In this document: one piece after another, positions 1 through 64,000 of the stretch | Numbering within the stretch: the first letter of the stretch is position 1 | Layout of the letters: each line of letters opens with the position of its first letter | Source: an uncultured Planctomycetia bacterium | GTDB lineage: Bacteria > Omnitrophota > Gorgyraeia > JABMRG01 > JAFGKX01 | Direction: 5' to 3' | Assembly: GCA_964570585.1 (NCBI GenBank) | Contig: CAZMYR010000001.1 | Coordinates: forward strand, 17,441-81,440 | Length of the DNA: 64,000 bases | Program-made: the position numbers and the translations under genes | Notes under the pieces: model-generated | What the model was told of the DNA's origin: nothing | What the model saw: only the letters and a program-made list of their open reading frames with translations | Databases searched by the model: none

Positions 1-3000
1 TAGTTTGTGGCTATGTTGAATTTAATCACTCCTGCTTTGGCTAATACAGCAAGTTCTTCCATATCGCCTTCGATGGTTTCCGGCTGGACAATAGCTACAT
101 TAAATCTCTCGGCTTCTTTTTGCAACTCTTCTGTAAGCCAGGGACTTATCTTGTCCACCTGTGGTATAGGAGCCAATGTCTTCATATCATAATCTATGCC
201 ATGGCCTGAGCCATTATTTGTGGCAATAAGGTCAAAAGATAGGTTCTTTAATTTAAGATACTCTCCCATTACCCTTATAACAGCAGGATGGGTCATCTTG
301 GGCTCAAGCTTACCGTCACGTCTTGGGTTTGGCACTTTCTTATCAACCTGGCCCACCTCTATCACTTTTCCAAAATGGCCAGTTAATTCAGGAGTATGTT
401 TATCCACTATCCTATCTATATATTCAAGCTGATGCGCTGTCTCTTCTGCGTTGCTGGTAGGAAGAAGTAGTAGCTTTTGTTTCTCGCTTATACTCTTTGA
501 GACTTCTGGGCTTAGGTCACCTGCTATAGTAGCCCTGGCAACTTCTCTCATTATTTTGTCATAAGCAGCAATAACTTCATCTTCCGAAATACTTTCCACA
601 GGGCTCTTTTCGGAGACACCTGGCCCACGAACATCTTTATACATACGAGCTTTCTTGCGTAAAACGCCAAAGGCTGCATTCATATTTCTAACAACGCTGT
701 CAATCTTCCCAGGCGCTCTATTACGTTTTTTCATATTCGAGATAACTGTTCCTCTTATATGGTCAAGTCTTGCCATATTGTCTTTATCATATGGATTTGC
801 CTTAAGAAAATCAGCGCCCCATTCAAGCGGCAGCATAGAGTTCCTCTCCAGGCTAACAACTAAATCCTCAGCAGGCGTGCCATTTTTCTCATAATAGTCT
901 AAGACGGCCTCACCAGCTACTCCATCATAAATAGTTGAAGCATCTATGCCTATTGAGGTAAACCCTGCTTCAATTAAGGATTCAATATCACTCTTTATTA
1001 TCGCGCGCTCTGCGCTGAGATTATCATTTAACCTCCTCTGGACGGCTTCCAAGATTTTCACATCAATAGTATCAATTCTTATCTTATCATTATATGTACC
1101 CTCACCATTTTCCTTCTCATATTCCTCTTTCAATATCGCCTTTGCGTCAAATAAATAATCTTCATACTGAAGACGGCCACCATGTAAAACCAACGGGTTT
1201 TTAAATCCAATTCGCTCTGCTACTTCTCTTACATAGGCAACCACTCTTTTTTCATGTAAAGCATAACTAAGCTGGGAACGACCTACTGCAAAAATAACAG
1301 CAGCATTTTGGGCCATCGCAGCCTTGAGATGACCCTCAATCTGATTATAGCTGACGATATCGGCTGCTATTAATGCCTTCCTTGCCTTTTTTACAGCCTC
1401 GAATGCATCATGCCCGGGGGTAAATAAGCCCTCTGAGGGCCCAATTATAGTAGCTGTGCCGGTTGAGCCGACAGTTTCTATATACTGGTCATCACGGTGC
1501 TGGATAAGTTCGGTGATGGCCTGCTGGACCTTCCCTCCAGCTTCTTGGATAAGCATCTGGCGTGCTTTATTAGCAGCCGCTTCATCCCCGCTAATTGTCT
1601 TACGATCCCACTTTCTTATCTCAGCAATCCTTTCTTCAGGTAGTTTGCCTGCCGAGGAGGATTTTGCTTCAGCTATTGGGAGACCAGTAAGCTCCAGTGG
1701 CAGTGGCTGTATGCCACTTGCATCCTTAGTAATCAAAAATCCGCTATGTCGGTCATTGAGGATGGCGTTGGGGTCAAAGGTTATGAATATCTCATTGGTA
1801 AGGAAAGGGACTTCGTCCCCTGCCACCAGGTGCGAAGCTTTTTCTACAGGAAGGCGATGGATAATCACAGAATCGCCATCTTCAATAAAGTCAGGTTTTG
1901 CTTGACCGGTCTGAATAAATTTGGCTTGAATGCCTGCTCCGTTAACATCAGTAACTTCAAATAGATAACGAGCCTTAAGCAGAAGCTTCTGTCCTATCTC
2001 TATATAAGGAAAGTCTTCTTCTTTGCGCAGGCGGGCTACATCCATAACCGCTAATTTGTCTTTTACTCGACGGGTTACATAACGAGCAGCGAGTAACTCA
2101 AGGCCTAACCTTCCCTTATCATCATAATCATAATTCAGGGCAGTATTATACTTTGCTGTCTTGGCCTTTAGGCTTCTTCCGTATATTTCGCGAATAGCCC
2201 TGGCAAGCTCGTCAGGAAGCCTATATCCAAGGAAGGTATCCACCATTTCTCCCAAGTCCTGCTCTTCAGGAATTAGCAAAGGATTATCAGAGCCAAGCAT
2301 CTTTTCAGTCCAGTGGACAATCCTGTCAAACCCCTCTTTTCTTTCGCCTTTAAAGCTGTAGAAGTAGCCAAGATTATCTCTATTTTTCACCCTTAAACCT
2401 TTTATTATTTTACCCTCAGCCAGGGCCTGTAAGGTCTCTTCAATTAATTGCTCGGCTAATCTATCCAGTTGTTTCTGAATTCTTTTAGGCAGTAACTGAT
2501 ATGCTAAACGAGGCAAGACTTCATAGACTATCCATAGGTCACGACTCAAGATTATAGCTGCTTCGCCTTTCTCCTTAGCTTCCTCGGTTAAAAGGTCGGT
2601 TGCATCAACCTGCTCAAAGAAGCCATACATCCAGGTTGCGATTGCATTACGAACCTCTATGCTATCTCCATCAACCCTGGTAATAATCTCATTCTGGGTA
2701 TTCGATTTTCTGCTTAAGAAAGAAACAAAATATTGTCCTTCATCGCATTTTACATAATATTTTGCACCATCTATCAAATCTAATGCGATTTCGCTTACAT
2801 TATGTAAGGTCATGCCGGTCAGCTTAATATCTACAGGCTGAGCAGGTTTATAGATGTAATAAAGCGAACCATATTTTCTTTTCCCTTCTTGATATTGGCG
2901 CCTGGTGCCGGCTTCTTCAAACCCTAATTTTCCAATATACTTCTTAAATCTCTCTAAGACCCTATTGACTACCTTTTGCTTTTCATAACGGCCAAAGTTA

Positions 3001-3344
3001 GCATGCGTTCCTATCCTAACCTCAGGGCTGGCAAAAGACTTGGGTAACTCATTGTATGCATCAAGGAATGCCCCGAATGTCCTATCTCCCATAACCATGG
3101 GGACCAGCATCTTATTGGTTATCTCCACTGCGCTCATTTCTGCTCCGCTTAAAGGTTCCATTCCGTGACCGCTAACCTCTGCCCCTCCACCAATGCGGGC
3201 ATTGTTACGGAGGTTTACCAGAAGATTGGACTTGCGGCCTCCAAAAATCAGAGTCTCCTCATTCTCTGCCATTATACTGCCTTCTGTCTGTTTCATTTCA
3301 TCCTTCACATAACCAAAACCTACCGGGCCCTCTAAAACATCCAT
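1..3344 (-). CDS. Partial large multidomain protein, >=1114 aa; the C-terminal part continues past the window start. Ends in a class-II (Zn) aldolase-like module.
   Basis: Hand translation of the minus strand, codons topping at positions congruent to 2 mod 3. Verified codon by codon for 3-1673 and 3120-3360, with spot checks at 2400-2460 and 2880-2940; no stop from the ATG at 3342-3344 to position 3. Starts MDVLEGPVGFGYVKDEMKQTEGS. A possible SD (AGGGGAA) lies 13 nt upstream. Class-II fructose/tagatose-bisphosphate aldolase family signatures: SLIEAGFTSIGIDAS (941-985), IATNNGSGHGIDY (~200-240), GVIKFNIATN (12-41). Linker motif AEAKSSSAGKLP at 1638-1673. Absent from the supplied ORF track because it runs off the edge. 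Confidence 0.55.
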   Translation of the reverse strand, partial: MDVLEGPVGFGYVKDEMKQTEGSIMAENEETLIFGGRKSNLLVNLRNNARIGGGAEVSGHGMEPLSGAEMSAVEITNKMLVPMVMGDRTFGAFLDAYNELPKSFASPEVRIGTHANFGRYEKQKVVNRVLERFKKYIGKLGFEEAGTRRQYQEGKRKYGSLYYIYKPAQPVDIKLTGMTLHNVSEIALDLIDGAKYYVKCDEGQYFVSFLSRKSNTQNEIITRVDGDSIEVRNAIATWMYGFFEQVDATDLLTEEAKEKGEAAIILSRDLWIVYEVLPRLAYQLLPKRIQKQLDRLAEQLIEETLQALAEGKIIKGLRVKNRDNLGYFYSFKGERKEGFDRIVHWTEKMLGSDNPLLIPEEQDLGEMVDTFLGYRLPDELARAIREIYGRSLKAKTAKYNTALNYDYDDKGRLGLELLAARYVTRRVKDKLAVMDVARLRKEEDFPYIEIGQKLLLKARYLFEVTDVNGAGIQAKFIQTGQAKPDFIEDGDSVIIHRLPVEKASHLVAGDEVPFLTNEIFITFDPNAILNDRHSGFLITKDASGIQPLPLELTGLPIAEAKSSSAGKLPEERIAEIRKWDRKTISGDEAAANKARQMLIQEAGGKVQQAITELIQHRDDQYIETVGSTGTATIIGPSEGLFTPGHDAFEAVKKARKALIAADIVSYNQIEGHLKAAMAQNAAVIFAVGRSQLSYALHEKRVVAYVREVAERIGFKNPLVLHGGRLQYEDYLFDAKAILKEEYEKENGEGTYNDKIRIDTIDVKILEAVQRRLNDNLSAERAIIKSDIESLIEAGFTSIGIDASTIYDGVAGEAVLDYYEKNGTPAEDLVVSLERNSMLPLEWGADFLKANPYDKDNMARLDHIRGTVISNMKKRNRAPGKIDSVVRNMNAAFGVLRKKARMYKDVRGPGVSEKSPVESISEDEVIAAYDKIMREVARATIAGDLSPEVSKSISEKQKLLLLPTSNAEETAHQLEYIDRIVDKHTPELTGHFGKVIEVGQVDKKVPNPRRDGKLEPKMTHPAVIRVMGEYLKLKNLSFDLIATNNGSGHGIDYDMKTLAPIPQVDKISPWLTEELQKEAERFNVAIVQPETIEGDMEELAVLAKAGVIKFNIATN

Positions 3345-3392
3345 ATGCAGACGGATTCCCTGCTTTAAATATTCTTGCTTCATCTTCTCCAC

Positions 3393-6300
3393 TAACAGCT
3401 TAAACCCAGCGTAGAATTTCACTTCAACATAAAATATTGTCCTCTGAGTATCTTTTTCGCCTAAACGCCTGGCTTTCTCTACATCCTGCCTGGCTATAGT
3501 CCTGGCGTACAAGGCCATCAGTTCATCGCCTTGAACCATCTTGGCTAATTGGGGCAGCCAGGTAATTAACCTGTCCTTGTCTTCATCGCCGATTATGGCT
3601 ATTTCTACATCTTTCTCTTCAAAGGTGGCCATCGCCTGTCGGACAAACCACGGTATATTAGGATAAGGTTCGCCATCCGGGAACATATAGTCAGGGTCAT
3701 CGTGGACTACCAAAACCTTTTGCCCTAAAGCTCTAAAGATAATCTGATCCATTCCCCCTGAACCATGCTGATAACCTAATCCAAGGGTGGGTAAGCTATA
3801 TTTCTCAAACGGTCGCTGCCAGCAGAGTAAAGGCCGTTCTGAAAACTTCTCATCAAACTCTTTCTGTTCAGCTCTAGAAAAGCCTAAACTCTTTCCTAAA
3901 TCTTTACGGATTGCCTCCCATTTATCATCCCAATCTAATTCCCGGGTAGCCATTATAAGCTCGCGTATTCCACCCTTCTGGTGGATAGCCCTTTTCCATA
4001 ACCATCCCCATATATCTCTTCCTAAACGAATATAGGCTATTGAATATAAATAGTGGGTATAGGCAACCTCTACTGCAGAGAGCACTTTTATTTCTCTCTC
4101 TTTCAGCTGTTCTTCTGGACAGGGCCTGGTTCTGCCAGCAATAATACCTTCTTTTAAACCCTGCATCTCCTCATCATTAATACTCAATACCTGGGCTAAG
4201 GTATGTTCCCTACCTTTTTTATCCAGTTTAATATCGAACCAGCTGAGCATCTGTTTCCAGCCGCTAAACTCCCAGGGGTTATGGCTGGCTGTGCCGTGGC
4301 CACCACCAAATAAAAGATGCTCTGCCTCTTTATAGGCTTCGAGTAAATCTCCTCTTCCTTCTCCTACACATATCCCATCATTCCAGAGCAGGTTGACAAT
4401 AAGATAATACATTGGGGTTGAGATAATACCTTTCTTTTCAAAATCTTCCGCCAATACATTAAATCTTTCCACATCTTCAGGGCGCAGACGTCCGGCATCA
4501 AGGTCTTCCTTTATCCATTTCATAGCACGGTCAAGGCCTTTCTTATTAGATTTTACTAAAAATACGTTTACTCCTGAATAAAGCAGGCCTAAGGCATAGA
4601 CATCTCTATGTTCCTGTATAGGTAGGCGGCATCCACCACTGACTAAACCCCAAACCTTTTCTCGAAGCTGCTGATGCAGTTTGGGATTTTTTTCTATTTG
4701 GCGTTTTAATTCTTCGTCTTTTAAACCCATGCCTTCTAACATAGTGGTACCTAATTCTATGGCTGAGGAGAAGATAAGCTTCTTAGACATCAAGGCCGGA
4801 TATCGCTCTGTAATCCCAGGAAGTTTTAAGTCTGTGGTTCTAAAAGCGGAGCGTAAATCATAGGTTCTATAGGAGAACCACTGGCCATGTTCCATAATAT
4901 CGAATCTTCTAATAATATCGCCCTCGCGAACCTCTATATGTTCCTGGATAGTAACTCCTTTTGCCTTAATCTCTCGGGTATCATCAAAAAGAATATTATC
5001 TACACATTGGAGTTTTCCCTCAGTCCTTTTTTCCTTATAGGTTATCTCATGGGGGTTATCAATGATTTCTACTCCTGCAAATGGCCTCATATGACCATTT
5101 TTCTCAGGAACTTCATTTAGGATATCACTTATCTCATTAAGGAGTTTAGCTGAATCTTTAACCGTTAAACCAAAGACTTGAGAAAAGCTTTCTACTCCTT
5201 CTTTCCTGCTTTTAGAAGACACTCTGTTAGCTGCTGTATATTGAGCATCTCTGGTCATTATCTGGTGATAGGCAACTATCTTGGTAAGCGTCTTGTATTG
5301 TTCTAAGTCAAACTCAGATTTATGTCTGCGGAGGGTTTCAGGATTATGAAGGGCTTGGGTAAGTATCGATAATTGATCGGTCTTCAAGTTTAATCCAGGG
5401 TGAAGCATAGCATAAAGCGAGGTCAACATCGTAAGTAATTCTTCTGGAGCTGCTTCTCCTTTTTCGAGTTCTGCTCTTCCTATCTCATAGCCGCCATTCT
5501 TCAGAACAGCATTATATGCAAAAATTGTCCGCCAGATATCGCCGGCTTCTAAATAAGCCTTAGCCACCGCCCGGTATAGATGGCGCCATTCCTCTGCCTC
5601 TACTTTTTGGGGTAGTTTACGTAATTCAGCGGCGTCGGCCTCTATATCTCCCCCGGTAACCTCTGCTAAAATCCCAAGTATCCGGCTATCATCCTTTGTC
5701 TCTTTGAATATATCCACTGCTAATGGTAGAAGCCGCAATATAAAGTGCAATCTTTCCAAGCGCTTAATCCTTCTGGATAAATCTTTTTCAGTCTCGGCAA
5801 CATCTACTCCGTGAGTTACATAACTGCCTGCTGAAGCAGATTTGGTGGCAATAGCACCAATAAGGCTTTTAACTTCTTCAACGGGCTTGAAGAACTTAAG
5901 AACCTCTGCTTCGCCTTTAGCGCTAAGTACATATCTGCCAACAGTTGATGGAACATAAAGCGATTGGCCCCTCTTAAGAGGGATATCTTTCCCGCCTGAG
6001 CTAATTACAACCTCGCCTTTTATAACAAGAATATCGTGAGAAGTACCTTCTACTGGCGCTACACTTAATTCAGCCTCAGCGCCTTTTCCTTTTCCATTAA
6101 GCGTAAATCTGTGCACATTAAAATATTCCTGGGGCCAGACATTGGGGTATGTGCCTTGGATAAGGACTTCTTCTTTTGCTATCAAATCCTTGCCATACCT
6201 ATCTCGCCATTTTCCACGCTCAATTTGAGGCTCTAAAACAAAATTCTTCTCCTCTGTTGTTGTATCCTTTAAACCTTTCCTGACGAACATCTCTATTGTC

Positions 6301-8702
6301 TCAAACTCTGCCTGTAAGAAATCCTCTTCTGATGTAGTCGGACGTCTGGCTAAATTCTTGCGCATTATTAAACCTTTATCTTTTTTGAAAACAATAGGGG
6401 TAAAAAAGTCTGCAAAACTGAAGGTAATATTAGAGGTTTGCTGGGGTTCAACAAGTATAAGATGTTCATTGCCGCCTGTATCGTTTACAGGTATTACTAT
6501 CCAGGCCTCATTTTTGGCCTGCGGTCCTTTCAGGGGATGGGTCTGGTGGGAAAGGCCAAATATACTATGGGGATAACCGACGGGTGAGAGGATAACCTTC
6601 CCGGGCTCAAGTTCAATCTCATTAAATAATTCTACAATCCTGGCTCTGACACCTTGGATTTTGCTCATAAGCTGGCTGATTCTACGCCGATTTTCACTCT
6701 TTACAAATTCTTTTATATCCGGGATAAAATCGCCCCACCATCTACTCCCTGCTTGATAGTCGCACCAGTTTGTATAAACTTCTTTAAATCTTCTAAAAGT
6801 CTCTTCGTCAGTTATATCCAGGAGGTTCTTTAGCTCATGCTCCAGCTCTCTCTCTTCCTTCAGCCACTCAATAAAAACTTCTATTCCGACCTCATTGAGC
6901 TTTTCGTTGAACCCCATATGTACTCTATCTACAAAGTTTGTGCATTCAAACTTCTCAAAATAACCCTTATCTAAAGACTCACCAAGCATTTCGGGATTAT
7001 ATCCGAGAAGTTCTTTTAATGTTATAGGAGCCACATCTCCTAACGCTGTATCAGGAATAGTTGATAAGCCATCGTTATGAGTTGAATTAAACCAGAGCTC
7101 TGCTATGGGGTTATTTTTATCTATCGGCCTGCCTAAAACTATCTGGTTGGCTATTCCGCCCCAGGCATAATTTTTTTCCGCAGGAGTAGTTATTAGGGGA
7201 CTGTATTTTGCCTGTTCTATCAAATCCTTAATCTGTTTTATTCTGGTTTTTGCCTGGTTATTAGTTATAAGTTCGGGTAGCGAATCATCTGAAACATGAA
7301 AGTGAATCTCCCCGATGTTTTCTACTACTGTTCTGATAAGGTCAGCTATCTTCTTCTCATTTAACTCTTGATAAAATGTAAGCAGGTCTTTCTTGCCTGT
7401 AAACTGCTCCAGCATCTCTGTAGGGTTACTAATCCAGATAGGTTTAGGTGCGTCTTCTATGGTCCTGAGCATATAGTGTTTACCACCGGTGGATATAGTA
7501 GTATACGGTGGAAATTCTGCGTTCTTAACAATAGTTGCAACTGCCCCTGCCAACATCGGATCATAAGCAGGGTTAATCTTTTTCATATCTTTTGGGTCAA
7601 GCTTAATCGATATATCATTAAATCTCAATCCCCCTAAATTTACCATAAAGTCGGCATATCCCGGAAGGGCAAATGTCCAGGAACCTGCACTGACCCTCTG
7701 GGCCAAGACCTCTATTATGTTACCCGCTTCATCATATAAGATATTAAACTGGATACCTTCCCCTTCTGTTACATATTTTATGTCCAGAGAAATACCTTGG
7801 TAGTGTCCTACTCCGGTGCTGGTTGCCTGGATTGAGCCTGGCATCATATCGTGCAGAAAGGAGGTTTCATGAATGGTGGATAATTTCTTTTCCCTGGTAA
7901 GTTTCTTAAGGACATCGGGCACCCCTATAAGGCAATGGGCCATAAGATAGATAAGCTGCTTATTTCTCGCTGTTTGGAATTTCTTTGAATCATAGCGGGT
8001 AAGGGTAGCAAAGGCTGGGTTTGAAACGCTGCCTACGCCAAGCTTATCAATGCCTTCTGTGCCTCTATGATAAAATCCGAGTCCGCCTTCTTCATCCACT
8101 ACCAAAAACGGCAAGGCACTGACATCCAGATAGCTTAATCCTTTAGGGCTGGTAGCCATTCTGTCCATATCTGCAGTAACTCCAAAGGCTTCTCCTTCTG
8201 GCACATCTCGCTTAATCCATGATATTATATTCAGGGCCTGTCCGGCCATAAGCTGGAGAGCCTTTGATATCTTTGAATTCTGCAAGGAAAGACTCAGCTT
8301 TATTACTGTTGTATAAAATTCTTTTACATAGGGCTCGATGGTTCTATTATCAATAAACTTTTCTTTTAACTCATTGCTTATGGCTTCAAGGGCCGAAGGC
8401 AACTGGACAGATTTATATGCATTAAATAAAACCTTCGCTGCCTCTTTTGCTTTATACCCACCAATAACCAGCTCTACCATGCTTTCTACTTCAAGCTTAC
8501 CTGCGGTGGAAAGATAAGACTTGCCTGTTGGTACCTCTGATAAACTACTTCTAATTTTTGCACCCACGGAAGAGGGTGTATTTCGTAGAGAAGTTGCTCT
8601 TAGGGCATCAGTATCAGCAAATGCAGTTGGCTGAATTGTGCTTACAGCGAATATTATCGCTACGATTAAACTTACCGCCTTCTTTAACACCCCTTTACCC
8701 AT
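3393..8702 (-). CDS. Secreted large multidomain protein (1769 aa) with an N-terminal signal peptide and two mannose-6-phosphate-isomerase-like cupin segments.
   Basis: Start ATG at 8700-8702, preceded by GAGGAG with a 7-nt spacer. An alternative in-frame ATG lies at 8727-8729. The frame was verified open codon by codon from 8702 down to the TAG at 3393-3395. N-terminus MGKGVLKKAVSLIVAIIFAVSTIQPTAFA-DTD has positive n-region, hydrophobic core and AXA cleavage site, typical of a signal peptide. A PMI class-I-like motif GLSHQTHPLKGPQAKNEAWIVIP lies near 6480-6560. A cupin barrel ending GQSLYVPST lies at 5941-6122. This ORF is NOT in the supplied ORF track. Confidence 0.6.
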
Positions 8703-8893
8703 TTTCAAATCTCCTCTTTTTTTTGTCATAGTCTTTCATAAATCTTTGCTTTGTTATGCTTAAGTTATAAAAGTCTTTAATTACCCGAATACAGCGCAAC
8801 CCTTTTGCCTCGGTTTGTCCCCCTCGAAAATTTTTTATGGAGACAGTAAAATCGAGGCCAAAGGGTTGTTTAAACGCTATAACTCTATAACCC

Positions 8894-11800
8894 TTATGCT
8901 GCTATCAGGGCAGCCCAGGCCTGGCGCTGGAGTCTCTCTATCTCTTCCTGGCTTAGTTTCTCAACACCTGGTAGAGTGGTTATTATAAGCTCAAAGACAC
9001 TCCAGGTACCTTCTCTTAGGGCTTGCTCAACTATAGCTTCTATAGTATTCTGGGTGTATTGCTGATACATCTTCTTTATAGCAGGGAACAGCTGGTTGAA
9101 GTTATCTTCATTGAGAGACAAAAGACCCCTGGCTACGGCAATAAGCTCTGCCATTGGAAGAAGTATATCATCTTTCTTAACCCCTATCTTAAAGAGTTTG
9201 ACATCAGCAAGCTGTTGTTTGTCTGAGATAAGGATGGTTTTCTTTCTGTTTAGGGTCTGTCTGTTTACATCAGCTAATAATACTATCTGGGTCTTTTTAG
9301 TTACTTGGCCTTTATCCTTAAAGGATAGGGCATATTCTAAGGCGTCACGGAGTCGGTGGTCTTTAAGCATAGAGATAACCGCCATCCTCTGTTTTATATC
9401 AGGAATGGCGTTGGCATCTACGATGATGGTGCCTTCTGATTCTATCCTGGCAATAGGGGCACAAACTCTGGCAAATTCTATTACACTGCGCTGGGTTGCT
9501 ATCTTAAGCTGGATAAGCTCTTCTTCAGCTGAGGTAAGAGTAGTTTCTACTTTTAACCTTGTTGCCTTTGCACTTAATTGAGTCAATTTCTGTAAAGACT
9601 CTGTAAGCAAGCTATCATTGAGTAGTTCTACCTCTCCAGGAACCTGGGTGGTCTCTTTAACCAGGGCGTCAAGAAGTATATTCTCGGCATTAAGTAATCC
9701 TCTATTAAGCTCTGCCAGAGCCCGGTTGCCGGCTGAGGAGGATTTATTAGGCTTGTCTGATGATTTCTCTCTGCCAACCATCATATCGTCCATAGCAAAG
9801 GCTTGCACTTTTTTAGCATAAGCCTTCTCTGCTTTTGTGTATTTGGCACCTGCTCTTCTAACTAAGATTTTCTCTGCATCAGGGAGTCGCTTCAATAATT
9901 CTTTTCTGGGCGCAGGACCGGCTACGAGATTCTGTTTCTGTAATTCAACTATCTGTTTTCCGGTAAGAATAGCTATGCCAGCCTCTGCAGATTTATCTCC
10001 GATTTTTTGCACCAGTGCAGCTACCGGCATAAACCCCTCTAACATATTTTGAAGATCCCTTACCTGATATAAAAGAATATAGGCACCCTCAGTTTCTTTT
10101 AGCGAAAGAAGGGTTATATTAAAATCGTCGCATTGTAAAAGTAGCAGCCCTTTCTGTCCAAGTTTAGCATCTTTTATAAACTGCTGGTCATATCCAAGTT
10201 TTGAAACCTGTTTTTTAAATCCAATTAACACATTGTATAAAAGCAGCAGCCGGGATGCCCTTACATCGTTCATAGGAATATCTAGAGCCAGCCTTACAAG
10301 AATCTCTGGTTCAATAACCTTAACTTCCTCACCGGCCAGTATTACACCCGATGAGGAGGATTTGGATGTGGAAATAGGTTTTGGCAGCAGTTTTGAAATA
10401 GCTGCTGTGTCAAGCTCAGAAACCAGCGTAAGGGGAAGGTCCTCGCTGGGTGGCAGGTATTTGGCGGCATAATCGCTCTTCCAATCCTCTGTGAGCTGAG
10501 CTATCACCTCTTGCTTAACTATAGCATAGATACTGCCTTTTTTATCAATGCGTACATCAACAAGAGGGTTATCGCCTTTATATTCCCACCATTTGTGTCC
10601 TATCTTGAATCCTGGCTTGTCAGTCTCCATATAGAGAGAACCCGGCCCAAAGATAACCGCACTTGTGTCTATGCCGGACTTTAAGAATATGAGTTTGCCT
10701 TGCTTAATTTTGACAGATGACCAGCGAGTATTGGCTCCCATATTTCTGAAGGTATAATCACCGGCGGAAGGTATCTCTGGTATATAGTTGATTGCATGCA
10801 ATGTCTTAAGAAGACTTGAGAAAATTTCTGTAACCGACTTCTGTTCCTTAGCTCCGGCTGAGGAGGACTTGGTAGATTCCTGTATCTGTGCCATTAGTCT
10901 AATATTGCGCTCTAATACATTTTGAGCAGCAATATTATGAGCTAAAGCCGGTTTATCCTTAATTCTTTCCATCTGTTCTTTTGTAAGATGTGCTATATAA
11001 GCCTCAAGGCTACGCCTGCCCTTTATTCTCATCAATATTTGTATATCTGCAAAACCAGACAGTTCTGCCTTCAAAAAGCTAATGTATGCGTTATCAATTC
11101 CGGGCATACGAAAACATCCAGTAATCTCAAAAGGTGTGTGTTCAAACATACTTTGAATCATTCGCTCATTCAAAGATATGTCTCCTACGCTTCTGGCTTC
11201 ACGGCTTAATTTTTCAAAATTGTCAAATGGGAAATTTTCTTTTATATGAGCAAAAACAAGTCCATTATTCGCCAGATTCTCGCGTGTAATATCTTCGACT
11301 TTAATACCAACATCACCTATCCGGACTATCTTGCCGGCTGACGAGGATTTGCCTGCAACAGGTATTATTGCTACCTCAGGAACTAACTCAAAGACAGCCC
11401 AGAGGTCATATCTGTTGGGTTTTCCTAATTCAATAAAGCTGCCACCACCTTCCCAGCGATGTTGACCATATGCTACTACACCACCTGCCGTGGTAACAGG
11501 TTTACCTGTTTCAGGGTCAAATCCCCAGAATGGACCATGGGCATGGCCTCTTGGCAGGGGAAGATATGCTGGCTTTCCACTCTCATTATAATAGACCATA
11601 CCGCCCTTACCGGTTCCATTGCGCATACAGAAGTGAATCTCACCAAATGTGGTGTCTTTGGTTAGTTCGCTATGGTCGTGGTCTGCACAGTTTACACCCT
11701 GGCCTGCGGTCCAGAACTGGATATAACAGACCTTTTTCTCTTCACCGTTTATTATCTCTATACCCTTGAGGTTATAGAAAGCTAAATTATCAAAATGCTC

Positions 11801-14800
11801 GCCCCAACCATAGGTATTACAGTTTACCCAATTAAGCAGGTCTGCTCTTGAGCCGGTGGTGATATCAGTCTGAGACATTTCAGTAACAACAGCGTCAGGA
11901 GTTGTGTCAACCATGATAGCTACTATGGCACCTTTTTCTCCTGCCTCGATATACTCTTCTGTAACCCGGGTGTTCCTGAGCTGCTTGGCAGGAGCAAAGG
12001 CATCACGGTTGATATTGCTTAATTTACCGGTTATAACATTAACATAGTTTTCACCGCGTGTATGATCCAAGGCTAATTTTGCACCTGGAGCTAATTGGAC
12101 ATACTGCATACTCCAGCCTGCCATCTCCCATTTTTCGGTGGCGTTTATCAGGCTTTCAGCCATAGTCTTGAATCTTATTGCTATTTTGCGCTCATCCTCC
12201 TCGGTTATCTTTGCATCAGGTGTTATTTTAGCCAAAACTACTGCTGGCATCTGTGAATTTCTCTCAAACATCATCTGTTTTCTATAGGTCTCGGCCATGC
12301 TTAGCTCATTATCGTCATTTACCCCTTGGAATTCCCTGATATCCGCCAAGGCAGGAGCGATAACACTTAATGTACCATTTTGGGCAAGAATAGCAGAAAT
12401 CTGAACAAAATTTATCTCTCCTTTCTTGTTGGCAGAACTATCATAAGGATTTAGAAAATCACCCGCACTATCTTTAGGGAATTTCTCCAAAGTACTGAAT
12501 ATATCTTTTGCTTTTCCCATAAAGAGTCCTACATCGTCGCAGCCAAAATCTAATTTTGCACCTTTTTTGCTGCCTATTACCCTTCCATTTTTATCTACCA
12601 TGATAGGAGCGTAGGGGTCCTTTTTATATGTAGTAGCTATGCTAAAGGAGACATCGCCTAAGGCTTGATGTATCATAGTAAGCCAAAGAACAGTCTCCGG
12701 ATTCAATACTGCCATATCTCCCCATACAACAAGTAGATCTCCATCAAATTGCGCTAAATTCTCCTTTGCAGAAAGTACTGCGTGGCCGTCACCTTTTATA
12801 TAGTCCTCAAAGACATATTCTGCATCAAACCCGCCTTTATCTAAAGCCTCTTTTATCTCTGCAAAATTTCCGCCTTTACCTTCTTTTCCTAATGCATCCC
12901 TCCATTGTTCGGAACGGACTACAACAACGGGTTTTTTATCTAAAAACGCTGTCTGTCTTAATACGTGATAGATTATAGGTTCGCCGCATACCTTCTGGAG
13001 AACCTTTGACTTCTTGTCTGTCATCCTGGTACCCAGGCCTGCAGCAGCAACAATAACCCGTACCGGCCTTTGAAGCTTAAATTCTGCTGAATCTTTTATA
13101 CCCAGGATATCAAGAGTTAACCTTCTAATAGTATCTTTATTCTTTTCATAATTAGCCCCATCCCTTATAAGGTCTCTTAAGACGCTCTTGGCTAAAAAGT
13201 TCCTTAATTCTGTTAGCTCTTTTTTAAATTCAGCTATAGAAGAAAAACCGCCTTTCGTGTCCTTGACTTTGTAGTGTAGCGCCAAGAACCTACTCTGTAT
13301 AAGCTTGTTTAAATCTGTGGCATTAACAAATTTCATCTTTTGTATAATATTTTCAATCTCGCCATAACCTGGCCGGGTGAAGAGGCCATAAATTAAGTAT
13401 TCCAGCTCACCGATGGGGTCAACTCGCATAACAGAATAATCTATTAAAAAAGGTGAACCATCGGGTTTTATTAAGATGTTTCTGGTGTTTATATTCCAAG
13501 TCCCGGGAACATCTTTGCCCTGCAGGTATGAAGCTACATCGGTTATATTTATAACTGTATCTATGAGCTCGATACCGCGATAACCCATAGCCCCTTCATT
13601 AATGCCCTCAAATTTCTCGCCAAAAGGTACACCTTCGGCATAAGGATAGACTATCGCCTTTGCATCTTCTAAGCCGGCCCATTTATCTTTACCGGCGCTC
13701 ATAACCACTGGCCTATATATATGGGGATAATCCTCCGGGACTCTTCGTAAAAATTCATATATCTCATCTGCTTGCCTTTCCATACCCTCTGTTTCTAACT
13801 TCTTAATAACAAAAAGCTGCCCACTTTGTTCATCTTCTGCTAACAAGAGTTTCTCGCTTCCGTGTATCGGCCCGATGATAATAAATGTTTTTTCACCCAT
13901 CTTGTTACACAGGGTCAGTTTTTCAACAACTCCCTCTTCTCCAGCCGAGCTGGCTTTGACCATAGTATCGGCGGCTGAAGCTACCTCGGATCTTTCAATT
14001 CTCTGTCTAACGCCCTTAAACTCATCCGTAGTCCTGGCAACATCCATAACATCTGGCCAGAAAAGAAGCGTTTCCCCGTCGCTTTGCATCTGTTTTCTTA
14101 CATCTTTTTCGACCTTTTCAATAAAGGCATCTTTCGTGCTATCATTTATTCCGCTCATATACCTTCTTTCATTTGGTTCTGGCATCTCATCAAATACAAT
14201 CTCTGTACCGTCTGCTAAGGTTATAGAATAACGCGTTTCCTGTTTCACCGCATCCCCATGCTTCGCTGGCATTTTGGTGGTTTTGATATCACTTCGTTTT
14301 ACGGTATGGGGAGGTCTGCTATCGTCTATTTCAAAGTAAACCACTCTGTCTTCTTTCTGCTTCACATCACCAACTAAATCCTCTATTATTATTACCGGCT
14401 TTAGCCTGATAATAGCTCCTGTTTGGTCTACTTCCATACGATATGTTGTCTCTACCGGATGTTTGGTGATTTTAGTGCCTTCTACTTTTTCCACCCCTGT
14501 TCTTGGTGGTAAAAATTCTACAACGAATTCGCCCGCAAGTATATTAAGGCTATCATGCAATTCTTTATTGCCATGTTTTAATGCCGCAGCGGCCTTCTTG
14601 GTAAGGGTGTTTATCCTTTCTATTGTCCTTGCCTGAAGGTTGTGTAGGGCCTCTTTGCGTTTGTCTGGAATCTCATAAATCTTCCCTTCTTCTATCATCT
14701 CTTTTCCAAGATACCTCATACGTTCTTTATAATCTACGCGGTCATCATATTTTTCCATAGCTTCGAATCTGTCCAGGGTTCTTCTTACCACCCTGTTTAA

Positions 14801-17800
14801 GATATGCCAATCTGCCATAGCGCTATGTTCCTTACGCACCTGTAGGGGTATATTGGGCCTTGTTGCGGTCTTTAATCTATGGTGTCCACCTACTGTCCTG
14901 GTCCATGTCATAAGCCGGCCTGTCACGACCCTTACCAGATAGTTAAAGTATGGCTCTTCTCTCCTGTACAGCTGGCCTATTGTTGGTATAGGAAAAACTG
15001 AATCATCAAAACTGAACATATTCATACACATAAAAATCCTTTTGGATAAAGTGGTATCTTCTTGCGGGTCAAGAAGTGCGGTAACAGCCTCTGGCCTTGC
15101 AAGATAGAGTACCTTAAGGGCCGCCTCCTGCAACATATCAGAATCTATGGCACCCCTTTCCAGAAATGAATCTATCTGAGCATCGGCTGATTTATCTCTA
15201 TCGTGATTAAAGTGGGTTGTTGCGCACTGATTCCTTAAAAAGCGAATCTCATCCACATTGCCTGTAAATACCGAGCCTGCAAAACCCCTCTTATCCTTAT
15301 CTACAATCATCGCTCCTGTATTTGGGTTTACTGCAAAGGCACCAAGCGCCCTATCTAATACGCCAAGATAATCCACTGTATATCTATCATATTCATATGT
15401 ATGATATTCTGGAAATTTTTTCTCTTTATCTTCTGGCTTATTATCAACATGGGCAAGTATCGCATCCTCTGATACTACAACCCGTTCAGGAAGTCCTGTA
15501 TCGAGTAAGGCATTAAATCGCGTAGTATTATCAACATTCTTTTGAACTATCTGTCCTGCCTTCTCTGGTATTAAGGCGGTAGTCTCCTTTTCCTCCGGGC
15601 TACTATATCCATAGTATATCCTTATAACATCTGTTACCTTCTTGGAAAGAGTTGGATGAGTTCTTAGATATGCTACAAAATCCGATTCAGACTTTATTTT
15701 TTGCTTAGCAGCAGTGTGTAATTCCTTGAAGAATTTTTTTCTCATATCCTTAACCTCTTGCCTTCTCTTTTCTAAAATATCATCAAGCACTTTCCTTTTG
15801 GCAACCCTCATAACCGGGAGAGAATCATCATCCACTGAAGCCATTCTGAGACCCATTGCAAGCATAATGGTAAAGTTTCTTATCCCAGATATATTAGAGG
15901 CAAACTGGTCAGCCAAAATTCTTTCCAGCTGTGGCCTAATAGAGTCTACATCCTTAAACTGGCGTAGAATATCTTCGCGCAACTTGTCCTGGCGCCAAAG
16001 ATCTGTATAACGTTCAGTAAGCGTATCGATTACCTTTTTTACGATGTTGTCTCTTACATCCCAATCGACATAGGTTATATTGAAACCTCTTTTTTTAAAA
16101 GTCTCAATTACCATCCTATCTAATTCCCCCCATTTCATAGCGCGTATATCCTTTGGTGTCTTTTTACCCCCAAAAAGGGTTTTATTTACCCATTCAACCT
16201 CTTCGTCTTTCATCGGCTCTGCCTTGGCTCCAGGACCTTTAGTGAGTACATTCGAGGTAACAGCTATAGGGATATTGCGGTGACCAAACTCATCTAGAAC
16301 TTCAGTTTGACGCTCCAATACTCTATATAATGCACTGGGTCTTCTATATGAAGGTATCCATAAGGGGCCCAGGGTTATATCTCGCGCGCGCGCCATAGTA
16401 GCTCCTTTTTTAATTAAACGCCTCGATTCATCTAAAGCTGTTTCTGCAAATTTCTTCATATATTTAGGGAGGTCTTCTGCAGCCAGCTCATAAAATACCC
16501 CTTTACCTCCTGCTACATCTGAAACAATAAGATAATCTTCAAGTGCGCTGGTAAGATTAAGATAGTCCGGGGCATAGCCATTTATATAGCCGTGATATCT
16601 TAATATGTCTTCATCATATATATAGTAATTGACACCCTCTGGCGTTTCTATTCTCTTGATATTAACCTTTTTGCCGGTCTTATAACCTATCACCCTTAAA
16701 AAGTAGAGAAAGTCCTTGCCAAAATCGGTTGGCTCATCTTCATCATTAAAAATCATCTTAATATCATCCTGAATAGCAGCAGGCCTTATGCCTAAAACTA
16801 CCTGCAGAAGAGGTGCATTGGCCTTTTCGAGTAAGAATCTCTTTATGGCTTTTCTGTTTTCGGGAACATTATCGGCAAAGGCCTTATTACTCACCTTAGT
16901 TTTATCATCTCTCAGCAGTCCGCTGGCAACATTAGATATTCTTCTTACATTATCGGTATATTCTATATCATCAAAAAGATAAGCCAATTTATCCCTGAGG
17001 GCATCAGCTGCCTCCCTAAGCCTGCTTCGTCCCGTTATAGTGGTTGGGTCGGTCTCTTCAATTGTCTTTATAGGCACAAAAGATCTATATCTGTCTATAA
17101 TAACCGGTATGTAAGGGAGGTTGAATGTAAAACCGGAGATGTTTCTTTCAATCTGAGCGCCCACATAGATAACAGGCCTTCCATGTTCATCTACATCTTT
17201 CTCCTCCTTTAAATTTATAAATGCGTGGGGTTCCTTCTTTGTAACCTGCTCAGTAATCTCTTCTATAGTAAGCTCTTTATCATAATTATCAGGCAGCTCA
17301 AACGTCTCCATAAGCCCATCTATGGAAAAGAGTATAGAACCGGTGTGGAAATAAGGAAAGTGAGTTCTTAATTGGTCTTTGTCTAATTCAGATACGTGCC
17401 TTTTAAATTCTTCTGTCATATCATTCTTATCAGCAATGACCATCTTACTTTCGCCTGTCTCCTTATCAATCGCTGTTAAAAGAAGCCCTCCTCTTTCATT
17501 TCTGTTTTCAGCAACGCCTACTAAAGCTACTGGGACCGGTCTACCATCCTCTCTCGCTTCCTCTATCTGCTCAGCCAAAAGACCCTTTAATTCTGCTGAT
17601 AACCTTCCGGCAGTATTATTCATATGGGCGTTCATCACAAAGTTTATATTGTCTCTTTTTAACTTTGCTAAAATACCGTTTAATATAAGCCACCTGACAA
17701 AATCCCAGTGCCCGGGAGGATTGGTTACTAATCTGCCATCTGAAAGCCTGAGCGGTTTTCCAATATGTTGTCTTTGGATAGCGATACCTCTGCGTAACGC

Positions 17801-18772
17801 CTCTAATTCTTCTTCGGAAATCTTTTCTTGCCGATAATCCTCCTCCTTTTGTTCAAGGTAGTGGATTAATATAGTTTCTGAGGGTGTAAATCTTATCTGT
17901 ATCCCCTGTTCAAATATCTCTATATCGTTGCGGTTATAGCCATAATGGTCATTCCTCTCCAAAATCTCTTTTATCATCTCTCCAGTTTCACCGCTCCCCA
18001 TGAAATATACTTTAACCCGGGCACTCTTATCTTTGGTTGCTTCTCTCAGTTCCTCTTGTGAACGTTTCGCTTCTGCTATCTTAAGCTGCACAAACCCATA
18101 AAGCTGGTCTGGATTATCCGAGTTTAATTCAGGTATAGCAAATACAAATCCGGCCCTCATCTCGCCTTTTGTCCGTGTGCTTAATCCTCCTGCAGAAGAC
18201 CCAAAAGACGCAGGTATTCTACTGCCACGTTCTCTGAGTTCATGCAGTCGCCTTTCTTCCATATTCATAATATCTATAGGGCCTCTCCTACCGGTGGGAT
18301 CTGTGGTTGGCGGCGATTTAAGTTCCATCGGCCTTCTTATATTAACATCTTCTACGTAGTGGGCCTTCTGGGCAAAGTTTCGCATCGCCTCAAATGTCGG
18401 TAGCTCAGTCTCAAAGAAATGAAACTCAAGTAAGTCCCGGGCCTGCTTAAGTATGCGCTGCGCTTGTTCCTTCTTACCCTGTTTCAGCGCCTGCTCAGCC
18501 AAATCAAGCTGGGTGTTGTATATATTGTATAACTTCCCGTGTAAATGCTCAGGAATAACAACATCTGGTTTTATTGGACGGTTACCGCTTGAACTACTCT
18601 TCAGAGCTGCTACTATTGGCGGCCTACCTTCAAAAACCCCGACTGAAGAAGGCCTCAGATGGTCCTGAAGAATCACTGTAGTATCTACAGGAGCTGCCCA
18701 TAAGGTATTGGTTATAGTAAATGTTATCGCTATACTCAAGTTTAAAACCTTCGCTAATATCTCTTTAATCAT
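8894..18772 (-). CDS. Giant secreted multidomain protein (3292 aa) containing an APH/anomeric-sugar-kinase-like module followed by a sugar-1-phosphate nucleotidyltransferase module, plus at least 7 copies of the K-S-S-S-A-G linker motif.
   Basis: ORF track entry. ATG at 18770-18772 with GAGGAGGA 5 nt upstream. N-terminus MIKEILAKVLNLSIAITFTITNTLWAAPV is signal-peptide-like. Stop TAA at 8894-8896. Confidence 0.85.
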   Translation of the reverse strand: MIKEILAKVLNLSIAITFTITNTLWAAPVDTTVILQDHLRPSSVGVFEGRPPIVAALKSSSSGNRPIKPDVVIPEHLHGKLYNIYNTQLDLAEQALKQGKKEQAQRILKQARDLLEFHFFETELPTFEAMRNFAQKAHYVEDVNIRRPMELKSPPTTDPTGRRGPIDIMNMEERRLHELRERGSRIPASFGSSAGGLSTRTKGEMRAGFVFAIPELNSDNPDQLYGFVQLKIAEAKRSQEELREATKDKSARVKVYFMGSGETGEMIKEILERNDHYGYNRNDIEIFEQGIQIRFTPSETILIHYLEQKEEDYRQEKISEEELEALRRGIAIQRQHIGKPLRLSDGRLVTNPPGHWDFVRWLILNGILAKLKRDNINFVMNAHMNNTAGRLSAELKGLLAEQIEEAREDGRPVPVALVGVAENRNERGGLLLTAIDKETGESKMVIADKNDMTEEFKRHVSELDKDQLRTHFPYFHTGSILFSIDGLMETFELPDNYDKELTIEEITEQVTKKEPHAFINLKEEKDVDEHGRPVIYVGAQIERNISGFTFNLPYIPVIIDRYRSFVPIKTIEETDPTTITGRSRLREAADALRDKLAYLFDDIEYTDNVRRISNVASGLLRDDKTKVSNKAFADNVPENRKAIKRFLLEKANAPLLQVVLGIRPAAIQDDIKMIFNDEDEPTDFGKDFLYFLRVIGYKTGKKVNIKRIETPEGVNYYIYDEDILRYHGYINGYAPDYLNLTSALEDYLIVSDVAGGKGVFYELAAEDLPKYMKKFAETALDESRRLIKKGATMARARDITLGPLWIPSYRRPSALYRVLERQTEVLDEFGHRNIPIAVTSNVLTKGPGAKAEPMKDEEVEWVNKTLFGGKKTPKDIRAMKWGELDRMVIETFKKRGFNITYVDWDVRDNIVKKVIDTLTERYTDLWRQDKLREDILRQFKDVDSIRPQLERILADQFASNISGIRNFTIMLAMGLRMASVDDDSLPVMRVAKRKVLDDILEKRRQEVKDMRKKFFKELHTAAKQKIKSESDFVAYLRTHPTLSKKVTDVIRIYYGYSSPEEKETTALIPEKAGQIVQKNVDNTTRFNALLDTGLPERVVVSEDAILAHVDNKPEDKEKKFPEYHTYEYDRYTVDYLGVLDRALGAFAVNPNTGAMIVDKDKRGFAGSVFTGNVDEIRFLRNQCATTHFNHDRDKSADAQIDSFLERGAIDSDMLQEAALKVLYLARPEAVTALLDPQEDTTLSKRIFMCMNMFSFDDSVFPIPTIGQLYRREEPYFNYLVRVVTGRLMTWTRTVGGHHRLKTATRPNIPLQVRKEHSAMADWHILNRVVRRTLDRFEAMEKYDDRVDYKERMRYLGKEMIEEGKIYEIPDKRKEALHNLQARTIERINTLTKKAAAALKHGNKELHDSLNILAGEFVVEFLPPRTGVEKVEGTKITKHPVETTYRMEVDQTGAIIRLKPVIIIEDLVGDVKQKEDRVVYFEIDDSRPPHTVKRSDIKTTKMPAKHGDAVKQETRYSITLADGTEIVFDEMPEPNERRYMSGINDSTKDAFIEKVEKDVRKQMQSDGETLLFWPDVMDVARTTDEFKGVRQRIERSEVASAADTMVKASSAGEEGVVEKLTLCNKMGEKTFIIIGPIHGSEKLLLAEDEQSGQLFVIKKLETEGMERQADEIYEFLRRVPEDYPHIYRPVVMSAGKDKWAGLEDAKAIVYPYAEGVPFGEKFEGINEGAMGYRGIELIDTVINITDVASYLQGKDVPGTWNINTRNILIKPDGSPFLIDYSVMRVDPIGELEYLIYGLFTRPGYGEIENIIQKMKFVNATDLNKLIQSRFLALHYKVKDTKGGFSSIAEFKKELTELRNFLAKSVLRDLIRDGANYEKNKDTIRRLTLDILGIKDSAEFKLQRPVRVIVAAAGLGTRMTDKKSKVLQKVCGEPIIYHVLRQTAFLDKKPVVVVRSEQWRDALGKEGKGGNFAEIKEALDKGGFDAEYVFEDYIKGDGHAVLSAKENLAQFDGDLLVVWGDMAVLNPETVLWLTMIHQALGDVSFSIATTYKKDPYAPIMVDKNGRVIGSKKGAKLDFGCDDVGLFMGKAKDIFSTLEKFPKDSAGDFLNPYDSSANKKGEINFVQISAILAQNGTLSVIAPALADIREFQGVNDDNELSMAETYRKQMMFERNSQMPAVVLAKITPDAKITEEDERKIAIRFKTMAESLINATEKWEMAGWSMQYVQLAPGAKLALDHTRGENYVNVITGKLSNINRDAFAPAKQLRNTRVTEEYIEAGEKGAIVAIMVDTTPDAVVTEMSQTDITTGSRADLLNWVNCNTYGWGEHFDNLAFYNLKGIEIINGEEKKVCYIQFWTAGQGVNCADHDHSELTKDTTFGEIHFCMRNGTGKGGMVYYNESGKPAYLPLPRGHAHGPFWGFDPETGKPVTTAGGVVAYGQHRWEGGGSFIELGKPNRYDLWAVFELVPEVAIIPVAGKSSSAGKIVRIGDVGIKVEDITRENLANNGLVFAHIKENFPFDNFEKLSREARSVGDISLNERMIQSMFEHTPFEITGCFRMPGIDNAYISFLKAELSGFADIQILMRIKGRRSLEAYIAHLTKEQMERIKDKPALAHNIAAQNVLERNIRLMAQIQESTKSSSAGAKEQKSVTEIFSSLLKTLHAINYIPEIPSAGDYTFRNMGANTRWSSVKIKQGKLIFLKSGIDTSAVIFGPGSLYMETDKPGFKIGHKWWEYKGDNPLVDVRIDKKGSIYAIVKQEVIAQLTEDWKSDYAAKYLPPSEDLPLTLVSELDTAAISKLLPKPISTSKSSSSGVILAGEEVKVIEPEILVRLALDIPMNDVRASRLLLLYNVLIGFKKQVSKLGYDQQFIKDAKLGQKGLLLLQCDDFNITLLSLKETEGAYILLYQVRDLQNMLEGFMPVAALVQKIGDKSAEAGIAILTGKQIVELQKQNLVAGPAPRKELLKRLPDAEKILVRRAGAKYTKAEKAYAKKVQAFAMDDMMVGREKSSDKPNKSSSAGNRALAELNRGLLNAENILLDALVKETTQVPGEVELLNDSLLTESLQKLTQLSAKATRLKVETTLTSAEEELIQLKIATQRSVIEFARVCAPIARIESEGTIIVDANAIPDIKQRMAVISMLKDHRLRDALEYALSFKDKGQVTKKTQIVLLADVNRQTLNRKKTILISDKQQLADVKLFKIGVKKDDILLPMAELIAVARGLLSLNEDNFNQLFPAIKKMYQQYTQNTIEAIVEQALREGTWSVFELIITTLPGVEKLSQEEIERLQRQAWAALIAA
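12380..13080 (-). other. Sugar-1-phosphate nucleotidyltransferase (NTP_transferase fold) module inside the 3292-aa protein
   Basis: VIVAAAGLGTRM verified at 13021-13074. This is the G-x-G-T-R glycine-rich loop of GlmU, RmlA and MurU-type nucleotidyltransferases. Downstream LLVVWGDMAVL fits the family. Boundaries are approximate. Confidence 0.55.
13380..13700 (-). other. Protein-kinase-like / aminoglycoside-phosphotransferase-fold sugar kinase module inside the 3292-aa protein
   Basis: Translation PGTWNINTRNILIKPDGSPFLIDYSVMRVDPIGELEY (verified at 13451-13510). It resembles the HGDxxxxNxxxxxxxxxxxIDxE catalytic/Mg loop of APH, choline-kinase and AmgK-type kinases. Boundaries are approximate. 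Confidence 0.4.
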
Positions 18773-18898
18773 CTCATCCTCCTCATTTGTTTAAAAAGTC
18801 TTAAAAAATCCAGGCACAAAAAATCCCTCTCATCTAAAGTAAACTCATTTTTGGAATCACTCCTGACTTAACCAGGTGGATTCTAAATTTTAGGTTTG

Positions 18899-18928
18899 GT
18901 TATACCCTTTCTGCTGTACTTTATGCAA
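18899..18928 (-). promoter_or_regulatory. Candidate sigma70-like promoter for the 3292-aa gene (TTGCAT-18-TATAAC on the minus strand)
   Basis: Read from the reverse complement of 18893-18930; sits directly after the upstream terminator. Confidence 0.3.
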
Positions 18929-18950
18929 GAAAATCGCCTTCGGCGATAAC
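18929..18950 (-). terminator. Rho-independent terminator of the 1900-aa gene (minus-strand reading: ATCGCCGAAGGCGAT followed by TTTTCTTGC)
   Basis: Perfect 6-bp stem with a TTCG-type loop at 18933-18947, and a T-run on the transcribed strand. A second hairpin GCCCCGAAGGGG lies at 18961-18972. Confidence 0.5.
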
Positions 18951-19161
18951 TCTGACCTGTGCCCCGAAGGGGTATGCGCGATTTTCAGTGGTACCTGATT
19001 TTGAAATTCCATACCATAAATTATAAATATACTTTTTTAAAACTTATTTAAATTATACCAAAACTTCTTCATATTGTCAATTATTTTCTTACTAAAATCT
19101 CAGATTTTTCGGTAGATAAAGAGAAAATTTTATTCAGGCCTACCAAAAGACGAAATATATA

Positions 19162-22100
19162 CTATGCGGCGGCATTTATGAATTGGACAATTCTAAAATC
19201 AGCATCGGGCTTCAGATATCTTCTGTCCGTCCTATCTGCATCTTGCACCTTGTCGCCTTCAGTGGCTTTTGGTTCAGGTTCCTGTCTGGTGGTATCACTG
19301 GATAAATCCTTTCTACCTAATAATCTGGCTAACCCGCCACTTACGCTGAGTTGACCAGCTGCTCCTTCTCCGGAAATATCTGGAATTCCAAATTGGGCCA
19401 GATTTTTATTACTGAACTCGGGACGGCCTGTAACATCAATAACTCTGCCAATACCTTCTGGAAAAGAAGGTATTGTTGTCTTCTCATCCGGAAGCTCTAC
19501 TTCAAGAGTTACCAGCCCCTCAAGTTTTCCATAGTATCGGTCTGTTTCTGCCGTTAATCCGTCTTTAAGGGGAACGCAATATCTATCCTTAACAATAACT
19601 CTTTCGTTCGCAAGAGGCCCAAGTCTTTCATAAGTTTCAGCTGATATCGGAATTTCTATTTCTCTTCTTGAAATTCCTTCTCCTATCTTAATGGTAAAGA
19701 AATATTTAGTGCCTTTTTGCCTAATTCTTACTTCCGTATCGCCTTCTATGAATAGATAACGTTGAATAATCCTTGCCGGTGTATAAGAATTCAAAAATTC
19801 CGGAAAATCAAAAAGTAGAAACTTCCTTTCTATCTCCAGGCCTTCTTCTTTTGCCTTAAGCTGAGTTGCAATCTTTTCTAAAATCTCCTTAAGCAAAGCC
19901 TGCCTTAGTCCGACATCATCTATAAGTCCGGTTAGAATATCTGTTATTCTCAAATATAAATCTCTTATATGTTCATTTTTCCAGACGTCTTCTTTAGGCG
20001 GTACCAAAACTGTTTCTTCCCCACTCAACTCTCCGTCAGGCCTCTTTCTTTCAACGATTAACTTAGAGCCTGCTCGTAAGTTTCCCTCATTATCAAGACC
20101 AAGCACGGCATAGACCACAGGCGCATTCATAGGAACGCTTTCCGGATCCTTAACTGCACAATATCCTTCTCTGCCCATAGAACCATCCCTATCGACCAGG
20201 ATAGGCTCGGTATTTATCTGCTTAAAACCAGTAATCTCACCGACATACCTCATAAATTGTGCAGCCGGCCTCATATTTATCTCGGTGTTACCATCAGGTA
20301 AAACCTTTGTTCCAACGTTAATGGGCTTAATCTCCACATGGGTCGTCATTCTGTTGGTTGCATTCTTTACCTTTTCCAAAAGCCCTGCCTGAGAAATCTG
20401 CGCATATTCCTCTAAATTCAAATCAAATAATCTTAAGATTGAATTAACCTTAATATAAAATTGATTGCTGCTAAAATTATCTCCTGGAAGCGGCTGGTCC
20501 AAATTCATATCCTTGCCTTTGCTTAAGACATGGACAAATGTTCCGCCTTTTTCTACTTCACCCTTAATGCCAGGCTTTAGCCTTTTTCCTTTGAAAATAA
20601 TACTCAGTTTATCTCCTTCTAACTTTAGCTCTATACCTTTTGGGAGCTTGGATGACCTTATAATTTTCCCTTTTCTTGCGATAACCCTAAATTCTTTATC
20701 CTCTCCTTGGAAACAAGCAGGGTCAGTAGACCGAAAACTACCGAATATCTTATCGTCCTTGTTTATACTATAAACGGTGTTCTTCTCTATCAGAAGAGTC
20801 AAGATATCGACATCTTTCTTTCTCATAAGATAAGCGGCCTTGGCCGGATCCAGCATACCACCTACATCATCGCCATTTGCTATATGAAGTACTTTAGCGC
20901 CTCTCTGGGCCAACTCGAATAATCTCCTGCTTAAGACCAGCTTGGCAATGATATCGAAATGGCCAACCGGCTTACCGGTATACCCGCCGTCGTCATTTCT
21001 GAATATATCTCCCATATCGCCATTATCGGATAACCATTGTTCTACATTTGCATCAGCATCTTTTCCGTGAGGCAGGTTATATTTTTTACTATCTAAAGGG
21101 GCACCTGAAGCTCTTATGTCTTTATCTGTCGGATTAACCCTGGGTATCTCCCCCTGGGCATATAAGTATAAATCATTCGGAGAATAAATCCCGTATCCGG
21201 CTACCCTTTTCCCAAGATAACCGATATTATTACCACTGCCCATAATCGCCAAGGGTATATATCCCCGGCGAGCTTTTTTAACCAGGTATTTTAAATACAT
21301 CATCTTTACTTCAACGCTGCTAAATAGCCTTCCTGCTATCTTCCATATCGGGGCAAGGAGCTTCAACTTCTGTGATTCTGGTATCTTTACCTTATACCCA
21401 TAGAACCTGCCGGAAGTGCCACCGCCCGGAATTACTTCAGCAATCTCTTCGTTCTCCACCATTTCCATCCCTTCATCATCAAGTTCCTGTATATTCATTC
21501 CGCTTTCTGAAACCGCATCTTCAAAACTCCTGACCTTACTTTTTGGCGGGGCAATCTCTGACTCAGGAAAGCTGCTCTTTTCGACACTAAGCTTACCTGT
21601 TTTATATTGTCTTTGTAATCCTAAAAATTCCTCAAAATCTACAGAAGCAGAAGTATCAGGGTCATCTTCATTAAGAGGAGGAAAATACTTCTTTATTATC
21701 TCTAAAGCCTCTTGAGGGTCTTTCTTTTTTGTCAACTCAAAGATAGTGTGCGAATCGTATTTTTTTAGCCTGGGCTCATATATCCTGACCATCGGGTCGC
21801 GTAACAGGTACTTAATAAATGGGCAAGAATAACCGTTATCAATCAACAATCTTCCAAAAGACGTCTCTTCTATTGGAATATCAAAGATTGAATGCATTTC
21901 GCTAACTGCCTCTAATGGTCCAGAACTCAGGTGAGCTACGTTCTTCTGTCCATTAAGCTGTCTTTTGTCTGATGGGTCTATACCAAGAGGAAGTTTTCCC
22001 AAAACAGCATCCCGTCTAATGCTGCCGGCTATATTATTACCTCTGGGATTATTATCATCACCTAATAACCCTATCCTGCTCTCCTGCCAGGTAGCGCTCT

Positions 22101-24864
22101 TATTATTTGCATTCCTGATTATAATCGCAATCGTCTTTGTCCCTGAATTCTCTTTAAATAGTCTAAATAGGCTTGGCACATAGCCGTTCATTACCAAAGT
22201 AGGCCGGCCATTGTTTATCCTTGGGTCTTTTACAGGAAAGATATTTCTTGCATGCCCGACTTTATTTAGGCCAAAACATAATCCGTTTCTAAACCATGCT
22301 ATACTCTCTCCGTCGTCTCCCAAAAAAGCTTTACTAAGAACTAACTCCTTATCTTTCTTCCTTAGGCGAATCCAGTCTCCTTCTACGGCTATCTCATCGA
22401 TGGAGAATCGTCTCTTAAGCTCTTCAAAAGATATATCCGGCCTTGACACATTCCAAAGTTCAGTAATATCTTCCTCCGATAAACCTTTATTAAGAAGTTC
22501 GGCTGCAGGCATAACCATATCCTCGCTGAAAGGCTCATCAAAGAAGAACTCAAAATCTGGCGTATTATAAAGCTTTCCTATATTATACATAACAGTCGGC
22601 GGAAATTCCCATGAGATATATCCTTGGTAAGCTTCCTGGTATAAAACAGATATCTTCTCAGGATATTTTTTAAAATAAGCCCCATCAAAAACTCTCATCC
22701 CAACTATTTCATATCCAAAATATTGCACCCTTCTTAAAATATCTTCCACCGTAGCATGGTTTGATGTAAATGGCGGTTTCAATAATAATACCGACTCTTT
22801 GGCAGGTTTGCTTACAGATGGTATAAGCGCGCCAACAGAAAGTTCATCAGTGCCATCTTTTTTTGAGGAGGCAACTGTATCAGTCTCGCCCATAACCTTC
22901 TCAAGAAGTTCTCTTGATAATACCGATTCTTCCCCAGCCAGCTTTTCAGGGGAAGCCTCTGGTAATTGAATATAAGCCATCCTGCTGGTTTGAAAGACCA
23001 TATCCAGGGCAGCCATATCCTGGGCCCTCTGTCTCTCAATATCGCCGGCACCCTTATTGTAATTGTAGGGCCTAACCTGGCTATATACATATACATTCTT
23101 ACCTTCTACATACTTTATGTTGAAGTCTTCAAAATACTCTGCGCAGTGAATGCATAATGGAGTACTGCTGGATATATCTATTAGCCTTTCATACACAATG
23201 TCCTTTTTCTCTTCTTCACTCATCCTTTGGTTAGAAATTCTTCTGGTCTTGATCTGGCCGGTATCGATATTTCGAAATCTTACCAGAACGCCGCCATCCT
23301 CCAAATCAACCCCTGCCAAAAGCTCTACGCAAGGTATGCCTTCATCATAGGATATTATCCTGGCAATCGAATGAGCCATCTTAGCGCCTCTTTCGGCACA
23401 TTTTGATGGGCACATATTTCTTGGCCTATAAGGAATTTTGCTCATCCAGTCCGTCTTATGCCTCCGGCAATAGGGCTGACCGATGGCATTAGAAATTATA
23501 GAGCAAGGGATTACATTGATAGCTATATCGCTAAGCTCTTCTTTTCTAAAACCCCTCTCTATCAATAAACCTTTATACAGCTGTTTGCACTCTTGCAATT
23601 TTTCTTCCGCCAATGCTGGAATCTTTGATTCATCTTCTCCCATCTCCCTAAGAGCATCTTTAATGGCCTCTTTAGACTCTTCTGGGGTAAACAGATTAAA
23701 ATGATTAAGGAATTGGAATCCGCTGCTTCCATCGACTGCATAATACCGCCTGCCTGCAACCTGGTCTTTTTCCACCATTATCTCAATCGAGCCTACTGGA
23801 TTATACGGACAGGTCGTGCAACCTCGATTGGCATTGGCAAGCTTTAATAATTGCTGAAGAGCAGGCATCTCCTCAGTCGCCTTTGAATCACTCCTGTAAT
23901 CTACAAGAGAAATATTGGTATATAGCGGTATGTATTTCATTCCGTAGGGCAGTGTCTCTCTGAGCCTGGCATCAAAACTTCTCTCAAATCCCTCCCTAAC
24001 AAAAACTATTTTGTAATATATATCTCCATTCTCTCTCAAAAGTACCAGTTTGCCATTAAATCCTAAACAATTCTTTGGCATAAAGGTATGAATCTTGTAT
24101 TTTGCATCGCCGGTTACAAATCTACAAAGCTGTTCAATCAGCTCTCCAACACTATCAGTAGATATCAGCGCTTCTATCTCTTGCCTGACCTCATCCAGGT
24201 ATTCTGCTTTTTTAAGTAAGACAGCCCCTCTTCTTGTTTTATAATCTTGTGAGGGAGTAAATTCAACAACATCTACTCCTTCTAAACTGGTCAAACTACG
24301 TAAAGAGGCCATCAGAGATTCTGCTTTTTCCTCTGGTAGTTTTTCGTCCTCGGGTAAGTCTAAACTGATACCATAAACTTCTCTTAGTTTATTTACATCT
24401 GGATTTCCTCTGTTTTTAAGTAAGAATTGCCAGATAGTAGAGGGGTTGTATTTCTGCCATGACTGTCTTATTGCGGGTATGTTACAAAAAAGAGAGCACC
24501 ATACCCTGATATCCTCTTGAGAGGTTGCCCTGGAGGCTAACATTCCCATAACATTCAAGGCTTCGGATGTAATTTCAACAGTTGGCTGTTTTATCTTACC
24601 AAAGGTCAATTCAGGATTGGCTTTCAAAAATGAGCTGTGAACCTCAAATATTCTGCCCACCCTATGATAAGCATCAGCTGTACTCAGTCTCCTTAATTCA
24701 CGATTAATAGCGCTGCAATGCTTCTGAAAGATATCGTCGCCTAAATGACCAGGAAGCTGTATACCCGTGGCGCATGGGCGTAGATAGCCCTCTCCGGGAT
24801 AGACCGGTATGGCCAGTTGGTTAATAGCAAATGTTACAATTAGAATAACTTGTACGATTCTCAT
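19162..24864 (-). CDS. Large secreted multidomain protein (1900 aa) containing a UDP-sugar pyrophosphorylase (UDPGP family)-like module
   Basis: ORF track entry. ATG at 24862-24864, stop TAG at 19162-19164. N-terminus MRIVQVILIVTFAINQLAIPV is signal-like. The region around 20300-21300 reads LHIANGDDVGGMLD and PVGHFDIIAKL, which resemble the NVDNLGA and GHGD motifs of eukaryotic-type UTP-sugar-1-P uridylyltransferases. This is a family-level similarity from memory only. Confidence 0.8.
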   Translation of the reverse strand: MRIVQVILIVTFAINQLAIPVYPGEGYLRPCATGIQLPGHLGDDIFQKHCSAINRELRRLSTADAYHRVGRIFEVHSSFLKANPELTFGKIKQPTVEITSEALNVMGMLASRATSQEDIRVWCSLFCNIPAIRQSWQKYNPSTIWQFLLKNRGNPDVNKLREVYGISLDLPEDEKLPEEKAESLMASLRSLTSLEGVDVVEFTPSQDYKTRRGAVLLKKAEYLDEVRQEIEALISTDSVGELIEQLCRFVTGDAKYKIHTFMPKNCLGFNGKLVLLRENGDIYYKIVFVREGFERSFDARLRETLPYGMKYIPLYTNISLVDYRSDSKATEEMPALQQLLKLANANRGCTTCPYNPVGSIEIMVEKDQVAGRRYYAVDGSSGFQFLNHFNLFTPEESKEAIKDALREMGEDESKIPALAEEKLQECKQLYKGLLIERGFRKEELSDIAINVIPCSIISNAIGQPYCRRHKTDWMSKIPYRPRNMCPSKCAERGAKMAHSIARIISYDEGIPCVELLAGVDLEDGGVLVRFRNIDTGQIKTRRISNQRMSEEEKKDIVYERLIDISSSTPLCIHCAEYFEDFNIKYVEGKNVYVYSQVRPYNYNKGAGDIERQRAQDMAALDMVFQTSRMAYIQLPEASPEKLAGEESVLSRELLEKVMGETDTVASSKKDGTDELSVGALIPSVSKPAKESVLLLKPPFTSNHATVEDILRRVQYFGYEIVGMRVFDGAYFKKYPEKISVLYQEAYQGYISWEFPPTVMYNIGKLYNTPDFEFFFDEPFSEDMVMPAAELLNKGLSEEDITELWNVSRPDISFEELKRRFSIDEIAVEGDWIRLRKKDKELVLSKAFLGDDGESIAWFRNGLCFGLNKVGHARNIFPVKDPRINNGRPTLVMNGYVPSLFRLFKENSGTKTIAIIIRNANNKSATWQESRIGLLGDDNNPRGNNIAGSIRRDAVLGKLPLGIDPSDKRQLNGQKNVAHLSSGPLEAVSEMHSIFDIPIEETSFGRLLIDNGYSCPFIKYLLRDPMVRIYEPRLKKYDSHTIFELTKKKDPQEALEIIKKYFPPLNEDDPDTSASVDFEEFLGLQRQYKTGKLSVEKSSFPESEIAPPKSKVRSFEDAVSESGMNIQELDDEGMEMVENEEIAEVIPGGGTSGRFYGYKVKIPESQKLKLLAPIWKIAGRLFSSVEVKMMYLKYLVKKARRGYIPLAIMGSGNNIGYLGKRVAGYGIYSPNDLYLYAQGEIPRVNPTDKDIRASGAPLDSKKYNLPHGKDADANVEQWLSDNGDMGDIFRNDDGGYTGKPVGHFDIIAKLVLSRRLFELAQRGAKVLHIANGDDVGGMLDPAKAAYLMRKKDVDILTLLIEKNTVYSINKDDKIFGSFRSTDPACFQGEDKEFRVIARKGKIIRSSKLPKGIELKLEGDKLSIIFKGKRLKPGIKGEVEKGGTFVHVLSKGKDMNLDQPLPGDNFSSNQFYIKVNSILRLFDLNLEEYAQISQAGLLEKVKNATNRMTTHVEIKPINVGTKVLPDGNTEINMRPAAQFMRYVGEITGFKQINTEPILVDRDGSMGREGYCAVKDPESVPMNAPVVYAVLGLDNEGNLRAGSKLIVERKRPDGELSGEETVLVPPKEDVWKNEHIRDLYLRITDILTGLIDDVGLRQALLKEILEKIATQLKAKEEGLEIERKFLLFDFPEFLNSYTPARIIQRYLFIEGDTEVRIRQKGTKYFFTIKIGEGISRREIEIPISAETYERLGPLANERVIVKDRYCVPLKDGLTAETDRYYGKLEGLVTLEVELPDEKTTIPSFPEGIGRVIDVTGRPEFSNKNLAQFGIPDISGEGAAGQLSVSGGLARLLGRKDLSSDTTRQEPEPKATEGDKVQDADRTDRRYLKPDADFRIVQFINAAA

Positions 24865-25007
24865 AGTTAACCTTTATGCAGTAGTGAATGAATTTATTAT
24901 CGCGCACCCTTCGACTTTTGTATATTCTGCATCCATGGCAGCTTTAAATCTCCTAAACTTCCTTCTTTCTTTCATCTTAATTACCCTTTCTGCTAGGTTT
25001 GGGTTTG

Positions 25008-25122
25008 CCCACCAGCATCAAAAGATGCTGGTGGGCTGGGGGCTAAAGCCATGTTATATGGCTTTACTTTATTCCGTCATTGCGAGCCCTTGACGTCTTC
25101 GATGTCAAGGGCGAAGCAATCT
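25008..25122. promoter_or_regulatory. Two strong hairpins downstream of the giant gene's stop: GCCCACCAGCATC-AAAA-GATGCTGGTGGGC (25008-25037) and an imperfect ~20-bp stem around CCCTTGACGTC...GATGTCAAGGG (25078-25122)
   Basis: A perfect 13-bp inverted repeat is seen directly. No clear T-run follows, so a terminator or RNA-processing role is inferred only. Confidence 0.4.
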
Positions 25123-25174
25123 CAAACGTAGAGATTACTTCGGTTGACTCCGCCAGCTTCCATTAGACTTGATA

Positions 25175-28100
25175 TTAAGCCTGCGAAAGAACCTGTTCAT
25201 GCTCCCTGATATAATCTTCATGCAGATCGCTCAGATCAGAGATAATCTCAAACCTCTTATCCTTAAGCAGCATAATGAGCGCCTCTACTACTTTCTGTCT
25301 GGTCCAGACATCAAGGTCTTCTTTCGCTGATGCGAATACGCGTACCTGTGTTATGCCGTCTTTACTCTGTAACTTGTATGCTATATTCTCTACATTCATT
25401 TGTGCAGTAAATACATAATCGAAATGGTCCCTGGTTATACCTTTTACTTCCAGACTTGCAAGTAAAGTATGCATATTTCTTTCTTTATTCACAAGGCAGA
25501 ATTTCCTGCCGTCTCTTCCGGCAGAAAGCACAAGCTGCTGCAATGCCCTGCTTTCTTTAAGGGCATCGGAATAAATAACTATTGCCTGATTATTCAGCTT
25601 AACTGCTATTTCGCCTTCAGGTGCATAATCGAGTAGAGCCTTTGCAATCTGATATTCAAGCGAATAATCTGCTATCTGTGTTAGGTTAAGACCGCGGATT
25701 TGCTCAGGCATAGGCTCTTTTGCTGGAGGAGCCTTGGCTACCTCTTTGGAGGCGGCAACCTCCATTAACGATTTTATAACATACCTATCAGCAAATAATC
25801 TGAGCGCATAGGTTGCCATCTCCCGAACAAATATATCTGCTTTCTCATCCTGCAAAACAGCTAAAAGCGCCTGCTTCGCTGCTTCAATATCTTCCTGCGG
25901 AATATCTTGGTTTGAATATATTATATTCTCTATGGCAGCGATATTTTCGACACCTGCAAATGATGCGGTTTTGTTTTTATTTAATTCTTCTACCTGAACT
26001 TTTATTTCGCCGGCAGAGGAGGCCTTTGGAGCCTCTGTTTTTGTAACTGAGGGTTTCCCTGCAGCGCCGATAGTAGATGTTGACTCAGGCGGTGGTGTAG
26101 TCTTACCTATAAACCTTGCCAATTCTTCCTTTGCCTTTTGTATATCAGCAGGTATCTCAACCGCAACCATAAAACCTTTGCCAGCAGGCCCATACTCTGT
26201 TAGTTTAGGAACCTCTTCCACCGCAAGCTCAGCAAAATATGGAAACTCATCTATTAGTGTCGAGGTGTCTATAGGCGGTGCATAGCCTATGCGTCTAATC
26301 CTTAAATAAGAGCTGTTTTCGGGTCCATTAACAATCTTATCATATGTAGCTACTGTCCTTCTTTGAAGCATCGGGTGCTGCATTAATATCACCGTGTCCA
26401 GCTCATTGAGGCTGCAATGATTATCCCTGACCTTTTGCTTTTCGGCGCGCCTATCCTCTGAATCAGAGCTATTCACTTCTGCGCTTAATACATCCAAACC
26501 ATTTCTTACGTTTTCTTCTGTCTGCGTAGAAGCTGTTTCTATGATTATATGCGATTCATCAACACCTTTCATTATAAGGGTTTCTTTTATAAGCCTTGCT
26601 TCTGAGACACCGGCCGTTTTCAGTTCCTGGTTTGACTTTTTCTCTATATCCGGAATTTCATCAAAAATAGGCAATTTATACCCGGCCTTTTTAAGATTAG
26701 TTATCAGGAATTTTGTCTCGTGCCCAACCCCGCCGCTTATAAATATGTTTTTGACATTTCCTGCGCGATATAATTCCTCCGCTCTCATTATGTATTCGAG
26801 TCTGCTATTACCGAATAGCCATAGCAGGTCTGCAGAAGGCTGTTCGGTATCTCTCTGCGCGAGGTAATCGAATATCTTCACCAATGCATCTATAATCTCC
26901 TTCTTCAGGACGGTGCCTGCAGAAGAAGCTTTTGTCTTTCCCTCTGTCTGAGTAAGGCTCACGTTGGCAAGTTCCCTGCTGCAGTAGGTTTGAGTAATCG
27001 GGCCTTCCCAGACAGCATATAATATGTTGTTAGCCGTAGCTTTTCCTATATATTTATTTCTATTTTTATTTACCGCATCAAATAACTGCTTTAATTCATC
27101 AGCAGAAACTGGCCTATTTACCCTGCCTAAAACTACATGAACAGCATCCTGTCTAAAGCTGCCGGGGAAAATCTTCTTGGGGAAAATTCCAGACATATTA
27201 TCTCTTATCTGAGTCAGCTGCGGATTGTCAACATATCCTATTGCCATCACAATGCCAACCGAACTTAAAATGGCGCCTTCAAATGTTACATCAAAAGGTT
27301 CTGCCTTTTCTAATATCCTCTTTACACTATCTGTCTTTAACAATATATCTTCAGGCGCATCGCCTTTGTAATCTTTTTTGGAAGAGAAAACGCTGGTATG
27401 GAATCCCACCGCACCATTTTCTGCCGGGGTAGTCCTTTGCGGCTTGCTCCATAAGACTATATCGCCTGGTATATCCCTGGCAATCTGTTCCTGCAGAGAA
27501 ACCAGATTGGCAATCAACTCCTGAGACTGCGGCTGTTTCGGCCATTCTATTACCGCCCCTACTGCCTGGCCTGTTAATGGCTGGCCTGTTTCTGTATAAT
27601 AATCTCTGTTTCTGGTTAAATCATCCCTTGTTATACCCCGGTCCTGTTCTATTTTTTTTCTTGTTTCGTTGTGCAAAGTGTCATATTTCTTATCGAGCGC
27701 GGAACGTGATTCGGGATATATCTTTTTTTCTCCAGAAGGTGAACTCTTTGAAGTTTTTACTGGATAATATAATTTTAGTGAGCTTGATGCTAACTCCTGT
27801 AGCTGTGCATCAACATCTGTATCTGGCTCTCTCCTTGCCTGTCTTAATATTGCTCTCCATTCATCACCAAATAAGGCATTTTTGACTTGTGGATAAAGGA
27901 CTACCTCGGCAGCTTTTAAGAGCTCTGGATTGGCTTTAAAATATTCAACTGTAGCTTCAAGGGCCTCGTATTCTAAGGCATCTGGATGGTTAAGGTGCCA
28001 TACCTCATGCCATACAACGCCGTGTAAAAATGCGTCGTAGGTTTTGGTGTGTCTGGCTTGCCTTTTCGCAAATTCCTCTTTGGTTTCCTCTTTGGTTCCG

Positions 28101-31100
28101 GTTTTTAATTGTTCAAGCCACGGTTCTTGGAGTAAGTATCTGTTAATTTCAATAATGCTTGGTTTATGCTGGCCAACCTGTTCTTGGTCAGAGCTTACAA
28201 CTACAGTAAAGGTTACATCATCTTTTATGCCCTGCTCACTAAATGCCCTTGTCAGGTGTTGCTCAAGTTTCTTCTTCTCGCCTGGCTTAAACTCACCTTC
28301 TGTGGCTGTTAAAGTTACTCTTCCATCTGAATATGTAGCTGTTGCAGTAACAGAAGGCACTACATCAGTTACGGTTGTGGTTGCTGGGTAAGGCTGGGAT
28401 AGCTGTTTAAAATCAGTATCCACATTACAACCGAGTTTTTTAAGGACTCTAATGGCCTTAGCTTTAGTGCGAGCTGAAACGTTAGACTCATGCAATAGCT
28501 TAAATAAAGATCCCGCTGCTCGTTTATCGCCAAGCCCACCTAAAATAATAGCCGCCTTGACTCGATTCGGAGAATCGGTAGTGGCCTTATTAAATAAAAC
28601 CTGTTTCGCCCGATCATCTCCTATTGCACCTAAAGCTATAATGATTGCGCGATAACGTTTTAATCTCATATGCCATATTTTACATCTAGCATCCCAATAA
28701 GGAGACACTTCCCCCCACCATTCATAAAATTCTTTTAATATGCCAAGCACGAAAGGAGTAATAAATATAATTAGCAGTATTAATAGGCTTATTTCATCCT
28801 TACTCATTTTATCTTTATTACGAAAACAACCTGTTAACAACATAGAAAGACTGCTAAGTAATAAGAATATTGAGTTATTTCTGGCGAAATATTTTATTAT
28901 ATTTTTAATTTTTTTAATTAAAATTTTGATTTTGTTTGCACGAAGTTTTTTGGATTCAGGGGCTATCTGTGGCAAAAGTTCTTTCAAATCTTTAGTTTCC
29001 TGTTTAATCAATTTATAAGCGCGCTGGTGCCATAAAATCCTTAGCTCTTGCACCAAATCTCCACCTACGGCTATTTCATAACGCATTTCAGGATGTCCCT
29101 GTCCCCTGCGCATATCATAATATCTTTTCTCTAAATCGCTGATTTTCCTTGAATATTTCTTAAACAGTACATTATCTGCCAAATGGCTTATTATCACAAA
29201 CGTCAGTGGAAGAGTTATTAAACCTGCAAATACTAAAATTAATCTGTTTGCATTCAAGACCCAAAATGGCACATCTAAAGCTATTGGCAATGGCACAGCG
29301 GCTGCAGCAACAATCCAGACAGATAGGAATGCGCTAATTGCAAAAGAGCGGAATATCGTAGAAATTATCCTGGCACGTTCAGGATGCGTCTTTACCATTT
29401 CTTCCACTGCCCGCTGATACTGGCGGAATAAATAACCGATAAATACCAAACCTGCCAAAGTAGGCGCTAAAGCCCACCACCCGGCTATTGTAATTCCCAG
29501 TCCAAGGCCTACCATAACACCAATGCCCAAAGCCGCGCCAAAAACCTTGGCCATAAAATAGGCTATATTGCCAGGCCTATCTCCTATAGGATTAAACATC
29601 ACATATGGACCTAATAGCATACCGCTGGTAAATATAAGATGTATGCCAAGCAAAACTACATTAGAAATTCCCAATATGCTAATTGCCCATAAATTAAATA
29701 TAAACATTATAGCGCCCAGCACCATTACAGCTTTCAGGCCACCAAGGAATCCCTGCGTATCAGATTTTAAATTCTTAAGGATATCCCGCGTAAAGTAATC
29801 TCTTATGCTCTTTATCCGTTCTATTACAAATATACCCTTATTAACGCTTAAACTATCTATTTTTGTCTCTGCCTTTGAAGCCACAAATTCATAAGTAAGT
29901 CCAAGATAGGCCCTTATCTGTCCAAATGCCTCAATTCCTAAACGCGGAGCAAATAGTATCATATCAAAAAAGAGTGTCTCAATCCATTCTCCGAAGCCAA
30001 CTAAAAATCCGCGAGCCCTTATCCTTGCTAACATACCATTAAGTCTCAATATCTGATTATAGAATGTACCTATCATCCAATATATTATATGTACACCTAT
30101 AAACGGTGTTGCGTTAAACAGAATCTCGAAAGGCAAGGCTATTATGTTAAGAAGAGACATAGGCGAATCCATAAAGTAGCTTCCATACCCTCTTCTTATC
30201 CTCTTCTCAAAATAGGACTCAGGTCCCATGTGATTGGCAAATTGGACTAAAGGTTCACCTTCGGCCTGATAGAGTCCTCCGGACCATCTAGTCGGTGCTT
30301 TACCGCTCCATTCATCAAGGCCGAAAGATTCCCTCATCTTAAAGGCAATGGCTTCTGATATGGCAGACTCAGGAACTTCGCCAAGTGATATCTTATTATA
30401 AACCTCCAATAACACCGCTACTAAGTCCTCGCTCTGATGCGGGGCATTTGGAGAATAGCCTATCATTCCGAAGAATCTGTCAAGGTAAGAATTGCTAAAT
30501 TGCTCCATACCTCTTGTTATAGGAGCAAGGGGATAATTAAGCCCGAGTTCTTTGGCTAACAGTTTTCTATAAGATACCGAACTTATATTCTCCCAGCCTG
30601 TTCCTACCTTATCAACAATACCATGCATGGCCTGGCCATGGCCAAACTCAATAAGAAAAGATGATATCGCAGTAGGTGTGCCAAGGAAGGTGGTGTTTCT
30701 ATATGCAGGCATAATAGATATATTGGGATTCTCTCTCATTCTCATAACATCTTCTGCAAACTTCGGTGTATTTAACTTGGTGGCATTTCTGTCAACAATT
30801 ACCATGGAGGTTGCGCCTACCATAAGTTCGGGCTTCGTAAACATAGCATTCATAGCGCCTGCTTTACAGGAGAATGGGGTTGAATGCCTGAAGGTCTCTG
30901 CCCTGCATCTCCTTGTCTCTCTATCTGCGGCTTGTATGCCTCTTTCGTCCAGGTACTTCTGATACCCGATATTGCTTCCAAGTTCGATAAGGCGCGCTAA
31001 TTTCTTCTGCCATTTCACAAAACCAGGAGCTTTTCCCTCGGCCCATCGAGATGCTACCTGTCCTTCTTGTTCGTATTCTTTTATCTGGTTTTGAACTATC

Positions 31101-34100
31101 AGGAAATTGAATTTATCAGGAATTCCTTCTTTTCCAAGTGCAACAGACTTCGTATACAGGTTTGCCGCAACATCCCTACATTTGCTAACAGCCATTAGCT
31201 CTGTTACGTGACGGGCTATTTCCGCACCGAGTAGAATCTTGGCCTTTTCTTCATTCGTTAAATTGTAATCCAAGGGGGCGTCCTTATCGTCACTACGTTT
31301 TATGCCTATCCTTAGGTCCCTTGGCATATCTTCCTCAAACTGATCAGGTGTTACAAACATTACTTCTGAATCATGCTCAGCTTTATGCATGAAATCCACC
31401 CAATCATAAAGGTCTTTTTCTGTTATCTTCTTATCCTTAAGAAGAACCTTAAAAAGCGGCAAGCCATCTAAATCTAAAGCTCTCCACCCTTTATAATCGT
31501 ACCCCATATTCTCCATTATTTTCTCTATCGAGCCGTCCTTATACTTCTTGGGTAACGCGCTCCATGCTCTCATAACCTCTTTTGTTATATCCGCCGGCTT
31601 GCCTCTCGATGGCGAATCCAGCGGATCTCCTACATATATAATAAGGGTCTTTTCTTCGCTGCGTTTCTGTTTCTCGGCCTCTGCGAGAGGTTTACCCGTA
31701 AGAGGCAGGCTGTCCTTCCCGGGTCCTTTTGTCGGTTTCAGCCAAGAGAAGATAAAAGTCATAAAATGGTAAGTTCCGGTCTTCATAAGATAAGCGGCTC
31801 TGAAAAATGCGAATGCCGACCACCAGGTTCTTAACAAATGCTCCCCAAAATGCAGGCCAAACCAATTAAGTGAAGCAGAACCCATAAAAGTGCCCACGGT
31901 TAGGAATATGATGTGTTGCATTAATACCAACAGAACGGCGCGGGGCCTGCCCACATAAGCAGACGGCCTGGAAACGTCATATACCATAAGCCCTAAAAGG
32001 GAACGGCTAAATGCTAACAGGCTGAATGCCTCTAATGCAAGAATGCTCTTAACAAGCATGAGTAATAAGACTGCGCCTATTCCCATGCCTGGTAAAGAAA
32101 GCATGCTCAAGAAAACAATCCCTGCCACAGGTACAACAGCTAAGAATTTGCGAGCAATTCCTTTCCCATTGAAATGAGCCAAGCTGTAACATTCTGTAAT
32201 AATATTTATGATAAGAGCGGCTGAAATAAATATGATTACCGGTATAAGAAGCCATGATAAAGACAAAGAAGCAAGCGCTGTAGTAATACCATACCATAAT
32301 CCAGCTGCTGAACCTGTGATGCCGGCCTGTGTACCAAAATGCAGGATATTTAACATAAGAAGTACAAAATCAGGCAGAAAATCCGATATCCTGAATAGTA
32401 TAGGGTTAACTCCCCTTGGACCCTTAGTTTTGCTAAACTTTTCGTACTCTTCTCGCCTAAAGGTACCCTCTGTGATACCCGATTCCTCTAATATTCCTCT
32501 GTATTCTCCATCGTCTTCTTGCTCAGCTCCTTGTACTATAGCATCTCTTATTCTGCCTCTTATTTGAAATAGGTAAGTCTCAAGATGGCTAATCAAAGCA
32601 TTGTTATATTTTCCAGGCACCCTGGCTCTTCTTAACATATATCTGATAGTGGCTGGAAGCCCATCGAATTCTTCCTTTGACATCGTGTAACTCTGCAAGG
32701 CATCTTTTTGTGCTTGGGTTAAATTATTGAATGCATTTAAGTACCTATTAGGTCTTCCTGGTAATGCACCAAATTGCTCAAGCACCTTCTCAAGCCTAAG
32801 CTTACCATTTACATAATCCCCTCTTTCTGCATCCGGTCTTACGTGGACATGTATTTCCACCCTGTCTTCTTTCTCATCTACATCAAAGACATAATTGCCC
32901 TTTACTATCTCTCTTCCGAAATAGGAACCAAGATCCTTTACGTAATTATCCAGACTATCCAGTCCGCGTGTTGTCTTTGCCTTTAAAATAGCGTGCCTTA
33001 ATTCCATTCCTGGATTGTTATCCTTTATATCACTTACTTCTTTGGCAAATATCAGATTATAAATGGCCATTAAGCTGTAAAGGAATGTTACCTCTGCCCT
33101 TGCGTCTGATGCTGTAAATTTCCTTTTGATAAATAACTGTCTTTCTTTATTACTCATAAACGGAGTAACTGTCTCAAGCACCTTATCTGCAAATCTCTTA
33201 TGGGCGGCATTAATAATCTGCTCTCTTTCCTTTTCTGTGCCTAATATTTCTGATGGGGTCTCATCTTTTGCCCTTCTGTAATACCTCTGAGCTGTAGTCT
33301 GCCATATTCTGGAATAGATTAGTACGACCAGCTTATAAGTAGGCAGGACAAACAGAAGAACAACATTCCAGTGTGCAGCCAGCCATTTAATTAATATCGC
33401 TGCAGCAGGAGATAATCCTAAGAATGCAACAGCAACGACTCCAACAACTACGGAAGTAATAACTGTAATCTTCTTACGCCTTGAAAGCTTTAAAAACCAT
33501 CTCTTTATGCCAGATAATAATGACGTCAACGCATTCTTTATAATTGAGAACGATAATGTCCAGGTCATTGTACAAGCAACGATTTCGCCATACCCTGCAG
33601 CATGGATCTTTTCGTGAGAAAGTATTACAGATTCGGCTATACTGGTTAAAAGAGGGATATTAGGTAGGTTGTCGAAAACTCTTTTGCGTCCTTCTAATCG
33701 GCCTTCAGGTCTATATTCTTCATCTAGGCATAGATATTCTATTTGGCGGGCATTGGGGTCGGCATTATAGTGGACAATTTCTCTTTCCTGCCCATCCGGG
33801 CCTCTAATATTAATGTTGCTGTTTACAAAAGCTCTTCTTATAAAGATCAATGTTATGATTCTTCTTATTGTATATATAGAGGCCAGGCCGCTAAGTATCG
33901 CAAAAATAACCGGCAAATCAAACAAGAATGCCATAATACCAAATGCGGTTGCGGTTACTGCACCTGCTCCTGAGCACCATTTTAATATCCTTGTACTTAT
34001 TGGCATTTTTTGATCTTCGGTAGGCTCCTTATCCCCATCTGGAATTACTGGAGGGCTTCCTGTTTTAGGATGTCTCTTTCTCTTGGCTGGCTTGGTTTTA

Positions 34101-37100
34101 GCTACCCTACTCTTAACAATAAGATGCCTTGAGACCCCCAATATAATTAGGGCTGCAACCAATAGGCTCGATGCGTTTATCCAGGTCTCTATACTATAAT
34201 CTGCAATAAACCTTTCTGTGTCTCTTTGTGCCACGGGCACTGCCGGCATTGTGCTTTCTATTACACGCCCTTCTGCATCTAGGAGAATCTCTGCAGTAGA
34301 GATAGAGGGGCTTCCTGGAATAATTATGAATCCTTGTCCTGAATCTACGTTATTTTGAGATATTTTATCAAAATCTTTTACTATCAATTCAGGCATCAAT
34401 GAAGCTCCAACAGAAGGGTATTTATTCAACTCCGCAATGGCCCAATTTGTGGCATTACCATGGTTTAGTTTCACGGCCATTCTCAAGAACCTTGCGGTAA
34501 GTTCAGGAGAAATAGCATCGCCTTCTCTCCTTAGAGTTATTTTATTTTTCCAATCAAGGCCCCATTTTCCATCGACAGTTACGCCATGCGCCCGGACAAG
34601 GTTGTCCAAGGAAGCCTTTAACTTCCCTCCATTTACTCCCATCACATTAGCTGCCTCAAGGAATGATAGCCAGTCATCAGGTGAGGACAGAAACTCTGCG
34701 AGCAATCTAATCTTTCCTGAACGCCAATCTTTCACCTCTCTAATACTTTTCGGCACGCATCCCTGCTCCTCAAGAACTGGCAACACATGGTTTATCAACC
34801 ATTCCTTCTGCTTTTTCAGGACATCAGCTATATTAATATTAATCTCTTCTAATCTCTTCTTTATTTCTTCCGGCAAGGTATCCTTATCCAATTCATCCAC
34901 ATATTTCAGCAAAAGGTATGCTTCCGAATTAGTGCCAACCGGATAATATACCTTTTCCTTTCCGGCATATTCCATATATTGGGCAAAACCGTCATCACCG
35001 GCTTTCCTCCTGAAACTCAATGCTGTTTCCAAAAATCTTCTGGCTGTCGCTATTGCCGCCAACTTATCCTCTTCCCGCTCAGCTTTTTCAGCAAGCTTAA
35101 ATGCCGCATCTGCGGCAGCTATTTGCGCCAAAGCCGTAGCTTTTGATTCAAATACTACAACCTCGTCCTCTGCGCTCTTTAATATTAGTTCTTCCGGATT
35201 GCCTGTATACAGATGATAGAATCTGGTTAAAGCTTTTTGTTTTCCATCTATGGTTCTCTGGTTGCTGTAGAATTCTAATATTTTCTTAACCGCAGCAAGC
35301 GCTTCGTCTTTTTTAGAGCGGAGTAAAAAAGGCACGATATATTTTAATTCATAAACAGTATCGACGTAATCAGAATATGGTGAGGTCGGTATTAGGCCTG
35401 TTTTTTCGTTTTGTGAATTTATCAGCATCTCTACTGCAGCATCAAGCTCTACACCTCCTATGGCTAAAGGCGCAACCTCCTCTGAATAAGGCAAAGTTAA
35501 ATTTTCAAATAGAGTGGGTAATAATTTTATTTGTTTATACCGATTTTCATATTCTTCAATTGTGGTTATTTTCGGCGCTCTTTTCTTGACTTCTTCGTCA
35601 ACATTGGGGTCTTTTAATAAGCCCAGCTTTCTGGCCACAGTCGGAACTACATTCACATGCAATGCACTGAAATGTCTTCCAAGCCAATCATCTCCTTTTA
35701 CAGGATAGACTATATCGTAATTGTCTCCATAGGCAAGGGCAACAACCCCCTCCAGCTGATTCATAATAGCGGGATTTACAACTGTTAGTACATTGCCCGC
35801 TATGCCATCAGGATCAGGAATTTCATAAATTGCTACTCTTCCATCTGGCAATTTTGCCATTTTGCATAAACTGATGAAGTTACCATTAGCATCCAGGATA
35901 TAACGTGGTATAGGCTCATCCTGATTTGAGTTAACATCATATACTGTGGTATACCATCTGGGTTGATTTGCTTCCAGTCTCGGTGAACGAACTCCAAGCA
36001 AGTGGCTTCCGTCTCTGTCCATTATTCTAAACGTGGTCGTTCCCTGGCGGGAGGTAAATGTGGCAAGAATATGGTCTGAATCAACATCGACACCACTTAT
36101 AATGTGGTTTTTGTATATGCGCTTTAGCTCTTTGCCTCTTCCTGAGATTGCACCATCCCCTAAAAGCTGCACAGTAGTAAAGCCAAGCCTTATCGGCTCT
36201 GCCCCTTTATAATACAATCTTACAGCCTCTATCGAGGTAATATCAATCCCTGCATCTTTGAGGGCCTGGATGGATAAAACTCTTATATTTCCATGCTGGA
36301 TAGAATCTATCGGGGCAACAACTACGGAATATCTATCTGCCTCTTTACCGTTCTTAAAATGAATCTTATTCATACCTACAGGAATCCACAACGGTACCTT
36401 TTTAGTTGTTCTGCCGTCAGTTACTTCAACCTCAAATTCTACCGTATCCTTATCCGCGTCTAAGTAGAAATATAGAAATTCAAATCCTGAAGCATCATCT
36501 CTGCCATTAGCTAATCTAAGATCGAGATGGTTGCCCGGAACAAGGGTATGGTATGCAAAAGGAGTGTCTGTAACTTCAGGAAGAGAATATACTATCTTCT
36601 GGGCTGGCTCACCCTTAGACCCTATTCTCCTATCTATAACCAACCTCTCCTCTCCTGTCCTCGCATCAACCCATACCTCTCCAGTATATAATATATCGCC
36701 GTTAGGCGCATACTTAGTAGATTTCTTTACTATATAACGGCCTGCCAGCATATCAGGCAGATATGGGTTTCGCATTATATCTCTTTTTACTACATCGTCT
36801 TCCCGCTTCTTTGTCTCTTTGATTATGTTATTATTTTCATCAAGCACTACATCATAAGTTATGCTGTTATCTTCAAAACCTCGCCTATCATAATTAATCA
36901 CGGTATATATCGCATTTCCAAAAGAGAACCTTCTGATAAGGTAATACAGTAACCCTTCAGAATCTACAATCATACTTAGCCATCTACCATCTGGCAGTTT
37001 GTTCATATCCTCATAGTAAACTTTTCTATCGTCCTGCTCTAATCTGTAAAAAGCTATATAATAGTCGTTAATTACACCTGCTCCATGGCCATGTTTGTTC

Positions 37101-40100
37101 ATTCTATCCTTTGCGGCCTGGGGCAAATCCTCAAAATTTACCCTTACACTCTTACCAAAGAATTTGTCAAAACCTATAGTGCCATTGGGGTTATCTATGC
37201 GCTCATATGTTTTTGATACAACGTCGCCTGGCTGCGGATTCTGTGATTTATGCTTTATGACAATCTCAACCGTATCATCCCAGATTCTGGCGTAGGTCTT
37301 ATCCCTGCCGGGAATACGGGCACAGTAGAGAGCCAAGGGTGGGATTGGCACATTGGACTTATTATTATGCATCTGGGCTATTCTGACTATTCTTTCTACT
37401 GCAGGAGCGTAGCGATTGATACCTAATTCTGTTAAGTCGGCAGCGGTAAGAATATAACGGCCTCTGCCGATGCCAACCTCTTTGAGTTTATCATCAGAAA
37501 TATCTAACTTTGTTGTATCAACTATATAGACATAAGATTGGCCCTTGTAATGGCCGCTTTCGGGGTCAGCGCTCCAGGATTCAAGACGGGCTATATCAAG
37601 CGCTGTCTCAAAGAGTTTCTCGCCTTCATTGAGCTTAAAGGCATGCTCGCCCTCTTCCTGGTTAAGCTCATCATATCTGCTGTAGCTGAATATGCGCTTC
37701 TGTACATCATAGTAGCCTACGGTCCTGCCAAGTTTATCTATATTAACAGCTACAGGTTTTAAGGTTCCGTCCGGCTGGCGCTTTTTAACATCTGTTGCAA
37801 TAGGCGCGTATTTATCAATCTCACCGGCTACCTCTTTAAGGGTTAATTTAAGGTTATCTTTTTCCTCGCCCTCCGGCTTCATCTCTACATTGCGCGGGTT
37901 CTCTGCAACCTCATCTGCCTTTCTGCCTTCAAAAGCCATCTCATTTTCATCTATATAATACAGGAGCGCTCCTTTAGGATTGCCTTTTGAATCTAGTAAT
38001 TCAACGCTCAATGTGCCATATACCTGCGTAGTGGCGTCGATATTAATGGGCTTTTGGCCGTTTAATGTATAATTTTCTATCTTTATGCGCCTCATTCCGC
38101 CTTTTTGAGGCTCAAATATGCCAACATAGGTAAATGCGTCAGTAGTGCTATGCACTTCACTCACGCGGCCTTTTATGGTTTCTTCAATCTCGATGCCTTT
38201 ATTTTCCGGCTTATTTTCAAATTCTATAAACTTCTTCTGGGCTTCATATAGTGACTTTCCGTAGAATGCTCTTGTTATTTTGTCTCCAAAAGTATCGCCT
38301 TTAATTATTGCCACAACTGCAAACTCTCTAAGTTCTTCTTTAACCTTGTGCTTTGAAGAGTACTCTTTGGGCCTTTCTTCGATATTCGCTAAGTTATTAT
38401 CTTTGCAGATAAAGTTTAACTGCTCTATAGCTTTACCATCTTTCGTCTCAAGCCCCAGGTGCCTTATATCTACTACAAACCTTTTATCTCTCGCATAAGC
38501 GCTTCTGTCATTTGCCTGTTCAATCTCAGAGTTCCCTTTTGCATATTCGATGTGAACCCACTGCAATTCTTCACGCTCCTCGCCATTCTTCATCTCGTGC
38601 ACGTCAGAAGCAGTAGCAGTTATCACCTTGTCGTAGCCAGTTGCTGGCTTTGAAGCAAGCACAGCAACTGTAGTATTTTGCGGGTTTAGTTCGCCGTCGG
38701 AGACGGCTCCTACACCCGGGTTTATTCCTATATATACGCGCCGTGAATTATTGGAATACCTTTTGAGTTCTCCTATTTGCTCTGTAGCTTCATTGTATTT
38801 GTAGGTATTTTCACCTATTACCTTTCTTGCCTTATTTAAAACAGCAAAGCTTATCTCGCCATTTATTGCTTTGGCTATGCGCACACCATCATGCCTTATA
38901 TCAAAGAACTCGATATCCTGCCAGCCATCGTCAAGGCGGAAATTCTTTGCTGCCTTTACTTCTGTGAAGCGGACGTAACCGCTGGCATCAAGCTCTTCGA
39001 GAGAGTTAAATGTTTTATATTTAACATCTTTTTGAGCAGGCGCATATTGATATCCTATGAAGAAATTACCAAGAGAAACAGGTATGGATACTATTCCCAG
39101 CTTCAATGCCTTTTGGATGTTTTCAATCGTCTGCGTCTCTTTAAATGCTTTTGCGATTTCAATATACTCATCCCTTTTCCTCTCTTTGTATTTGTCTTTA
39201 TTTTCAAATGTAATCCTTAAATCTTCTTCACCTGAATCCTTATAAGTTATAATTGTAAATTCCCCATTTACAATATTCTCTTCTTCAATTATCCGGCTTT
39301 GTTCATCAAGGGTAAATCTTATTTCAGCAACCCTGTGGCCGGATCTGTCATATTCTGTCCTGGTATATGCCCTTATCTTGTAGGCTTTTCTCTTGGTAAA
39401 GCCGGTAACATGACCAATGTCTTCAAAATAGGTTATCTCGCTAAAGTCGTAGAATAAACTACCGTCATCAACTCTAATGGTTTTGAGAGGATAACCCTTC
39501 TCTTCATGATAGGTGGTAGCTATATCTACAAAGCCTTCATCAGGCAGCCAGATGCCTTCTTCTTCCTTTCTTACCAGCCAGCCATTCCTGAAGGTGGATA
39601 TGGAGCTCTTTTTGGTTACCTTATTGTAGACCTCGTAAACCACCTCATTTTTACTCTTATCTTCGCTGATTTTTTCTTTTACCACATCGGCCCAGTTAAA
39701 ACCTAACTGAAGATAGCCCTTATTTGCATCTTTTCCATCTAAGGACTCTTTCACAAAATCAACCGGATACCAGTTCCATTCACCATTTATTTCTACCCTG
39801 GCAAAGGTAACCAGGTGGGCTTTTTTGGTGTATTTATCAACTATCAGCTTCTTTCTGAGCGCATATTTTGAAAGGCCCTCTTTTGTCTTTATATATTCAT
39901 CTTCTCCATCGGACACCCTTATAATGGCATAATTGTCTTGAATGCGGGTAAGTTCCTCATTTATTCTTGCTTTGCTCAGGCACATTACAACCTTAGGGAG
40001 TCTTCCATCCTGAGGTATCAATCTCATATATCTTATATCAAGGGAAGGTGCATATTGCATCGGGACAGGGATATCGGCATCAAGGTCCTCTCTTCCTTCC

Positions 40101-43100
40101 TTTCCGCCTGTTTCTTTGTATCTTTCTTCATCTATTATTACATAATAACCCTCTGAGTCTTTTTTGATATCGCTTAATTCAAACAGGGTCTTTTCTACGA
40201 GGTTGCCTTTTTCATCCTCTACAAAAACGGCCTCTTCTTCCATCATCTCTGGCGTATAAACCAGGCCTTCAAGATAATGCCTTTCACCACCGGGCAGGGC
40301 TATGTAGTGTAATATACGGCCATCATCAGCAGTAGTCTCATCGATATTTACATAACAAAGTTCTCTCTGCTCAGGTGTCATATAACCTAATACGAGTATT
40401 CTGTTGAAATCCTGGCCTGTTAGCTCTTCTACCTTAAAGGTATCCCAGCTAACAGCGAGACCATTCTTGCCTCCAAGGAGATTCCTGTATTCTATAAGTG
40501 CGGCAAGGGTGGCACGCATAATCTCCGGCAGATGGACTACCTTAAGAAGTCTGCCGGTCTTTTTATCCACTAAAAGCTTATCCGCTGCGGTAAGGATTAT
40601 CTTTCTGGGCTTTCCTTTTTCTTCGGCTTCAAGGAGATAAACTACAGAACCGTCGTCTTGGACAGTCTTTATAATATGGTATCTTTCGGCAAGGGTCCTT
40701 TTGTCTGTATTTCCTATAAGCAGGGCTTGAGCCTCTATCTTATCTATGTTGATGTCTGTCTCAGACATCCGCCTGTAACGTTCTATCTCCTCTATATATT
40801 TATCTGTATCTCCTTTGAAAAGCCCCTCAATTTTAATCTGGCCGGTATGATTGACAAAATTATATTCAGTAAAATCATATAACTTAGCAGCGGTAAAGGA
40901 GGGGACAAACAGATAGCGCTTCAGGCCTCTGCCTTCTGTTGCCTCTTCAATATACTGCTGTCTTTTCCGGGCCTCCTGGATAAACTTTTTATATTTTTCA
41001 TCTATTTCTCTCTGTCTCTGGGCTTCTTCTCCTGCCAATTTGTCATCTGGAATACCCTGGCGATAGACTAAACGATAGAATGCGGTTATGCCCGGGTCTG
41101 CCCTGCCTCGGTCTATAACTGAACCCTCTCTGATATAACGTGGGAAGCTTCCTCCTGCCGTAGTTATGGCTGAATCCTGAAGGTTGTGGTTGACTACTCC
41201 AATTAGGGATGGGCTAATCTTTTGCTTATATACGTATGCCCGAAGTAAAGTAGCCTCAACATCAACTTCACCTTCTTTTTCGCCGATTCCGCTTATCGTA
41301 ACTTCTCTATACTGACCTGTTCCTTCTTCTATCCTGGCGGTTACGGTCTTATGGTTATCCTTTCCTATGGAATGGAGAATGCTTCTTAGGTCGCTACCGG
41401 TAACCCTTTCGACTTCACCCTCTTCAAGGAATAATAGCCAGGCCAGGGCCTCTCTTAAATTTCCTGGTTCTTTCTGTTTATATTTAATAGATTTAAATAA
41501 ACCAAATAATCCTTTGGTTTGCCCGGCGGTTATTCTTGAATAGACCCGATTATACTGGCGGTTCCAGATTAAGGCTCTGTTTCTGTTTACCCATCGGGTT
41601 ATCCTTTCAGCAGCTTTAGTGTATCTTTTGGGTTTACCCGGCTTTATCCTGAGGTGCTTGGAATACTCATTAAGAAATTTACGCACGGTTAAGTTATCGA
41701 GCGGGTTTATTTCGGTATGTCTTTTGTCCGCATAAATAGCTCCGTCTTTACCCTGGCGCCTTAAGATATCCTCTGCCAGTTGATAGAGATAGCTACCAAT
41801 CTGCTCAGAAATATCGGCTTCAGGGTACCTTTTTATATGCCTCAGCATGCTCAAGCCTAAGCGGACGCTGGAAGTAATATCCTCTCTCTGCCCGGGTATC
41901 TTTCTTTCGGCATTATCAACCCCAATTCTGTCATTAAAGAAGGCTGTTGCCTCTTGCTCAGAAACGGGCTTGATAGACCTGGCCTTTCGGTTAAAGATAT
42001 CAAGGTAAGTCTCGTATATCTGTGGTGCAAGCCCTTCATCCGATTCTGCCACATAGACGTTATTCCTGGTAAGAGTAAATGAGAGTCCCGGCCTGGTCGG
42101 AAAGCCTGTTGGATTCTGGGCCATCTGGCGGATAAAATGCTGAGTGCCGGAGGTCATCGGACTTCTGGCCGGGGAGACCCCAAACTCTTCCATAGCCTCA
42201 TCAATTCTTACTTCGCCGGTTAGTCCGGGCCAGGGCATACCCCGGACTTCCTCAGTGGGCAACGAAGTTCTCTTTATCCAGGCCTTGGCCTCATCAAGCA
42301 TATCCTTGGTGGTCGGTATCTCACCGTAGGCAAACTCAAGCCCGCTACTGTATAGAGTCTCACTTCCTAAGAATGCCCTGCCTTCAAATCTGGCCTGCAG
42401 ATTATCAGCTATATCAATATAAGGAGTTTCTATCCCGCTATCGACTCCGCTATCTTCACCAAACCGCTCCAGGCCTAAGGTCATCTTGATTCCGGTCCTG
42501 GGGTCGGTGTAATTAAATCCTGCTCCGGTGTTAAAAATACTGGCCTTAGCCGAAGGTTTAATCCCAATCGGATTTCCGTCAAAATCATGGATATTCGTTA
42601 TACCGGTGGCCTTACCGTCTACCCATCCGGTCTTGGCAAAGAGGCTGAAGTTCCCGCTAACGGTGTAATCAATCTTTCCGCCCATAGCGGTAGTGGTTCC
42701 CTCAACCTGATTAAGCCCGTTTCCTTCGTTTACCGCCAGAAGTCCTACTCCGCTTAACATAACCCGGTCGTTTATATCAATGCTCGGATGGGCGAATAGT
42801 CCGTAAACGGTGCTGGTGGTCTCTGTAAATTTCCTCCGGTTAGAAACCATATCCAAATCCAGATACTCTATATATTCACCTGCAAATGGACCGGCCATTA
42901 AGGTTCCGGCGGATTTTTTATCTTTGCCCTCCCATTCAATCTCCAGCGGTAGAGCTACGAGTTTGATAAACTTACCATCAGCAAGTTTGTGATTTACCAA
43001 CAACCCGTGAACCCTGGCATTTCTATTTATTCTATAGATATCCTCAATAGCAGAGGTGCGGGTATTAAGCTCATAGCCTATCGGAAGGGCCAGGAGTCTC

Positions 43101-46100
43101 TCCCAGTTTATCCAGTCAAATCCAGTAACTTCACCAAAACCTATATTATGAAGTTCCTCATAGGTAAAGATTAAATCTGAAAATGCATCCCGGTTTAAAG
43201 CAATCTTAACTGAGAAGTCCCGGACATGGCTTAAGGCCCTTTGAGTATATTCTGCAGACCATTCTTCTTTAGCCGCTATCTTCTCTACTGCATCCTCAAG
43301 ATAGGCCCGAATCTGTTTTGAGCTGGCAGCCAGGGTCTTTTCCAAATCCTCTTCTACCTCAGGAGTAATCTGACCTAAAACCTTAGTCCTCAGCATCCGC
43401 ATATGGCGTTCTTCAAGCAGAAATTTAAAACTCTTATCCAGCACCGCCTCTGCGGCCATAGATAATCTGGCCTCTGAGGCATCCAGGCCCAAATACCAAT
43501 CGTAGGCATCTATTATGGTCTCCTCCCGGTATTTAAAATATCCGGCATCTCTGGCCAATATCTCTAAAAATTCCTCCCTGGCCTCCTCCGGCATCTGGGC
43601 TAAGTAATCTTCAAAATCCATCTGACCATAATATCCCCAGTTTACATTCCGGGCATACCGCTGTAACTCTGTCCATCGATTATTTGCTCCATTGGGATTG
43701 TTTTCAAAATCAACCGCAACACCATAGCGGTCTATGTCGCTCTGCATGCCCCCTATGTTGGCCTCTATACCCTCTATTCCATCCTCACAGGACAGAATAT
43801 AATTTTCCAGCGCCTGTTTCATTGCAGGGTCCATGCCGGGGTTATCGGCAATAGTCTCTTCTGTCTGTTCTATGCGTTGACGTAACTCATCCTGTTCATC
43901 CTGGTATTCCTGGATAAGGCCATTTATGTCATCAATCACCTCTTTCTGCCATTGGTTATACTGAAGCTGCAAGGCCTGGAAGTATCTCTCATATTGAAGT
44001 TTGGCGGTTAGCGCCCCGGTCTGCTCAAGCATCCTTATCACACTCTGGAGTCTTTCCTTTCTAATATTCTGCCGGCTGATAAGGTGTTCTTCGTTTCTTT
44101 TAAGATATAAATATAATATCTGTTTGTACTCTTCTAAGCTGAGGGAGGCTGATTCTGCCTCTTTTTTGAGTTCTTCCTCTATGGCTTGAGGCGACTTCTC
44201 GGTAATATCAAGGAGTCTCTTCACTAACCCCTTTTTACCTCCGAAACGCTTGATATTCTCAAGAATATAGGCCCTAATCTTTTTCCCATACTCTGTCTCA
44301 AAGAGGCCAAGCGCTGTCTCTTCAACTTTGGGCTCGCGGACTGTAGGTATGCGGGTATAGGGGTTGAGCTGATATCCAAATGTTCTTTCGCCAAGATATG
44401 GCAGTCTATCGCCTATGGTCCGAGAGGCCTCAGCCTCCTGGCGTTTCTCTTCCATCTGATGGTGGGTATCGGTATATTCTATTACTGCAGGGATAACCTG
44501 GGGGTTGCCCTCTGAATCTATATAGGTAACCTGATTGGGATACTCAAAGCTAACCAGAGTATCTTCGCCAAGAGTCACCTCGCCGATACCAGGATAATTA
44601 ATTTTTTTGCCAAACAGGTCGATGACCCGATTCTCCTTTATTATATGAAGGGCCAGAGGCTTGCCTTCCAGACTCTTATATTCTGTGATAATATTGCCGG
44701 AAATATCTCTTAACCTGCCTTCTATATCCTGCAGATAGATAGCATCCGGAGTGTAGATAATGGCCTTAATATTTTTAACCACATCGGCCTCAAACCCAGC
44801 CACAAAATTCTGCTCATTTTCTATGACAGCACCTAAATTGATTTCGAGGCTGTCCTGGTCTATGTCTTTGCCATCTATTGTTACCGAAGTTATTCTTCCG
44901 TCTACATCAACCTCTATCCTGACAGGCTGACCGTATTCTGTCTTTAGATTTACTTCTTCCACATTGGGCATAAAGTAAAGGTGGGCAGCTTCTTTCTTAT
45001 CCACCTCGGTAAAGCCCAGGCTTTCAAGATAGGCTTTATCTTTAGTTTCTATGCGATATTCATATCTGGTCACCTCTTTTATTTTGGGCTTGCCGTTTTT
45101 GAGGATATCTTCAAATAGCTCTATATTTTTCTTTAGCGCCTCTGCGCTCTCTTTCAGCTTAGCTTGCTCTGTGGTACCAGCAGCAAACCTTAGCTGTTCA
45201 TTGACTCTCTTTAATCTATCCTCCAGTTGCTTAAGGAGGCGCTTGTAGAAATCTCTCTCTGGGCGGGTGAGCTTCTGGCGGATAAGATTACCTTCTGCAT
45301 CTTTAGCCCGCTCAAACCGCTTTATCGGTATCCTTCTGAATATCAGATTAGCCGGCAGCAGGCCTTCTTCATCCACAATCTCCGTAGTCTCATCAAGCCG
45401 CACCCCGCAGAGGATTCGTTTACCGGTAAATAGCTGATAGCGTAAATCCATATCCCTTAATGAAGGCATTACCAGCTCTCCCCGTCGGGAGACAAAGCTC
45501 TGGGTCATCAAAAAGCTCTCCCCATCATTGGCCCTGGTGAAGGTATTCTTTCTGGCTAAGGGCATATTGGCCGGAATAATCGAAGGTATATCCTCGCTGA
45601 AGAAGGGTTTTCCGGTCTGAGGGTCAATCAACACTGCTCCTCTGGCTTCCTGCATATAGGTAATAATCTGGGACATCCGCTGCATATCCCTTCCGGTAGG
45701 AATAAGGAACATATGCCCTTCTTTTAACCAGCGGTTTTCTTCAGGTCTATCACTCTCAAGGAATTTTCTTACTCTTTCATCATACATTCTTAACTGATAA
45801 AGGACCTGCTTCTGGAGTTTATACCTTCCGTTCTCCTTTATCCGGTTGCCTCTTCCGTCTCTTAAATAAACATAGCGGCAGGCCTCCTGAATCTGAGTCA
45901 GGCGGGCATCAGTATGGTAGATTTTCTGGTCGCTTACCTTAAAGAAGTAGGCCTTCTCTGGATTCTTGGGATGGTAAACATAAAAGCCTTTTCCTTCTAC
46001 GAAGCTGTTGGCTTCAGCAATTATGGCATCTTGACCGAATATTCCTAAGAACTTGCGATTTTTAGTTAGGGCCGCTTTAATCTCTCTTAAGGATTTTATA

Positions 46101-49100
46101 TCTTCAAGGCCTTCAAAGCCGAGCCTTCTCAACTCCTCAGTAGTAAGTTCTTCCCCAAGCTCCACATCCGGTCTTTCTATGCTCCAGTAGGCAGTATCCG
46201 TATCAACTTCAGTATCTGCTGCTGCCAGCAGCCAGACCATAAGCTGCTCCGGAGCAAACTGATAGGTTCCAAGCTCATCACCTAAGGCCAGGCGCAGCCA
46301 GGTTACCAACATATGAGGCAAGTCTGTAAAGTTCTGAGGACCAGCTAATTTTGCCTTGGTCCAGTTTCCTTCAATTATATTAATGCTAGTCCTTTTTTCT
46401 CCATCTTCACCTTTTATCTTCTTACTTTCATAAAGCAAATTCTGGGGATTATTAACCCAGACATGGACACAAAAGGCGTCCGGCAATAAACCTCCACCCT
46501 TTTCTTCAACTTCTTTAATGGCCGGTGCAGTAGTCAACTCATATAGGACAGCTAAGGCTAAAGCAGGATAGGCCTCTGGGGAAATATCAGTGCCGGCCAA
46601 ACCAGCACCGACTACATCCAGAACCTGCTGGAGGTTGAAATTATTCGGAGTTTCAACGCCAATGAAGTTTCCGTCTCCTAATCTGACCAGGCCTGCTCCC
46701 AGAGAAGTGGGTGTGCCTATATGAAACTTTAGCTTAAAGCGCTTATCCATATGCTCAAACATCTCTGCGGCGTACCATTTGTGGGTTCTCTTATATTCAT
46801 CATAGTCAACTATGAATCTTAAGAACTGCTCCAGGCCCCCTTCTGCATCGCTCTCCGCCTTCTCTTTCTGTATCTTATAGTATTCTTTGGCCTTCATCCG
46901 CCTCTGGATATCATCGGCGATGAGCTCTAATTGCTTCTTAAGGTCGTTCTGGGCCTCTTCAGAAAGCTCTTCGTTCTTCTCAACTAACTTTTTAGCCCGC
47001 TTCTTAAACTCCTCCCAGGCCTGTTTTGCCTCATCGTTCATCGGCATGGTAGGTACGTCCTTATGCCTGCGTAAGATATCCTCTTGCCTTGCTGCTACTA
47101 CTGGCTGGGTTACAGGTTGAACTGCTGCAGGCGGGATTGTCTTTATCACGGCTTTTATGGCAGCTCTTAATATCTGCAAGCTGACTAAGACATTCGGGTC
47201 TGTTATGCCCAATCTTCTGGCCTTTTCAGTAAGTTGTGCGCGGGCAGCAGCTAATTTCCGCTGTTGAGTGGTTAACTCATCCTGCCTCTTATTAAGCTCT
47301 TCTAACTGTTCAAGAACAGCCTCAAGCTGGGTGATATATTCCAGTTCTTTGTTGATAGCTGGGTCTATCTCCTGCTCAAGCTGGGTTAAGGAGTTGGTGG
47401 TATCTGCTAATGCTTTCTCGAGCTTGGTAAGCTGTTCTTTAAAGGCCTGGAACTGGGGTAGGGCCTGGGCCTGTTGGCTTAGTTTTTCAGTAATGGCCTG
47501 AATCTTTTTTTGTAAGGCGGCCTGCTGGTCTCTTAAGGGCAGGATCTTTCTGGTAGTATCTGAGGAGGAGTCGATGATATCTTTTATCCGGTATCTTAAG
47601 CTATGCTCATTTAAACGAGCGGCTAAGTCGATTAGGCCTAATTCCCTAATGCTTTCGGCAAGTTCACTGCGGGCTTCTTCTATAGACCGGGCCTGGGCTG
47701 ATAATTCATTCTCTTTCTGCAGCAGCTGCCCCAATTCTCCAAGCAGCGCTTCCAGTTGGGGTATATTCTCTGGGGCTATTGCTGGCTGTGCTTGAGGCTG
47801 GGCTGGTTGAGCTGGTCTTTTCTCTTCGGCTGGTTTTTCTACTTTGGCTGCTCTTTCCGCTTGGGCTGCTCTTTCTGGTGGCGGAGGCGGTACTACTGTC
47901 CCAGCCTCAGGTTCTTCATATTCTCGCTGTAAAATCTGCACAAGCTGCTCCAGTAATTGTAACCGCTGCTCCAGCCGTTTAATCTCTCCTTCAAGATGAA
48001 CAATGTGGGCAGGGATACCGACTTCTGGCGCAAGAAGCTTCTCTTGTTCCTGGAGGAGTCTCTCTTTAGTAAGGTCTTCTGCTGGGAAGTCAGGGTCTAT
48101 CTCTTGGACTTTTTTTAAGAGGTTCTGGTCTATCCGTGGCTGCAATGATAAAAGCCCTGCGATATTTGCAAGCTGAGTTTTTATCTGCTCAGCTTCTTTT
48201 ATTTGCTCATCTGTAGCTTTCTTCTGTATCTGCTCAAGGATGTACTTCTGTTGCGCAAGCATAAGTTCTGCTAACTTAGCCTGTGCGGTTGTTTTCTCAA
48301 GAGGGGTCTCTGCCTGCCCTAACTCCTGCTGGGCTTTTTCTATGCCTGGTTTAAACCTTTCTTCTGCATCAGGAGCGAGTCTGGCATATGCGGCAAGGCG
48401 GGTTGAATGTTCTTTTTTGAGGCGTAACCGTTGTAATGCGTTATTTAATTGCTCAATCTCTCTTTCAATATCAGCAATATCCTCAACCCGAACAATGTGA
48501 GGTCCAATGCCTATCTCTGATATAAGAAGCTTCTGTCTAATTTCGCGGAGGGCTACTGTTAAACGAGCAGATATATTCTTTTCTTCTGCTTCTTTATTAT
48601 ACGATTCTATTAAGTCGTTTAACTCCTGCTCTACAGCACTAATTTGTAGGGTAAGGGTCTCTATCTCTTTATCAAGTTCTTTCTGTGCTTCTTCTTTTTC
48701 TTCAGAAGCCCTTTGCTCTTTTAATCCTTTCAGCGTTCGTTTTTGCTGATTAAGAAAAGTATCTAATTGTTCTATCTGTTGCCTTAATGACAGCAGTGTT
48801 TCGATATCTTCTAATCGCTGCTTTATTATATCGAGCTCTTCTTTTTGCTCATCAGTTGCGCTGTTTCTAATCTGCTCAAGGATGTATTCCTGCTGTGCCC
48901 GAATAAGCTCAGTGAGCCTGATTTGCGCAGTTACCTTATCAGGGTCTGTTACAGCCTCACTTAATTCTTTATGGGCATCTTCTATCTGCGATTTAAATTT
49001 TTCTTCAGCATCGGGGGCAAACTTTCTATATAAGGCAAGGCGCTTTCTCTGTTGCTGGCCCTCTTTTATGCGTTGCCTGAGTTGCTTAAATTGTCCTTCC

Positions 49101-52100
49101 CAATCAATAACGATTTCAGCTGGCGTCTGTTCGCTTACCTGTGGCGCGTGTATGATATTATCTATTGCCCTTGAAGCCAAAAGTGTGCAATAATCGAGCA
49201 ACTGTTTTGGCGCTTCTGCCACATTAATCTCTGCTTTTGTATAAGCAACACCTTCATGCTGGCTCTGCGCTACAACCGCAGCAGGCGCTGAAGCAAGCAT
49301 AGAAACACCCATAGCAGGCATAAGAATTGCGTTTAGCGCTTTTGTTACTTTCTCGGGGTCTCTGGCTAAGTGGCTTAATCTGCTAAACCCTACTTTGGCT
49401 ATGTTAAGTTCGACCAGGGCATCTGTAATTGCTTTTCTGAAAGCAGGTTTCTGTTCATCAGGTAGTATTTCGGAAGGGATCTTGAAAATCATGAGGTCGA
49501 TTTCCGGCTGGGAGAAGAATCCTCCGTCTTTCGGCGGAGAATGGGCCTGCATCTGTTCTAAAAATTCCTGCATAAGCCTGTGTTTGCCGGCAGCCTCTGC
49601 CAAAACATTAAATGACAGCTGCAATGGGTTTTGCGTTCCCGTTACATTATCTTTAAAATTTTTGACAGCATTGCGTATAGATTCGGAAACATCTCCAAGA
49701 CCTGAAGCTGATAAATTGCGTATAGACCCGTTAAATGTCCATGCCTGGCTTTTGGCAAGATGGGAATAGTCTAATCTCTTTTCCATTCTTTTTGTTATAA
49801 TCGCCTCTGTGCGAAATCCCAACCAGGTTGCTATCCCAAGAAGCGACAAAGCGGTTATGCCTTTTATTATAAATAAAACTGTGCCTGAAATTGCCAACGG
49901 TACTGCCCAGCCGCCAACAAATAAAAGCACTATTCCCAAAATTGCTCCGGCGGCTATCATGACCGCCCTGGCATTAAGTGCAGCCGCCCTGCCCACATAA
50001 GCTAACCTGCTTATTCTTTTAGCCTCTGTTTCACCTTTTATAATAGCCTCGTTTTCTGCAATTCTCTGAGAAAAACGCCACTGGGACATCATGAGTAAAA
50101 CACCTTGAATGGCAAAAAGGCCCATTATAGGATAGCCGATAATTGCTAAGATTCCACCCCCGGATATGCTGCCTGCTGCAATAGCCGCTGTGACGGAATT
50201 AATTACAAAGGCGCCGAAAAGTGCTGTTAAACCAAGCCCCAGGAAGCCTATTAAGATACCAGCACCAAATCCTGCTATAATCATCCATCGGTTTTTAGCA
50301 ATAGAATCATTACTGTATGCGAAAATCCTATATGCAAGAATGCCTCCCAATGCAACTGCTGAAAGTCCTGGCACAAAGAGCATAAGAGCTGATGCCTCTA
50401 CTGCTGCAACCAGTAAAGCAGAAACCCCGAGGGTAGTTAAAAACCCTCCGATAAACGCTCTAAAAAACCTCTTTGGCGTGCTCATAGGTAATCTGGGCGC
50501 CTGTGAAAGGTCTTTACGCGCAGTGCCCAGCAATGCTAAGGAAGATATAAGCCCTATAATGCCCAATACAGCTGATGCAAGAAAGAAAATTGCACCAACC
50601 GTAGGGGCGGTAAATGGCGCGGTTCCTACAAGCGAAAGCAGCGCCATAGCACCGACAAAAGGAGAAAATGTGGCCATTATTGTAAGTGTCTTTCTCCAGG
50701 TGGATAAACCAGCAGCCTCAAGTGCATCTTTCCATGTTGTCTGCTCGCCAAGGGCAATAGCATTTGCCATCTTTGCAGCAGCTGTATCTGTTTGTGAGAG
50801 CCTTTTAATTTGAGAATTTAGTGCCCATGTTATCATAATGGCCACAACCCCAATAACAACAAGCCCTACAGGCCCGGCAGCAAGTAAAACCGACAGGAGA
50901 TTGCCTATTACCGGCAGGCCTAAAGCTGTACCAACCCCTCCGACTGTAAGCGCTTTAAACACCCATCCTAAGAAAAACGCAAGGCCAATGTTAGCGGCAA
51001 TGGCAAAGGCGGCAGGGAGTATTTTTAAGGATGAACGCTTGAATCTGTCACCTAAGGAAATCTTTCTTTTTTTAGCCAGCTCTTTGGCTGCTTCTATTTG
51101 TTGCTGTTCTGGGGGGATTACGCCGGCAAGATGATGGGCAAGGGCTGTGACCTCTTTCCCCATCTTTTCCTCTCTTTGCCTTTCCATGGTTTTGTACGAT
51201 AGTGCTGTCAGGCGTTTTATTTCTCCATATATCTGCTGCGGATTGAGAAAGGTCCTTTCATATCCAGGGCGTGAAGACGCCTGCTGAAGTCTGTGTTTGC
51301 TTCTTCCTGCTTCATCAGTAAACTTCATCCACCCTTCGTGAATTATCTCCAGTGCCTTAGATTTAAGGTGATCTGTAATAATATCATATATTAGTTCGCA
51401 CGCCTTCGGCGGAGTAGCATCTTTCTCTAATTGCAGCTCTGCCTTCAGAAGAGGGAGGATATCTTTCCCAAATTCCGTCTCCATAAAACGTAAGATATCT
51501 TCCCTTGAAAGCGTGGCTTTTTGGCTCCCACCTATAAAATTTGTAGCTGCCTTAACTATCCTCTGTGCAATGGCGTCCAGTATTTCCTTTTCAATGAGCG
51601 GTGCTATGCCATGGCGAACTATTTGAAGCCTGAATTTAATCTGCGGCATATTGAATTCTTTCCCTGTAAATTTGCCGAATTCGATTTCCTGGCGCCTCAT
51701 ATTTTGCTCATGGTCATTAATGGCCTCTCTCATCTGCTCAATAACTTTTAAGTTTTCTTTGGCTTCCTTAGATTTTTCAGAGTCAAGATTAAACTTAAGG
51801 TCATATACCTGCGCACCTTTTGTCTTTCTCTCAAAATATCCGAGTTCTTCCTGGATAATATTGCGGTATTTTATGAAAATGTCATCCTTCAGCGACCAGA
51901 CACCTATCCAAAAACCGATTTTACCGTTTCTTGCAACCCTGCCTCGGAACTGTATATCCTCTACGGTCAGAGGACAGTAGGTAGATATAGCAACCATTTT
52001 ATCGCCTTTAAAATCTACGCCTCTTCCACTTAAGTTTGTAGAAACAATTATGACATTCTTATATTTAGATAATTCCTCAACCATATCCTTCAGCTGATAA

Positions 52101-55100
52101 TAATTGCCAGATGTAAATTCCACAATTACCGTATTTATAGAACCATCCCGTGCCATTTCCTCTAAAATGGCTTTTATCTCCTCCGGGTTCTTATCCATTA
52201 AATCTTTTATGGAATCGCTTTTTACTATATTATCTAATACTTTCCTAATTATATCCTCAATTATAGTCTGCCTATTTGCGCTCTTATCTTCTAACCTTGC
52301 TAATATGTCACTTAACTCCGATGTCATGCTATCTACATCGGCTACCTCTATATGCCCTTGATTTGATAATTCACCTAAAATTTCACTCACTTTTTTTACT
52401 GCCTCTTCTACTGTCTGTGACCTTTCAACCTCTTCTGCTAAACGCCTCAAATATCCCTCCATATACTGATCTGTAACTTTACCATTTTGCCTTACGCGCC
52501 TGTAATTCCCCTGGCCAATTCGTGAGCGATGAAGAAGAGAATCCACATGATTACTTACGGTCCTGTCTGATTCGCAATTTAGCAGTATGGAACCTACTTC
52601 TTCAGGAACACCTTCAGTAATCATCTCAGCAGGCAACTTGTGGTTTATATGTAACCGCTCCACTAAACCAGTGGTCTTCTGTCCGGAAGTGCCTTTATCA
52701 GGACACATAAAACCATAATCTGTACGTTGAGGTTTTGGCTCTTCGCCCTTTCCTGCTTCTGCTTCGCCTTTTTCTACTCTTGCCATTCGAATAAGCTCCT
52801 TGGAAGATACAAAAGGCAACTTATAATCATCTGCTGTATCTTTCCCAACAGTAGCTGAAGCTAAAGATATTCCTGAAACAAGTCCCATTTCAGGGTTGAG
52901 AACCTCCGGCGTTGTCATCGAGGCAGAAGACATCCTTTCTTTTTCAATCTTTAAGTTAGCATTATTTAACCTGTTTTCCTTTATTCTTACAGCCGTATCA
53001 AGCCCAAAGCTCCATTGTCTTCCTTCCAGCTTTCGGCCGCTTGCGTCCTTATCAATAATATTCAGCTTCCCTCCGGATACATCATATTGCTCTTTCCTGT
53101 TTTGATAAAGATATGCACCGAGCGCCAATTCCATATATTCCTGCCACAAATGGGTATCGCCTATGCCAAAAAGTTTTCCCTTATTTGCTTTATATTCATC
53201 TATTGTATCCAGTATTTGTCCAAGCCACACCTCTCCTGTTCTTTTAAAGGTTACTAAGGAATCGCCTCTTTTACAAAGTTCTCTATTAACATAAAATTTT
53301 CCGTTTCTTTCGAATATGAGCCTGTGTTTCCAGATAAGTTCATCGGCAATTTGTTGCATCCTGAGCCTTTGTTCAGCAAGGTCTGCCAACCCCTGTAGTA
53401 TGCCTGTCCCTGATATAACGCAAGGGGTAAACACATGTTTCTTTAAGGGGTTATCACCTTCATCAAAATAGATAAAGTATGTCTGCCCTTCCCGCACCAA
53501 TGCCAGGTCTTCTTCCTTTCTGGACATAAAGACATCATCCTCGTACCTATGGATGAAGTTATATATATTAATATAAATTACATCAGCTTCTTCAAAAAGC
53601 TTTCTTTCCGTGGTATCCTGCCTGTTGCCTTGCGCATCCACAAAATAGGCCTTTCTGTCTCCTGTTCCTGCCTCTGAAATAACATATCCTGTCTTAGCGC
53701 CAAAATATGCATTAACCCTGCCCGCCTTTCTTCCGTCTCTTTCTATCAGGTTTTCTTCGGTATGAATAATAGCCACATCTCTCTTGCCAGGCCTTTTGCC
53801 TGTTTTCTCACGTTCCCATACATAAGGAAGGCTCTTTAGGAGTGATGTGCCATTAAACACGAATGTCTTTCCGGCGGATGTGGGCATCTCTACTGCGGCG
53901 CCGTTTCTCATAACTTTAGCAACCGCTGCCTGAATCTTCCATTTTTCACGATCCCATTCAATCTCGTGGGTTACCGCATCCTCAGTAAGGCCGCTGGCCA
54001 CTATTGCCTGCTCTATCAATTCTAACAACAGGTCTTTATCAAAATCTACACCTTGTGATTTTAATGACTTTAAAATAACACTAAACCTATCCTGAAATTC
54101 TTCTATCGTCATCCGCTCAAGTACAGGCCCCACTTTTGCAACCTTTTCGCCTTCTGGCACCGCTGGTTTCCTGTCGCTTTCTACCCTTGCTTTTTGCGAG
54201 GTCTCCTGCAGCTGTGCGCGCAGCTTCTTTATAGTATCTTGGGCTCTGGCAAGTTCTTCTTTCTGCCTTGCTTTTTCCCTTCGGGTTTTTTCTAATTCTT
54301 CTTGAACTTCCGCAAGTTTTCTTTCTGCTTCCTCAAGCCTCCCGGTAAGTTCATCAAGTCTCTCGCCGGGAAATAAGGCATCAAAAAGCGGCGTATTTAT
54401 TGATTTGGCAACATCAGGGTCTACTTTAGAAAGGTCTATATTGCTTTCACTGCCATAATATTTTTCTTTGTCGATGCGGTGAAGGCCTCTGAAGTTTCCT
54501 AAAGTAATAGGAACCCGGCCTGCCAGAACCCTGATTCTTCTGCTTAAGGTATCTGCGTTGTGCTTAAACATCCAGGGCCGGATAGGAAATTTTATGCCCT
54601 GTTTTCCGAGTTCTTTATTTAAGGCAACTATATTTTTAAGTTTCTCAATAAATAAAACGCGATTGCTTTTAAGGCTTTTGCGTATTTCCTCAGATTTAAC
54701 AAGCCGCTCTGTATCTTCAGCTGCAAATTCTTTATTTGCCCCGATGTCTTCTAATATTCCTTTCAGAGTCTTTCCGGCAGAGGAGGCTTTGACTTTGGCA
54801 CCAGGAGCCAGGGTCAGTCTCAGTTTCTTATCCTCCTTATCGATTCTGTCAAGCCCGGCCTCATCATTTGCATATAATCTTTTTAGCTTATCTAACTTAA
54901 CTGCATATATATCTTTACCCTCTTCCCATGCAGATGTAAGCTCTTCGAGTCTTCTCTTAAAAAGTTCTTCTTTCGCTTTTTCTATCTTACTTCTTACATC
55001 TTGATAGGCATCCGCCCCTTTAAGGCGTTCAAATTCTTTGGTAAGGTGGGCGGCAACCTGAAATTCAACGCTCGATTTCTCTGTCGGCTTAATCGGTCTC

Positions 55101-57106
55101 TCTTCAAATCTTTCTAATGCGCGCGTTCTTTCAGCGCCTTCTAAAACAGATATATGGAATTTATCTTTATCATCTTTTGAAAGGGAAACCTTAAATACAT
55201 TCTCATAAAAACCAACCAAAATATAGGCATTTTCCTCATCTGGCTCTGCCCTGAAATTCATATGTTGGAGTATCCTGTTAAACTGTTCAGAAGTAACAGG
55301 CCCGGGCATTTCATCCTTTAATTGACTTTCCCCGAGCAGCCTTTTAAAATTACTAAACCAGGCTCCGTGTAATTCTTTTGCATCAACATTAGGATGGCGA
55401 AGATAAGCCTCTGCCGCGCTGCCTATTACCTCTGTAGCTAATCCGACTAAAATTTCCAAACTCTGAAGCATATTCGAATACAGGGTCGCAGCAGCAAGGT
55501 AATATTCGTTATTGGAGAGAATTTCCTCAAATGGCTCTTTTTTGTTTAAGATGATATCTTCATATGGCCTTTCTAATGCATTATGGGAAAATTTGGGGAG
55601 GACTACTATGTAGGAGACGCCTTTGTCTTTTAGGAGTTCTTTCACTCCCTGGGTGTGGAAACCACCGGTGATTAAGACTGCCAACTGGCAACTGTCTACG
55701 TCCATCTTGGCAAGGGTATTTTTGACTATTGCCTTGTCTCTTTTTGCTGCTACTTCATAAAATCTTTCTACTATCGGAAGGGTTTTTGCTATAATCCTCA
55801 TCTCAGGCACTAAGTTTGTGGTAATATTATGCTTTATCATCATCCTGGTAAGCTGGTGGGCTATTGCCTGAGGAATGAATTCATCCCGGTGAGCTTTATA
55901 ATAGGCGAGGTCTCTGTTTATTATCTTGGCATCCAAAAGGTCTACTAATATGTCTGCCCTTCTTGATATCCGGGCAAGTTGTCTCTGGTCATCGTTTTGG
56001 AATAATCTTTCTTCTATTTGCCATCCTAACTCATCCATCTCCTGAAAAAGTTTATCTTGTAGTACAGAGTCGTACATATTGATGTATTCTATGTAATTTT
56101 CAAGGTCCGGATATGCTGTAAAATCTATATCCGCCTTTTTGGCTAAATCGGATAAGTGGTTATGGAAGGTGGAGGACGGAATTTTGTTTAATCTGAAAGA
56201 GAGGCTTTCTGAAAGAAGTTTTTCTATATCCTTTTCGGAAAGTTTTTCTGAAAGAATATTTATAAGTTCTTTTCTTTGGGTTTCTGCTTCTTTAAAATTT
56301 ATTTCTTCTTCTAAGCCGGACGCCTTAAGAAGGGAAAATACGCTTTTATATTTTGATACATCTATTCCTAAAGAGCGGGCTAATCTACCAAGGTGCTGCC
56401 AGTATTCTTTAAATGAGAGCCTTTCGGTTTGATAGGCCCGCCTTTTCTGGTCTAATTCTATTAATCTTCCGGAGTAGATTCCCTTTTTTAGGTCTGAGAC
56501 GGTCTTTTTTAATGTTATGACTGCCTTGTGGATTTCACCTTTGTTATTAAGAGATTCAATATAGGCGCTGACGTTGTCTTTGTAGAGTTGAGGGTCTTCT
56601 GCGCCGTATAATTTTACGTTGGATTTCGATATCGCTTTATAGTATTCAGCGGCATTTATCTTTCCGCGGTTTAAGAAATACTGGGCAAGGTCTTTTCTTA
56701 TTTTATCATGGGGGTGAGAAGAAAGGGGTGAAACATCTACAAAGCCATAGGCGCCTTCGAGCAAAATCAATTTAAGGTTGTAATCTTTAACTAGAACGCC
56801 AAGGAGTTTGCTTATCGATTCCTGCGCGCCTAAATTAGAGTGGGCATCCTGGATATGAATTATAATGCGGTTATTGCCGGCATCAAAGACTTCTCGGACA
56901 ATTCCGTAATCTTCCGGAATGGAGATTTTGGAAAGCTTAACAAAATCCTTAGCCTGCGCATTTAATACCTGATTGCCTCTTACAAATGACCATAAATGTG
57001 TTCCGTTTCCTGCCCAGGCTATCTGCTGGACAAAAAAACAAAAGGCTACAAATAGACTAATAACTTTTATAATTAAGCTATATCTACCTGTAGCCTTTTC
57101 TATCAT
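25175..57106 (-). CDS. Giant membrane-anchored multidomain protein, 10,643 aa (a 31.9-kb gene). N-to-C order: TraB/GumN-like region, SF2-helicase-like ATPase, 10-12-helix TM bundle, ~900-aa coiled coil with internal tandem duplication, Pro-rich linker, long beta-rich regions, three further polytopic TM bundles, HExxH motif, HEAT repeats, DUF218 (SanA/YdcF/ElyC-like) module.
   Basis: ORF track entry: single uninterrupted ORF. ATG at 57104-57106 with an AAGGGGG / AGGG SD-like run upstream. The N-terminal hydrophobic segment LIIKVISLFVAFCFFVQQIAWA is a signal anchor. Domain calls come from motifs read in the translation (see sub-features). Confidence 0.85.
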   Translation of the reverse strand: MIEKATGRYSLIIKVISLFVAFCFFVQQIAWAGNGTHLWSFVRGNQVLNAQAKDFVKLSKISIPEDYGIVREVFDAGNNRIIIHIQDAHSNLGAQESISKLLGVLVKDYNLKLILLEGAYGFVDVSPLSSHPHDKIRKDLAQYFLNRGKINAAEYYKAISKSNVKLYGAEDPQLYKDNVSAYIESLNNKGEIHKAVITLKKTVSDLKKGIYSGRLIELDQKRRAYQTERLSFKEYWQHLGRLARSLGIDVSKYKSVFSLLKASGLEEEINFKEAETQRKELINILSEKLSEKDIEKLLSESLSFRLNKIPSSTFHNHLSDLAKKADIDFTAYPDLENYIEYINMYDSVLQDKLFQEMDELGWQIEERLFQNDDQRQLARISRRADILVDLLDAKIINRDLAYYKAHRDEFIPQAIAHQLTRMMIKHNITTNLVPEMRIIAKTLPIVERFYEVAAKRDKAIVKNTLAKMDVDSCQLAVLITGGFHTQGVKELLKDKGVSYIVVLPKFSHNALERPYEDIILNKKEPFEEILSNNEYYLAAATLYSNMLQSLEILVGLATEVIGSAAEAYLRHPNVDAKELHGAWFSNFKRLLGESQLKDEMPGPVTSEQFNRILQHMNFRAEPDEENAYILVGFYENVFKVSLSKDDKDKFHISVLEGAERTRALERFEERPIKPTEKSSVEFQVAAHLTKEFERLKGADAYQDVRSKIEKAKEELFKRRLEELTSAWEEGKDIYAVKLDKLKRLYANDEAGLDRIDKEDKKLRLTLAPGAKVKASSAGKTLKGILEDIGANKEFAAEDTERLVKSEEIRKSLKSNRVLFIEKLKNIVALNKELGKQGIKFPIRPWMFKHNADTLSRRIRVLAGRVPITLGNFRGLHRIDKEKYYGSESNIDLSKVDPDVAKSINTPLFDALFPGERLDELTGRLEEAERKLAEVQEELEKTRREKARQKEELARAQDTIKKLRAQLQETSQKARVESDRKPAVPEGEKVAKVGPVLERMTIEEFQDRFSVILKSLKSQGVDFDKDLLLELIEQAIVASGLTEDAVTHEIEWDREKWKIQAAVAKVMRNGAAVEMPTSAGKTFVFNGTSLLKSLPYVWEREKTGKRPGKRDVAIIHTEENLIERDGRKAGRVNAYFGAKTGYVISEAGTGDRKAYFVDAQGNRQDTTERKLFEEADVIYINIYNFIHRYEDDVFMSRKEEDLALVREGQTYFIYFDEGDNPLKKHVFTPCVISGTGILQGLADLAEQRLRMQQIADELIWKHRLIFERNGKFYVNRELCKRGDSLVTFKRTGEVWLGQILDTIDEYKANKGKLFGIGDTHLWQEYMELALGAYLYQNRKEQYDVSGGKLNIIDKDASGRKLEGRQWSFGLDTAVRIKENRLNNANLKIEKERMSSASMTTPEVLNPEMGLVSGISLASATVGKDTADDYKLPFVSSKELIRMARVEKGEAEAGKGEEPKPQRTDYGFMCPDKGTSGQKTTGLVERLHINHKLPAEMITEGVPEEVGSILLNCESDRTVSNHVDSLLHRSRIGQGNYRRVRQNGKVTDQYMEGYLRRLAEEVERSQTVEEAVKKVSEILGELSNQGHIEVADVDSMTSELSDILARLEDKSANRQTIIEDIIRKVLDNIVKSDSIKDLMDKNPEEIKAILEEMARDGSINTVIVEFTSGNYYQLKDMVEELSKYKNVIIVSTNLSGRGVDFKGDKMVAISTYCPLTVEDIQFRGRVARNGKIGFWIGVWSLKDDIFIKYRNIIQEELGYFERKTKGAQVYDLKFNLDSEKSKEAKENLKVIEQMREAINDHEQNMRRQEIEFGKFTGKEFNMPQIKFRLQIVRHGIAPLIEKEILDAIAQRIVKAATNFIGGSQKATLSREDILRFMETEFGKDILPLLKAELQLEKDATPPKACELIYDIITDHLKSKALEIIHEGWMKFTDEAGRSKHRLQQASSRPGYERTFLNPQQIYGEIKRLTALSYKTMERQREEKMGKEVTALAHHLAGVIPPEQQQIEAAKELAKKRKISLGDRFKRSSLKILPAAFAIAANIGLAFFLGWVFKALTVGGVGTALGLPVIGNLLSVLLAAGPVGLVVIGVVAIMITWALNSQIKRLSQTDTAAAKMANAIALGEQTTWKDALEAAGLSTWRKTLTIMATFSPFVGAMALLSLVGTAPFTAPTVGAIFFLASAVLGIIGLISSLALLGTARKDLSQAPRLPMSTPKRFFRAFIGGFLTTLGVSALLVAAVEASALMLFVPGLSAVALGGILAYRIFAYSNDSIAKNRWMIIAGFGAGILIGFLGLGLTALFGAFVINSVTAAIAAGSISGGGILAIIGYPIMGLFAIQGVLLMMSQWRFSQRIAENEAIIKGETEAKRISRLAYVGRAAALNARAVMIAAGAILGIVLLFVGGWAVPLAISGTVLFIIKGITALSLLGIATWLGFRTEAIITKRMEKRLDYSHLAKSQAWTFNGSIRNLSASGLGDVSESIRNAVKNFKDNVTGTQNPLQLSFNVLAEAAGKHRLMQEFLEQMQAHSPPKDGGFFSQPEIDLMIFKIPSEILPDEQKPAFRKAITDALVELNIAKVGFSRLSHLARDPEKVTKALNAILMPAMGVSMLASAPAAVVAQSQHEGVAYTKAEINVAEAPKQLLDYCTLLASRAIDNIIHAPQVSEQTPAEIVIDWEGQFKQLRQRIKEGQQQRKRLALYRKFAPDAEEKFKSQIEDAHKELSEAVTDPDKVTAQIRLTELIRAQQEYILEQIRNSATDEQKEELDIIKQRLEDIETLLSLRQQIEQLDTFLNQQKRTLKGLKEQRASEEKEEAQKELDKEIETLTLQISAVEQELNDLIESYNKEAEEKNISARLTVALREIRQKLLISEIGIGPHIVRVEDIADIEREIEQLNNALQRLRLKKEHSTRLAAYARLAPDAEERFKPGIEKAQQELGQAETPLEKTTAQAKLAELMLAQQKYILEQIQKKATDEQIKEAEQIKTQLANIAGLLSLQPRIDQNLLKKVQEIDPDFPAEDLTKERLLQEQEKLLAPEVGIPAHIVHLEGEIKRLEQRLQLLEQLVQILQREYEEPEAGTVVPPPPPERAAQAERAAKVEKPAEEKRPAQPAQPQAQPAIAPENIPQLEALLGELGQLLQKENELSAQARSIEEARSELAESIRELGLIDLAARLNEHSLRYRIKDIIDSSSDTTRKILPLRDQQAALQKKIQAITEKLSQQAQALPQFQAFKEQLTKLEKALADTTNSLTQLEQEIDPAINKELEYITQLEAVLEQLEELNKRQDELTTQQRKLAAARAQLTEKARRLGITDPNVLVSLQILRAAIKAVIKTIPPAAVQPVTQPVVAARQEDILRRHKDVPTMPMNDEAKQAWEEFKKRAKKLVEKNEELSEEAQNDLKKQLELIADDIQRRMKAKEYYKIQKEKAESDAEGGLEQFLRFIVDYDEYKRTHKWYAAEMFEHMDKRFKLKFHIGTPTSLGAGLVRLGDGNFIGVETPNNFNLQQVLDVVGAGLAGTDISPEAYPALALAVLYELTTAPAIKEVEEKGGGLLPDAFCVHVWVNNPQNLLYESKKIKGEDGEKRTSINIIEGNWTKAKLAGPQNFTDLPHMLVTWLRLALGDELGTYQFAPEQLMVWLLAAADTEVDTDTAYWSIERPDVELGEELTTEELRRLGFEGLEDIKSLREIKAALTKNRKFLGIFGQDAIIAEANSFVEGKGFYVYHPKNPEKAYFFKVSDQKIYHTDARLTQIQEACRYVYLRDGRGNRIKENGRYKLQKQVLYQLRMYDERVRKFLESDRPEENRWLKEGHMFLIPTGRDMQRMSQIITYMQEARGAVLIDPQTGKPFFSEDIPSIIPANMPLARKNTFTRANDGESFLMTQSFVSRRGELVMPSLRDMDLRYQLFTGKRILCGVRLDETTEIVDEEGLLPANLIFRRIPIKRFERAKDAEGNLIRQKLTRPERDFYKRLLKQLEDRLKRVNEQLRFAAGTTEQAKLKESAEALKKNIELFEDILKNGKPKIKEVTRYEYRIETKDKAYLESLGFTEVDKKEAAHLYFMPNVEEVNLKTEYGQPVRIEVDVDGRITSVTIDGKDIDQDSLEINLGAVIENEQNFVAGFEADVVKNIKAIIYTPDAIYLQDIEGRLRDISGNIITEYKSLEGKPLALHIIKENRVIDLFGKKINYPGIGEVTLGEDTLVSFEYPNQVTYIDSEGNPQVIPAVIEYTDTHHQMEEKRQEAEASRTIGDRLPYLGERTFGYQLNPYTRIPTVREPKVEETALGLFETEYGKKIRAYILENIKRFGGKKGLVKRLLDITEKSPQAIEEELKKEAESASLSLEEYKQILYLYLKRNEEHLISRQNIRKERLQSVIRMLEQTGALTAKLQYERYFQALQLQYNQWQKEVIDDINGLIQEYQDEQDELRQRIEQTEETIADNPGMDPAMKQALENYILSCEDGIEGIEANIGGMQSDIDRYGVAVDFENNPNGANNRWTELQRYARNVNWGYYGQMDFEDYLAQMPEEAREEFLEILARDAGYFKYREETIIDAYDWYLGLDASEARLSMAAEAVLDKSFKFLLEERHMRMLRTKVLGQITPEVEEDLEKTLAASSKQIRAYLEDAVEKIAAKEEWSAEYTQRALSHVRDFSVKIALNRDAFSDLIFTYEELHNIGFGEVTGFDWINWERLLALPIGYELNTRTSAIEDIYRINRNARVHGLLVNHKLADGKFIKLVALPLEIEWEGKDKKSAGTLMAGPFAGEYIEYLDLDMVSNRRKFTETTSTVYGLFAHPSIDINDRVMLSGVGLLAVNEGNGLNQVEGTTTAMGGKIDYTVSGNFSLFAKTGWVDGKATGITNIHDFDGNPIGIKPSAKASIFNTGAGFNYTDPRTGIKMTLGLERFGEDSGVDSGIETPYIDIADNLQARFEGRAFLGSETLYSSGLEFAYGEIPTTKDMLDEAKAWIKRTSLPTEEVRGMPWPGLTGEVRIDEAMEEFGVSPARSPMTSGTQHFIRQMAQNPTGFPTRPGLSFTLTRNNVYVAESDEGLAPQIYETYLDIFNRKARSIKPVSEQEATAFFNDRIGVDNAERKIPGQREDITSSVRLGLSMLRHIKRYPEADISEQIGSYLYQLAEDILRRQGKDGAIYADKRHTEINPLDNLTVRKFLNEYSKHLRIKPGKPKRYTKAAERITRWVNRNRALIWNRQYNRVYSRITAGQTKGLFGLFKSIKYKQKEPGNLREALAWLLFLEEGEVERVTGSDLRSILHSIGKDNHKTVTARIEEGTGQYREVTISGIGEKEGEVDVEATLLRAYVYKQKISPSLIGVVNHNLQDSAITTAGGSFPRYIREGSVIDRGRADPGITAFYRLVYRQGIPDDKLAGEEAQRQREIDEKYKKFIQEARKRQQYIEEATEGRGLKRYLFVPSFTAAKLYDFTEYNFVNHTGQIKIEGLFKGDTDKYIEEIERYRRMSETDINIDKIEAQALLIGNTDKRTLAERYHIIKTVQDDGSVVYLLEAEEKGKPRKIILTAADKLLVDKKTGRLLKVVHLPEIMRATLAALIEYRNLLGGKNGLAVSWDTFKVEELTGQDFNRILVLGYMTPEQRELCYVNIDETTADDGRILHYIALPGGERHYLEGLVYTPEMMEEEAVFVEDEKGNLVEKTLFELSDIKKDSEGYYVIIDEERYKETGGKEGREDLDADIPVPMQYAPSLDIRYMRLIPQDGRLPKVVMCLSKARINEELTRIQDNYAIIRVSDGEDEYIKTKEGLSKYALRKKLIVDKYTKKAHLVTFARVEINGEWNWYPVDFVKESLDGKDANKGYLQLGFNWADVVKEKISEDKSKNEVVYEVYNKVTKKSSISTFRNGWLVRKEEEGIWLPDEGFVDIATTYHEEKGYPLKTIRVDDGSLFYDFSEITYFEDIGHVTGFTKRKAYKIRAYTRTEYDRSGHRVAEIRFTLDEQSRIIEEENIVNGEFTIITYKDSGEEDLRITFENKDKYKERKRDEYIEIAKAFKETQTIENIQKALKLGIVSIPVSLGNFFIGYQYAPAQKDVKYKTFNSLEELDASGYVRFTEVKAAKNFRLDDGWQDIEFFDIRHDGVRIAKAINGEISFAVLNKARKVIGENTYKYNEATEQIGELKRYSNNSRRVYIGINPGVGAVSDGELNPQNTTVAVLASKPATGYDKVITATASDVHEMKNGEEREELQWVHIEYAKGNSEIEQANDRSAYARDKRFVVDIRHLGLETKDGKAIEQLNFICKDNNLANIEERPKEYSSKHKVKEELREFAVVAIIKGDTFGDKITRAFYGKSLYEAQKKFIEFENKPENKGIEIEETIKGRVSEVHSTTDAFTYVGIFEPQKGGMRRIKIENYTLNGQKPINIDATTQVYGTLSVELLDSKGNPKGALLYYIDENEMAFEGRKADEVAENPRNVEMKPEGEEKDNLKLTLKEVAGEIDKYAPIATDVKKRQPDGTLKPVAVNIDKLGRTVGYYDVQKRIFSYSRYDELNQEEGEHAFKLNEGEKLFETALDIARLESWSADPESGHYKGQSYVYIVDTTKLDISDDKLKEVGIGRGRYILTAADLTELGINRYAPAVERIVRIAQMHNNKSNVPIPPLALYCARIPGRDKTYARIWDDTVEIVIKHKSQNPQPGDVVSKTYERIDNPNGTIGFDKFFGKSVRVNFEDLPQAAKDRMNKHGHGAGVINDYYIAFYRLEQDDRKVYYEDMNKLPDGRWLSMIVDSEGLLYYLIRRFSFGNAIYTVINYDRRGFEDNSITYDVVLDENNNIIKETKKREDDVVKRDIMRNPYLPDMLAGRYIVKKSTKYAPNGDILYTGEVWVDARTGEERLVIDRRIGSKGEPAQKIVYSLPEVTDTPFAYHTLVPGNHLDLRLANGRDDASGFEFLYFYLDADKDTVEFEVEVTDGRTTKKVPLWIPVGMNKIHFKNGKEADRYSVVVAPIDSIQHGNIRVLSIQALKDAGIDITSIEAVRLYYKGAEPIRLGFTTVQLLGDGAISGRGKELKRIYKNHIISGVDVDSDHILATFTSRQGTTTFRIMDRDGSHLLGVRSPRLEANQPRWYTTVYDVNSNQDEPIPRYILDANGNFISLCKMAKLPDGRVAIYEIPDPDGIAGNVLTVVNPAIMNQLEGVVALAYGDNYDIVYPVKGDDWLGRHFSALHVNVVPTVARKLGLLKDPNVDEEVKKRAPKITTIEEYENRYKQIKLLPTLFENLTLPYSEEVAPLAIGGVELDAAVEMLINSQNEKTGLIPTSPYSDYVDTVYELKYIVPFLLRSKKDEALAAVKKILEFYSNQRTIDGKQKALTRFYHLYTGNPEELILKSAEDEVVVFESKATALAQIAAADAAFKLAEKAEREEDKLAAIATARRFLETALSFRRKAGDDGFAQYMEYAGKEKVYYPVGTNSEAYLLLKYVDELDKDTLPEEIKKRLEEININIADVLKKQKEWLINHVLPVLEEQGCVPKSIREVKDWRSGKIRLLAEFLSSPDDWLSFLEAANVMGVNGGKLKASLDNLVRAHGVTVDGKWGLDWKNKITLRREGDAISPELTARFLRMAVKLNHGNATNWAIAELNKYPSVGASLMPELIVKDFDKISQNNVDSGQGFIIIPGSPSISTAEILLDAEGRVIESTMPAVPVAQRDTERFIADYSIETWINASSLLVAALIILGVSRHLIVKSRVAKTKPAKRKRHPKTGSPPVIPDGDKEPTEDQKMPISTRILKWCSGAGAVTATAFGIMAFLFDLPVIFAILSGLASIYTIRRIITLIFIRRAFVNSNINIRGPDGQEREIVHYNADPNARQIEYLCLDEEYRPEGRLEGRKRVFDNLPNIPLLTSIAESVILSHEKIHAAGYGEIVACTMTWTLSFSIIKNALTSLLSGIKRWFLKLSRRKKITVITSVVVGVVAVAFLGLSPAAAILIKWLAAHWNVVLLFVLPTYKLVVLIYSRIWQTTAQRYYRRAKDETPSEILGTEKEREQIINAAHKRFADKVLETVTPFMSNKERQLFIKRKFTASDARAEVTFLYSLMAIYNLIFAKEVSDIKDNNPGMELRHAILKAKTTRGLDSLDNYVKDLGSYFGREIVKGNYVFDVDEKEDRVEIHVHVRPDAERGDYVNGKLRLEKVLEQFGALPGRPNRYLNAFNNLTQAQKDALQSYTMSKEEFDGLPATIRYMLRRARVPGKYNNALISHLETYLFQIRGRIRDAIVQGAEQEDDGEYRGILEESGITEGTFRREEYEKFSKTKGPRGVNPILFRISDFLPDFVLLMLNILHFGTQAGITGSAAGLWYGITTALASLSLSWLLIPVIIFISAALIINIITECYSLAHFNGKGIARKFLAVVPVAGIVFLSMLSLPGMGIGAVLLLMLVKSILALEAFSLLAFSRSLLGLMVYDVSRPSAYVGRPRAVLLVLMQHIIFLTVGTFMGSASLNWFGLHFGEHLLRTWWSAFAFFRAAYLMKTGTYHFMTFIFSWLKPTKGPGKDSLPLTGKPLAEAEKQKRSEEKTLIIYVGDPLDSPSRGKPADITKEVMRAWSALPKKYKDGSIEKIMENMGYDYKGWRALDLDGLPLFKVLLKDKKITEKDLYDWVDFMHKAEHDSEVMFVTPDQFEEDMPRDLRIGIKRSDDKDAPLDYNLTNEEKAKILLGAEIARHVTELMAVSKCRDVAANLYTKSVALGKEGIPDKFNFLIVQNQIKEYEQEGQVASRWAEGKAPGFVKWQKKLARLIELGSNIGYQKYLDERGIQAADRETRRCRAETFRHSTPFSCKAGAMNAMFTKPELMVGATSMVIVDRNATKLNTPKFAEDVMRMRENPNISIMPAYRNTTFLGTPTAISSFLIEFGHGQAMHGIVDKVGTGWENISSVSYRKLLAKELGLNYPLAPITRGMEQFSNSYLDRFFGMIGYSPNAPHQSEDLVAVLLEVYNKISLGEVPESAISEAIAFKMRESFGLDEWSGKAPTRWSGGLYQAEGEPLVQFANHMGPESYFEKRIRRGYGSYFMDSPMSLLNIIALPFEILFNATPFIGVHIIYWMIGTFYNQILRLNGMLARIRARGFLVGFGEWIETLFFDMILFAPRLGIEAFGQIRAYLGLTYEFVASKAETKIDSLSVNKGIFVIERIKSIRDYFTRDILKNLKSDTQGFLGGLKAVMVLGAIMFIFNLWAISILGISNVVLLGIHLIFTSGMLLGPYVMFNPIGDRPGNIAYFMAKVFGAALGIGVMVGLGLGITIAGWWALAPTLAGLVFIGYLFRQYQRAVEEMVKTHPERARIISTIFRSFAISAFLSVWIVAAAAVPLPIALDVPFWVLNANRLILVFAGLITLPLTFVIISHLADNVLFKKYSRKISDLEKRYYDMRRGQGHPEMRYEIAVGGDLVQELRILWHQRAYKLIKQETKDLKELLPQIAPESKKLRANKIKILIKKIKNIIKYFARNNSIFLLLSSLSMLLTGCFRNKDKMSKDEISLLILLIIFITPFVLGILKEFYEWWGEVSPYWDARCKIWHMRLKRYRAIIIALGAIGDDRAKQVLFNKATTDSPNRVKAAIILGGLGDKRAAGSLFKLLHESNVSARTKAKAIRVLKKLGCNVDTDFKQLSQPYPATTTVTDVVPSVTATATYSDGRVTLTATEGEFKPGEKKKLEQHLTRAFSEQGIKDDVTFTVVVSSDQEQVGQHKPSIIEINRYLLQEPWLEQLKTGTKEETKEEFAKRQARHTKTYDAFLHGVVWHEVWHLNHPDALEYEALEATVEYFKANPELLKAAEVVLYPQVKNALFGDEWRAILRQARREPDTDVDAQLQELASSSLKLYYPVKTSKSSPSGEKKIYPESRSALDKKYDTLHNETRKKIEQDRGITRDDLTRNRDYYTETGQPLTGQAVGAVIEWPKQPQSQELIANLVSLQEQIARDIPGDIVLWSKPQRTTPAENGAVGFHTSVFSSKKDYKGDAPEDILLKTDSVKRILEKAEPFDVTFEGAILSSVGIVMAIGYVDNPQLTQIRDNMSGIFPKKIFPGSFRQDAVHVVLGRVNRPVSADELKQLFDAVNKNRNKYIGKATANNILYAVWEGPITQTYCSRELANVSLTQTEGKTKASSAGTVLKKEIIDALVKIFDYLAQRDTEQPSADLLWLFGNSRLEYIMRAEELYRAGNVKNIFISGGVGHETKFLITNLKKAGYKLPIFDEIPDIEKKSNQELKTAGVSEARLIKETLIMKGVDESHIIIETASTQTEENVRNGLDVLSAEVNSSDSEDRRAEKQKVRDNHCSLNELDTVILMQHPMLQRRTVATYDKIVNGPENSSYLRIRRIGYAPPIDTSTLIDEFPYFAELAVEEVPKLTEYGPAGKGFMVAVEIPADIQKAKEELARFIGKTTPPPESTSTIGAAGKPSVTKTEAPKASSAGEIKVQVEELNKNKTASFAGVENIAAIENIIYSNQDIPQEDIEAAKQALLAVLQDEKADIFVREMATYALRLFADRYVIKSLMEVAASKEVAKAPPAKEPMPEQIRGLNLTQIADYSLEYQIAKALLDYAPEGEIAVKLNNQAIVIYSDALKESRALQQLVLSAGRDGRKFCLVNKERNMHTLLASLEVKGITRDHFDYVFTAQMNVENIAYKLQSKDGITQVRVFASAKEDLDVWTRQKVVEALIMLLKDKRFEIISDLSDLHEDYIREHEQVLSQA
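26500..26900 (-). other. DUF218 (SanA/YdcF/ElyC-like) module near the C-terminus
   Basis: LLWLFGNSRLEYIMRAEELYRAGNVKNIFISGGVGHET, verified at 26630-26760. It matches the R-x-A-x-LY...-ISGG core of DUF218. Confidence 0.45.
27990..28025 (-). other. HExxH zinc-metalloprotease-like motif (VVWHEVWHLNH)
   Basis: Seen in translation at 27931-28030. A single short motif is weak evidence. Confidence 0.25.
28430..28660 (-). other. PBS-lyase/HEAT-like repeats
   Basis: RAIIIALGAIGDDRAKQVL ... AAIILGGLGDKRAAGSL ... AKAIRVLKKLG. This is the repeated xALxxxGDxRA pattern. Confidence 0.45.
28740..34010 (-). other. Three further polytopic TM bundles (about 33300-34010, 31750-32600, 28740-30250) separated by soluble regions
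   Basis: Examples are ISTRILKWCSGAGAVTATAFGIMAFLFDLPVIFAILSGL, KITVITSVVVGVVAVAFLGLSPAAAILIKWL, PDFVLLMLNILHFGTQAGITGSAAGLWYGITTALASLSLSWLLIPVIIFISAALII and KAVMVLGAIMFIFNLWAISILGISNVVLLGIHLIFTSGMLLG. Coordinates are approximate. Confidence 0.5.
46600..49300 (-). other. Extended coiled-coil region followed by a Pro-rich linker (PPPPPERAAQAERAAKVEKPAEEKRPAQPAQPQAQP, about 47790-47900)
   Basis: Heptad-like Q/E/K/L-rich sequence over ~900 aa. Coordinates are approximate. Confidence 0.5.
48200..49190 (-). repeat. Intragenic tandem duplication (two ~636-bp / 212-aa units) inside the coiled coil
   Basis: Protein units LALYRKFAPDAEEKFKSQIEDAHKEL...ILEQIRNSATDEQKEEL and LAAYARLAPDAEERFKPGIEKAQQEL...ILEQIQKKATDEQIKEA. 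They are mirrored by the paired antisense ORFs 48240..48500 (MYFCCASISSANLACAVVFSRGVSA...) and 48882..49193 (MYSCCARISSVSLICAVTLSGSVTA...). Confidence 0.7.
49790..51020 (-). other. Polytopic transmembrane bundle 1 (about 10-12 helices)
   Basis: Runs of Ala/Gly/Leu/Ile/Val-rich ~20-aa segments, e.g. AAFAIAANIGLAFFLGWVF, GLVVIGVVAIMITWAL, IIAGFGAGILIGFLGLGLTALFGAFVI. The Ala/Pro-rich plus-strand ORFs 50166..50813 and 50838..51134 are their antisense shadows. Confidence 0.6.
51830..53930 (-). other. SF2 helicase-like ATPase module (Walker A, DEGD, motifs V/VI) with a long insertion
   Basis: EMPTSAGKTFV verified at 53858-53890 (P-loop). Further motifs are FIYFDEGDNPL (motif II-like), IIVSTNLSGRGVDF (motif V-like) and QFRGRVARNGK (motif VI arginine finger). 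Confidence 0.55.
55600..56900 (-). other. TraB/GumN/PrgY-like region at the N-terminus of the giant protein (tentative)
   Basis: RIIIHIQDAHSNLGAQESIS and AVLITGGFHTQGVKELL resemble the two GTAH / GAAH motifs of the TraB family. The similarity is weak. Confidence 0.25.
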
Positions 57107-57815
57107 CTGACCCTAACCCCCTTGGAGCATTAGTCCCCTTAGAACTTAAATCTGAATATCGGCCTGTTTTTAGGGTAAGCCTTCAAAAGATTTATGATGT
57201 TTTTTTCACATTTTTTAAAGACTTTTTTAACTGGCGTAATAAGTATACCATATAAATGCCTGATTGTCAAGGGTTCCTGTGATTTTTTTGCTTGGTCTGC
57301 CCTGCTAAGAAAACTCAGCTTTTGGCAGGTCCGGAGATGCTGTTTAGAAGCTTTTCAAATGCTGTTTATCGACTGAACTTTAATTAATCTTTGTTATAGC
57401 TTATATATTGTATTGCAAATATTATAAGCCCAAACCTCACTGATGTCAAGAATTTTTTTAAAAAATACAGACGTTTCCCAACTCAATCGGGAAACTGCCC
57501 CATTTTCAATCGGGAAAGTGTACCCTGCCATGATACACCAAAACCGAGGAGCATTATGGAGCGAGACATTAGGAATTTTTTGCTATACAAAACGCCATAA
57601 GCGAAGCAATCACCTATGAGCAGTGATAGCATTTTTTTAGCATTTTACGAACGAGAATGAGCGAGCCCCGAAGGTTCGGGGCGAGCGAAGGAAAGTTTGT
57701 GTTTGAGCCCGAACACATCATAAGATGTGAGGGCGAGTTAAATTTTCCCGAAGTGAGTAAAATGCGTGCCAAAGGCAAAAAATGCGTGCTGCGAGTAGGT
57801 GATTGCTGAGCACGT

Positions 57816-57837
57816 AACCGTATCATAACCGTATCAT
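57816..57837. repeat. Perfect tandem direct repeat 2 x AACCGTATCAT
   Basis: Seen directly. A second direct pair AAAATGCGTGC is at ~57759-57769 and ~57779-57789. A hairpin GCCCCGAAGGTTCGGGGC is at 57665-57682. Confidence 0.5.
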
Positions 57838-57889
57838 TGTCGTAACTCATTGTTTTTATTAATGATAAAAGAGCTCAAAAAAACCGGCA

Positions 57890-57917
57890 TCTCAAAATTC
57901 TATATAGAATTTTGAGA
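57890..57917. promoter_or_regulatory. Perfect 28-bp palindrome TCTCAAAATTCTATATAGAATTTTGAGA (candidate dimeric-repressor operator)
   Basis: Its reverse complement is identical to itself. It lies in the ~1-kb spacer between the divergent giant gene and the brnTA operon. Confidence 0.45.
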
Positions 57918-58074
57918 CAATTGTCCTAAAAATTCAAGTATTTTTAAAGAATTGCTCATCGGGATACTCCTTCTCGGTAAAATTATGGGAAAAGGTGAAA
58001 ACGCCCGCACGGTAGCATTAAGGTTAAGTTAACTTTTGTGCCAGGAGTTAGGGGGGGGTATCAGGTTGAGAATA

Positions 58075-58100
58075 AAAAAATTAAAATTAAAATTAAAATT
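58075..58100 (+). promoter_or_regulatory. (AAAATT)n A-tract array immediately upstream of the -35 box (UP-element-like)
   Basis: aaaaaattaaaattaaaattaaaatt. It is preceded by a G8 homopolymer at 58051-58058. Confidence 0.35.
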
Positions 58101-58104
58101 GTTG

Positions 58105-58133
58105 TTGACAAAGGGCACACATTGTGTTATATT
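58105..58133 (+). promoter_or_regulatory. Sigma70-type promoter TTGACA-17 nt-TATATT driving brnTA
   Basis: -35 box at 58105-58110 and -10 box at 58128-58133, with consensus spacing. Confidence 0.55.
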
Positions 58134-58438
58134 TATATGCATTGAGGTATTATACGTGGAATGATGAAAAAAATAAAAAGTTAATCGTAGAACGAAATAT
58201 CTCTTTTGAAGAAATAATTTTCTATATTGAAAAAGGTTGTTTGCTTGATACTTTAGACCACCCAAACAAGAAAAGATATAAGAGGCAACGCATATTTGTG
58301 GTGAGAGTAAAAAATTATGTTTACCTTGTACCTTTTGTTGAGAAAGAGAAAAACATTTTTTTAAAGACAATTATTCCTAGTCGTAAGGCTACGCGAATAT
58401 ATTTAAAGGAGGATAAAAAAAATGGCCAAACTAGATAA
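58124..58438 (+). CDS. brnT: BrnT-family (DUF497) ribonuclease toxin
   Basis: WNDEKNKKLIVERNISFEEIIFYI ... IFVVRV ... KTIIPSRKATRIYLKE matches BrnT hallmarks (WD..K...N..KH.ISFEE and RIISARKAT). The track start is GTG at 58124, which overlaps the -10 box. An in-frame TTG at 58142 is the more likely, leaderless start. Stop TAA at 58436-58438. Confidence 0.75.
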   Translation: MLYLYALRYYTWNDEKNKKLIVERNISFEEIIFYIEKGCLLDTLDHPNKKRYKRQRIFVVRVKNYVYLVPFVEKEKNIFLKTIIPSRKATRIYLKEDKKNGQTR

Positions 58439-58694
58439 AAAAGAAAAAGCAATCCTTAAATCCTATGAGAAGGGAGAGTGGCGGTCAGTAAGGAACTTAA
58501 AATCAAAATTGAAAGATTATAAGATGTACGCAAGGGCAACTCTTAAAAAAGATAAACGAATAAATATTAGAATACCTTCACAGGATTTAGAAGGAATTCA
58601 AAGAATAGCTATTGAGGAAGGGCTTCCTTACCAAACTTTTATAACAAGCATTCTTCATAAATATGTTACAGGAAGGCTTAGGAAGGCCGGCTAA
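58422..58694 (+). CDS. brnA: BrnA-family antitoxin
   Basis: AAAGGAGGA lies 8 nt upstream of the ATG. The start overlaps the brnT end by 17 nt. KRINIRIPSQDLEGIQRIAIEEGLPYQTFITSILHKYVTG is close to the BrnA consensus (RISIRL...DLE.IK..A.EEGIPYQTLI.S.IHKYV.G). Toxin-first gene order is typical of BrnTA. Confidence 0.8.
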   Translation: MAKLDKKEKAILKSYEKGEWRSVRNLKSKLKDYKMYARATLKKDKRINIRIPSQDLEGIQRIAIEEGLPYQTFITSILHKYVTGRLRKAG

Positions 58695-58695
58695 T

Positions 58696-58716
58696 AAAAG
58701 GGGACCGTCCCCTTTT
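58696..58716 (+). terminator. Rho-independent terminator after brnA (AAAAGGGGACCGTCCCCTTTT)
   Basis: 5-bp GC stem with a 3-nt loop, flanked by an A-run and a T-run. Confidence 0.65.
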
Positions 58717-58729
58717 ACCTAAATTTAAA

Positions 58730-59100
58730 AACTTCTATTATATCTCAAATGGTCCTGGAGGCCTTGACAGTCAACTACCCCACGCCTAAAGGTGGAGGGC
58801 TTGTGAGAATAAGCCTGGTTGACTAGGGGGCATTGAAAGATGCAGAAGTTAAGAGAAAGAAGGATAACCAACACACCTACGGTTATTACGCACGACCGTA
58901 GCAACTGTGGTCTGTCATTAAACAGCCCTGAGGGTAGGGACAGTGTGGCAGGCTTAAAAACCTCTCTTAACAGCCCCGATGCGTCTCTAACTGCGAGTCC
59001 CGCCCTTTTACAAAAGGGCGGGACGAGAGGACACGCAGGACAGAACCCGAGGGTATCTGTCGTTTACCCCCACACCAAAAGTTTTGGTGTGGGGGTTTAT
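58730..59100 (+). ncRNA. Candidate omega-RNA (OMEGA guide/scaffold RNA) upstream of, and overlapping, the iscB start
   Basis: Strongly structured. Perfect 13-bp hairpins GTCCCGCCCTTTT/ACAAAAGGGCGGGAC (58997-59024) and CCCCCACACCAAAAG/TTTTGGTGTGGGGG (59067-59095). The track's 5' extension of the iscB ORF (58840-59088) translates to low-complexity, non-protein-like sequence. The extent is approximate. Confidence 0.4.
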
Positions 59101-60315
59101 GTCCTCAGTAAAAAGGGCAAGCCACTCATGCCCTGTTCGCCAAGAAAGGCAAGAGTGCTTCTCAAAGAGACCAAGGCAAGGGTTGTAAAGAGGGCTCCCT
59201 TCACAATAAAGCTTAATATCGCCACGGGAGAAGCAGAGCAACCGATTACTCTTGGTGTTGACAGCGGATACAACTCATTGGGCTTATCAGCAGTATCAAA
59301 AGATAAAGAGCTTTATAGAGCTCAAGTAAGGCTAAGAGAAGACTTGGTAAAACTTAATTCAGAACGAAGGCAGTATCGCCGGGGGAGGAGATACCGCAAA
59401 ACATGGTACAGAAAGCCCAGATTTCTTAACCGAAAGAAACCCCCAGGATGGTTGGCACCTTCCATCCAGCACAAATTGGACTCACATATCAAATTAATCA
59501 CCAAGGCCAAAGAGATACTGCCCATTTCAAAGATTAGTATTGAAGTGGCAGCATTTGACATCCAAAAGATTAAGAACCCTGACATTGAAGGCGAGGGTTA
59601 TCAAAAAGGCAAACAGGCGGGATTCTGGAATGTAAGGGAGTACGCACTTCACCGGGATAACCACCAGTGTCAGCACTGTAATGGCAAATCCAAATCCTCG
59701 GTATTGGAGCTACACCATATCATATCAAGACAGACAGGAGGAGACAGACCTGAAAATCTGATAACTTTATGTTCTATCTGCCACGATAAGGTATCAAAAG
59801 GCCAATTAGAACTTAAAGCCGAACCATCCAAGGGATTCAAAGCTGAAACCTTTATGTCAACAGTTAGATGGAAGTTGATTAATAAGCTGCGAGACTCTGG
59901 TAATATGGTAACACACACTTATGGTTATGTAACAAAAAGCAAGAGGATAGAGTTGGGGATACCAAAAAATCACACCAACGATGCCTTTGTGATAGCAGGT
60001 GGGACTACTCAGAAAAGGACAACATCGGAAGATTTCATCAAACAGGTCAGAAGGAGTAACCGTAAGTTGTTTAAAGGAGACAGGAGTCAGATAAGGAATA
60101 CGGCCGAGAGGTTTGTCTGTGGATTTCAGAGGTTTGATAAAGTGCTATACAATGGTGTGGAGTGCTTCATTTTTGGCAGAAGAAAAACAGGCTATTTTCA
60201 TCTAAGAAAATTGGATGGAACTAAAATTCATTCTTCAGCAAAACAAACAAAGCTAACTCTGCTTGAGAGCGCAAAAACTTTACTGATAGAAAGAAGGCTG
60301 GCTCTCCTCCCCTGA
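59089..60315 (+). CDS. iscB: IscB RNA-guided nuclease (PLMP domain, split RuvC with inserted HNH)
   Basis: The proposed GTG start at 59089 gives MGVYVLSKKGKPLMPCSPRKARVLL, the PLMP motif. Other motifs: RuvC-I LGVDSGYNSLGLSAV; Arg-rich bridge helix RRQYRRGRRYRKTWYRKPRF; RuvC-II ISIEVAAFD; HNH CQHCNG...LELHHI...NLITLCSICH; RuvC-III NHTNDAFVIAGG. The track ORF is 58840..60315; stop TGA at 60313-60315. Confidence 0.75.
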   Translation: MGVYVLSKKGKPLMPCSPRKARVLLKETKARVVKRAPFTIKLNIATGEAEQPITLGVDSGYNSLGLSAVSKDKELYRAQVRLREDLVKLNSERRQYRRGRRYRKTWYRKPRFLNRKKPPGWLAPSIQHKLDSHIKLITKAKEILPISKISIEVAAFDIQKIKNPDIEGEGYQKGKQAGFWNVREYALHRDNHQCQHCNGKSKSSVLELHHIISRQTGGDRPENLITLCSICHDKVSKGQLELKAEPSKGFKAETFMSTVRWKLINKLRDSGNMVTHTYGYVTKSKRIELGIPKNHTNDAFVIAGGTTQKRTTSEDFIKQVRRSNRKLFKGDRSQIRNTAERFVCGFQRFDKVLYNGVECFIFGRRKTGYFHLRKLDGTKIHSSAKQTKLTLLESAKTLLIERRLALLP

Positions 60316-60346
60316 ACCTTTTGGCAGGGGTTTGCGAGCCGGAGTT

Positions 60347-60374
60347 TTTCAATGAAGCGATTATAGGGTATAAT
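60347..60374 (+). promoter_or_regulatory. Candidate promoter of fic (TTCAAT-16-TATAAT), bracketed by 13-bp direct repeats AATGAAGCGATTA at 60351-60363 and 60385-60397
   Basis: Consensus -10 TATAAT at 60369-60374. The repeats are seen directly. Confidence 0.35.
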
Positions 60375-60407
60375 TATATCAGAAAATGAAGCGATTAGAG
60401 GTGCTAA

Positions 60408-61535
60408 ATGATTTACATATGGAAGCAAAAAAAATGGCCTCAGTTAAAATGGCAAAGCGATAAACTGCTGCCATCTTTAAGCCAGGCACGCTTCCTTCAA
60501 GGGGAACTGTTAAGCAAGATCCGTTCTCTGGGCTTAAACCAGGGCAAGGAACCAAGTGCTGAAATACTGGTAGAGGAGACTGTTAAAACCGCTGCTATTG
60601 AAGGAGTCCGGCTGGATAAGGATGCTGTGCGTTCATCCGTAGCGAGAAGATTAGGCCTGCCTACAGCAGGTTTAAAATCACCAGATAAAGACGCAGAAGG
60701 CCTTGTCAGCGTGCTCCTGGATGCTACTAGAAATTATAAAAAACCACTTACTGTCAAACGCTTAAAATCATGGCAGGCGGCACTATTTCCGACAGGTTAC
60801 TCAGGGCTTTCTAAGATAAGGGTAGGAAAATGGCGTGGAAAAAGTCCGATGCAAGTAGTCTCAGGACCTATTGGTCGTAAGAGAGTTCATTTTGAGGCCC
60901 CGCCATCAGAAAGAATAGATACAGAAATAAAAAAGTTCATAAAATGGTGGCAGAAACCCCCAAAGAACTTAGACAGCTTATTAAGGGCAGGCATTGCCCA
61001 TTTCTATTTTGTTACCATTCATCCTTTTGAAGATGGCAATGGCCGTATAGCCAGGGCATTAACAGATATGGCCTTATCTCAGGATGAGAATCTTCCAAAG
61101 AGGTATTATTCTCTTTCAACCAGTATAATGGCAGGAAGAAAGGCATATTACGATATCTTGGAGAAATGCCAAAGAGGCACGCTTGATATAACAGAATGGC
61201 TGTTGTGGTTCCTGAAATTCTATTTAAAGGCAATTGAGGAATCAGAAAAGGCTATTCAAAAATCATTGCAAAAGGCAGAATTTTGGCAAAAGCATGCTCA
61301 AACCAACCTGAATAATAACCAACGGAAAGTAATTAATCGCTTGCTTGATGCCGGTCCAAGTGGCTTTATAGGAGGCTTAACCACGCGAAAATACGTAGCA
61401 ATGACAAAGACAAGCAGGGCCACGGCTTATAGGGATATCTCTGATCTGGTAAGAAAGAAGATACTGGCTCGCTCTAAAGCTAAAGGCAGAAGCGTCTCCT
61501 ACGAGCTCATCTTTGTTGAAAAATTACAGACGTAA
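60408..61535 (+). CDS. fic: Fic/DOC family protein (AMP-transferase-type Fic domain with DUF4172-like N-terminus and C-terminal wHTH-like tail)
   Basis: The Fic active-site motif HPFEDGNGRIARAL (HxFx[DE]GNGRxxR) is present. The N-terminus MIYIWKQKKWPQLKW is typical of DUF4172-Fic proteins. GAGGTG lies 6 nt upstream of the ATG. Confidence 0.8.
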   Translation: MIYIWKQKKWPQLKWQSDKLLPSLSQARFLQGELLSKIRSLGLNQGKEPSAEILVEETVKTAAIEGVRLDKDAVRSSVARRLGLPTAGLKSPDKDAEGLVSVLLDATRNYKKPLTVKRLKSWQAALFPTGYSGLSKIRVGKWRGKSPMQVVSGPIGRKRVHFEAPPSERIDTEIKKFIKWWQKPPKNLDSLLRAGIAHFYFVTIHPFEDGNGRIARALTDMALSQDENLPKRYYSLSTSIMAGRKAYYDILEKCQRGTLDITEWLLWFLKFYLKAIEESEKAIQKSLQKAEFWQKHAQTNLNNNQRKVINRLLDAGPSGFIGGLTTRKYVAMTKTSRATAYRDISDLVRKKILARSKAKGRSVSYELIFVEKLQT

Positions 61536-61621
61536 AATATATCGCATCGTTAAATTTACTCTACGGCTGGACATAACCCGACCCGACCGTAATGGCTAGG
61601 GGGGGCATTTTTGGTCAGGTA

Positions 61622-62806
61622 TTATTTTTCTTTTTTCTTTTCTTGCACAAATTTCCTCTGAAGATAATCTACGACTTGTTTAAACTTGTAAAGCCTGTCG
61701 GCATCCTCATCGGGAATATCAATGCCAAGCTCTTCTTCAAAGGTCATTGCGATTTCAATGCTGGCTAAAGAATCCACACCTAAATCCTTTACAAGATGGG
61801 CATTATCATGGATTAAGTCTTTTGATATGCCTAATTGTTCCGCGATAATTTTTCTGGCTACATCCGGAATATCTTCTTTCGTTATCTCTTTTTTCTTTTC
61901 TTCCGGCGGTTTAGGAGACGCTTTATATTTTAGTCCGAGCGCCGGTATTCTAACAGCTTTATCTGTCTTAAAATATAAGTTGTTTTTTATGGCAGTGTCT
62001 CTTACTAATCTACCGAGTTTATCTAACCTAACATCAACTGCCGGAGGAAGATTTGAGAGATTAATCCCTTCTGTCTTCTCGTCCTCTGGTTTATTACTGT
62101 AAACAATTATATCTTTCGGTTTATCGTCCGATTTAGTTATGGCTTTATATATCTCACTTTTAGCCCCTAGCACTATTTGATTCCCTAATACAATATCAGG
62201 CCTGAAATTGTGAAGCTCTTTTTTTATGTCTTCTTCTACCCCCCCTATTTTGCTTGAATCAAATGTTTTGACGCCTACGAACAACATCTGCATTGAGTAT
62301 TCACCGCCGCATTTTTCTTTACTCTCAAAATATATGTTTTTAGGAACAAAGTAGTTAAGAGCAAGGTCTATAAACAAAAGTTTCGCCTTCGGCATTATAT
62401 AAGGATCATTATATATAGGGATTTCTTCTTTTTTAATTATTCTTCTGCCTTCTAAAACATCTTTTGCTGTCTCAACTATAGTATTGGGGCTAAATGGTTT
62501 TGCCATAAAGGCATCATATTTAAGCCCCTTTACTTTTTCTTCATATTGTTCACCATATCCTGTTAAAATTACAACTTTTGTTTTTGGGTACTTTTCGTTT
62601 ATTATCTCTAAAACACCAGGGCCGTCTAAACCTTTCATTTTCATATCTAATATGACAAGGTCGATACCTTTTGATTCTAGTTTCTTCACGGCTTCTTCGC
62701 CGGATAAGGCAATAGCTACACTATGGCCTTCTTTTGAAAAGAAATACTCAAGGGTAGATGTAAGTTCTTTTTCATCGTCTATAACAAGGATATTTTCATT
62801 TGGCAT
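61622..62806 (-). CDS. Response regulator receiver domain fused to an unknown middle domain and a C-terminal acyl-carrier-protein (phosphopantetheine-binding) domain
   Basis: REC domain: ILVIDDE...DLVILDMKMKGLDG...KPF. C-terminus: IAEQLGISKDLIHDNAHLVKDLGVDSLASIEIAMTFEEELGIDI is a classic ACP helix-II DSL motif. No DNA-binding output domain was recognised. Confidence 0.7.
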   Translation of the reverse strand: MPNENILVIDDEKELTSTLEYFFSKEGHSVAIALSGEEAVKKLESKGIDLVILDMKMKGLDGPGVLEIINEKYPKTKVVILTGYGEQYEEKVKGLKYDAFMAKPFSPNTIVETAKDVLEGRRIIKKEEIPIYNDPYIMPKAKLLFIDLALNYFVPKNIYFESKEKCGGEYSMQMLFVGVKTFDSSKIGGVEEDIKKELHNFRPDIVLGNQIVLGAKSEIYKAITKSDDKPKDIIVYSNKPEDEKTEGINLSNLPPAVDVRLDKLGRLVRDTAIKNNLYFKTDKAVRIPALGLKYKASPKPPEEKKKEITKEDIPDVARKIIAEQLGISKDLIHDNAHLVKDLGVDSLASIEIAMTFEEELGIDIPDEDADRLYKFKQVVDYLQRKFVQEKKKEK

Positions 62807-62825
62807 CTTTTTGCTCCTTATGTTT

Positions 62826-64000
62826 TTATATAGCTGGTAAAGTTATTTTAAAATATGTTCCTTTGCCATATTCCGATTCAACGTCAATTGTTCCTTTATG
62901 GTTTTCTATCATTGCTTTTATCACAGATGAGCCTATGCCCGTGCCTTTTTCGGTTGTAGCTTTGGTAGTAAAAAATGGTAAAAAAAGCTGGTCCGATTCC
63001 TCTTTTGTCATACCAATACCATTATCGGATAACTCTATACGCCAGAGATTGTTATCTGTAAAAGCCTTTATTTTTGTTTCAGGTATATAATCTTTTTGGT
63101 TTTGTTTCTTTTGTTGTTCCGCATCATGAGCGTTGTCTAAGAGATTAAAGAATATATCCTGAAGTTGCGCCATATCACCTTTTATTTTAAGGGGCGTTTT
63201 CTCTACATCGGTTTTGAGATTAAGTTCTGTAATATCGAATTTGTATGATAAAAGTTCAATAGTTGCAGTTATAACCTCATCGAGATCGACTAGCTTATAT
63301 TTTGTCTCCTTCCGGGAAAATACTGTTAAGTGTTTGGTGATGTTGCCTCCTAAATTAGCGTTTTCTGCAATGCTTTTCATTGCTTTTTCGGCTCTTACCA
63401 AGAAAGTTTTATTCTCATTGGATAAACTTACTTTTTTCATTCCATCCTGCATAATATCAAGTGCCTCTTCTGCTTTTGCCCAGATGGCCTGAAAACGGTT
63501 GTTAATTTGATGCCCCATCATAGAACCCATCTGTCCTATAGAGCGAAGCCGGTGTTCATGAAACTGCTGGGCTAGAGATTTTCCGGTTTCTTCATAAAAT
63601 ATGGCATTTTCAATGGCTAAAGCTGCCTGATTAGCCAATACCTGAAATACTGCTAAGTCATCTGATGTATACATATCGCCTGAGAGTTTCTTGCCCATTG
63701 CCAGGAAGCCTATTAACTCATTTTGGATGAAACTAGGAATTATTATATCAGCTTGCATGTCTTTCATGTTTTTAGCTATGTTCTTTCCCTCCGGCATAAG
63801 AGCTGCCTCATCATATATTAAAATGTCCCTATGGCCTTTAAGCCATTTTATTAAGGGTATGTTGCTTTGTATCTTCCCTGCAGGGAGATTTGATATATTT
63901 TGTCTGTTTCTTTTTGCCCTTAGGTTATATTCGTCTGCTTCGGGATTTCGTAGATATATATAAGCATGACTAACACCAATGGCTTTGCTCATTACGCGTA
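62826..64000 (-). CDS. GAF-domain sensor histidine kinase (HisKA + HATPase_c); may extend beyond the window end
   Basis: H-box FHEHRLRSIGQMGSMMGHQINN, N-box LLDNAHDA, G-boxes DNGIGM and GTGIGSSVI. The first ATG is at 63990-63992 and no stop lies between it and 64000. The gap to the downstream regulator is 19 bp. Confidence 0.75.
   Translation of the reverse strand, partial: RVMSKAIGVSHAYIYLRNPEADEYNLRAKRNRQNISNLPAGKIQSNIPLIKWLKGHRDILIYDEAALMPEGKNIAKNMKDMQADIIIPSFIQNELIGFLAMGKKLSGDMYTSDDLAVFQVLANQAALAIENAIFYEETGKSLAQQFHEHRLRSIGQMGSMMGHQINNRFQAIWAKAEEALDIMQDGMKKVSLSNENKTFLVRAEKAMKSIAENANLGGNITKHLTVFSRKETKYKLVDLDEVITATIELLSYKFDITELNLKTDVEKTPLKIKGDMAQLQDIFFNLLDNAHDAEQQKKQNQKDYIPETKIKAFTDNNLWRIELSDNGIGMTKEESDQLFLPFFTTKATTEKGTGIGSSVIKAMIENHKGTIDVESEYGKGTYFKITLPAI

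Follow-up and report, generated by a model that had tools for sequence, protein, structure and literature searches.

The 64-kb window, which is the whole stretch of DNA analysed here, contains a giant ORF of 10,643 aa on the minus strand (25175-57106) and a BrnT/BrnA pair on the plus strand (58124-58694). These are separated by a spacer of 1017 nt (57107-58123), measured from the start of the giant ORF to the BrnT/BrnA pair. The spacer was compared with a set of about 20 related Omnitrophota loci (designated by L-numbers), which were retrieved by the N-terminus of the giant protein at 55-93% identity. The closest relatives, in which the same giant gene is preceded by the same promoter P1, are L030 (93%) and L003 (88%); L003 has masked runs of N, and its gene truncations are not fully certain.

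An earlier note on this DNA had described the spacer as a region dense in repeats and palindromes. All the motifs that it listed are present at or near the positions given there: a perfect 28-bp palindrome (57890-57917), a tandem of two AACCGTATCAT units (57816-57837), a direct pair of AAAATGCGTGC (57759-57769 and 57779-57789), two TCAATCGGGAAA(C/G)TG boxes (57483-57497 and 57506-57520, previously placed at about 57482-57519), a GC hairpin GCCCCGAAGGTTCGGGGC (57665-57682) and a G8 homopolymer. Their density exceeds chance, as judged from 1000 first-order Markov simulations of this 1017-nt sequence. Neither a palindrome of at least 28 bp nor a tandem unit reaching the length of the longest one present (12 nt, from an AAAATT array, which exceeds the 11-mer) was found in any of the 1000 simulations; at least five local direct repeats (10 nt or longer) appeared in one of them, and at least five perfect hairpins (stem of 7 bp or longer) in eight. 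The relatives share just two of these motifs, the 11-mer tandem and the TCAATCGGGAAA hairpin, and treating the listed motifs as parallel functional sites is not warranted; the two promoters of the giant gene were missing from the list. An origin of replication, as the divergent genes and the repeats could have suggested, was also considered and rejected: no DnaA box with one mismatch or fewer occurs in 57107-58123.

The first of these promoters, P1, lies on the minus strand at 57242-57270 and has the form TTGACA-17-TG-g-TATACT, with an extended -10 element (11/12 consensus positions plus TG in the promoter scan). The string CTTGAC-N17-TGnTATACTT is invariant in all 11 aligned loci, its position falls between -117 and -164 from the ATG in 13 loci, and with its further occurrence in L087, L089, L093 and L096 the promoter is conserved in every relative that could be checked. 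The second, P2, is a perfect consensus match on the same strand (TTGACA-17-TATAAT, 57421-57449, 12/12). It is found in five loci, the relatives with an equivalent position being L004, L007, L005 and L087, and it is absent from L030 and L003. Both promoters have sigma-70 hexamers at a spacing within 16-18 bp, and both recur upstream of orthologous genes. On this comparative basis, two tandem sigma-70-type promoters probably drive the giant gene, with P1 universal and P2 restricted to some lineages. Possible sigma-54 promoters were discarded on inspection by eye, as the spacing between GG and GC is wrong in the TGGCAC-like strings.

Between P2 and P1 (57271-57420, minus strand) are two copies of TAAACAGCAT and a hairpin CCTGCC..GGCAGG. 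The part at 57271-57329 is conserved with L030 and L003, and the fold of the P2-P1 spacer is no better than that of shuffled sequence (z of -0.8 and +0.5). We infer the transcription start of P1 from the position of its -10 element, which gives the giant gene a predicted 5' UTR of about 130 nt (57107-57235, minus strand). This leader includes a conserved A-rich block, TTAAAAAAGTCTTTAAAAAATGTGAAAAAAACAT, at 57230-57197; across the 11 loci, at protein identities of 55-93%, TTAAAAAAG and AT.TGAAA.AAAG show no or almost no variation. The Shine-Dalgarno region AAGGGGGTTAGGG is located at 57111-57123 on the minus strand, directly ahead of the ATG at 57106-57104, and its AAGGGGG is kept in the 11 aligned loci.

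Upstream of P2, on the same strand, the pattern scan identified an intrinsic terminator, T2 (57460-57495), consisting of GTTTCCCGATTGAGTTGGGAAAC followed by the U-tract tail GTCTGTATTTTTT. Its 10-bp stem and U-tract correspond to a Rho-independent terminator, and the hairpin is strand-specific, with -16.1 kcal/mol on the minus strand against -9.5 kcal/mol on the plus strand. T2 is orthologous in L030 and, with a broken T-run, in L003, and analogous terminators stand upstream of P2 in L004 and L007. The paired TCAATCGGGAAA boxes, formerly proposed as operators, are accounted for by this element: box 2 is T2 itself, and box 1 (57506-57520, minus strand) is a partial direct duplicate of the 5' arm of T2. 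L030 and L003 have about 60 extra nt between the two boxes, so that the window has a deletion there. T2 would shield the promoters of the giant gene from upstream transcription.

The origin of the next segment becomes apparent from the relatives, where an operon of the type TolC-MFP-TPR-RND1-RND2, recognized by Pfam matches, directly precedes the giant gene in the same orientation. The window retains a relic of the 3' end of the AcrB-type gene RND2 (57839-57868, minus strand), a 30-nt piece with 75-84% blastn identity to the RND2 3' ends of L030, L003, L004 and L007; by tblastn, no RND sequence was found in the window beyond this relic. Similar losses are seen in the nearest genomes: L003 retains only a C-terminal fragment of RND2, beside a tRNA-Thr and a tuf fragment, and L030 retains about 130 bp, beside a MntA/HepT module. 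The efflux operon would have been replaced in this genome, and 57544-57868 would be what is left of its 3' flank.

Most of this flank is occupied by an imperfect palindrome of about 200 nt without strand preference (57606-57806, basal arms 57789-57806 and 57606-57623), which folds at -80 kcal/mol. The AAAATGCGTGC pair and the GC hairpin, both previously taken as operators, are pieces of this single structure. A TGCTCA direct repeat flanks the structure, which is missing from L030, L003 and L007; at the same place, L004 and L091 carry other palindromes, unrelated in sequence. The long hairpin may represent fast-evolving, DNA-level inverted duplications within the relic. Its segment at 57617-57806 (about 190 nt) could also be read as a non-autonomous MITE- or REP-like element in a TGCTCA target, with the GC hairpin as a nested mini-palindromic element. 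Relative to L030 the block sits exactly between two copies of TGCTCA; in addition, L008 has two palindromic elements of about 50 nt, CCCCGAACC..GGTTCGGGG, with 4-5-bp duplications, one of which is missing from the orthologous L078, and the hairpin CCCCGAAGGTTCGGGG of the window has CGAG on both sides. However, such an insertion is improbable, since no second copy of the block turned up in the 64-kb window or the 1.3 Mb of related loci; the block also lacks terminal inverted repeats, and its left end is an inverted copy of flanking host sequence. Furthermore, its first 40 nt or so align with L091, which fits an ancestral segment that L030 and L003 lost by deletion between short direct repeats. 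By the same alignment, the beginning of the long hairpin may be ancestral and selected rather than junk.

Next to the RND2 relic lies the tandem 11-mer, here called M1, which on the minus strand reads as an A followed by two copies of ATGATACGGTT (57816-57838). Sixteen identical units were counted in seven genomes (the window, L030, L003, L004, L007, L088 and L091/92), with two or three in each, and a head-to-tail spacing of 11 bp, within the 10-11 bp of response-regulator and iteron-type sites, is found in all seven. Extra units occur at 12 or 15 bp (L088, L091), and a degenerate further one, AAGATACGGAA, was noted in L007. M1 is the sole invariant block of a five-way alignment and the sole deeply conserved motif among those listed, and its flanks cannot be aligned between L004, L007 and the clade of the window. 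No other tandem array was detected elsewhere in the related loci or in viral contigs, although isolated single 11-mers occur (an exact copy is located at 37268 of the window). Because M1 shows no substitution while the adjacent RND gene decayed, it has presumably been selected for something other than the pump. No listed motif other than the tandem 11-mer behaves as a cis element under selection, which makes this 11-mer the one candidate operator; our best guess from these patterns is a protein-binding iteron, a head-to-tail array for a DNA-binding protein that would act on the giant-gene locus.

Several observations weigh against M1 as a regulator array. Perfect conservation is atypical for transcription-factor sites, and no conserved DNA-binding regulator gene lies nearby. 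The distance to the promoters is large as well: in the window M1 lies 366-545 bp upstream of P2 and P1, and across the genomes the distance from M1 to P1 varies between 236 and 545 bp, which is beyond the approximately 100 bp expected for a promoter-proximal site. L089, L093 and L096 still have RND2 and the giant gene but lack the array, which is therefore not essential to that gene. In L088 and L091, the spacing of the third unit breaks helical phasing and keeps the frame of a tiny ORF, which hints at a role in RNA or translation. Three further leads on M1 were dropped: the equal distance from M1 to P2 in the window and L004 (366 bp) is taken as a coincidence, as the component lengths differ; a near-copy at +245 of the giant gene codes for conserved NRII residues; and a downstream complement of M1 (GTATCAT) is found in the window and L030, and not in L004 or L091.

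Two other conserved motifs follow M1 on the minus strand. M3 (TTCGCTTATGG, 57595-57605) has a TTCGCT common to the window, L030, L004, L003, L007 and L091, just past the first hairpin. M4 (GCAAAAAATTCCTAATGTCTCGCTCCATAATGCTCCTCGG, 57544-57583) is conserved and locus-specific: it is also present in L030, L004 and L091, the last with two direct copies and an inverted partial copy (by eye), with no further occurrence in the 1.3 Mb of related loci. A small ORF in M4 was rejected, given that the reading frames differ between genomes. Taken together, M1, M3 and M4 could tentatively be regarded as an undescribed cis-regulatory module at the junction of RND and giant gene in one subclade of Omnitrophota, though on the comparisons made here this is rather doubtful. 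If true, the module would serve either as an array bound by a regulator dedicated to the giant gene or as an attenuator with a MIRL mini-ORF, the latter coupling read-through from the efflux operon to giant-gene expression, and it would have stayed intact even where the pump genes decayed.

The segment from M1 to T2 (57838-57460, minus strand) could also be one transcribed RNA element, namely a small RNA from the RND 3' UTR or a leader-peptide attenuator in which a mini-ORF in the tandem 11-mer (ATG ATA CGG TTA TGA, encoding MIRL) controls whether transcription passes T2 into the giant gene. The same order of M1, M3, M4 and terminator in several genomes is in line with this idea, as is the strand specificity of T2. 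In L004 and L007 the RND2 stop codon is the TGA inside unit 1 of M1, with an ATGA overlap, and the 12- and 15-nt spacings of the extra units in L088 and L091 preserve the frame (MIRL, MIRFMIRL, MIRFMMIRL); the frame argument comes from two related sequences, however, and has a chance probability of about 1/9. Against an RNA element, the window and L030 have neither an upstream gene nor a recognisable promoter for its transcription, a terminator-like palindrome precedes the segment in the window, the mini-ORF has no Shine-Dalgarno sequence, and ORFs extending past the last ATG are not conserved.

The earlier note had likewise offered a small structured RNA as an alternative, which the structural evidence does not favour. 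The Rfam covariance scan of 57107-58123 gave nothing better than E of about 1, the scan of the orthologous spacers returned no match at E<=0.1, and no tRNA or tmRNA was detected in the window. In the window, the two strands fold equally well across the segment that holds the long hairpin (z of -7.5 and -7.2), and the fold between M1 and T2 is not conserved among the relatives, with z values of about -7 in L004, -1.5 in L030 and +0.5 in L003. A fold that is equal on both strands and not conserved speaks for DNA palindromes and against an RNA gene, and a transcribed element spanning M1 to T2 is therefore unlikely.

The distal block (57869-58123) has no counterpart in any related locus and occurs only in this genome. 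It adjoins an island with brnTA, IscB and Fic genes, in which IscB and a HEARO RNA were identified. Neither the 1.3 Mb of loci nor the viral contigs contain a relative of the 28-bp palindrome. Together with the CCGG and T7 that follow it on the minus strand, it makes up a terminator-like element (57877-57919) 9 nt from the synteny breakpoint, with a fold of -16.2 kcal/mol, an AT-rich stem in which 3 of 14 pairs are G-C, and a T7 run that begins 4 nt past the stem. A 19-codon ORF, MSNSLKILEFLGQLSQNSI, is encoded on the same strand (57900-57972), with AAGGAG as Shine-Dalgarno sequence 7 nt upstream and a stop codon at the midpoint of the palindrome; this ORF may be a gene fragment. The palindrome with its T-run would act, if at all, as a minus-strand terminator for this short ORF or gene fragment. 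The dif consensus core is ATAA-N6-TTAT, and a dif/Xer site was excluded for the palindrome, which has the 11-6-11 layout, inner arms of ATTC/GAAT, no match to the consensus and no related sequence in any locus. In these loci, 11-6-11 palindromes are common terminators.

The palindrome is also about 190 bp upstream and does not overlap the brnTA promoter, as the operator of a type II TA system would. The promoter region of brnT is predicted at 58066-58133 on the plus strand and comprises TTGAGA-16-TAAAAT (58066-58093), (AAAATT)4 (58077-58100) and TTGACA-17-TG-TATATT (58105-58133). From its position between the -35 and -10 elements of the latter, we infer a candidate BrnA operator in the small palindrome ACACA-T-TGTGT (58117-58127, plus strand). 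An exact look-up of the BrnA protein returned two contigs only, both identical to the window, and the nearest non-identical BrnT homologues are at most 71% identical.

With a probability that we put at about 0.6 from these sequence comparisons, the spacer is made up of four blocks that differ in their histories, rather than being one multi-operator control region. The proximal 345 bp (57107-57449) would be the working control region of the giant gene; 57460-57495 would be a Rho-independent terminator on the giant-gene strand; 57544-57868 would be the remnant 3' flank of the RND efflux operon; and 57869-58123 would be DNA brought by, or created by, the brnTA/IscB/Fic island. Besides the 11-mer array, the region consists of ordinary parts, namely promoters and terminators together with a decayed operon junction and a mobile-island edge.

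The earlier proposal, which assigns a transcription-factor operator to each of these motifs (palindrome, direct pairs, boxes and hairpin), with joint regulation of the 32-kb gene, holds in so far as the spacer does contain the control region of that gene, promoters included, and in that the motif density is beyond chance expectation. However, it is very unlikely as a whole, because no listed motif is placed at a giant-gene promoter. The motifs sit 200-650 bp upstream of P1, past a terminator; the boxes make a hairpin and then a T-run; and L030 and L003 retain the giant gene and P1 without the 28-bp palindrome, the AAAATGCGTGC pair, the GC hairpin or G8. The palindrome and G8 in particular fall within about 255 bp that all relatives lack, beside a mobile island. 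The G8 tract (58051-58058, plus strand) is long enough to slip, yet a slipped-strand phase-variation switch for brnTA or the giant gene can hardly be expected from a tract that lies neither inside an ORF nor between a -35 and a -10 element (a weak -35-like hexamer lies 8 nt downstream of it, and a strong one 47 nt downstream), has the same length in three of three assemblies (the window, L001 and L002) and sits in the unshared distal block; it has no evident role.

We know of no published account of how the giant genes of Omnitrophota are transcribed, and a text search found no mention of promoters in two papers on these genes. A conserved promoter and 5' UTR have now been placed for one giant-gene family, and the giant gene normally stands directly downstream of a TolC-MFP-RND operon. 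The promoter, the 5' UTR and the operon context represent starting points for metatranscriptomic or heterologous-expression work, while the invariant 11-mer array provides a clean, testable candidate regulatory site.

In comparison with known systems, the long hairpin resembles REP/MITE-type elements as a long imperfect intergenic palindrome with short direct repeats at its ends and with related mini-palindromes in L008. It differs from them in that no multi-copy family was detected and different genomes have different sequences at the same position. The segment between M1 and T2 recalls leader-peptide attenuators (erm/cat, trp-type): both have a short ORF, then hairpins and an intrinsic terminator ahead of a gene, and the stop/start overlap (ATGA) is a further likeness. 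Unlike these attenuators, it has no Shine-Dalgarno sequence and no antiterminator pairing, box 1 being a direct and not a complementary copy of the terminator arm, and the giant gene has its own promoters downstream of the terminator.

M1 itself, with two or three head-to-tail units at 11-bp periodicity, is comparable to direct-repeat arrays such as the OmpR/PhoB-type boxes of winged-helix response regulators, ribbon-helix-helix sites, and plasmid iterons or parC-type centromeres. Unlike OmpR/PhoB-type or iteron arrays, M1 is invariant at all 11 positions in 16 of 16 units, lies 236-545 bp from the nearest promoter without a linked regulator gene, and has extra units at 12 or 15 bp. The closest parallel for the proximal part is the arrangement of tandem sigma-70 promoters with an upstream insulating terminator that is found in many bacterial operons: the hexamers, the spacing and the TG motif agree, a hairpin with a U-tract stands upstream on the same strand, and the elements are conserved across orthologues. 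What sets this locus apart from such operons is that its promoters were recognized from sequence in an uncultured phylum, that a single 32-kb gene would be driven by them, and that the 5' UTR of this gene is unusually A-rich and conserved.

The spacer at 57107-58123 has a 10,643-aa ORF on one side (minus strand, 25175-57106) and the BrnT/BrnA pair on the other (plus strand). It is a mosaic of ordinary elements, in which two predicted promoters and a 5' UTR are joined by terminators, the flank of a decayed operon and the border of a mobile island; one strongly conserved 11-mer array stands out among them. Every motif listed in the earlier note was found in the sequence: the perfect 28-bp palindrome (57890-57917), the tandem AACCGTATCAT pair (57816-57837), two copies of AAAATGCGTGC (57759 and 57779), two TCAATCGGGAAA(C/G)TG boxes (57483-57497 and 57506-57520), the GC hairpin (57665-57682) and the G8 tract (58051-58058). 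A 28-bp palindrome and a tandem unit equal to the longest observed were each reached in 0/1000 Markov simulations, and at least five local direct repeats in 1/1000. The dense operator array proposed from these motifs is not supported, and none of the motifs falls within the proximal block next to the giant gene.

For comparison, Omnitrophota genomes and metagenome contigs were recruited by the N-terminus of the giant protein, with identities of 93% (L030), 88% (L003, CP070655.1), 79% (L087), 73% (L004) and 69% (L007), and many further loci at 55-63%. Loci L088, L089 and L091-L098 were recruited via the RND efflux-pump gene preceding the giant gene in relatives. All were oriented so that the giant gene reads on the plus strand, and are therefore compared with the minus strand of the window.

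As predicted from sequence and its conservation, the proximal block, with its promoters, 5' UTR and SD, is the real control region of the giant gene. A promoter scan identified P1 (TTGACA-17-TG-g-TATACT, minus strand, 57270-57242), in which CTTGAC-N17-TGnTATACTT is invariant in an 11-way alignment; P1 lies at -117 to -164 relative to the ATG in 13 loci and is also carried by L087, L089, L093 and L096. Downstream of it, conservation extends to an A-rich block, TTAAAAAAG..AT.TGAAA.AAAG (window 57230-57197), and to the SD AAGGGGG. The second promoter, P2, is a perfect consensus on the minus strand (57449-57421) with counterparts in L004, L007, L005 and L087; it is lacking from L030 and L003, the nearest two relatives. 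Sigma-54 promoters were checked by eye in the region and dropped.

The paired boxes, previously taken as operators, belong instead to a terminator-like element, T2, in which GTTTCCCGATTGAGTTGGGAAAC is followed by GTCTGTATTTTTT on the minus strand (57495-57460). Its RNA fold reaches -16.1 kcal/mol on the minus strand versus only -9.5 kcal/mol on the plus strand, a difference due to G-U pairs. The hairpin also occurs in L030, and in L003 with its T-run broken; in L004 and L007 the corresponding position, immediately upstream of P2, is taken by other terminator-like hairpins. Box 1 (57506-57520) duplicates part of the T2 5' arm in direct orientation, and the approximately 60 extra nt between the boxes in L030 and L003 indicate a deletion between repeats in the window. 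At the other end of the giant gene, about 140 nt downstream of its stop codon, a perfect 11-6-11 palindrome, CCCACCAGCATCAAAAGATGCTGGTGGG (25008-25035), is probably its terminator.

Upstream of the giant gene, and on its strand, L004 and L007 carry OEP(TolC)-HlyD/MFP-TPR-RND1-RND2; an RND2 immediately before the giant gene is likewise seen in L006, L009, L010, L022, L062, L089, L093, L094 and L096. This operon is decaying throughout the clade of the window. The window has no RND gene, just some 30 nt (57839-57868) similar to the RND2 3' end; L030 retains about 130 bp of RND2, beside a MntA/HepT module and an AbrB-like gene (the latter read from sequence alone), and in L088 RND2 is broken into two ORFs. 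In L003, whose locus contains masked N runs and calls for caution, RND2 is reduced to its C-terminal 693 aa behind recG, tRNA-Thr and a 198-aa tuf fragment; at 6500-7416 of the same masked locus, a strong promoter, tRNA-Thr(GGT) and the N-terminal EF-Tu fragment adjoin the N-terminally truncated RND gene, which marks a rearrangement scar in this, the nearest complete genome. Separately, RND1 is extended at its C-terminus by about 150-290 aa (L004 2654-6235, L007 2751-6398, L006 2669-6607). In each of the three genomes the extension gives a weak DeoR-like winged-helix HTH match (E 5e-5 to 6e-4), and it occurs with or without the 11-mer array; the fusion of a membrane pump to a DNA-binding-like domain would be unusual.

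The tandem 11-mer, M1, has the unit ATGATACGGTT, present twice each in the window, L030, L003 and L004, twice with a degenerate AAGATACGGAA in L007, and three times in L088 (spacing 12 and 11) and L091/L092 (spacing 15 and 11), giving 16 units in 7 genomes with 0 substitutions. Its flanks cannot be aligned among the L004, L007 and window lineages. No other tandem array of the unit was found across roughly 1.3 Mb of related loci or in viral contigs; single 11-mers exist, such as an exact copy within the giant gene at 37268. M1 is missing from L087, L089, L093, L096 and every relative at ≤63% identity. Its placement relative to RND2 varies: the RND2 stop codon is the TGA within unit 1 in L004 and L007, and RND2 ends 30-40 nt earlier in L088 and L091. 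That M1 is perfect where RND2 has decayed (window, L030, L003) points to a function that does not depend on the pump. In the window, M1 is flanked on both sides by minus-strand terminator-like sites and no promoter is recognisable between them, which favours a DNA-level role, and from this context a putative head-to-tail protein-binding array is proposed. Against it, P1 is far off at a variable distance (236-545 bp), a linked regulator gene is absent, no position varies at all, and the 12/15-bp spacings leave a mini-ORF open (MIRL*, MIRFMIRL*, MIRFMMIRL*). This frame keeps alive a role at the RNA or translation level, although the argument comes from two related sequences only. Pairing of M1 with downstream complements was dropped, as it is not conserved. 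The distance from the array end to the P2 -35 is exactly 366 bp in both the window (57816->57449) and L004 (9336->9703); the intervening sequences are largely unrelated and their component lengths differ, and the equality is treated as coincidence.

After M1 come M3 (TTCGCTT.TGG, window 57605-57595) and M4 (AAAATT(T/C)CTAATGTCTCGCTC..AATGC.CCT, window 57583-57544), in an order kept in several genomes. Among the related loci compared, M4 recurs only in L030, L004 and L091, the last with two direct copies and, as judged by eye, a partial copy in inverted orientation; it is non-coding, since its reading frames are not conserved. Between M1 and M3 the window holds an imperfect palindrome of about 200 nt (57606-57806, -80 kcal/mol) that includes the GC hairpin and the AAAATGCGTGC pair, which base-pairs with AAAATGC repeats of the opposite arm. 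It is missing in L030, L003 and L007, and relative to L030 it is placed exactly between two TGCTCA copies; palindromes of unrelated sequence occupy the same position in L004 and L091. A MITE origin of the block is possible, given that L008 has two ~50-nt CCCCGAACC..GGTTCGGGG elements with target duplications, but no second copy of the block was found in the window or in the related loci, and its first ~40 nt can be aligned with L091. The L008 elements themselves (9377-9425 and 9629-9679; CCCCG(A/T)ACCAAAT...ATTTGGTTCGGGG, 4-5-bp flanking duplications), the second of which breaks into a gene intact in the orthologous L078, look like a small MITE family in Omnitrophota. The alternative of a single structured RNA, also raised in the earlier note, finds no support in the fold z-scores (forward/reverse) of six loci: -7.5/-7.2 in the window, -6.6/-6.3 in L004, -4.1/-5.9 in L091, -3.5/-2.0 in L007, -1.5/-1.0 in L030 and +0.5/-0.1 in L003. 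The structure is thus neither conserved nor strand-specific, and the hairpins are read as recurrent DNA-level inverted duplications and deletions rather than as an RNA gene. Known RNA families, tRNA/tmRNA, oriC and a dif site were tested for and dropped. Elsewhere in the window, five DnaA-box-like 9-mers (≤1 mismatch to TTATCCACA) in 480 bp (15049-15528) lie inside a 3292-aa ORF (8894-18772, minus strand) and are probably a coding repeat, not an origin.

The distal block (57869-58123) is unique to the genome of the window, and upstream of 57868 no match to any relative was found. The 28-bp palindrome lies 9 nt from the synteny breakpoint, forms an AT-rich hairpin of -16.2 kcal/mol and is followed on the minus strand by CCGG and T7; an ORF of 19 codons with a strong SD (AAGGAG, 7-nt spacing) ends at its centre. 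Together they look like a gene fragment with its terminator, or a fold-back from rearrangement. The G8 tract is outside any ORF or promoter spacer and has equal length in the identical contigs L001 and L002. At the right end, the brnT promoter region contains two promoter-like sites (58066-58093 and 58105-58133) and an (AAAATT)4 array; a small palindrome lying between the -35 and -10 is a candidate BrnA operator. At the beginning of brnT (58124-58164), the annotated GTG start (58124) falls on the -10 of the top promoter match; as most BrnT homologues measure 93-98 aa, translation probably begins at TTG 58142 instead, and the mRNA would then be near-leaderless.

Beyond, the upstream space is filled by brnTA, a HEARO RNA with IscB and a Fic/DUF4172 gene. 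The HEARO (IscB omega-RNA) match (58770-58991; 119.7 bits, E 1.5e-25) runs into the beginning of a 491-aa ORF, identified as IscB by its RRXRR and HNH domains, with both lying in 58770-60315. Two metagenome contigs, independent of each other, break off at 58759 and 58981, at this element or within it, which fits a repeated mobile element breaking assemblies. IscB is followed by the Fic/DUF4172 gene (60408-61535) and, on the minus strand, by a response regulator with an unusual fusion of receiver and phosphopantetheine-binding (ACP-like) domains (61622-62806) and a GAF histidine kinase (62826-63992); no part of this block is common to relatives.

Across L003, L004, L006, L007, L009, L010, L022, L062, L089, L093, L094 and L096, a same-strand TolC-MFP-TPR-RND-RND operon within 75-700 bp is the usual upstream neighbour of the giant-gene family, which suggests that the pump and the giant protein are functionally connected. 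Conserved secretion loci upstream of Omnitrophota giant genes are reported in the literature, and a text search of two papers on these genes found no mention of promoters. The promoter assignment for the giant gene and the M1 array are new but modest findings.

Follow-up and report, generated by a model that had tools for sequence, protein, structure and literature searches.

The plus-strand block in this DNA, 3.5 kb holding a BrnT/BrnA pair (BrnTA), an IscB/omega-RNA element and a Fic gene, appears to be a mosaic, its three accessory units independent of one another, rather than one island. We put the probability of this reading, with the full mechanism including IscB retention and Fic autoregulation, at about 0.8. 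All three units are members of known families (Table 1). The IscB element arrived alone and later, in a Fic promoter that already existed, and both the insertion point and the order of events can be read from related sequences. Every feature named in the original prediction is present at or near where it had been placed. Its view of the units as accessory or mobile in type stands, as does the insertion of IscB, but a single insertion of the whole block was not shown. In the window (the whole 64-kb stretch of DNA analysed), the ORFs of at least 200 aa elsewhere lie on the minus strand, as had been described—four very large ORFs, a kinase and a regulator—save for a 215-aa plus-strand frame at 50166..50813, antisense within a 10,643-aa ORF and taken to be spurious.

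Table 1. Features in and around the plus-strand block (window coordinates).
Feature	Position	Strand	Description
TAGGGGGGG, left copy of 9-mer	58049..58057	+	flanks plus-strand block
Second, weaker brnTA promoter-like site	58066-58093		
(AAAATT)x4 A/T tract	58077..58100	+	period 6, 4.0 copies, 100% matches; 5' of brnT -35, UP-element position
brnTA promoter-like site TTGACA-17-TATATT	58105..58133	+	11/12 positions, extended TG
BrnT-like toxin gene	58142..58438	+	98 aa from candidate start TTG; no Shine-Dalgarno
BrnA-like antitoxin gene	58422..58694	+	90 aa, C-terminal ribbon-helix-helix, strong GGAGG Shine-Dalgarno
Perfect palindrome, 11-bp arms, TAAAAGGGGAC-C-GTCCCCTTTTA	58695..58717	.	directly 3' of brnA stop; terminator-like
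Displaced upstream half of Fic promoter, CCTGGAGGCCTTGACA	58754..58769	+	-35 at 58764-58769; doubles as 16-nt omega-RNA guide
Non-autonomous IS200/IS605-type IscB element, 1,582 bp	58770..60351	+	right end 58770, left end 60351
Omega-RNA scaffold (HEARO)	58770..58991	+	119.7 bits vs gathering score 83; fold z = -6.8
30-nt hairpin insertion, lineage-specific	58997..59024	+	in loop of 3' omega-RNA hairpin; reading frame kept
33-nt insertion, lineage-specific	59066..59096	+	perfect 15-bp palindrome then TTTAT; creates GTG 59089
iscB ORF	59089..60315	+	408 aa from GTG 59089; frame open from ATG 58840, 491 aa
Nested subterminal hairpin, left end	60298..60342	.	compensatory changes among six elements
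Element terminus TTTTCA	60346..60351	+	occupies Fic -35 position, original 17-nt spacing
Target-adjacent motif ATGAA (TTCAT on minus strand)	60352..60356	+	abuts left end
Kept downstream half of Fic promoter and 5' UTR	60352..60407	+	half-sites, -10, Shine-Dalgarno
Fic half-site 1, ATGAAGCGATTA	60352-60363		
Fic -10 TATAAT	60369-60374		
Fic degenerate inverted half-site	60371-60381		
Fic second half-site	60386-60397		
Fic Shine-Dalgarno GAGGTG	60398-60403		
Class II Fic gene	60408..61535	+	DUF4172, Fic domain, winged helix-turn-helix tail; inhibitory helix TAAIEG; active-site motif HPFEDGNGRIAR
TAGGGGGGG, right copy	61597..61605	+	62 nt past Fic stop, 17 nt from regulator stop

The insertion is seen most directly in four element-free Fic orthologues (L020, L021, L022 and L023), which carry an uninterrupted promoter, CCTGGAGGCCTTGACA/ATGAAGCGATTATAGGG-TATAAT. 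The Fic promoter of the window is split at the one point marked by the slash, between the -35 and the -10, with the -35 hexamer directly before the junction and the first operator half-site directly after it. The reconstructed empty site agrees with L020 at 18/20 nt before the junction and 58/59 after it, the four comparators being orthologues of 81-95% protein identity in other genomic contexts and not members of the same species. The omega-RNA scaffold starts at the transposon end, and the 16-nt guide is therefore flanking DNA, CCUGGAGGCCUUGACA; since the element sits exactly inside the Fic promoter, these 16 nt before the scaffold spell the promoter's upstream half. L020 has a perfect target for the guide, with ATGAA after it, and none is left in the 64-kb window. 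The left-end flanks read ATGAAG, ATGAAA, ATGAAT, ATGAGA, ATGTAA and ATTTTA. Guide and target motif are both identified by these sequences.

The boundaries of the element are shown by its close relatives (83-90% identity in IscB protein, 83-88% in DNA), which share DNA only from 58770 to about 60356 and lie in unrelated contexts—an ABC transporter, fumarase/RNase PH, an ATP synthase operon, tsaD—with neither BrnTA nor Fic alongside. The HEARO match spans the full model, well above threshold, and conserved sequence runs past the scaffold to about 59065. The protein matches RRXRR (214.6 bits), HNH and the NCBIfam guided_IscB model (359 bits; cutoff 175), and the catalytic residues of RuvC I/II/III and HNH are all intact in alignment with OgeuIscB. 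The iscB stop lies 12 codons ahead of that of the relatives, two hairpin insertions are present, the second of them terminator-like and directly before the ORF, and there is no Y1 transposase in the 64-kb window; the element could therefore be immobile or decaying. Its being an inactive relic, fixed here with no guided cleavage or movement, would also agree with the missing target in the window, but we consider this doubtful: the ORF is intact, the scaffold matches the full HEARO model, both insertions are multiples of 3 in length with the first placed in a hairpin loop, Y1 transposase genes occur near the related loci L018 and L020, and about 98.5% of iscB genes have no tnpA nearby (Meers et al. 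2023, bioRxiv 10.1101/2023.03.14.532601).

In published IscB biology the scaffold runs from the right end, the guide lies outside the element and TTCAT, the target-adjacent motif of GstIscB, abuts the left end (Meers et al. 2023, bioRxiv 10.1101/2023.03.14.532601). The ISGst5-type elements of Geobacillus stearothermophilus (IS200/IS605 family) and the window element agree in all three respects: the omega-RNA (HEARO) scaffold begins at the right end, the guide is the adjoining flanking DNA, and the TTCAT motif abuts the left end. Both are also non-autonomous and inserted co-directionally with the upstream gene, and a right-end motif TTGAC, two positions off TTCAT, may be counted as a further likeness. 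By analogy, the same role would be expected here, the cutting of donor joints leading to retention of the element. The window element differs in its host, an Omnitrophota-like uncultured bacterium, in its position within a core promoter and not between genes, and in carrying two additional hairpins close to where iscB starts. In its clade the iscB frame is open across much of the omega-RNA, and the iscB stop of its relatives overlaps with the start codon of the host gene that follows.

The Fic gene is predicted to encode a class II enzyme of the type represented by CbFic2, SoFic and CccR, ending in a DNA-binding tail. It aligns over its full length with CbFic2 of Coxiella burnetii (PDB 8CIL; PMC10628234) at 413.8 bits, sharing TAAIEG and HPFEDGNGRIAR. 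It matches the SoFic model PDLC03963 of PADLOC, which describes a single-gene anti-phage system, over the full length (161 bits), and its own defence role is putative; against the NCBIfam SoFic equivalog model it scores 57.8 bits with a cutoff of 550, and is therefore a family relative of SoFic, not an orthologue. The 13-bp direct repeats AATGAAGCGATTA (60351-60363 and 60385-60397) do bracket the promoter on either side of TATAAT, as had been noticed, but they are no part of any element: they belong to a conserved operator-like array of the Fic family. GAAGCGATTA is found in 71/72 related Fic promoters and the 34-bp spacing of half-sites in 56/58, while alphaproteobacterial homologues display the same layout with another half-site. 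For CccR and SoFic, each protein has been shown to bind the promoter of its own gene, no more than about 100 bp from the start codon (PMC9755527). The CccR array of Yersinia is AGATAATCAT-N26-ATGATAATCT; that of the window has two half-sites in direct orientation at 34-bp spacing, and an inverted one overlies the -10. In contrast to the promoters of CbFic2, SoFic and CccR, that of the window was deprived of its -35 by a transposon. The suggestion that Fic acts as an addiction module is rejected: with an inhibitory helix in cis and a DNA-binding tail, it is probably an autoregulated enzyme and not an addiction toxin paired with an antitoxin.

Upstream of IscB and Fic, BrnTA is a free-standing toxin-antitoxin operon, and its predicted products form a divergent but genuine BrnT/BrnA-type pair. 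Taken singly, both scores fall just below the Pfam thresholds: 31.3 bits for BrnT over the full BrnT_toxin model (gathering score 34.5), and 27.7 bits for BrnA against CopG_antitoxin (threshold 28). BrnT has no match among NCBIfam toxins, nor in PDB by single-sequence search; a profile of its homologues, on the other hand, matches the PDB toxin 7VD7 end to end, 43/60 close homologues match BrnT_toxin, and the best plasmid homologues of the pair are adjacent genes annotated BrnT/BrnA. The original prediction had named missing conserved residues in BrnT or Fic as evidence against it; all 17/17 listed invariant or nearly invariant family positions are present in BrnT, and the active-site motif of Fic is intact. 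The toxin-first order, with a 17-nt overlap of the ORFs, and the promoter were also described correctly. The start has to be moved, as GTG 58124 falls within the promoter: of the two starts of the frame (58124/58142..58438), homologue alignments favour TTG 58142. The type II system BrnT/BrnA of Brucella abortus was reportedly described by Heaton et al. in 2012. It shares with the window pair a toxin-first bicistronic operon with overlapping ORFs, a toxin fitting BrnT_toxin over its whole length and a C-terminal ribbon-helix-helix in the antitoxin; the window pair belongs to a divergent subfamily with its sub-threshold Pfam scores, and its toxin probably starts at TTG, with no Shine-Dalgarno.

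How BrnTA and Fic came to be neighbours is less certain. Homology between the window Fic and its closest orthologues is limited to the gene and promoter (80-95% nt): it ends no more than about 20 nt from the promoter on one side and some 25 nt short of the stop codon on the other, and the neighbours of the four closest (81-95% protein identity) differ entirely on both sides. Along with the presence of close BrnTA homologues on plasmids and a flanking regulator only 48% identical to its nearest homologue, this makes a long chromosomal residence of BrnTA and Fic in this lineage, with IscB as the only insertion and the strand switch incidental, unlikely. Such residence would fit the wide distribution of this Fic family in Omnitrophota, the lack of any integrase, recombinase or transposase among the domains of the block's ORFs, and the composition: the foreign signature expected of an acquired insertion did not emerge, there being no clear anomaly, with host-like codon usage in BrnTA (z = +1.0) and mildly atypical usage in Fic (z = -1.8). 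The searched collections contain no close relative of the host that could show the block's empty site.

Less probable still is the entry as one piece of the segment between the TAGGGGGGG copies (about 58058-61596), at a site with the regulator gene on one side and the leader of the giant gene on the other, with BrnTA as addiction module and IscB aboard or later. The block is the sole plus-strand coding block in 64 kb, and it is closely bracketed by the two plus-strand copies of TAGGGGGGG, which are the only plus-strand runs of at least 7 G in the window; the 9-mer occurs 3 times against 0.53 expected, a count reached in 0/100 shuffles. The third copy, however, lies inside the regulator coding sequence, visual comparison of the two ends revealed no inverted repeats inside the 9-mers, no tRNA was found, neither the codon usage nor the block's domains point to an island, and IscB moved independently. 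BrnTA is also found directly upstream of Fic in L067, between groESL and gatCAB, and L021 and L022 carry another small gene pair there. The L067 BrnT has no detectable similarity to that of the window; there is therefore no inherited BrnTA-Fic module, and the adjacency recurs independently. Of 46 orthologous Fic loci, L067 and L099 (DUF2442) were the only two with confirmed domains of toxin-antitoxin type, 10 of ~70 upstream ORFs having been domain-scanned and the rest judged by size and eye. The flanking repeats and the L067 pair hint that BrnTA and Fic may have arrived together; a single acquired island is unproven.

In the mosaic of independent units, the element inserted next to a TTCAT motif, within the core promoter that a resident Fic gene already had. 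Going by the published mechanism, IscB and its omega-RNA would then cleave this promoter wherever a copy stands uninterrupted beside ATGAA. Such a copy would be an empty allele or the donor joint that remains once a transposase acting in trans has excised the element, and repair from a copy still holding the element would restore it. Transcription of the guide would have to start outside the element, from brnTA read-through or from a weak promoter-like site at 58714-58741 (9/12 positions match), and the palindrome 3' of brnA may block read-through into the guide. The Fic gene would now be expressed from a hybrid promoter (terminus TTTTCA, 17 nt, TATAAT), by iscB read-through, or both, and would probably repress its own promoter by way of the winged-helix tail acting on the conserved TGAAGCGATTA array.

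The original prediction had placed the sole plus-strand coding block of the window at 58.1-61.5 kb, which an ORF survey bears out. Every feature it listed is found in the sequence, so that the observation is confirmed; its interpretation is partly supported. The block holds a BrnT/BrnA pair, an IscB/omega-RNA element and a Fic gene, and its neighbours on both sides are encoded on the minus strand. Homologues of the neighbouring regulator and of Fic are labelled Candidatus Omnitrophota by their sources.

Coordinates of the plus-strand block, its surroundings and features of related loci
Feature	Locus	Position	Strand	Remark
Four very large ORFs	window	1-57106	minus	one of 10,643 aa
Sigma-70-type promoter toward the 10,643-aa gene	window	57242-57270	minus	11/12
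Sigma-70-type promoter toward the 10,643-aa gene	window	57421-57449	minus	12/12
Structured element	window	57595-57815		about 220 nt
Imperfect 19-bp inverted repeat closing it	window	57605-57623 / 57789-57807
Tandem repeat TAACCGTATCA	window	57815-57837		11 nt, x2.1
Perfect 14-bp palindrome	window	57890-57917
Micro-ORF MSNSLKILEFLGQLSQNSI	window	57900-57959	minus	19 codons
TAGGGGGGG, first copy	window	58049	plus
(AAAATT)x4 tract	window	58077-58100
brnT promoter	window	58105-58133	plus	11/12 positions
brnTA	window	58142-58694	plus
Fic promoter, left part	window	ends 58769	plus
IscB/omega-RNA element	window	58770-60351	plus	1,582 bp
HEARO (RF02033)	window	58770-58991	plus	model positions 1-211
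TTTTCA, element terminus	window	60346-60351	plus	at -35 position
Fic promoter, right part	window	resumes 60352	plus
Fic gene	window	60408-61535	plus
TAGGGGGGG, second copy	window	61597	plus
Response regulator	window	61622-62806	minus
Kinase and regulator genes	window	61622-63992	minus
TAGGGGGGG, third copy	window	62239-62247	minus	in regulator
Y1 transposase gene	L020	563-1222
Y1 transposase gene	L018	4087-4707
Fic orthologue and large ORF	L023	2876-10755

The middle unit encodes a complete IscB. The protein scores 359 bits against the NCBIfam guided_IscB model (cutoff 175) and carries the Pfam domains RRXRR (214.6 bits) and HNH; the PLMP motif, split RuvC, bridge helix and HNH are all in place, and the catalytic residues D (LGVDSGY), E (ISIEVAAF), HH...N...H and D (HTNDAF) align with those of OgeuIscB. 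Directly upstream of iscB on the same strand lies the omega-RNA (119.7 bits against a HEARO cutoff of 83), whose scaffold begins at the element boundary. DNA similarity to five independent relatives (83-90% protein identity) starts exactly at 58770 and stops at about 60351-60356. These relatives occupy unrelated genomic settings, namely after ABC-transporter permeases, in the gap between fumarase and RNase PH, within an ATP synthase operon, after tsaD and between unknown genes, and neither BrnTA nor Fic was found near any of the five. The flanks upstream of related elements are mutually unrelated. The downstream flanks read ATGAAG, ATGAAA, ATGAAT, ATGAGA, ATGTAA and ATTTTA; ATGA(A/G) or ATGTA adjoins the left end in four of the five independent relatives, and the window copy is followed by ATGAA (TTCAT on the opposite strand). 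The left end forms a nested subterminal hairpin with three covarying pairs. Homologues of the protein number in the thousands at about 70% identity and come from Clostridia, Bacteroidales, Geobacteraceae, Methanoperedens and Nanoarchaeota, a distribution typical of elements that have been transferred widely. Judged by sequence comparison, the IscB element is an independent insertion.

It is of the non-autonomous form, the common one, which accounts for about 98.5% of iscB genes (Meers et al. 2023, bioRxiv 10.1101/2023.03.14.532601). The element leaves no space for a Y1 transposase TnpA, and none is present among the large ORFs of the window. Related genomes contain Y1 (IS200-like) transposase genes of 206-233 aa that precede, at a distance of 0.24-1.3 kb, an intact Fic promoter (L020, a Fic orthologue locus free of the element) or an IscB element (L018); these are candidates for transposases acting in trans. 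An exact-pattern search of viral contigs for the right end of the element gave no match; a protein-based scan did find relatives. In-frame canonical starts upstream of the PLMP motif lie only inside the omega-RNA (window 58840-59125; relatives L016, L017 and L018); they are an ATG and a GTG, at distances of about 70 and about 175 nt from the right end, respectively. The iscB reading frame and the guide RNA therefore overlap in this clade. The extra hairpins of the window copy measure 30 and 33 nt and therefore preserve the iscB frame.

The position of the insertion is revealed by the promoter of Fic. The aligned upstream regions of four orthologous Fic loci without IscB share an uninterrupted promoter, CCTGGAGGCCTTGACA|ATGAAGCGATTATAGGG TATAAT ... 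AAATGAAGCGATTAGAGGTGCTAAATG, in which a spacer of 17 nt separates consensus -35 and -10 hexamers. The two parts of this promoter flank the element in the window. Rejoined, they are identical to the L020 promoter at 18/20 and 58/59 positions, and the empty site rebuilt in this way is that of the orthologues' promoter and shows no target-site duplication, the junction being ambiguous by 2 nt. The element therefore lies between the -35 and the spacer, and arrived after Fic. The Fic relatives are much closer (95, 91, 89 and 86% identity) than those of the neighbouring regulator (48%). On this alignment, the actual order is BrnTA, then the 5' half of the Fic promoter, the IscB element and the 3' half of the promoter, and then Fic. 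The six terminal bases of the element take the place of the -35 at the original 17-nt spacing; they agree with the -35 consensus at 4/6 positions, and the hybrid promoter reaches 10/12 in a promoter scan. Transcription of Fic is probably driven by this weaker hybrid promoter, by read-through from iscB, or by both.

In IscB elements the omega-RNA scaffold comes from the transposon right end, and the guide is encoded just outside it, so that transcription must begin in flanking DNA; iscB elements display a strong bias toward the orientation of the upstream gene, and a left-end motif (TTCAT in GstIscB) is required by transposase and nuclease alike (Meers et al. 2023, bioRxiv 10.1101/2023.03.14.532601). 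The window element agrees with the Geobacillus IscB on each point reported there. Its guide is the 16 nt preceding 58770 (CCTGGAGGCCTTGACA). The guide-side motif GTCAA (= TTGAC) is two positions off the target motif, as Meers et al. describe, and the element's own locus would therefore be protected. A perfect 16-nt target followed by ATGAA is present in L020 and has no counterpart in the window. By analogy with the published mechanism, the likely function of the window IscB is to cut the donor joint or the empty allele, after which repair would restore the element.

The target motif might serve a further role in this IscB clade. The start codon of the host gene that follows would be contained in ATGA(A), which in several relatives would also provide the iscB stop codon (ATGA overlap); the upstream host gene would supply the guide-RNA transcript, and the downstream gene would stay translationally coupled. 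A co-directional ORF of at least 60 aa starts -4 to +65 nt from the iscB stop in 13 of 17 relatives, and in four of these the iscB stop and the host start overlap as ATGA (loci behind the survey: L017 2582, L018 7449, L104 4449 and L118 2736; L111-L120). The overlapping host genes are those of RNase PH, ATP synthase b/delta, an IMP dehydrogenase-like protein (its N-terminus judged by eye) and one unknown protein. GGAG or GAGG, resembling a Shine-Dalgarno sequence, occurs in the last 10-20 nt of the element at a suitable distance, 6-8 nt ahead of the host ATG. In the window copy, the same terminus could replace a -35 hexamer where ATGAA falls in a promoter. The idea that this clade has become adapted to land exactly on start codons and leave the operon undisturbed is tentative, and we put it at somewhat below even odds.

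The first unit diverges from its family models. Its promoter-like site TTGACA-17-TATATT and the (AAAATT)n tract ahead of it were both rightly predicted. The putative toxin covers model positions 1-75 of 77 in Pfam BrnT_toxin (PF04365) at 31.3-31.5 bits, below the gathering score of 34.5; it has no match in NCBIfam, and as a single sequence none among solved structures. A full-library search yields 2,249 cluster representatives related to it. BrnT_toxin is matched at E <= 0.001 by 43 of the 60 close homologues aligned, and the family profile, with which alone PDB toxin 7VD7 is found, matches that toxin over its full length (E = 3e-5). The window protein keeps 17/17 of the invariant or nearly invariant positions of the family. 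Its partner scores 27.7 bits against Pfam CopG_antitoxin (cutoff 28) and 17.7 against the NCBIfam BrnA model (cutoff 60), and is 33% identical over 45 aa to a BrnA scoring 117 bits. The two ORFs share 17 nt, with the antitoxin downstream of the toxin, and their closest plasmid homologues (50% and 48% identity) are neighbouring genes annotated BrnT/BrnA in identical order. Based on the family-level matches, the 17 kept positions and the plasmid pair, we accept these genes as a putative divergent BrnT/BrnA pair. The first residue of many homologues aligns to TTG 58142, a candidate start without a Shine-Dalgarno sequence about 8 nt past the -10; GTG 58124 falls within the promoter.

The original prediction read the block as one horizontally acquired insertion. 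An insertion is demonstrated for the IscB element. A joint arrival of the whole block, BrnTA together with Fic, is possible but unproven, and we consider it unlikely. It would fit the observation that DNA identity to the nearest Fic orthologues (80-95%) is confined to a stretch that begins about 17 nt upstream of the -35 and closes about 25 nt ahead of the stop codon, and that the neighbours of these orthologues differ on both sides. It would also fit another Fic-family locus, L067, in which DUF2442, a canonical BrnT (73.5 bits), BrnA (117 bits) and Fic lie between groES-groEL-groES and gatCAB; the BrnT of L067 has no detectable similarity to that of the window, and the BrnTA-Fic pairing is thus an independent recurrence rather than inheritance. 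The rare 9-mer TAGGGGGGG is present in three copies against 0.53 expected (0/100 shuffles reach three), all within 4.2 kb and absent from the rest of the 64 kb, and its plus-strand copies closely bracket the block. The third copy, however, is part of the regulator coding sequence, where it encodes Gly-Gly-Val, and a visual comparison of the two ends revealed no inverted repeats of a classical transposon inside the copies. A joint arrival is further opposed by the absence of tRNAs from the window and of integrase, recombinase or transposase families from the domains found in the ORFs of the block. Composition, which had been named as a check on foreign origin, gives no clear foreign signal: the GC content of the block is 0.37-0.45 against 0.35-0.49 elsewhere in the window, and synonymous codon usage is host-like in BrnTA (z = +1.0) and mildly atypical in IscB (-2.1) and Fic (-1.8). 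No host relatives close enough to give an empty site were found, the nearest regulator homologues being 40-48% identical. A regulator-based contig scan yielded nothing beyond generic receiver domains (27-42% identity), and one long contig (L014, 44%) carries the kinase and regulator without the giant gene and with different downstream genes.

A conserved neighbour of Fic was rejected, the upstream ORFs being heterogeneous in 46 loci; in these, with 10 of the roughly 70 upstream ORFs scanned for domains and the others judged by size and by eye, toxin-antitoxin-type domains upstream of Fic were confirmed only in L067 (BrnTA and DUF2442) and L099 (DUF2442). The gene pair upstream of Fic in the orthologue loci L021 and L022 was rejected as BrnTA (28% and 24% identity, poor alignments, no Pfam match). 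We read BrnTA and Fic as genes of the flexible genome that tend to cluster. All components of the block are members of known families, and their behaviour agrees with predictions from the literature.

The Fic protein contains a complete active-site motif HxFx(D/E)GNGRxxR (HPFEDGNGRIAR) and, N-terminally in the same polypeptide, the inhibitory helix (S/T)xxxE(G/N), with TAAIEG aligned to TSAIEG of CbFic2. DUF4172 is recognized with 91 bits and the PADLOC SoFic defence model with 161 bits. The closest solved relative is CbFic2 of Coxiella burnetii (8CIL, 413.8 bits), and the alignment spans residues 3-372, including a helix-turn-helix at 304-362. The protein is accordingly a class II Fic with a winged helix-turn-helix, of the CbFic2/SoFic/CccR type. 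The proposed role of Fic as an addiction module does not hold: with the inhibitory motif in cis and no small partner ORF adjoining fic, a toxin-antitoxin system of the FicT/FicA type (class I Fic) is rejected.

The transposon did not bring the 13-bp repeats of the Fic promoter, since both copies are present in orthologues that lack the element. Of 72 non-identical regions upstream of Fic relatives (59-95% identity), 71 contain GAAGCGATTA when one mismatch is allowed; 58 have two direct copies, exactly 34 bp apart in 56 of them, and in 43 an inverted copy overlies the -10. The resulting order in Fic-family promoters is direct, inverted over the -10, direct (L020-L103; L107, L108 and L109). The layout is kept in alphaproteobacterial plasmid homologues (50% identity), with the 34-bp spacing seen by eye in the two checked (L107 and L108). 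Omnitrophota and relatives have the half-site TGAAGCGATTA, the alphaproteobacterial plasmids TGCGGTGA(A/T)T. Such variation of the half-site with the protein lineage is expected if the array is an operator that the DNA-binding domain of the protein itself recognizes. The TGAAGCGATTA array is a candidate operator for the winged-helix tail of Fic itself. In the class II Fic CbFic2, the winged-helix tail binds DNA and shifts the enzyme between AMPylation and deAMPylation; the authors left open the existence of a specific DNA site (PMC10628234). Yersinia CccR binds its own promoter with the footprint AGATAATCAT-N26-ATGATAATCT (PMC9755527), and own-promoter binding has been shown for SoFic. The principle is thus known and the Fic array extends existing work; by analogy, the array is a family-specific version of this binding.

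The surroundings of the block display features of their own. Two near-perfect promoters point toward the 10,643-aa gene, and between them and the brnT promoter lies a structured element, which folds far more stably than its shuffles on both strands (plus -97.3 kcal/mol, z = -10.8; minus -80.3, z = -9.9). It has no match in Rfam and no second copy in the window or the fetched loci, and the 11-nt tandem repeat follows it directly. A micro-ORF, with AAGGAG 8 nt upstream, precedes the giant gene and is oriented divergently to brnT; a perfect palindrome is centred on its stop codon and continues into a T-run, forming a minus-strand terminator. Four of the seven perfect palindromes of the window with arms of at least 10 bp fall in 1.2 kb (57890-59096), three of them with the same design of a central A/T tract and GC-rich arms. 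The response regulator ends in a phosphopantetheine-binding (acyl-carrier) domain, a fusion shared by several homologues of 40-48% identity; the sources label further members of the same set of homologues Omnitrophota. Among 76 orthologous loci scanned, Fic adjoins a giant gene only in L023, where an orthologue with 81% identity is followed by a same-strand ORF longer than 3,496 aa running off the locus.

On present evidence, the block should not be called a single island, and the annotation of this Fic should not be read as that of an addiction toxin. The IscB element is a clean case from nature in an uncultured phylum, with orthologous genes in which the empty site is recognizable. Its guide, target motif and boundaries, as well as the order of events, are legible in the sequence itself and agree with the retention model from Geobacillus. 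The Fic array is a concrete candidate for a specific DNA site of CbFic2-type enzymes, whose switch between AMPylation and deAMPylation depends on DNA.

Follow-up and report, generated by a model that had tools for sequence, protein, structure and literature searches.

An open reading frame with the marks of an IscB nuclease, preceded on the same strand by a structured stretch that is itself open in the same frame, raises the question of what occupies this part of the window (the whole 64-kb stretch of DNA analysed), how far it extends, and where its protein begins. On the evidence of sequence comparison, positions 58770-60351 (+), 1.58 kb in all, are very probably one copy of a non-autonomous insertion sequence of the IS200/IS605 family, with an IscB endonuclease and its omegaRNA as the sole cargo (an OMEGA system). 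The original prediction of an IscB/OMEGA element is supported by the protein and RNA families, their order and strand, sharp boundaries, a TAM-like flank, and the lack of tnpA in the window.

The protein and its catalytic positions are encoded as follows.

58840 to 60315, + strand: iscB open reading frame, 491 aa in public annotation; the conserved IscB part (PLMP domain onward) lies at 59089-60315, 408 aa
59260-59262 (D), 59542-59544 (E), 59716-59718 (HNH His), 59971-59973 (H) and 59980-59982 (D), + strand: catalytic codons

Both Pfam domains of the protein score well above threshold (RRXRR/PF14239, E 1.2e-63, 214.6 bits vs 25; HNH PF01844, 35.7 vs 21.4), with the part from 59089 scoring 359 bits on the NCBIfam equivalog NF040563 guided_IscB (cutoff 175), and solved IscB structures matched at E values of 5e-47 to 5e-46 (OgeuIscB at 5e-46). 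The KPLMP motif, residues 11-15 of the 408-aa form, aligns with the PLMP motif of OgeuIscB, whilst RuvC residues D58, E152, H295, and D298 (408-aa numbering) align with OgeuIscB D61, E193, H340, and D343, and HNH residue H210 with H247, all of them catalytic in OgeuIscB (PMC9640706). Across 27 homologues E152, H295, and D298 are invariant, and D58 is conserved in at least 90%. The Arg-rich bridge helix reads RRQYRRGRRYRKTWYRKPRF, and the HNH domain is inserted in RuvC, with the motif CQHC...ELHH...NLITLCSICH containing the catalytic His and the Cys pairs. The IscB hallmarks originally listed for this frame (KPLMP, RuvC-I/II/III, bridge helix, and HNH insert) are thus all present by profile and alignment, and the D/E/H/H/D residues, substitution of which had been named as evidence against the assignment, are intact relative to OgeuIscB.

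Among relatives, the core of the gene shows a strong third-position substitution excess (0.113/0.087/0.305 per codon position), which indicates purifying selection. An AlphaFold model of the protein is poor overall (pLDDT 60, pTM 0.39, TM ~0.2), with five strands at residues 351-393 modelled at pLDDT 80-92; with this poor model (pLDDT 60) as the query, each of the top 10 Foldseek matches in the PDB is an IscB or IsrB (E 1.9e-18 to 4.6e-10), full-length matches being to IscB structures (E 1.9e-18). The model is informative on family membership and on the putative C-terminal barrel, but not on how the domains are arranged. The strands at 351-393 may belong to a C-terminal WED/TI (TAM-interacting) beta-barrel, but phmmer did not align this region to the IscBs of the PDB. 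An early TGA costs the protein ~12 C-terminal residues that its closest relatives retain; its interpretation as a damaging truncation was rejected, with the lost tail unconserved and several homologues stopping at the same point.

The stretch directly upstream of the conserved IscB part, on the same strand, contains two segments of RNA structure, with the PLMP domain following from ~59095.

58770 to 58991, + strand: omegaRNA scaffold core, Rfam HEARO RF02033 (cmscan); begins at the transposon end, the RE in TnpA nomenclature
58992 to 59066, + strand: omegaRNA 3' extension past the Rfam model, a stem with an inserted hairpin (hairpin 1, below), then a conserved terminal hairpin at 59039-59061

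The covariance-model search proposed with the original prediction proved positive, with an untruncated match to all 211 positions of RF02033 that scores 119.7 bits (gathering score 83; E 2.7e-25), this being the sole Rfam match in the 64 kb. The structured omegaRNA predicted upstream of iscB is further borne out by folding, the region 58750-59100 reaching -148 kcal/mol (z = -6.0 vs shuffles), and by covariation, with RNAalifold recovering 62 pairs from 17 sequences, 27 of them with compensatory changes, and including the long-range GGGG:CCCC pairing between 58826-58829 and 58974-58977 in its consensus. All 19 relatives tested carry a full-length HEARO match upstream of iscB (85-132 bits). RF02033 lacks downstream structural elements of the RNA (Meers et al.), and here the terminal hairpin at 59039-59061 covaries (CG<->UA 7:7, AU<->GC 10:5; alignment A3, columns 310-332).

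Two perfect palindromes lie in the 3' part of this RNA.

58998 to 59027, + strand: hairpin 1, a 30-nt insertion flanked CGAG...CGAG, with perfect 13-nt arms at 58997-59009 and 59012-59024
59067 to 59099, + strand: hairpin 2, a 33-nt insertion flanked TTTA...TTTA, with perfect 15-nt arms at 59066-59080 and 59082-59096

The first was correctly described at the outset as a second perfect 13-bp hairpin upstream of the start. The hairpin around GTG 59089 is likewise perfect and does hold this in-frame codon, in its 3' arm, but its arms are 15 nt long and not 13. Neither hairpin can be taken as a feature of the core omegaRNA, as had been proposed, both being lineage-specific insertions absent from most relatives. 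Hairpin 1 is missing from 15 of the 17 aligned relatives, and in L057 its place is taken by another palindrome, again flanked by CGAG. L050 and L057 also carry hairpin 2, with a C>T change there offset by a G>A; the palindrome that L052 has in this position is unrelated, and L001, L045-L047, L049, and L051 lack hairpin 2. As an observation in its own right, these two sites of the omegaRNA have repeatedly received differing perfect palindromes, each with 4-nt direct-repeat flanks. Both insertions are in frame and stop-free.

Translation has two candidate starts. The IscB frame is free of stops from GTG 59089 back to ATG 58840, a distance of 249 nt, and the resulting 491-aa form is called as a CDS in NCBI, ENA, and JGI records. 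The upstream stretch therefore does not simply translate to nonsense, as originally stated, since ATG 58840 opens an in-frame extension that reaches the GTG, 249 nt on, without a stop; GTG 59089, put forward as the most plausible start, is in frame, but is just one of two candidates, ATG 58840 being the other and the one that the comparative data favour or at least allow. Among the 12 closest relatives, picked by the IscB core alone, there are no in-frame stops in the upstream stretch, while its other two frames contain 4-5 conserved and 9 lineage-specific stops, and the five independent indels in the stretch all have lengths divisible by 3. In six relatives the vicinity of the PLMP domain is devoid of ATG, GTG, and TTG, the TTG start of related clades having been lost in this subclade.

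This open frame is the basis for an alternative in which the upstream region is no more than a leader or 5' UTR, or the coding part of a 491-aa HNH protein, and not a guide RNA. The frame is indeed open from ATG 58840, annotated as CDS, and kept in relatives; however, the entire HEARO covariance model is matched, 27 pairs are compensatory, and HEARO has been established by experiment as the IscB guide RNA in other members of the family (Meers et al.; PMC9640706). Furthermore, the codon-position profile of 58840-59088 is flat (0.064/0.075/0.065), i.e. RNA-like and devoid of a protein-like substitution pattern, making this the least credible of the alternatives considered here. The idea that the upstream extension is a genuine protein domain was likewise rejected, given the flat profile and the lack of a Pfam match. 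An omegaRNA and a translated stretch are compatible roles and not mutually exclusive.

We regard it as about an even call that IscB translation here starts at ATG 58840, inside the omegaRNA; a start at GTG 59089, inside hairpin 2, ranks below it as somewhat less likely. A Shine-Dalgarno motif (AGGGGG/AGGAGG) 9-10 nt upstream of AUG 58840 is one strand of the long-range helix of the omegaRNA, so that the transcript could either fold as a guide RNA or be translated. We tentatively suggest, while thinking it rather less than probable, that the omegaRNA scaffold of this IscB subclade may also serve as the beginning of the iscB coding sequence, translated from the conserved AUG 58840. If so, the scaffold of a guide RNA and an N-terminal coding region would share the same nucleotides, suggesting a built-in choice between guide and mRNA, and the point would carry practical weight, with public annotations of these proteins differing by ~65-87 residues at the N-terminus. 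No account of translation starting within an omegaRNA was found in the literature covered, the original HEARO paper lying outside it. The open frame through the omegaRNA, in a clade with no other start, is the sole part of this locus of possible specialist interest.

The limits of the element are set by comparison with ten close relatives at unrelated sites, with which homology begins at 58770 (within 1 nt) and stops at 60343-60356 (end ~60351). The earlier limits of 58726-60340 are accordingly revised, with the RNA scaffold beginning at 58770 and the element ending at ~60351. Discrete ends common to copies at unrelated sites are as expected of IS200/IS605 (ISC) elements, as are subterminal hairpins: the right-end hairpin at 60300-60340 covaries, and the left end is formed by the P1 stem of the omegaRNA (GTCAAC...GTTGAC). 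There is no target-site duplication, and the flanks fuse into an intact promoter with no repeated bases.

58754 to 58769, + strand: putative omegaRNA guide, CCTGGAGGCCTTGACA, the flank directly 5' of the scaffold (16 nt given)
60352 to 60356, + strand: ATGAA, putative TAM and TnpA target motif, in flanking DNA outside the element
60369 to 60374, + strand: TATAAT, -10 box of the Fic promoter split by the element, from in-silico excision

Joining 58769 to 60352 in silico yields TTGACA-17 nt-TATAAT, a 12/12 match, before the downstream Fic gene. The element is therefore inserted in the spacer of this gene's consensus promoter, with the last 6 nt of CCTGGAGGCCTTGACA being the orphaned -35 box TTGACA. 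The 12/12 promoter is rebuilt only if the last base of the element is 60350-60352, and ATGAA is placed outside the element since the flanks would otherwise not rebuild the promoter. The empty site is predicted to read ...TTGACA joined to ATGAAGCG..., with the joint itself being ...CCTTGACA joined to ATGAAGCGATTA. A joint-pattern search of public metagenomes gave no empty site, and the left flank alone returned 2 matches there, both chance 20-21-mers with no further similarity. The related strain L053 has flanks 94-96% identical, with a different 0.9-kb insert replacing the whole 57813-61585 island, and so offers no empty IscB site.

In published IscB systems the guide precedes the scaffold and lies beyond the transposon end (PMC9640706; Meers et al.). 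This published location, together with homology to the 10 relatives at unrelated sites stopping exactly at 58769/58770, leads us to infer that the 5' flank ...CCTGGAGGCCTTGACA is the omegaRNA guide. An ATGAA-like motif lies beside 9 of 10 independent insertions (ATGAA six times, with ATGAG, ATGAT, and ATGTA besides), and the ATGAA that flanks the element on its 3' side reads TTCAT in reverse complement, which is the TAM published for GstIscB (Meers et al.). With the rebuilt perfect promoter fixing the insertion site to a single base, and the putative guide including the -35 box of the disrupted gene, the locus is a textbook case.

At the opposite end the element closes with a structured segment.

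60300 to 60351, + strand: right-hand transposon end (LE in TnpA nomenclature), a subterminal hairpin followed by a T-rich tail ending ...TTTTTCA

The hairpin consists of GGCTC...GAGCC with an inner stem CCCCTG...CAGGGG, and for 9 right ends RNAalifold recovers 23 pairs, compensatory changes being seen in 5. In the window copy 2 of the apical pairs are broken, and recognition by TnpA could suffer as a result. A tblastn search of the 64-kb window, part of a 113.8-kb contig, with one Y1 (HUH) TnpA query found no transposase (best E 1.5), agreeing with the initial claim that tnpA is absent, and the 1.58-kb element is too small to hold TnpA besides its contents; it is consequently non-autonomous and unable to move alone. 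The 64-kb window contains no second copy.

Such an element might be a stranded relic without function, descended from IscB and omegaRNA but in this copy no longer yielding an active RNP or no longer open to mobilisation. Its single copy and lack of tnpA in the 64-kb window are in keeping with this, as are the two broken apical pairs and the early stop inside the right-end hairpin, the two palindromic insertions in the 3' region of the omegaRNA, one of which hides the sole canonical start in the vicinity, and the subclade's loss of the TTG start. However, the open reading frame is uninterrupted with all catalytic residues intact, the nearest relative is 90% identical with no frameshift, and the omegaRNA score of 119.7 bits falls within the 85-132 of its relatives. 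The insertions are in frame and stop-free, and homologues of the same length share the C-terminal end position, and we therefore consider a relic unlikely. We conclude that the copy is intact and in other respects unexceptional, a further member of a very large and well-studied family of selfish mobile elements.

The element lies, together with the Fic gene and a BrnT/CopG toxin-antitoxin pair, in an island that varies between strains. These neighbours, together with the CRISPR-associated IscBs described in PMC12660989, lend some colour to a domesticated RNA-guided nuclease with a host role (defence or regulation), akin to CRISPR-associated IscB or early Cas9 and not a transposon passenger. 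Against this, neither a CRISPR array nor a repeat family was found near the locus; IS-type ends, covarying end hairpins, and the TAM flank are common to copies at unrelated sites in many phyla; and the guide position is occupied by flank DNA, the -35 box of the disrupted promoter, as for a homing guide. Domestication is thus very improbable, and the selfish insertion sequence remains the preferred reading.

The upstream genes lie on the same strand as the element, both here and in L045-L052, in agreement with the published orientation bias (Meers et al.). Within the flank, a possible omegaRNA promoter at 58714-58741 matches at only 9 of 12 positions, no better than shuffles, and promoter- and terminator-like sites around the guide are no commoner than in shuffles. 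Altae-Tran 2021 is reportedly part of the family work behind the mechanism proposed here. Following published work on the family (Meers 2023; Kato 2022), the omegaRNA would derive from a transcript beginning upstream of the element, likely by same-strand read-through of the toxin-antitoxin operon or from a weak promoter in the flank, so that its first ~16-20 nt at the 5' end would be flank (...CCTGGAGGCCTTGACA) serving as guide, with the scaffold bound by IscB. Should a TnpA acting in trans excise the element, RuvC and HNH would cut the resealed joint left at the donor site, in which ATGAA follows the guide match, and recombination with a sister copy would then restore the element.

Relatives at 61-84% identity occur in Clostridia, Desulfobacterota, Nitrospirota, Chlamydiota, Patescibacteria, and Methanoperedens. 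IscB had been presented as unnoted in giant-gene lineages, and two papers on Omnitrophota giant genes indeed make no mention of it, but the novelty is weak with relatives spanning so many phyla; the family is widespread and crosses phyla, making an IscB in a probable Omnitrophota genome unremarkable. As an IscB element the locus is of little weight, offering a compact (~408 aa) candidate nuclease for which a guide position and a TAM (ATGAA) can be clearly proposed.

GstIscB of Geobacillus stearothermophilus (Meers et al. 2023) and OgeuIscB (PDB 7UTN/7XHT) share with the window protein the order PLMP, RuvC-I, Arg-rich bridge helix, RuvC-II, HNH, and RuvC-III, with a putative WED/TI at the end in the window protein, together with the same catalytic residues. 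Both likewise have a HEARO-type omegaRNA directly upstream on the same strand, from the transposon RE, with a guide from flank DNA, an arrangement that the window locus repeats with its putative guide, and the TAM of GstIscB is the reverse complement of the 3' flank here. As in this window, IscB loci are mostly without an adjacent tnpA. The window IscB is shorter (~400 aa vs 496), the ~36-residue REC-linker insertion of OgeuIscB being missing (query 108 aligned with Ogeu 148). Unlike GstIscB and OgeuIscB, the window copy has two palindromes inserted in the 3' part of its omegaRNA, and its subclade lacks a canonical start beside the PLMP domain, the frame instead running through the omegaRNA.

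The HEARO RNA reportedly goes back to Weinberg et al. 2009. The window RNA shares the nested stems and long-range pairing of RF02033, matched at full length above the gathering score, whereas the functional RNA here continues ~75-100 nt past the model (58992 to ~59066), as likewise reported for the family by Meers et al.

Cas9 has the RuvC fold, bridge helix, and HNH insert in common with the window protein, and TIGR01865 matches the latter weakly around RuvC-I (E 1.3e-4). Identity as Cas9 was rejected, there being no REC lobe, CRISPR array, or tracrRNA, a length of 408-491 aa against at least ~700, and a TIGR01865 score of 20 bits against a cutoff of 100. IsrB, among the PDB matches, shares the RuvC fold and bridge helix, and identity as IsrB is ruled out by the HNH domain of the window protein. 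The TnpB-omegaRNA (reRNA) systems of IS200/IS605 and IS607 follow the same selfish logic, in which a transposon-encoded guide is directed to the donor joint beside the TnpA target motif. TnpB is RuvC-only and Cas12-like, with an RNA that overlaps the 3' end of its gene and carries a 3' guide; in contrast, the window RNA precedes its gene and has its putative guide at the 5' end, and with respect to the TnpA ends the gene is on the opposite strand.

The IscB/omegaRNA element at 58770-60351 (+) is genuine, looks intact, is non-autonomous, and belongs to a known family. The IscB hallmarks claimed for its ORF in the original prediction are borne out, with a Pfam search of the following reading frame finding RRXRR (PF14239, E 1.2e-63) from residue 86 (~nt 59095), together with an HNH domain:

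58840..60315 (+): iscB ORF, 491 aa from ATG

The shorter, 408-aa form (from GTG 59089) scores 359 bits against the NCBIfam equivalog NF040563, 'RNA-guided endonuclease IscB' (cutoff 175 bits), and finds solved structures of IscB with E-values of 5e-47 to 5e-46. Its KPLMP aligns opposite the PLMP motif of the characterised OgeuIscB, with D58, E152, H210, H295, and D298 (408-aa numbering) opposite OgeuIscB residues D61, E193, H247, H340, and D343, which are named as catalytic (PMC9640706). Substitution of these RuvC and HNH residues was looked for and all five are in place, with E152, H210, H295, and D298 invariant and D58 at least 90% conserved among the 27 homologues compared. OgeuIscB carries a REC-linker insertion of ~36 residues, whereas the window protein does not. 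Some JGI records label the IscB homologues P0004, P0080, P0087, and P0092 'N6-L-threonylcarbamoyladenine synthase', probably a mis-annotation via the shared RNase-H-like/Kae1-type fold; Kae1 is the top non-IscB match for the window IscB in Foldseek.

The structured omegaRNA expected upstream of iscB was recovered by covariance-model search, with HEARO (RF02033), the RNA today called IscB omegaRNA (Meers et al.; Goltsman et al.), matching 58770-58991 (+) over the entire model at 119.7 bits (E 2.7e-25; gathering score 83), the sole Rfam match across the 64 kb. A full-length match (85-132 bits) lies directly 5' of iscB in 19/19 relatives tested. RNAalifold predicts 62 pairs from 17 sequences, 27 of which show compensatory double changes, including a long-range GGGG:CCCC helix and a terminal hairpin (59039-61) outside the Rfam model; downstream elements are missing from RF02033 according to Meers et al. 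The predicted fold of 58750-59100 has an energy of -148 kcal/mol (z = -6).

Two perfect hairpins had been read as features expected of the omegaRNA. Both exist and the GTG does lie inside one, but the arms of that hairpin are 15 nt rather than 13, and absence from relatives marks both as insertions rather than core omegaRNA features:

58997-59009 / 59012-59024: arms of hairpin 1, 13 nt, perfect
58998-59027: hairpin 1 insertion, CGAG/CGAG on either side
59066-59080 / 59082-59096: arms of hairpin 2, 15 nt, perfect, GTG within the 3' arm
59067-59099: hairpin 2 insertion, TTTA/TTTA on either side

Most relatives lack hairpin 1, with L057 (the locus of a close relative, as are L050 and L052) carrying an unrelated palindrome at this site (L057:~275-310). 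Hairpin 2 is common to the window, L050, and L057, with compensatory change, and L052 has an unrelated palindrome there (L052:~1880-1912). Perfect palindromes of 30-33 nt, differing by element, are seen at the same two omegaRNA sites, each with 4-nt direct repeats (CGAG or TTTA). This patchy distribution among near-identical elements suggests recurrent recent insertion.

The region upstream of the GTG, thought to translate to nonsense, is open in the iscB frame across 249 nt, back to ATG 58840, and this long form is the one called in public records. Pairwise differences per codon position are flat in the extension (0.064/0.075/0.065) compared with those in the IscB core (0.113/0.087/0.305), which argues that the extension, having no protein-like substitution pattern, evolves as RNA and not as protein. 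Frame continuity through the omegaRNA looks to be under selection, with 12/12 nearest relatives (picked by IscB core alone) showing no stop in the iscB frame as far back as an internal, conserved ATG, stops in the remaining two frames numbering 4-5 (conserved) and 9 (lineage-specific) across ten aligned relatives, and all five independent indels (+12, +30, +33, +33, and +33) being multiples of three. Translation may start at ATG 58840, inside the omegaRNA, or at GTG 59089. The GTG, originally preferred, occupies exactly the family's canonical start position, but a perfect hairpin encloses it and no Shine-Dalgarno motif precedes it; AGGGGG lies 9 nt 5' of the ATG (AGGAGG in relatives), doubling as a strand of the long-range helix in the omegaRNA. 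Other clades have ATG 3 codons, or TTG/ATG 6 codons, ahead of the conserved Tyr, with this TTG changed to CCG in the window subclade and the terminal hairpin changed in compensation, and L045, L046, L047, L049, L051, and L052 have no ATG, GTG, or TTG within 8 codons of the PLMP N-terminus. That iscB overlaps its own guide-RNA scaffold in frame, with the frame preserved, is the single lead worth following.

Ten close relatives (L001, L045-L052, and L057; 78-88% nucleotide identity) each lie in a different gene neighbourhood, such as between ATP synthase c and b subunits, or between fumarase and RNase PH. The left limit of blastn homology is 58770 (+/-1 nt), at GTCAACTACCCC, in 9/10 relatives, and the right limit in these nine is 60343-60356, except for 60312 in L045; direct sequence reading shows that the ends of L057 agree with those of the other relatives. 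Directly 3' of the right end, six copies have ATGAA and three have ATGAG, ATGAT, and ATGTA. Reverse-complemented, ATGAA reads TTCAT, which Meers et al. give as the TAM of Geobacillus stearothermophilus GstIscB, and since the transposon end RE bounds the omegaRNA region (Meers et al.), the window + strand corresponds to the TnpA bottom strand, placing RE at 58770 and LE at ~60351.

60352-60356: putative TAM/target motif ATGAA, from the TTCAT reverse complement, conserved beside the copies in relatives
60408-61535: DUF4172-Fic gene, downstream of the element

In-silico deletion of 58770-60351 unites TTGACA (58764-58769), a 17-nt spacer, and TATAAT (60369-60374) 34 nt 5' of the Fic gene start, and this 12/12 promoter arises only where the last element base is 60350-60352. 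The rebuilt promoter independently confirms the element boundaries, and points to insertion into the Fic promoter spacer without base duplication. The putative guide, the 16 nt before 58770 (CCTGGAGGCCTTGACA), contains the orphaned -35 box.

The right-end hairpin (60300-60340) shows compensatory change at 5/23 pairs in nine copies. The window TGA at 60313 falls in its altered apical part, costing ~12 C-terminal residues relative to the nearest relatives; this tail is unconserved and several homologues stop at the same place, so the early stop is probably harmless. In L046, L047, L049, L051, and L057, the transposon-end hairpin dictates the final ~12 iscB codons and the reading frame closes at the TGA within the terminal TGATGA/ATGA, so that the stop comes partly or wholly from the TAM in flanking DNA.

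The surroundings of the element include the following features:

58105-58133: extended -10 promoter, 11/12
58124-58694 (+): BrnT-like toxin / CopG-like antitoxin pair, overlapping genes, upstream of the element
58695-58717: perfect hairpin, 11-nt arms, after the pair
60351-60363 and 60385-60397: exact 13-nt direct repeat AATGAAGCGATTA, either side of the Fic -10 box

The BrnT/CopG-like Pfam matches are just under gathering scores (31.3 vs 34.5 bits; 27.7 vs 28), and this operon, aimed into the omegaRNA, could be the source of its transcript. Transcription of Fic may come from a hybrid promoter, with the element's terminal TTTTCA (60346-60351) now at the -35 position with the right spacing (10/12 match), or from iscB read-through. 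The AATGAAGCGATTA repeats, both containing ATGAA, look like operator sites. In L053, a related strain's locus with flanks 94-96% identical, a different 0.9-kb segment (L053:5286-6175) with another BrnT-like gene replaces 57813-61585, so the BrnT/CopG-like pair, IscB element, and Fic form a strain-variable island, with the 10,643-aa gene on one side and a two-component system on the other.

Three successive very large ORFs on the - strand occupy most of the window (8894-18772, 3,292 aa; 19162-24864, 1,900 aa; 25175-57106, 10,643 aa). Hardly any ORF in 1-8893 is listed at 100 aa or more, so a further large gene probably extends past the left window edge. The product of 61622-62806 (-) joins a response-regulator receiver to a PP-binding (acyl-carrier) domain, an unusual architecture; 3/3 named homologues are from Candidatus Omnitrophota (two near full length), and an Omnitrophota host would fit both these and the giant genes. 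Neither IscB nor TnpB is mentioned in two Omnitrophota giant-gene papers, one of which remarks on transposase-rich flanks.

The lack of tnpA noted previously stands, with tblastn of a Y1 transposase query finding none in the window (best E 1.5), which also holds no second copy of the element or its ends and no CRISPR-like repeat family. IscB proteins closely related to this one are present in Clostridia, Desulfobacterota, Nitrospirota, Chlamydiota, Dojkabacteria, Actinomycetota, and Methanoperedens; this element type moves freely between phyla. By analogy with the family, a flank-initiated transcript would yield an omegaRNA with flank sequence at its 5' end, its scaffold would be bound by IscB, and, upon excision of the element by TnpA in trans, RuvC and HNH would cleave the donor joint (guide match and ATGAA), allowing the element to be reinstated by homologous recombination (Meers et al.). 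Genes upstream of the element share its orientation, both here and in every close relative, and an orientation bias of the same kind has been published (Meers et al.).
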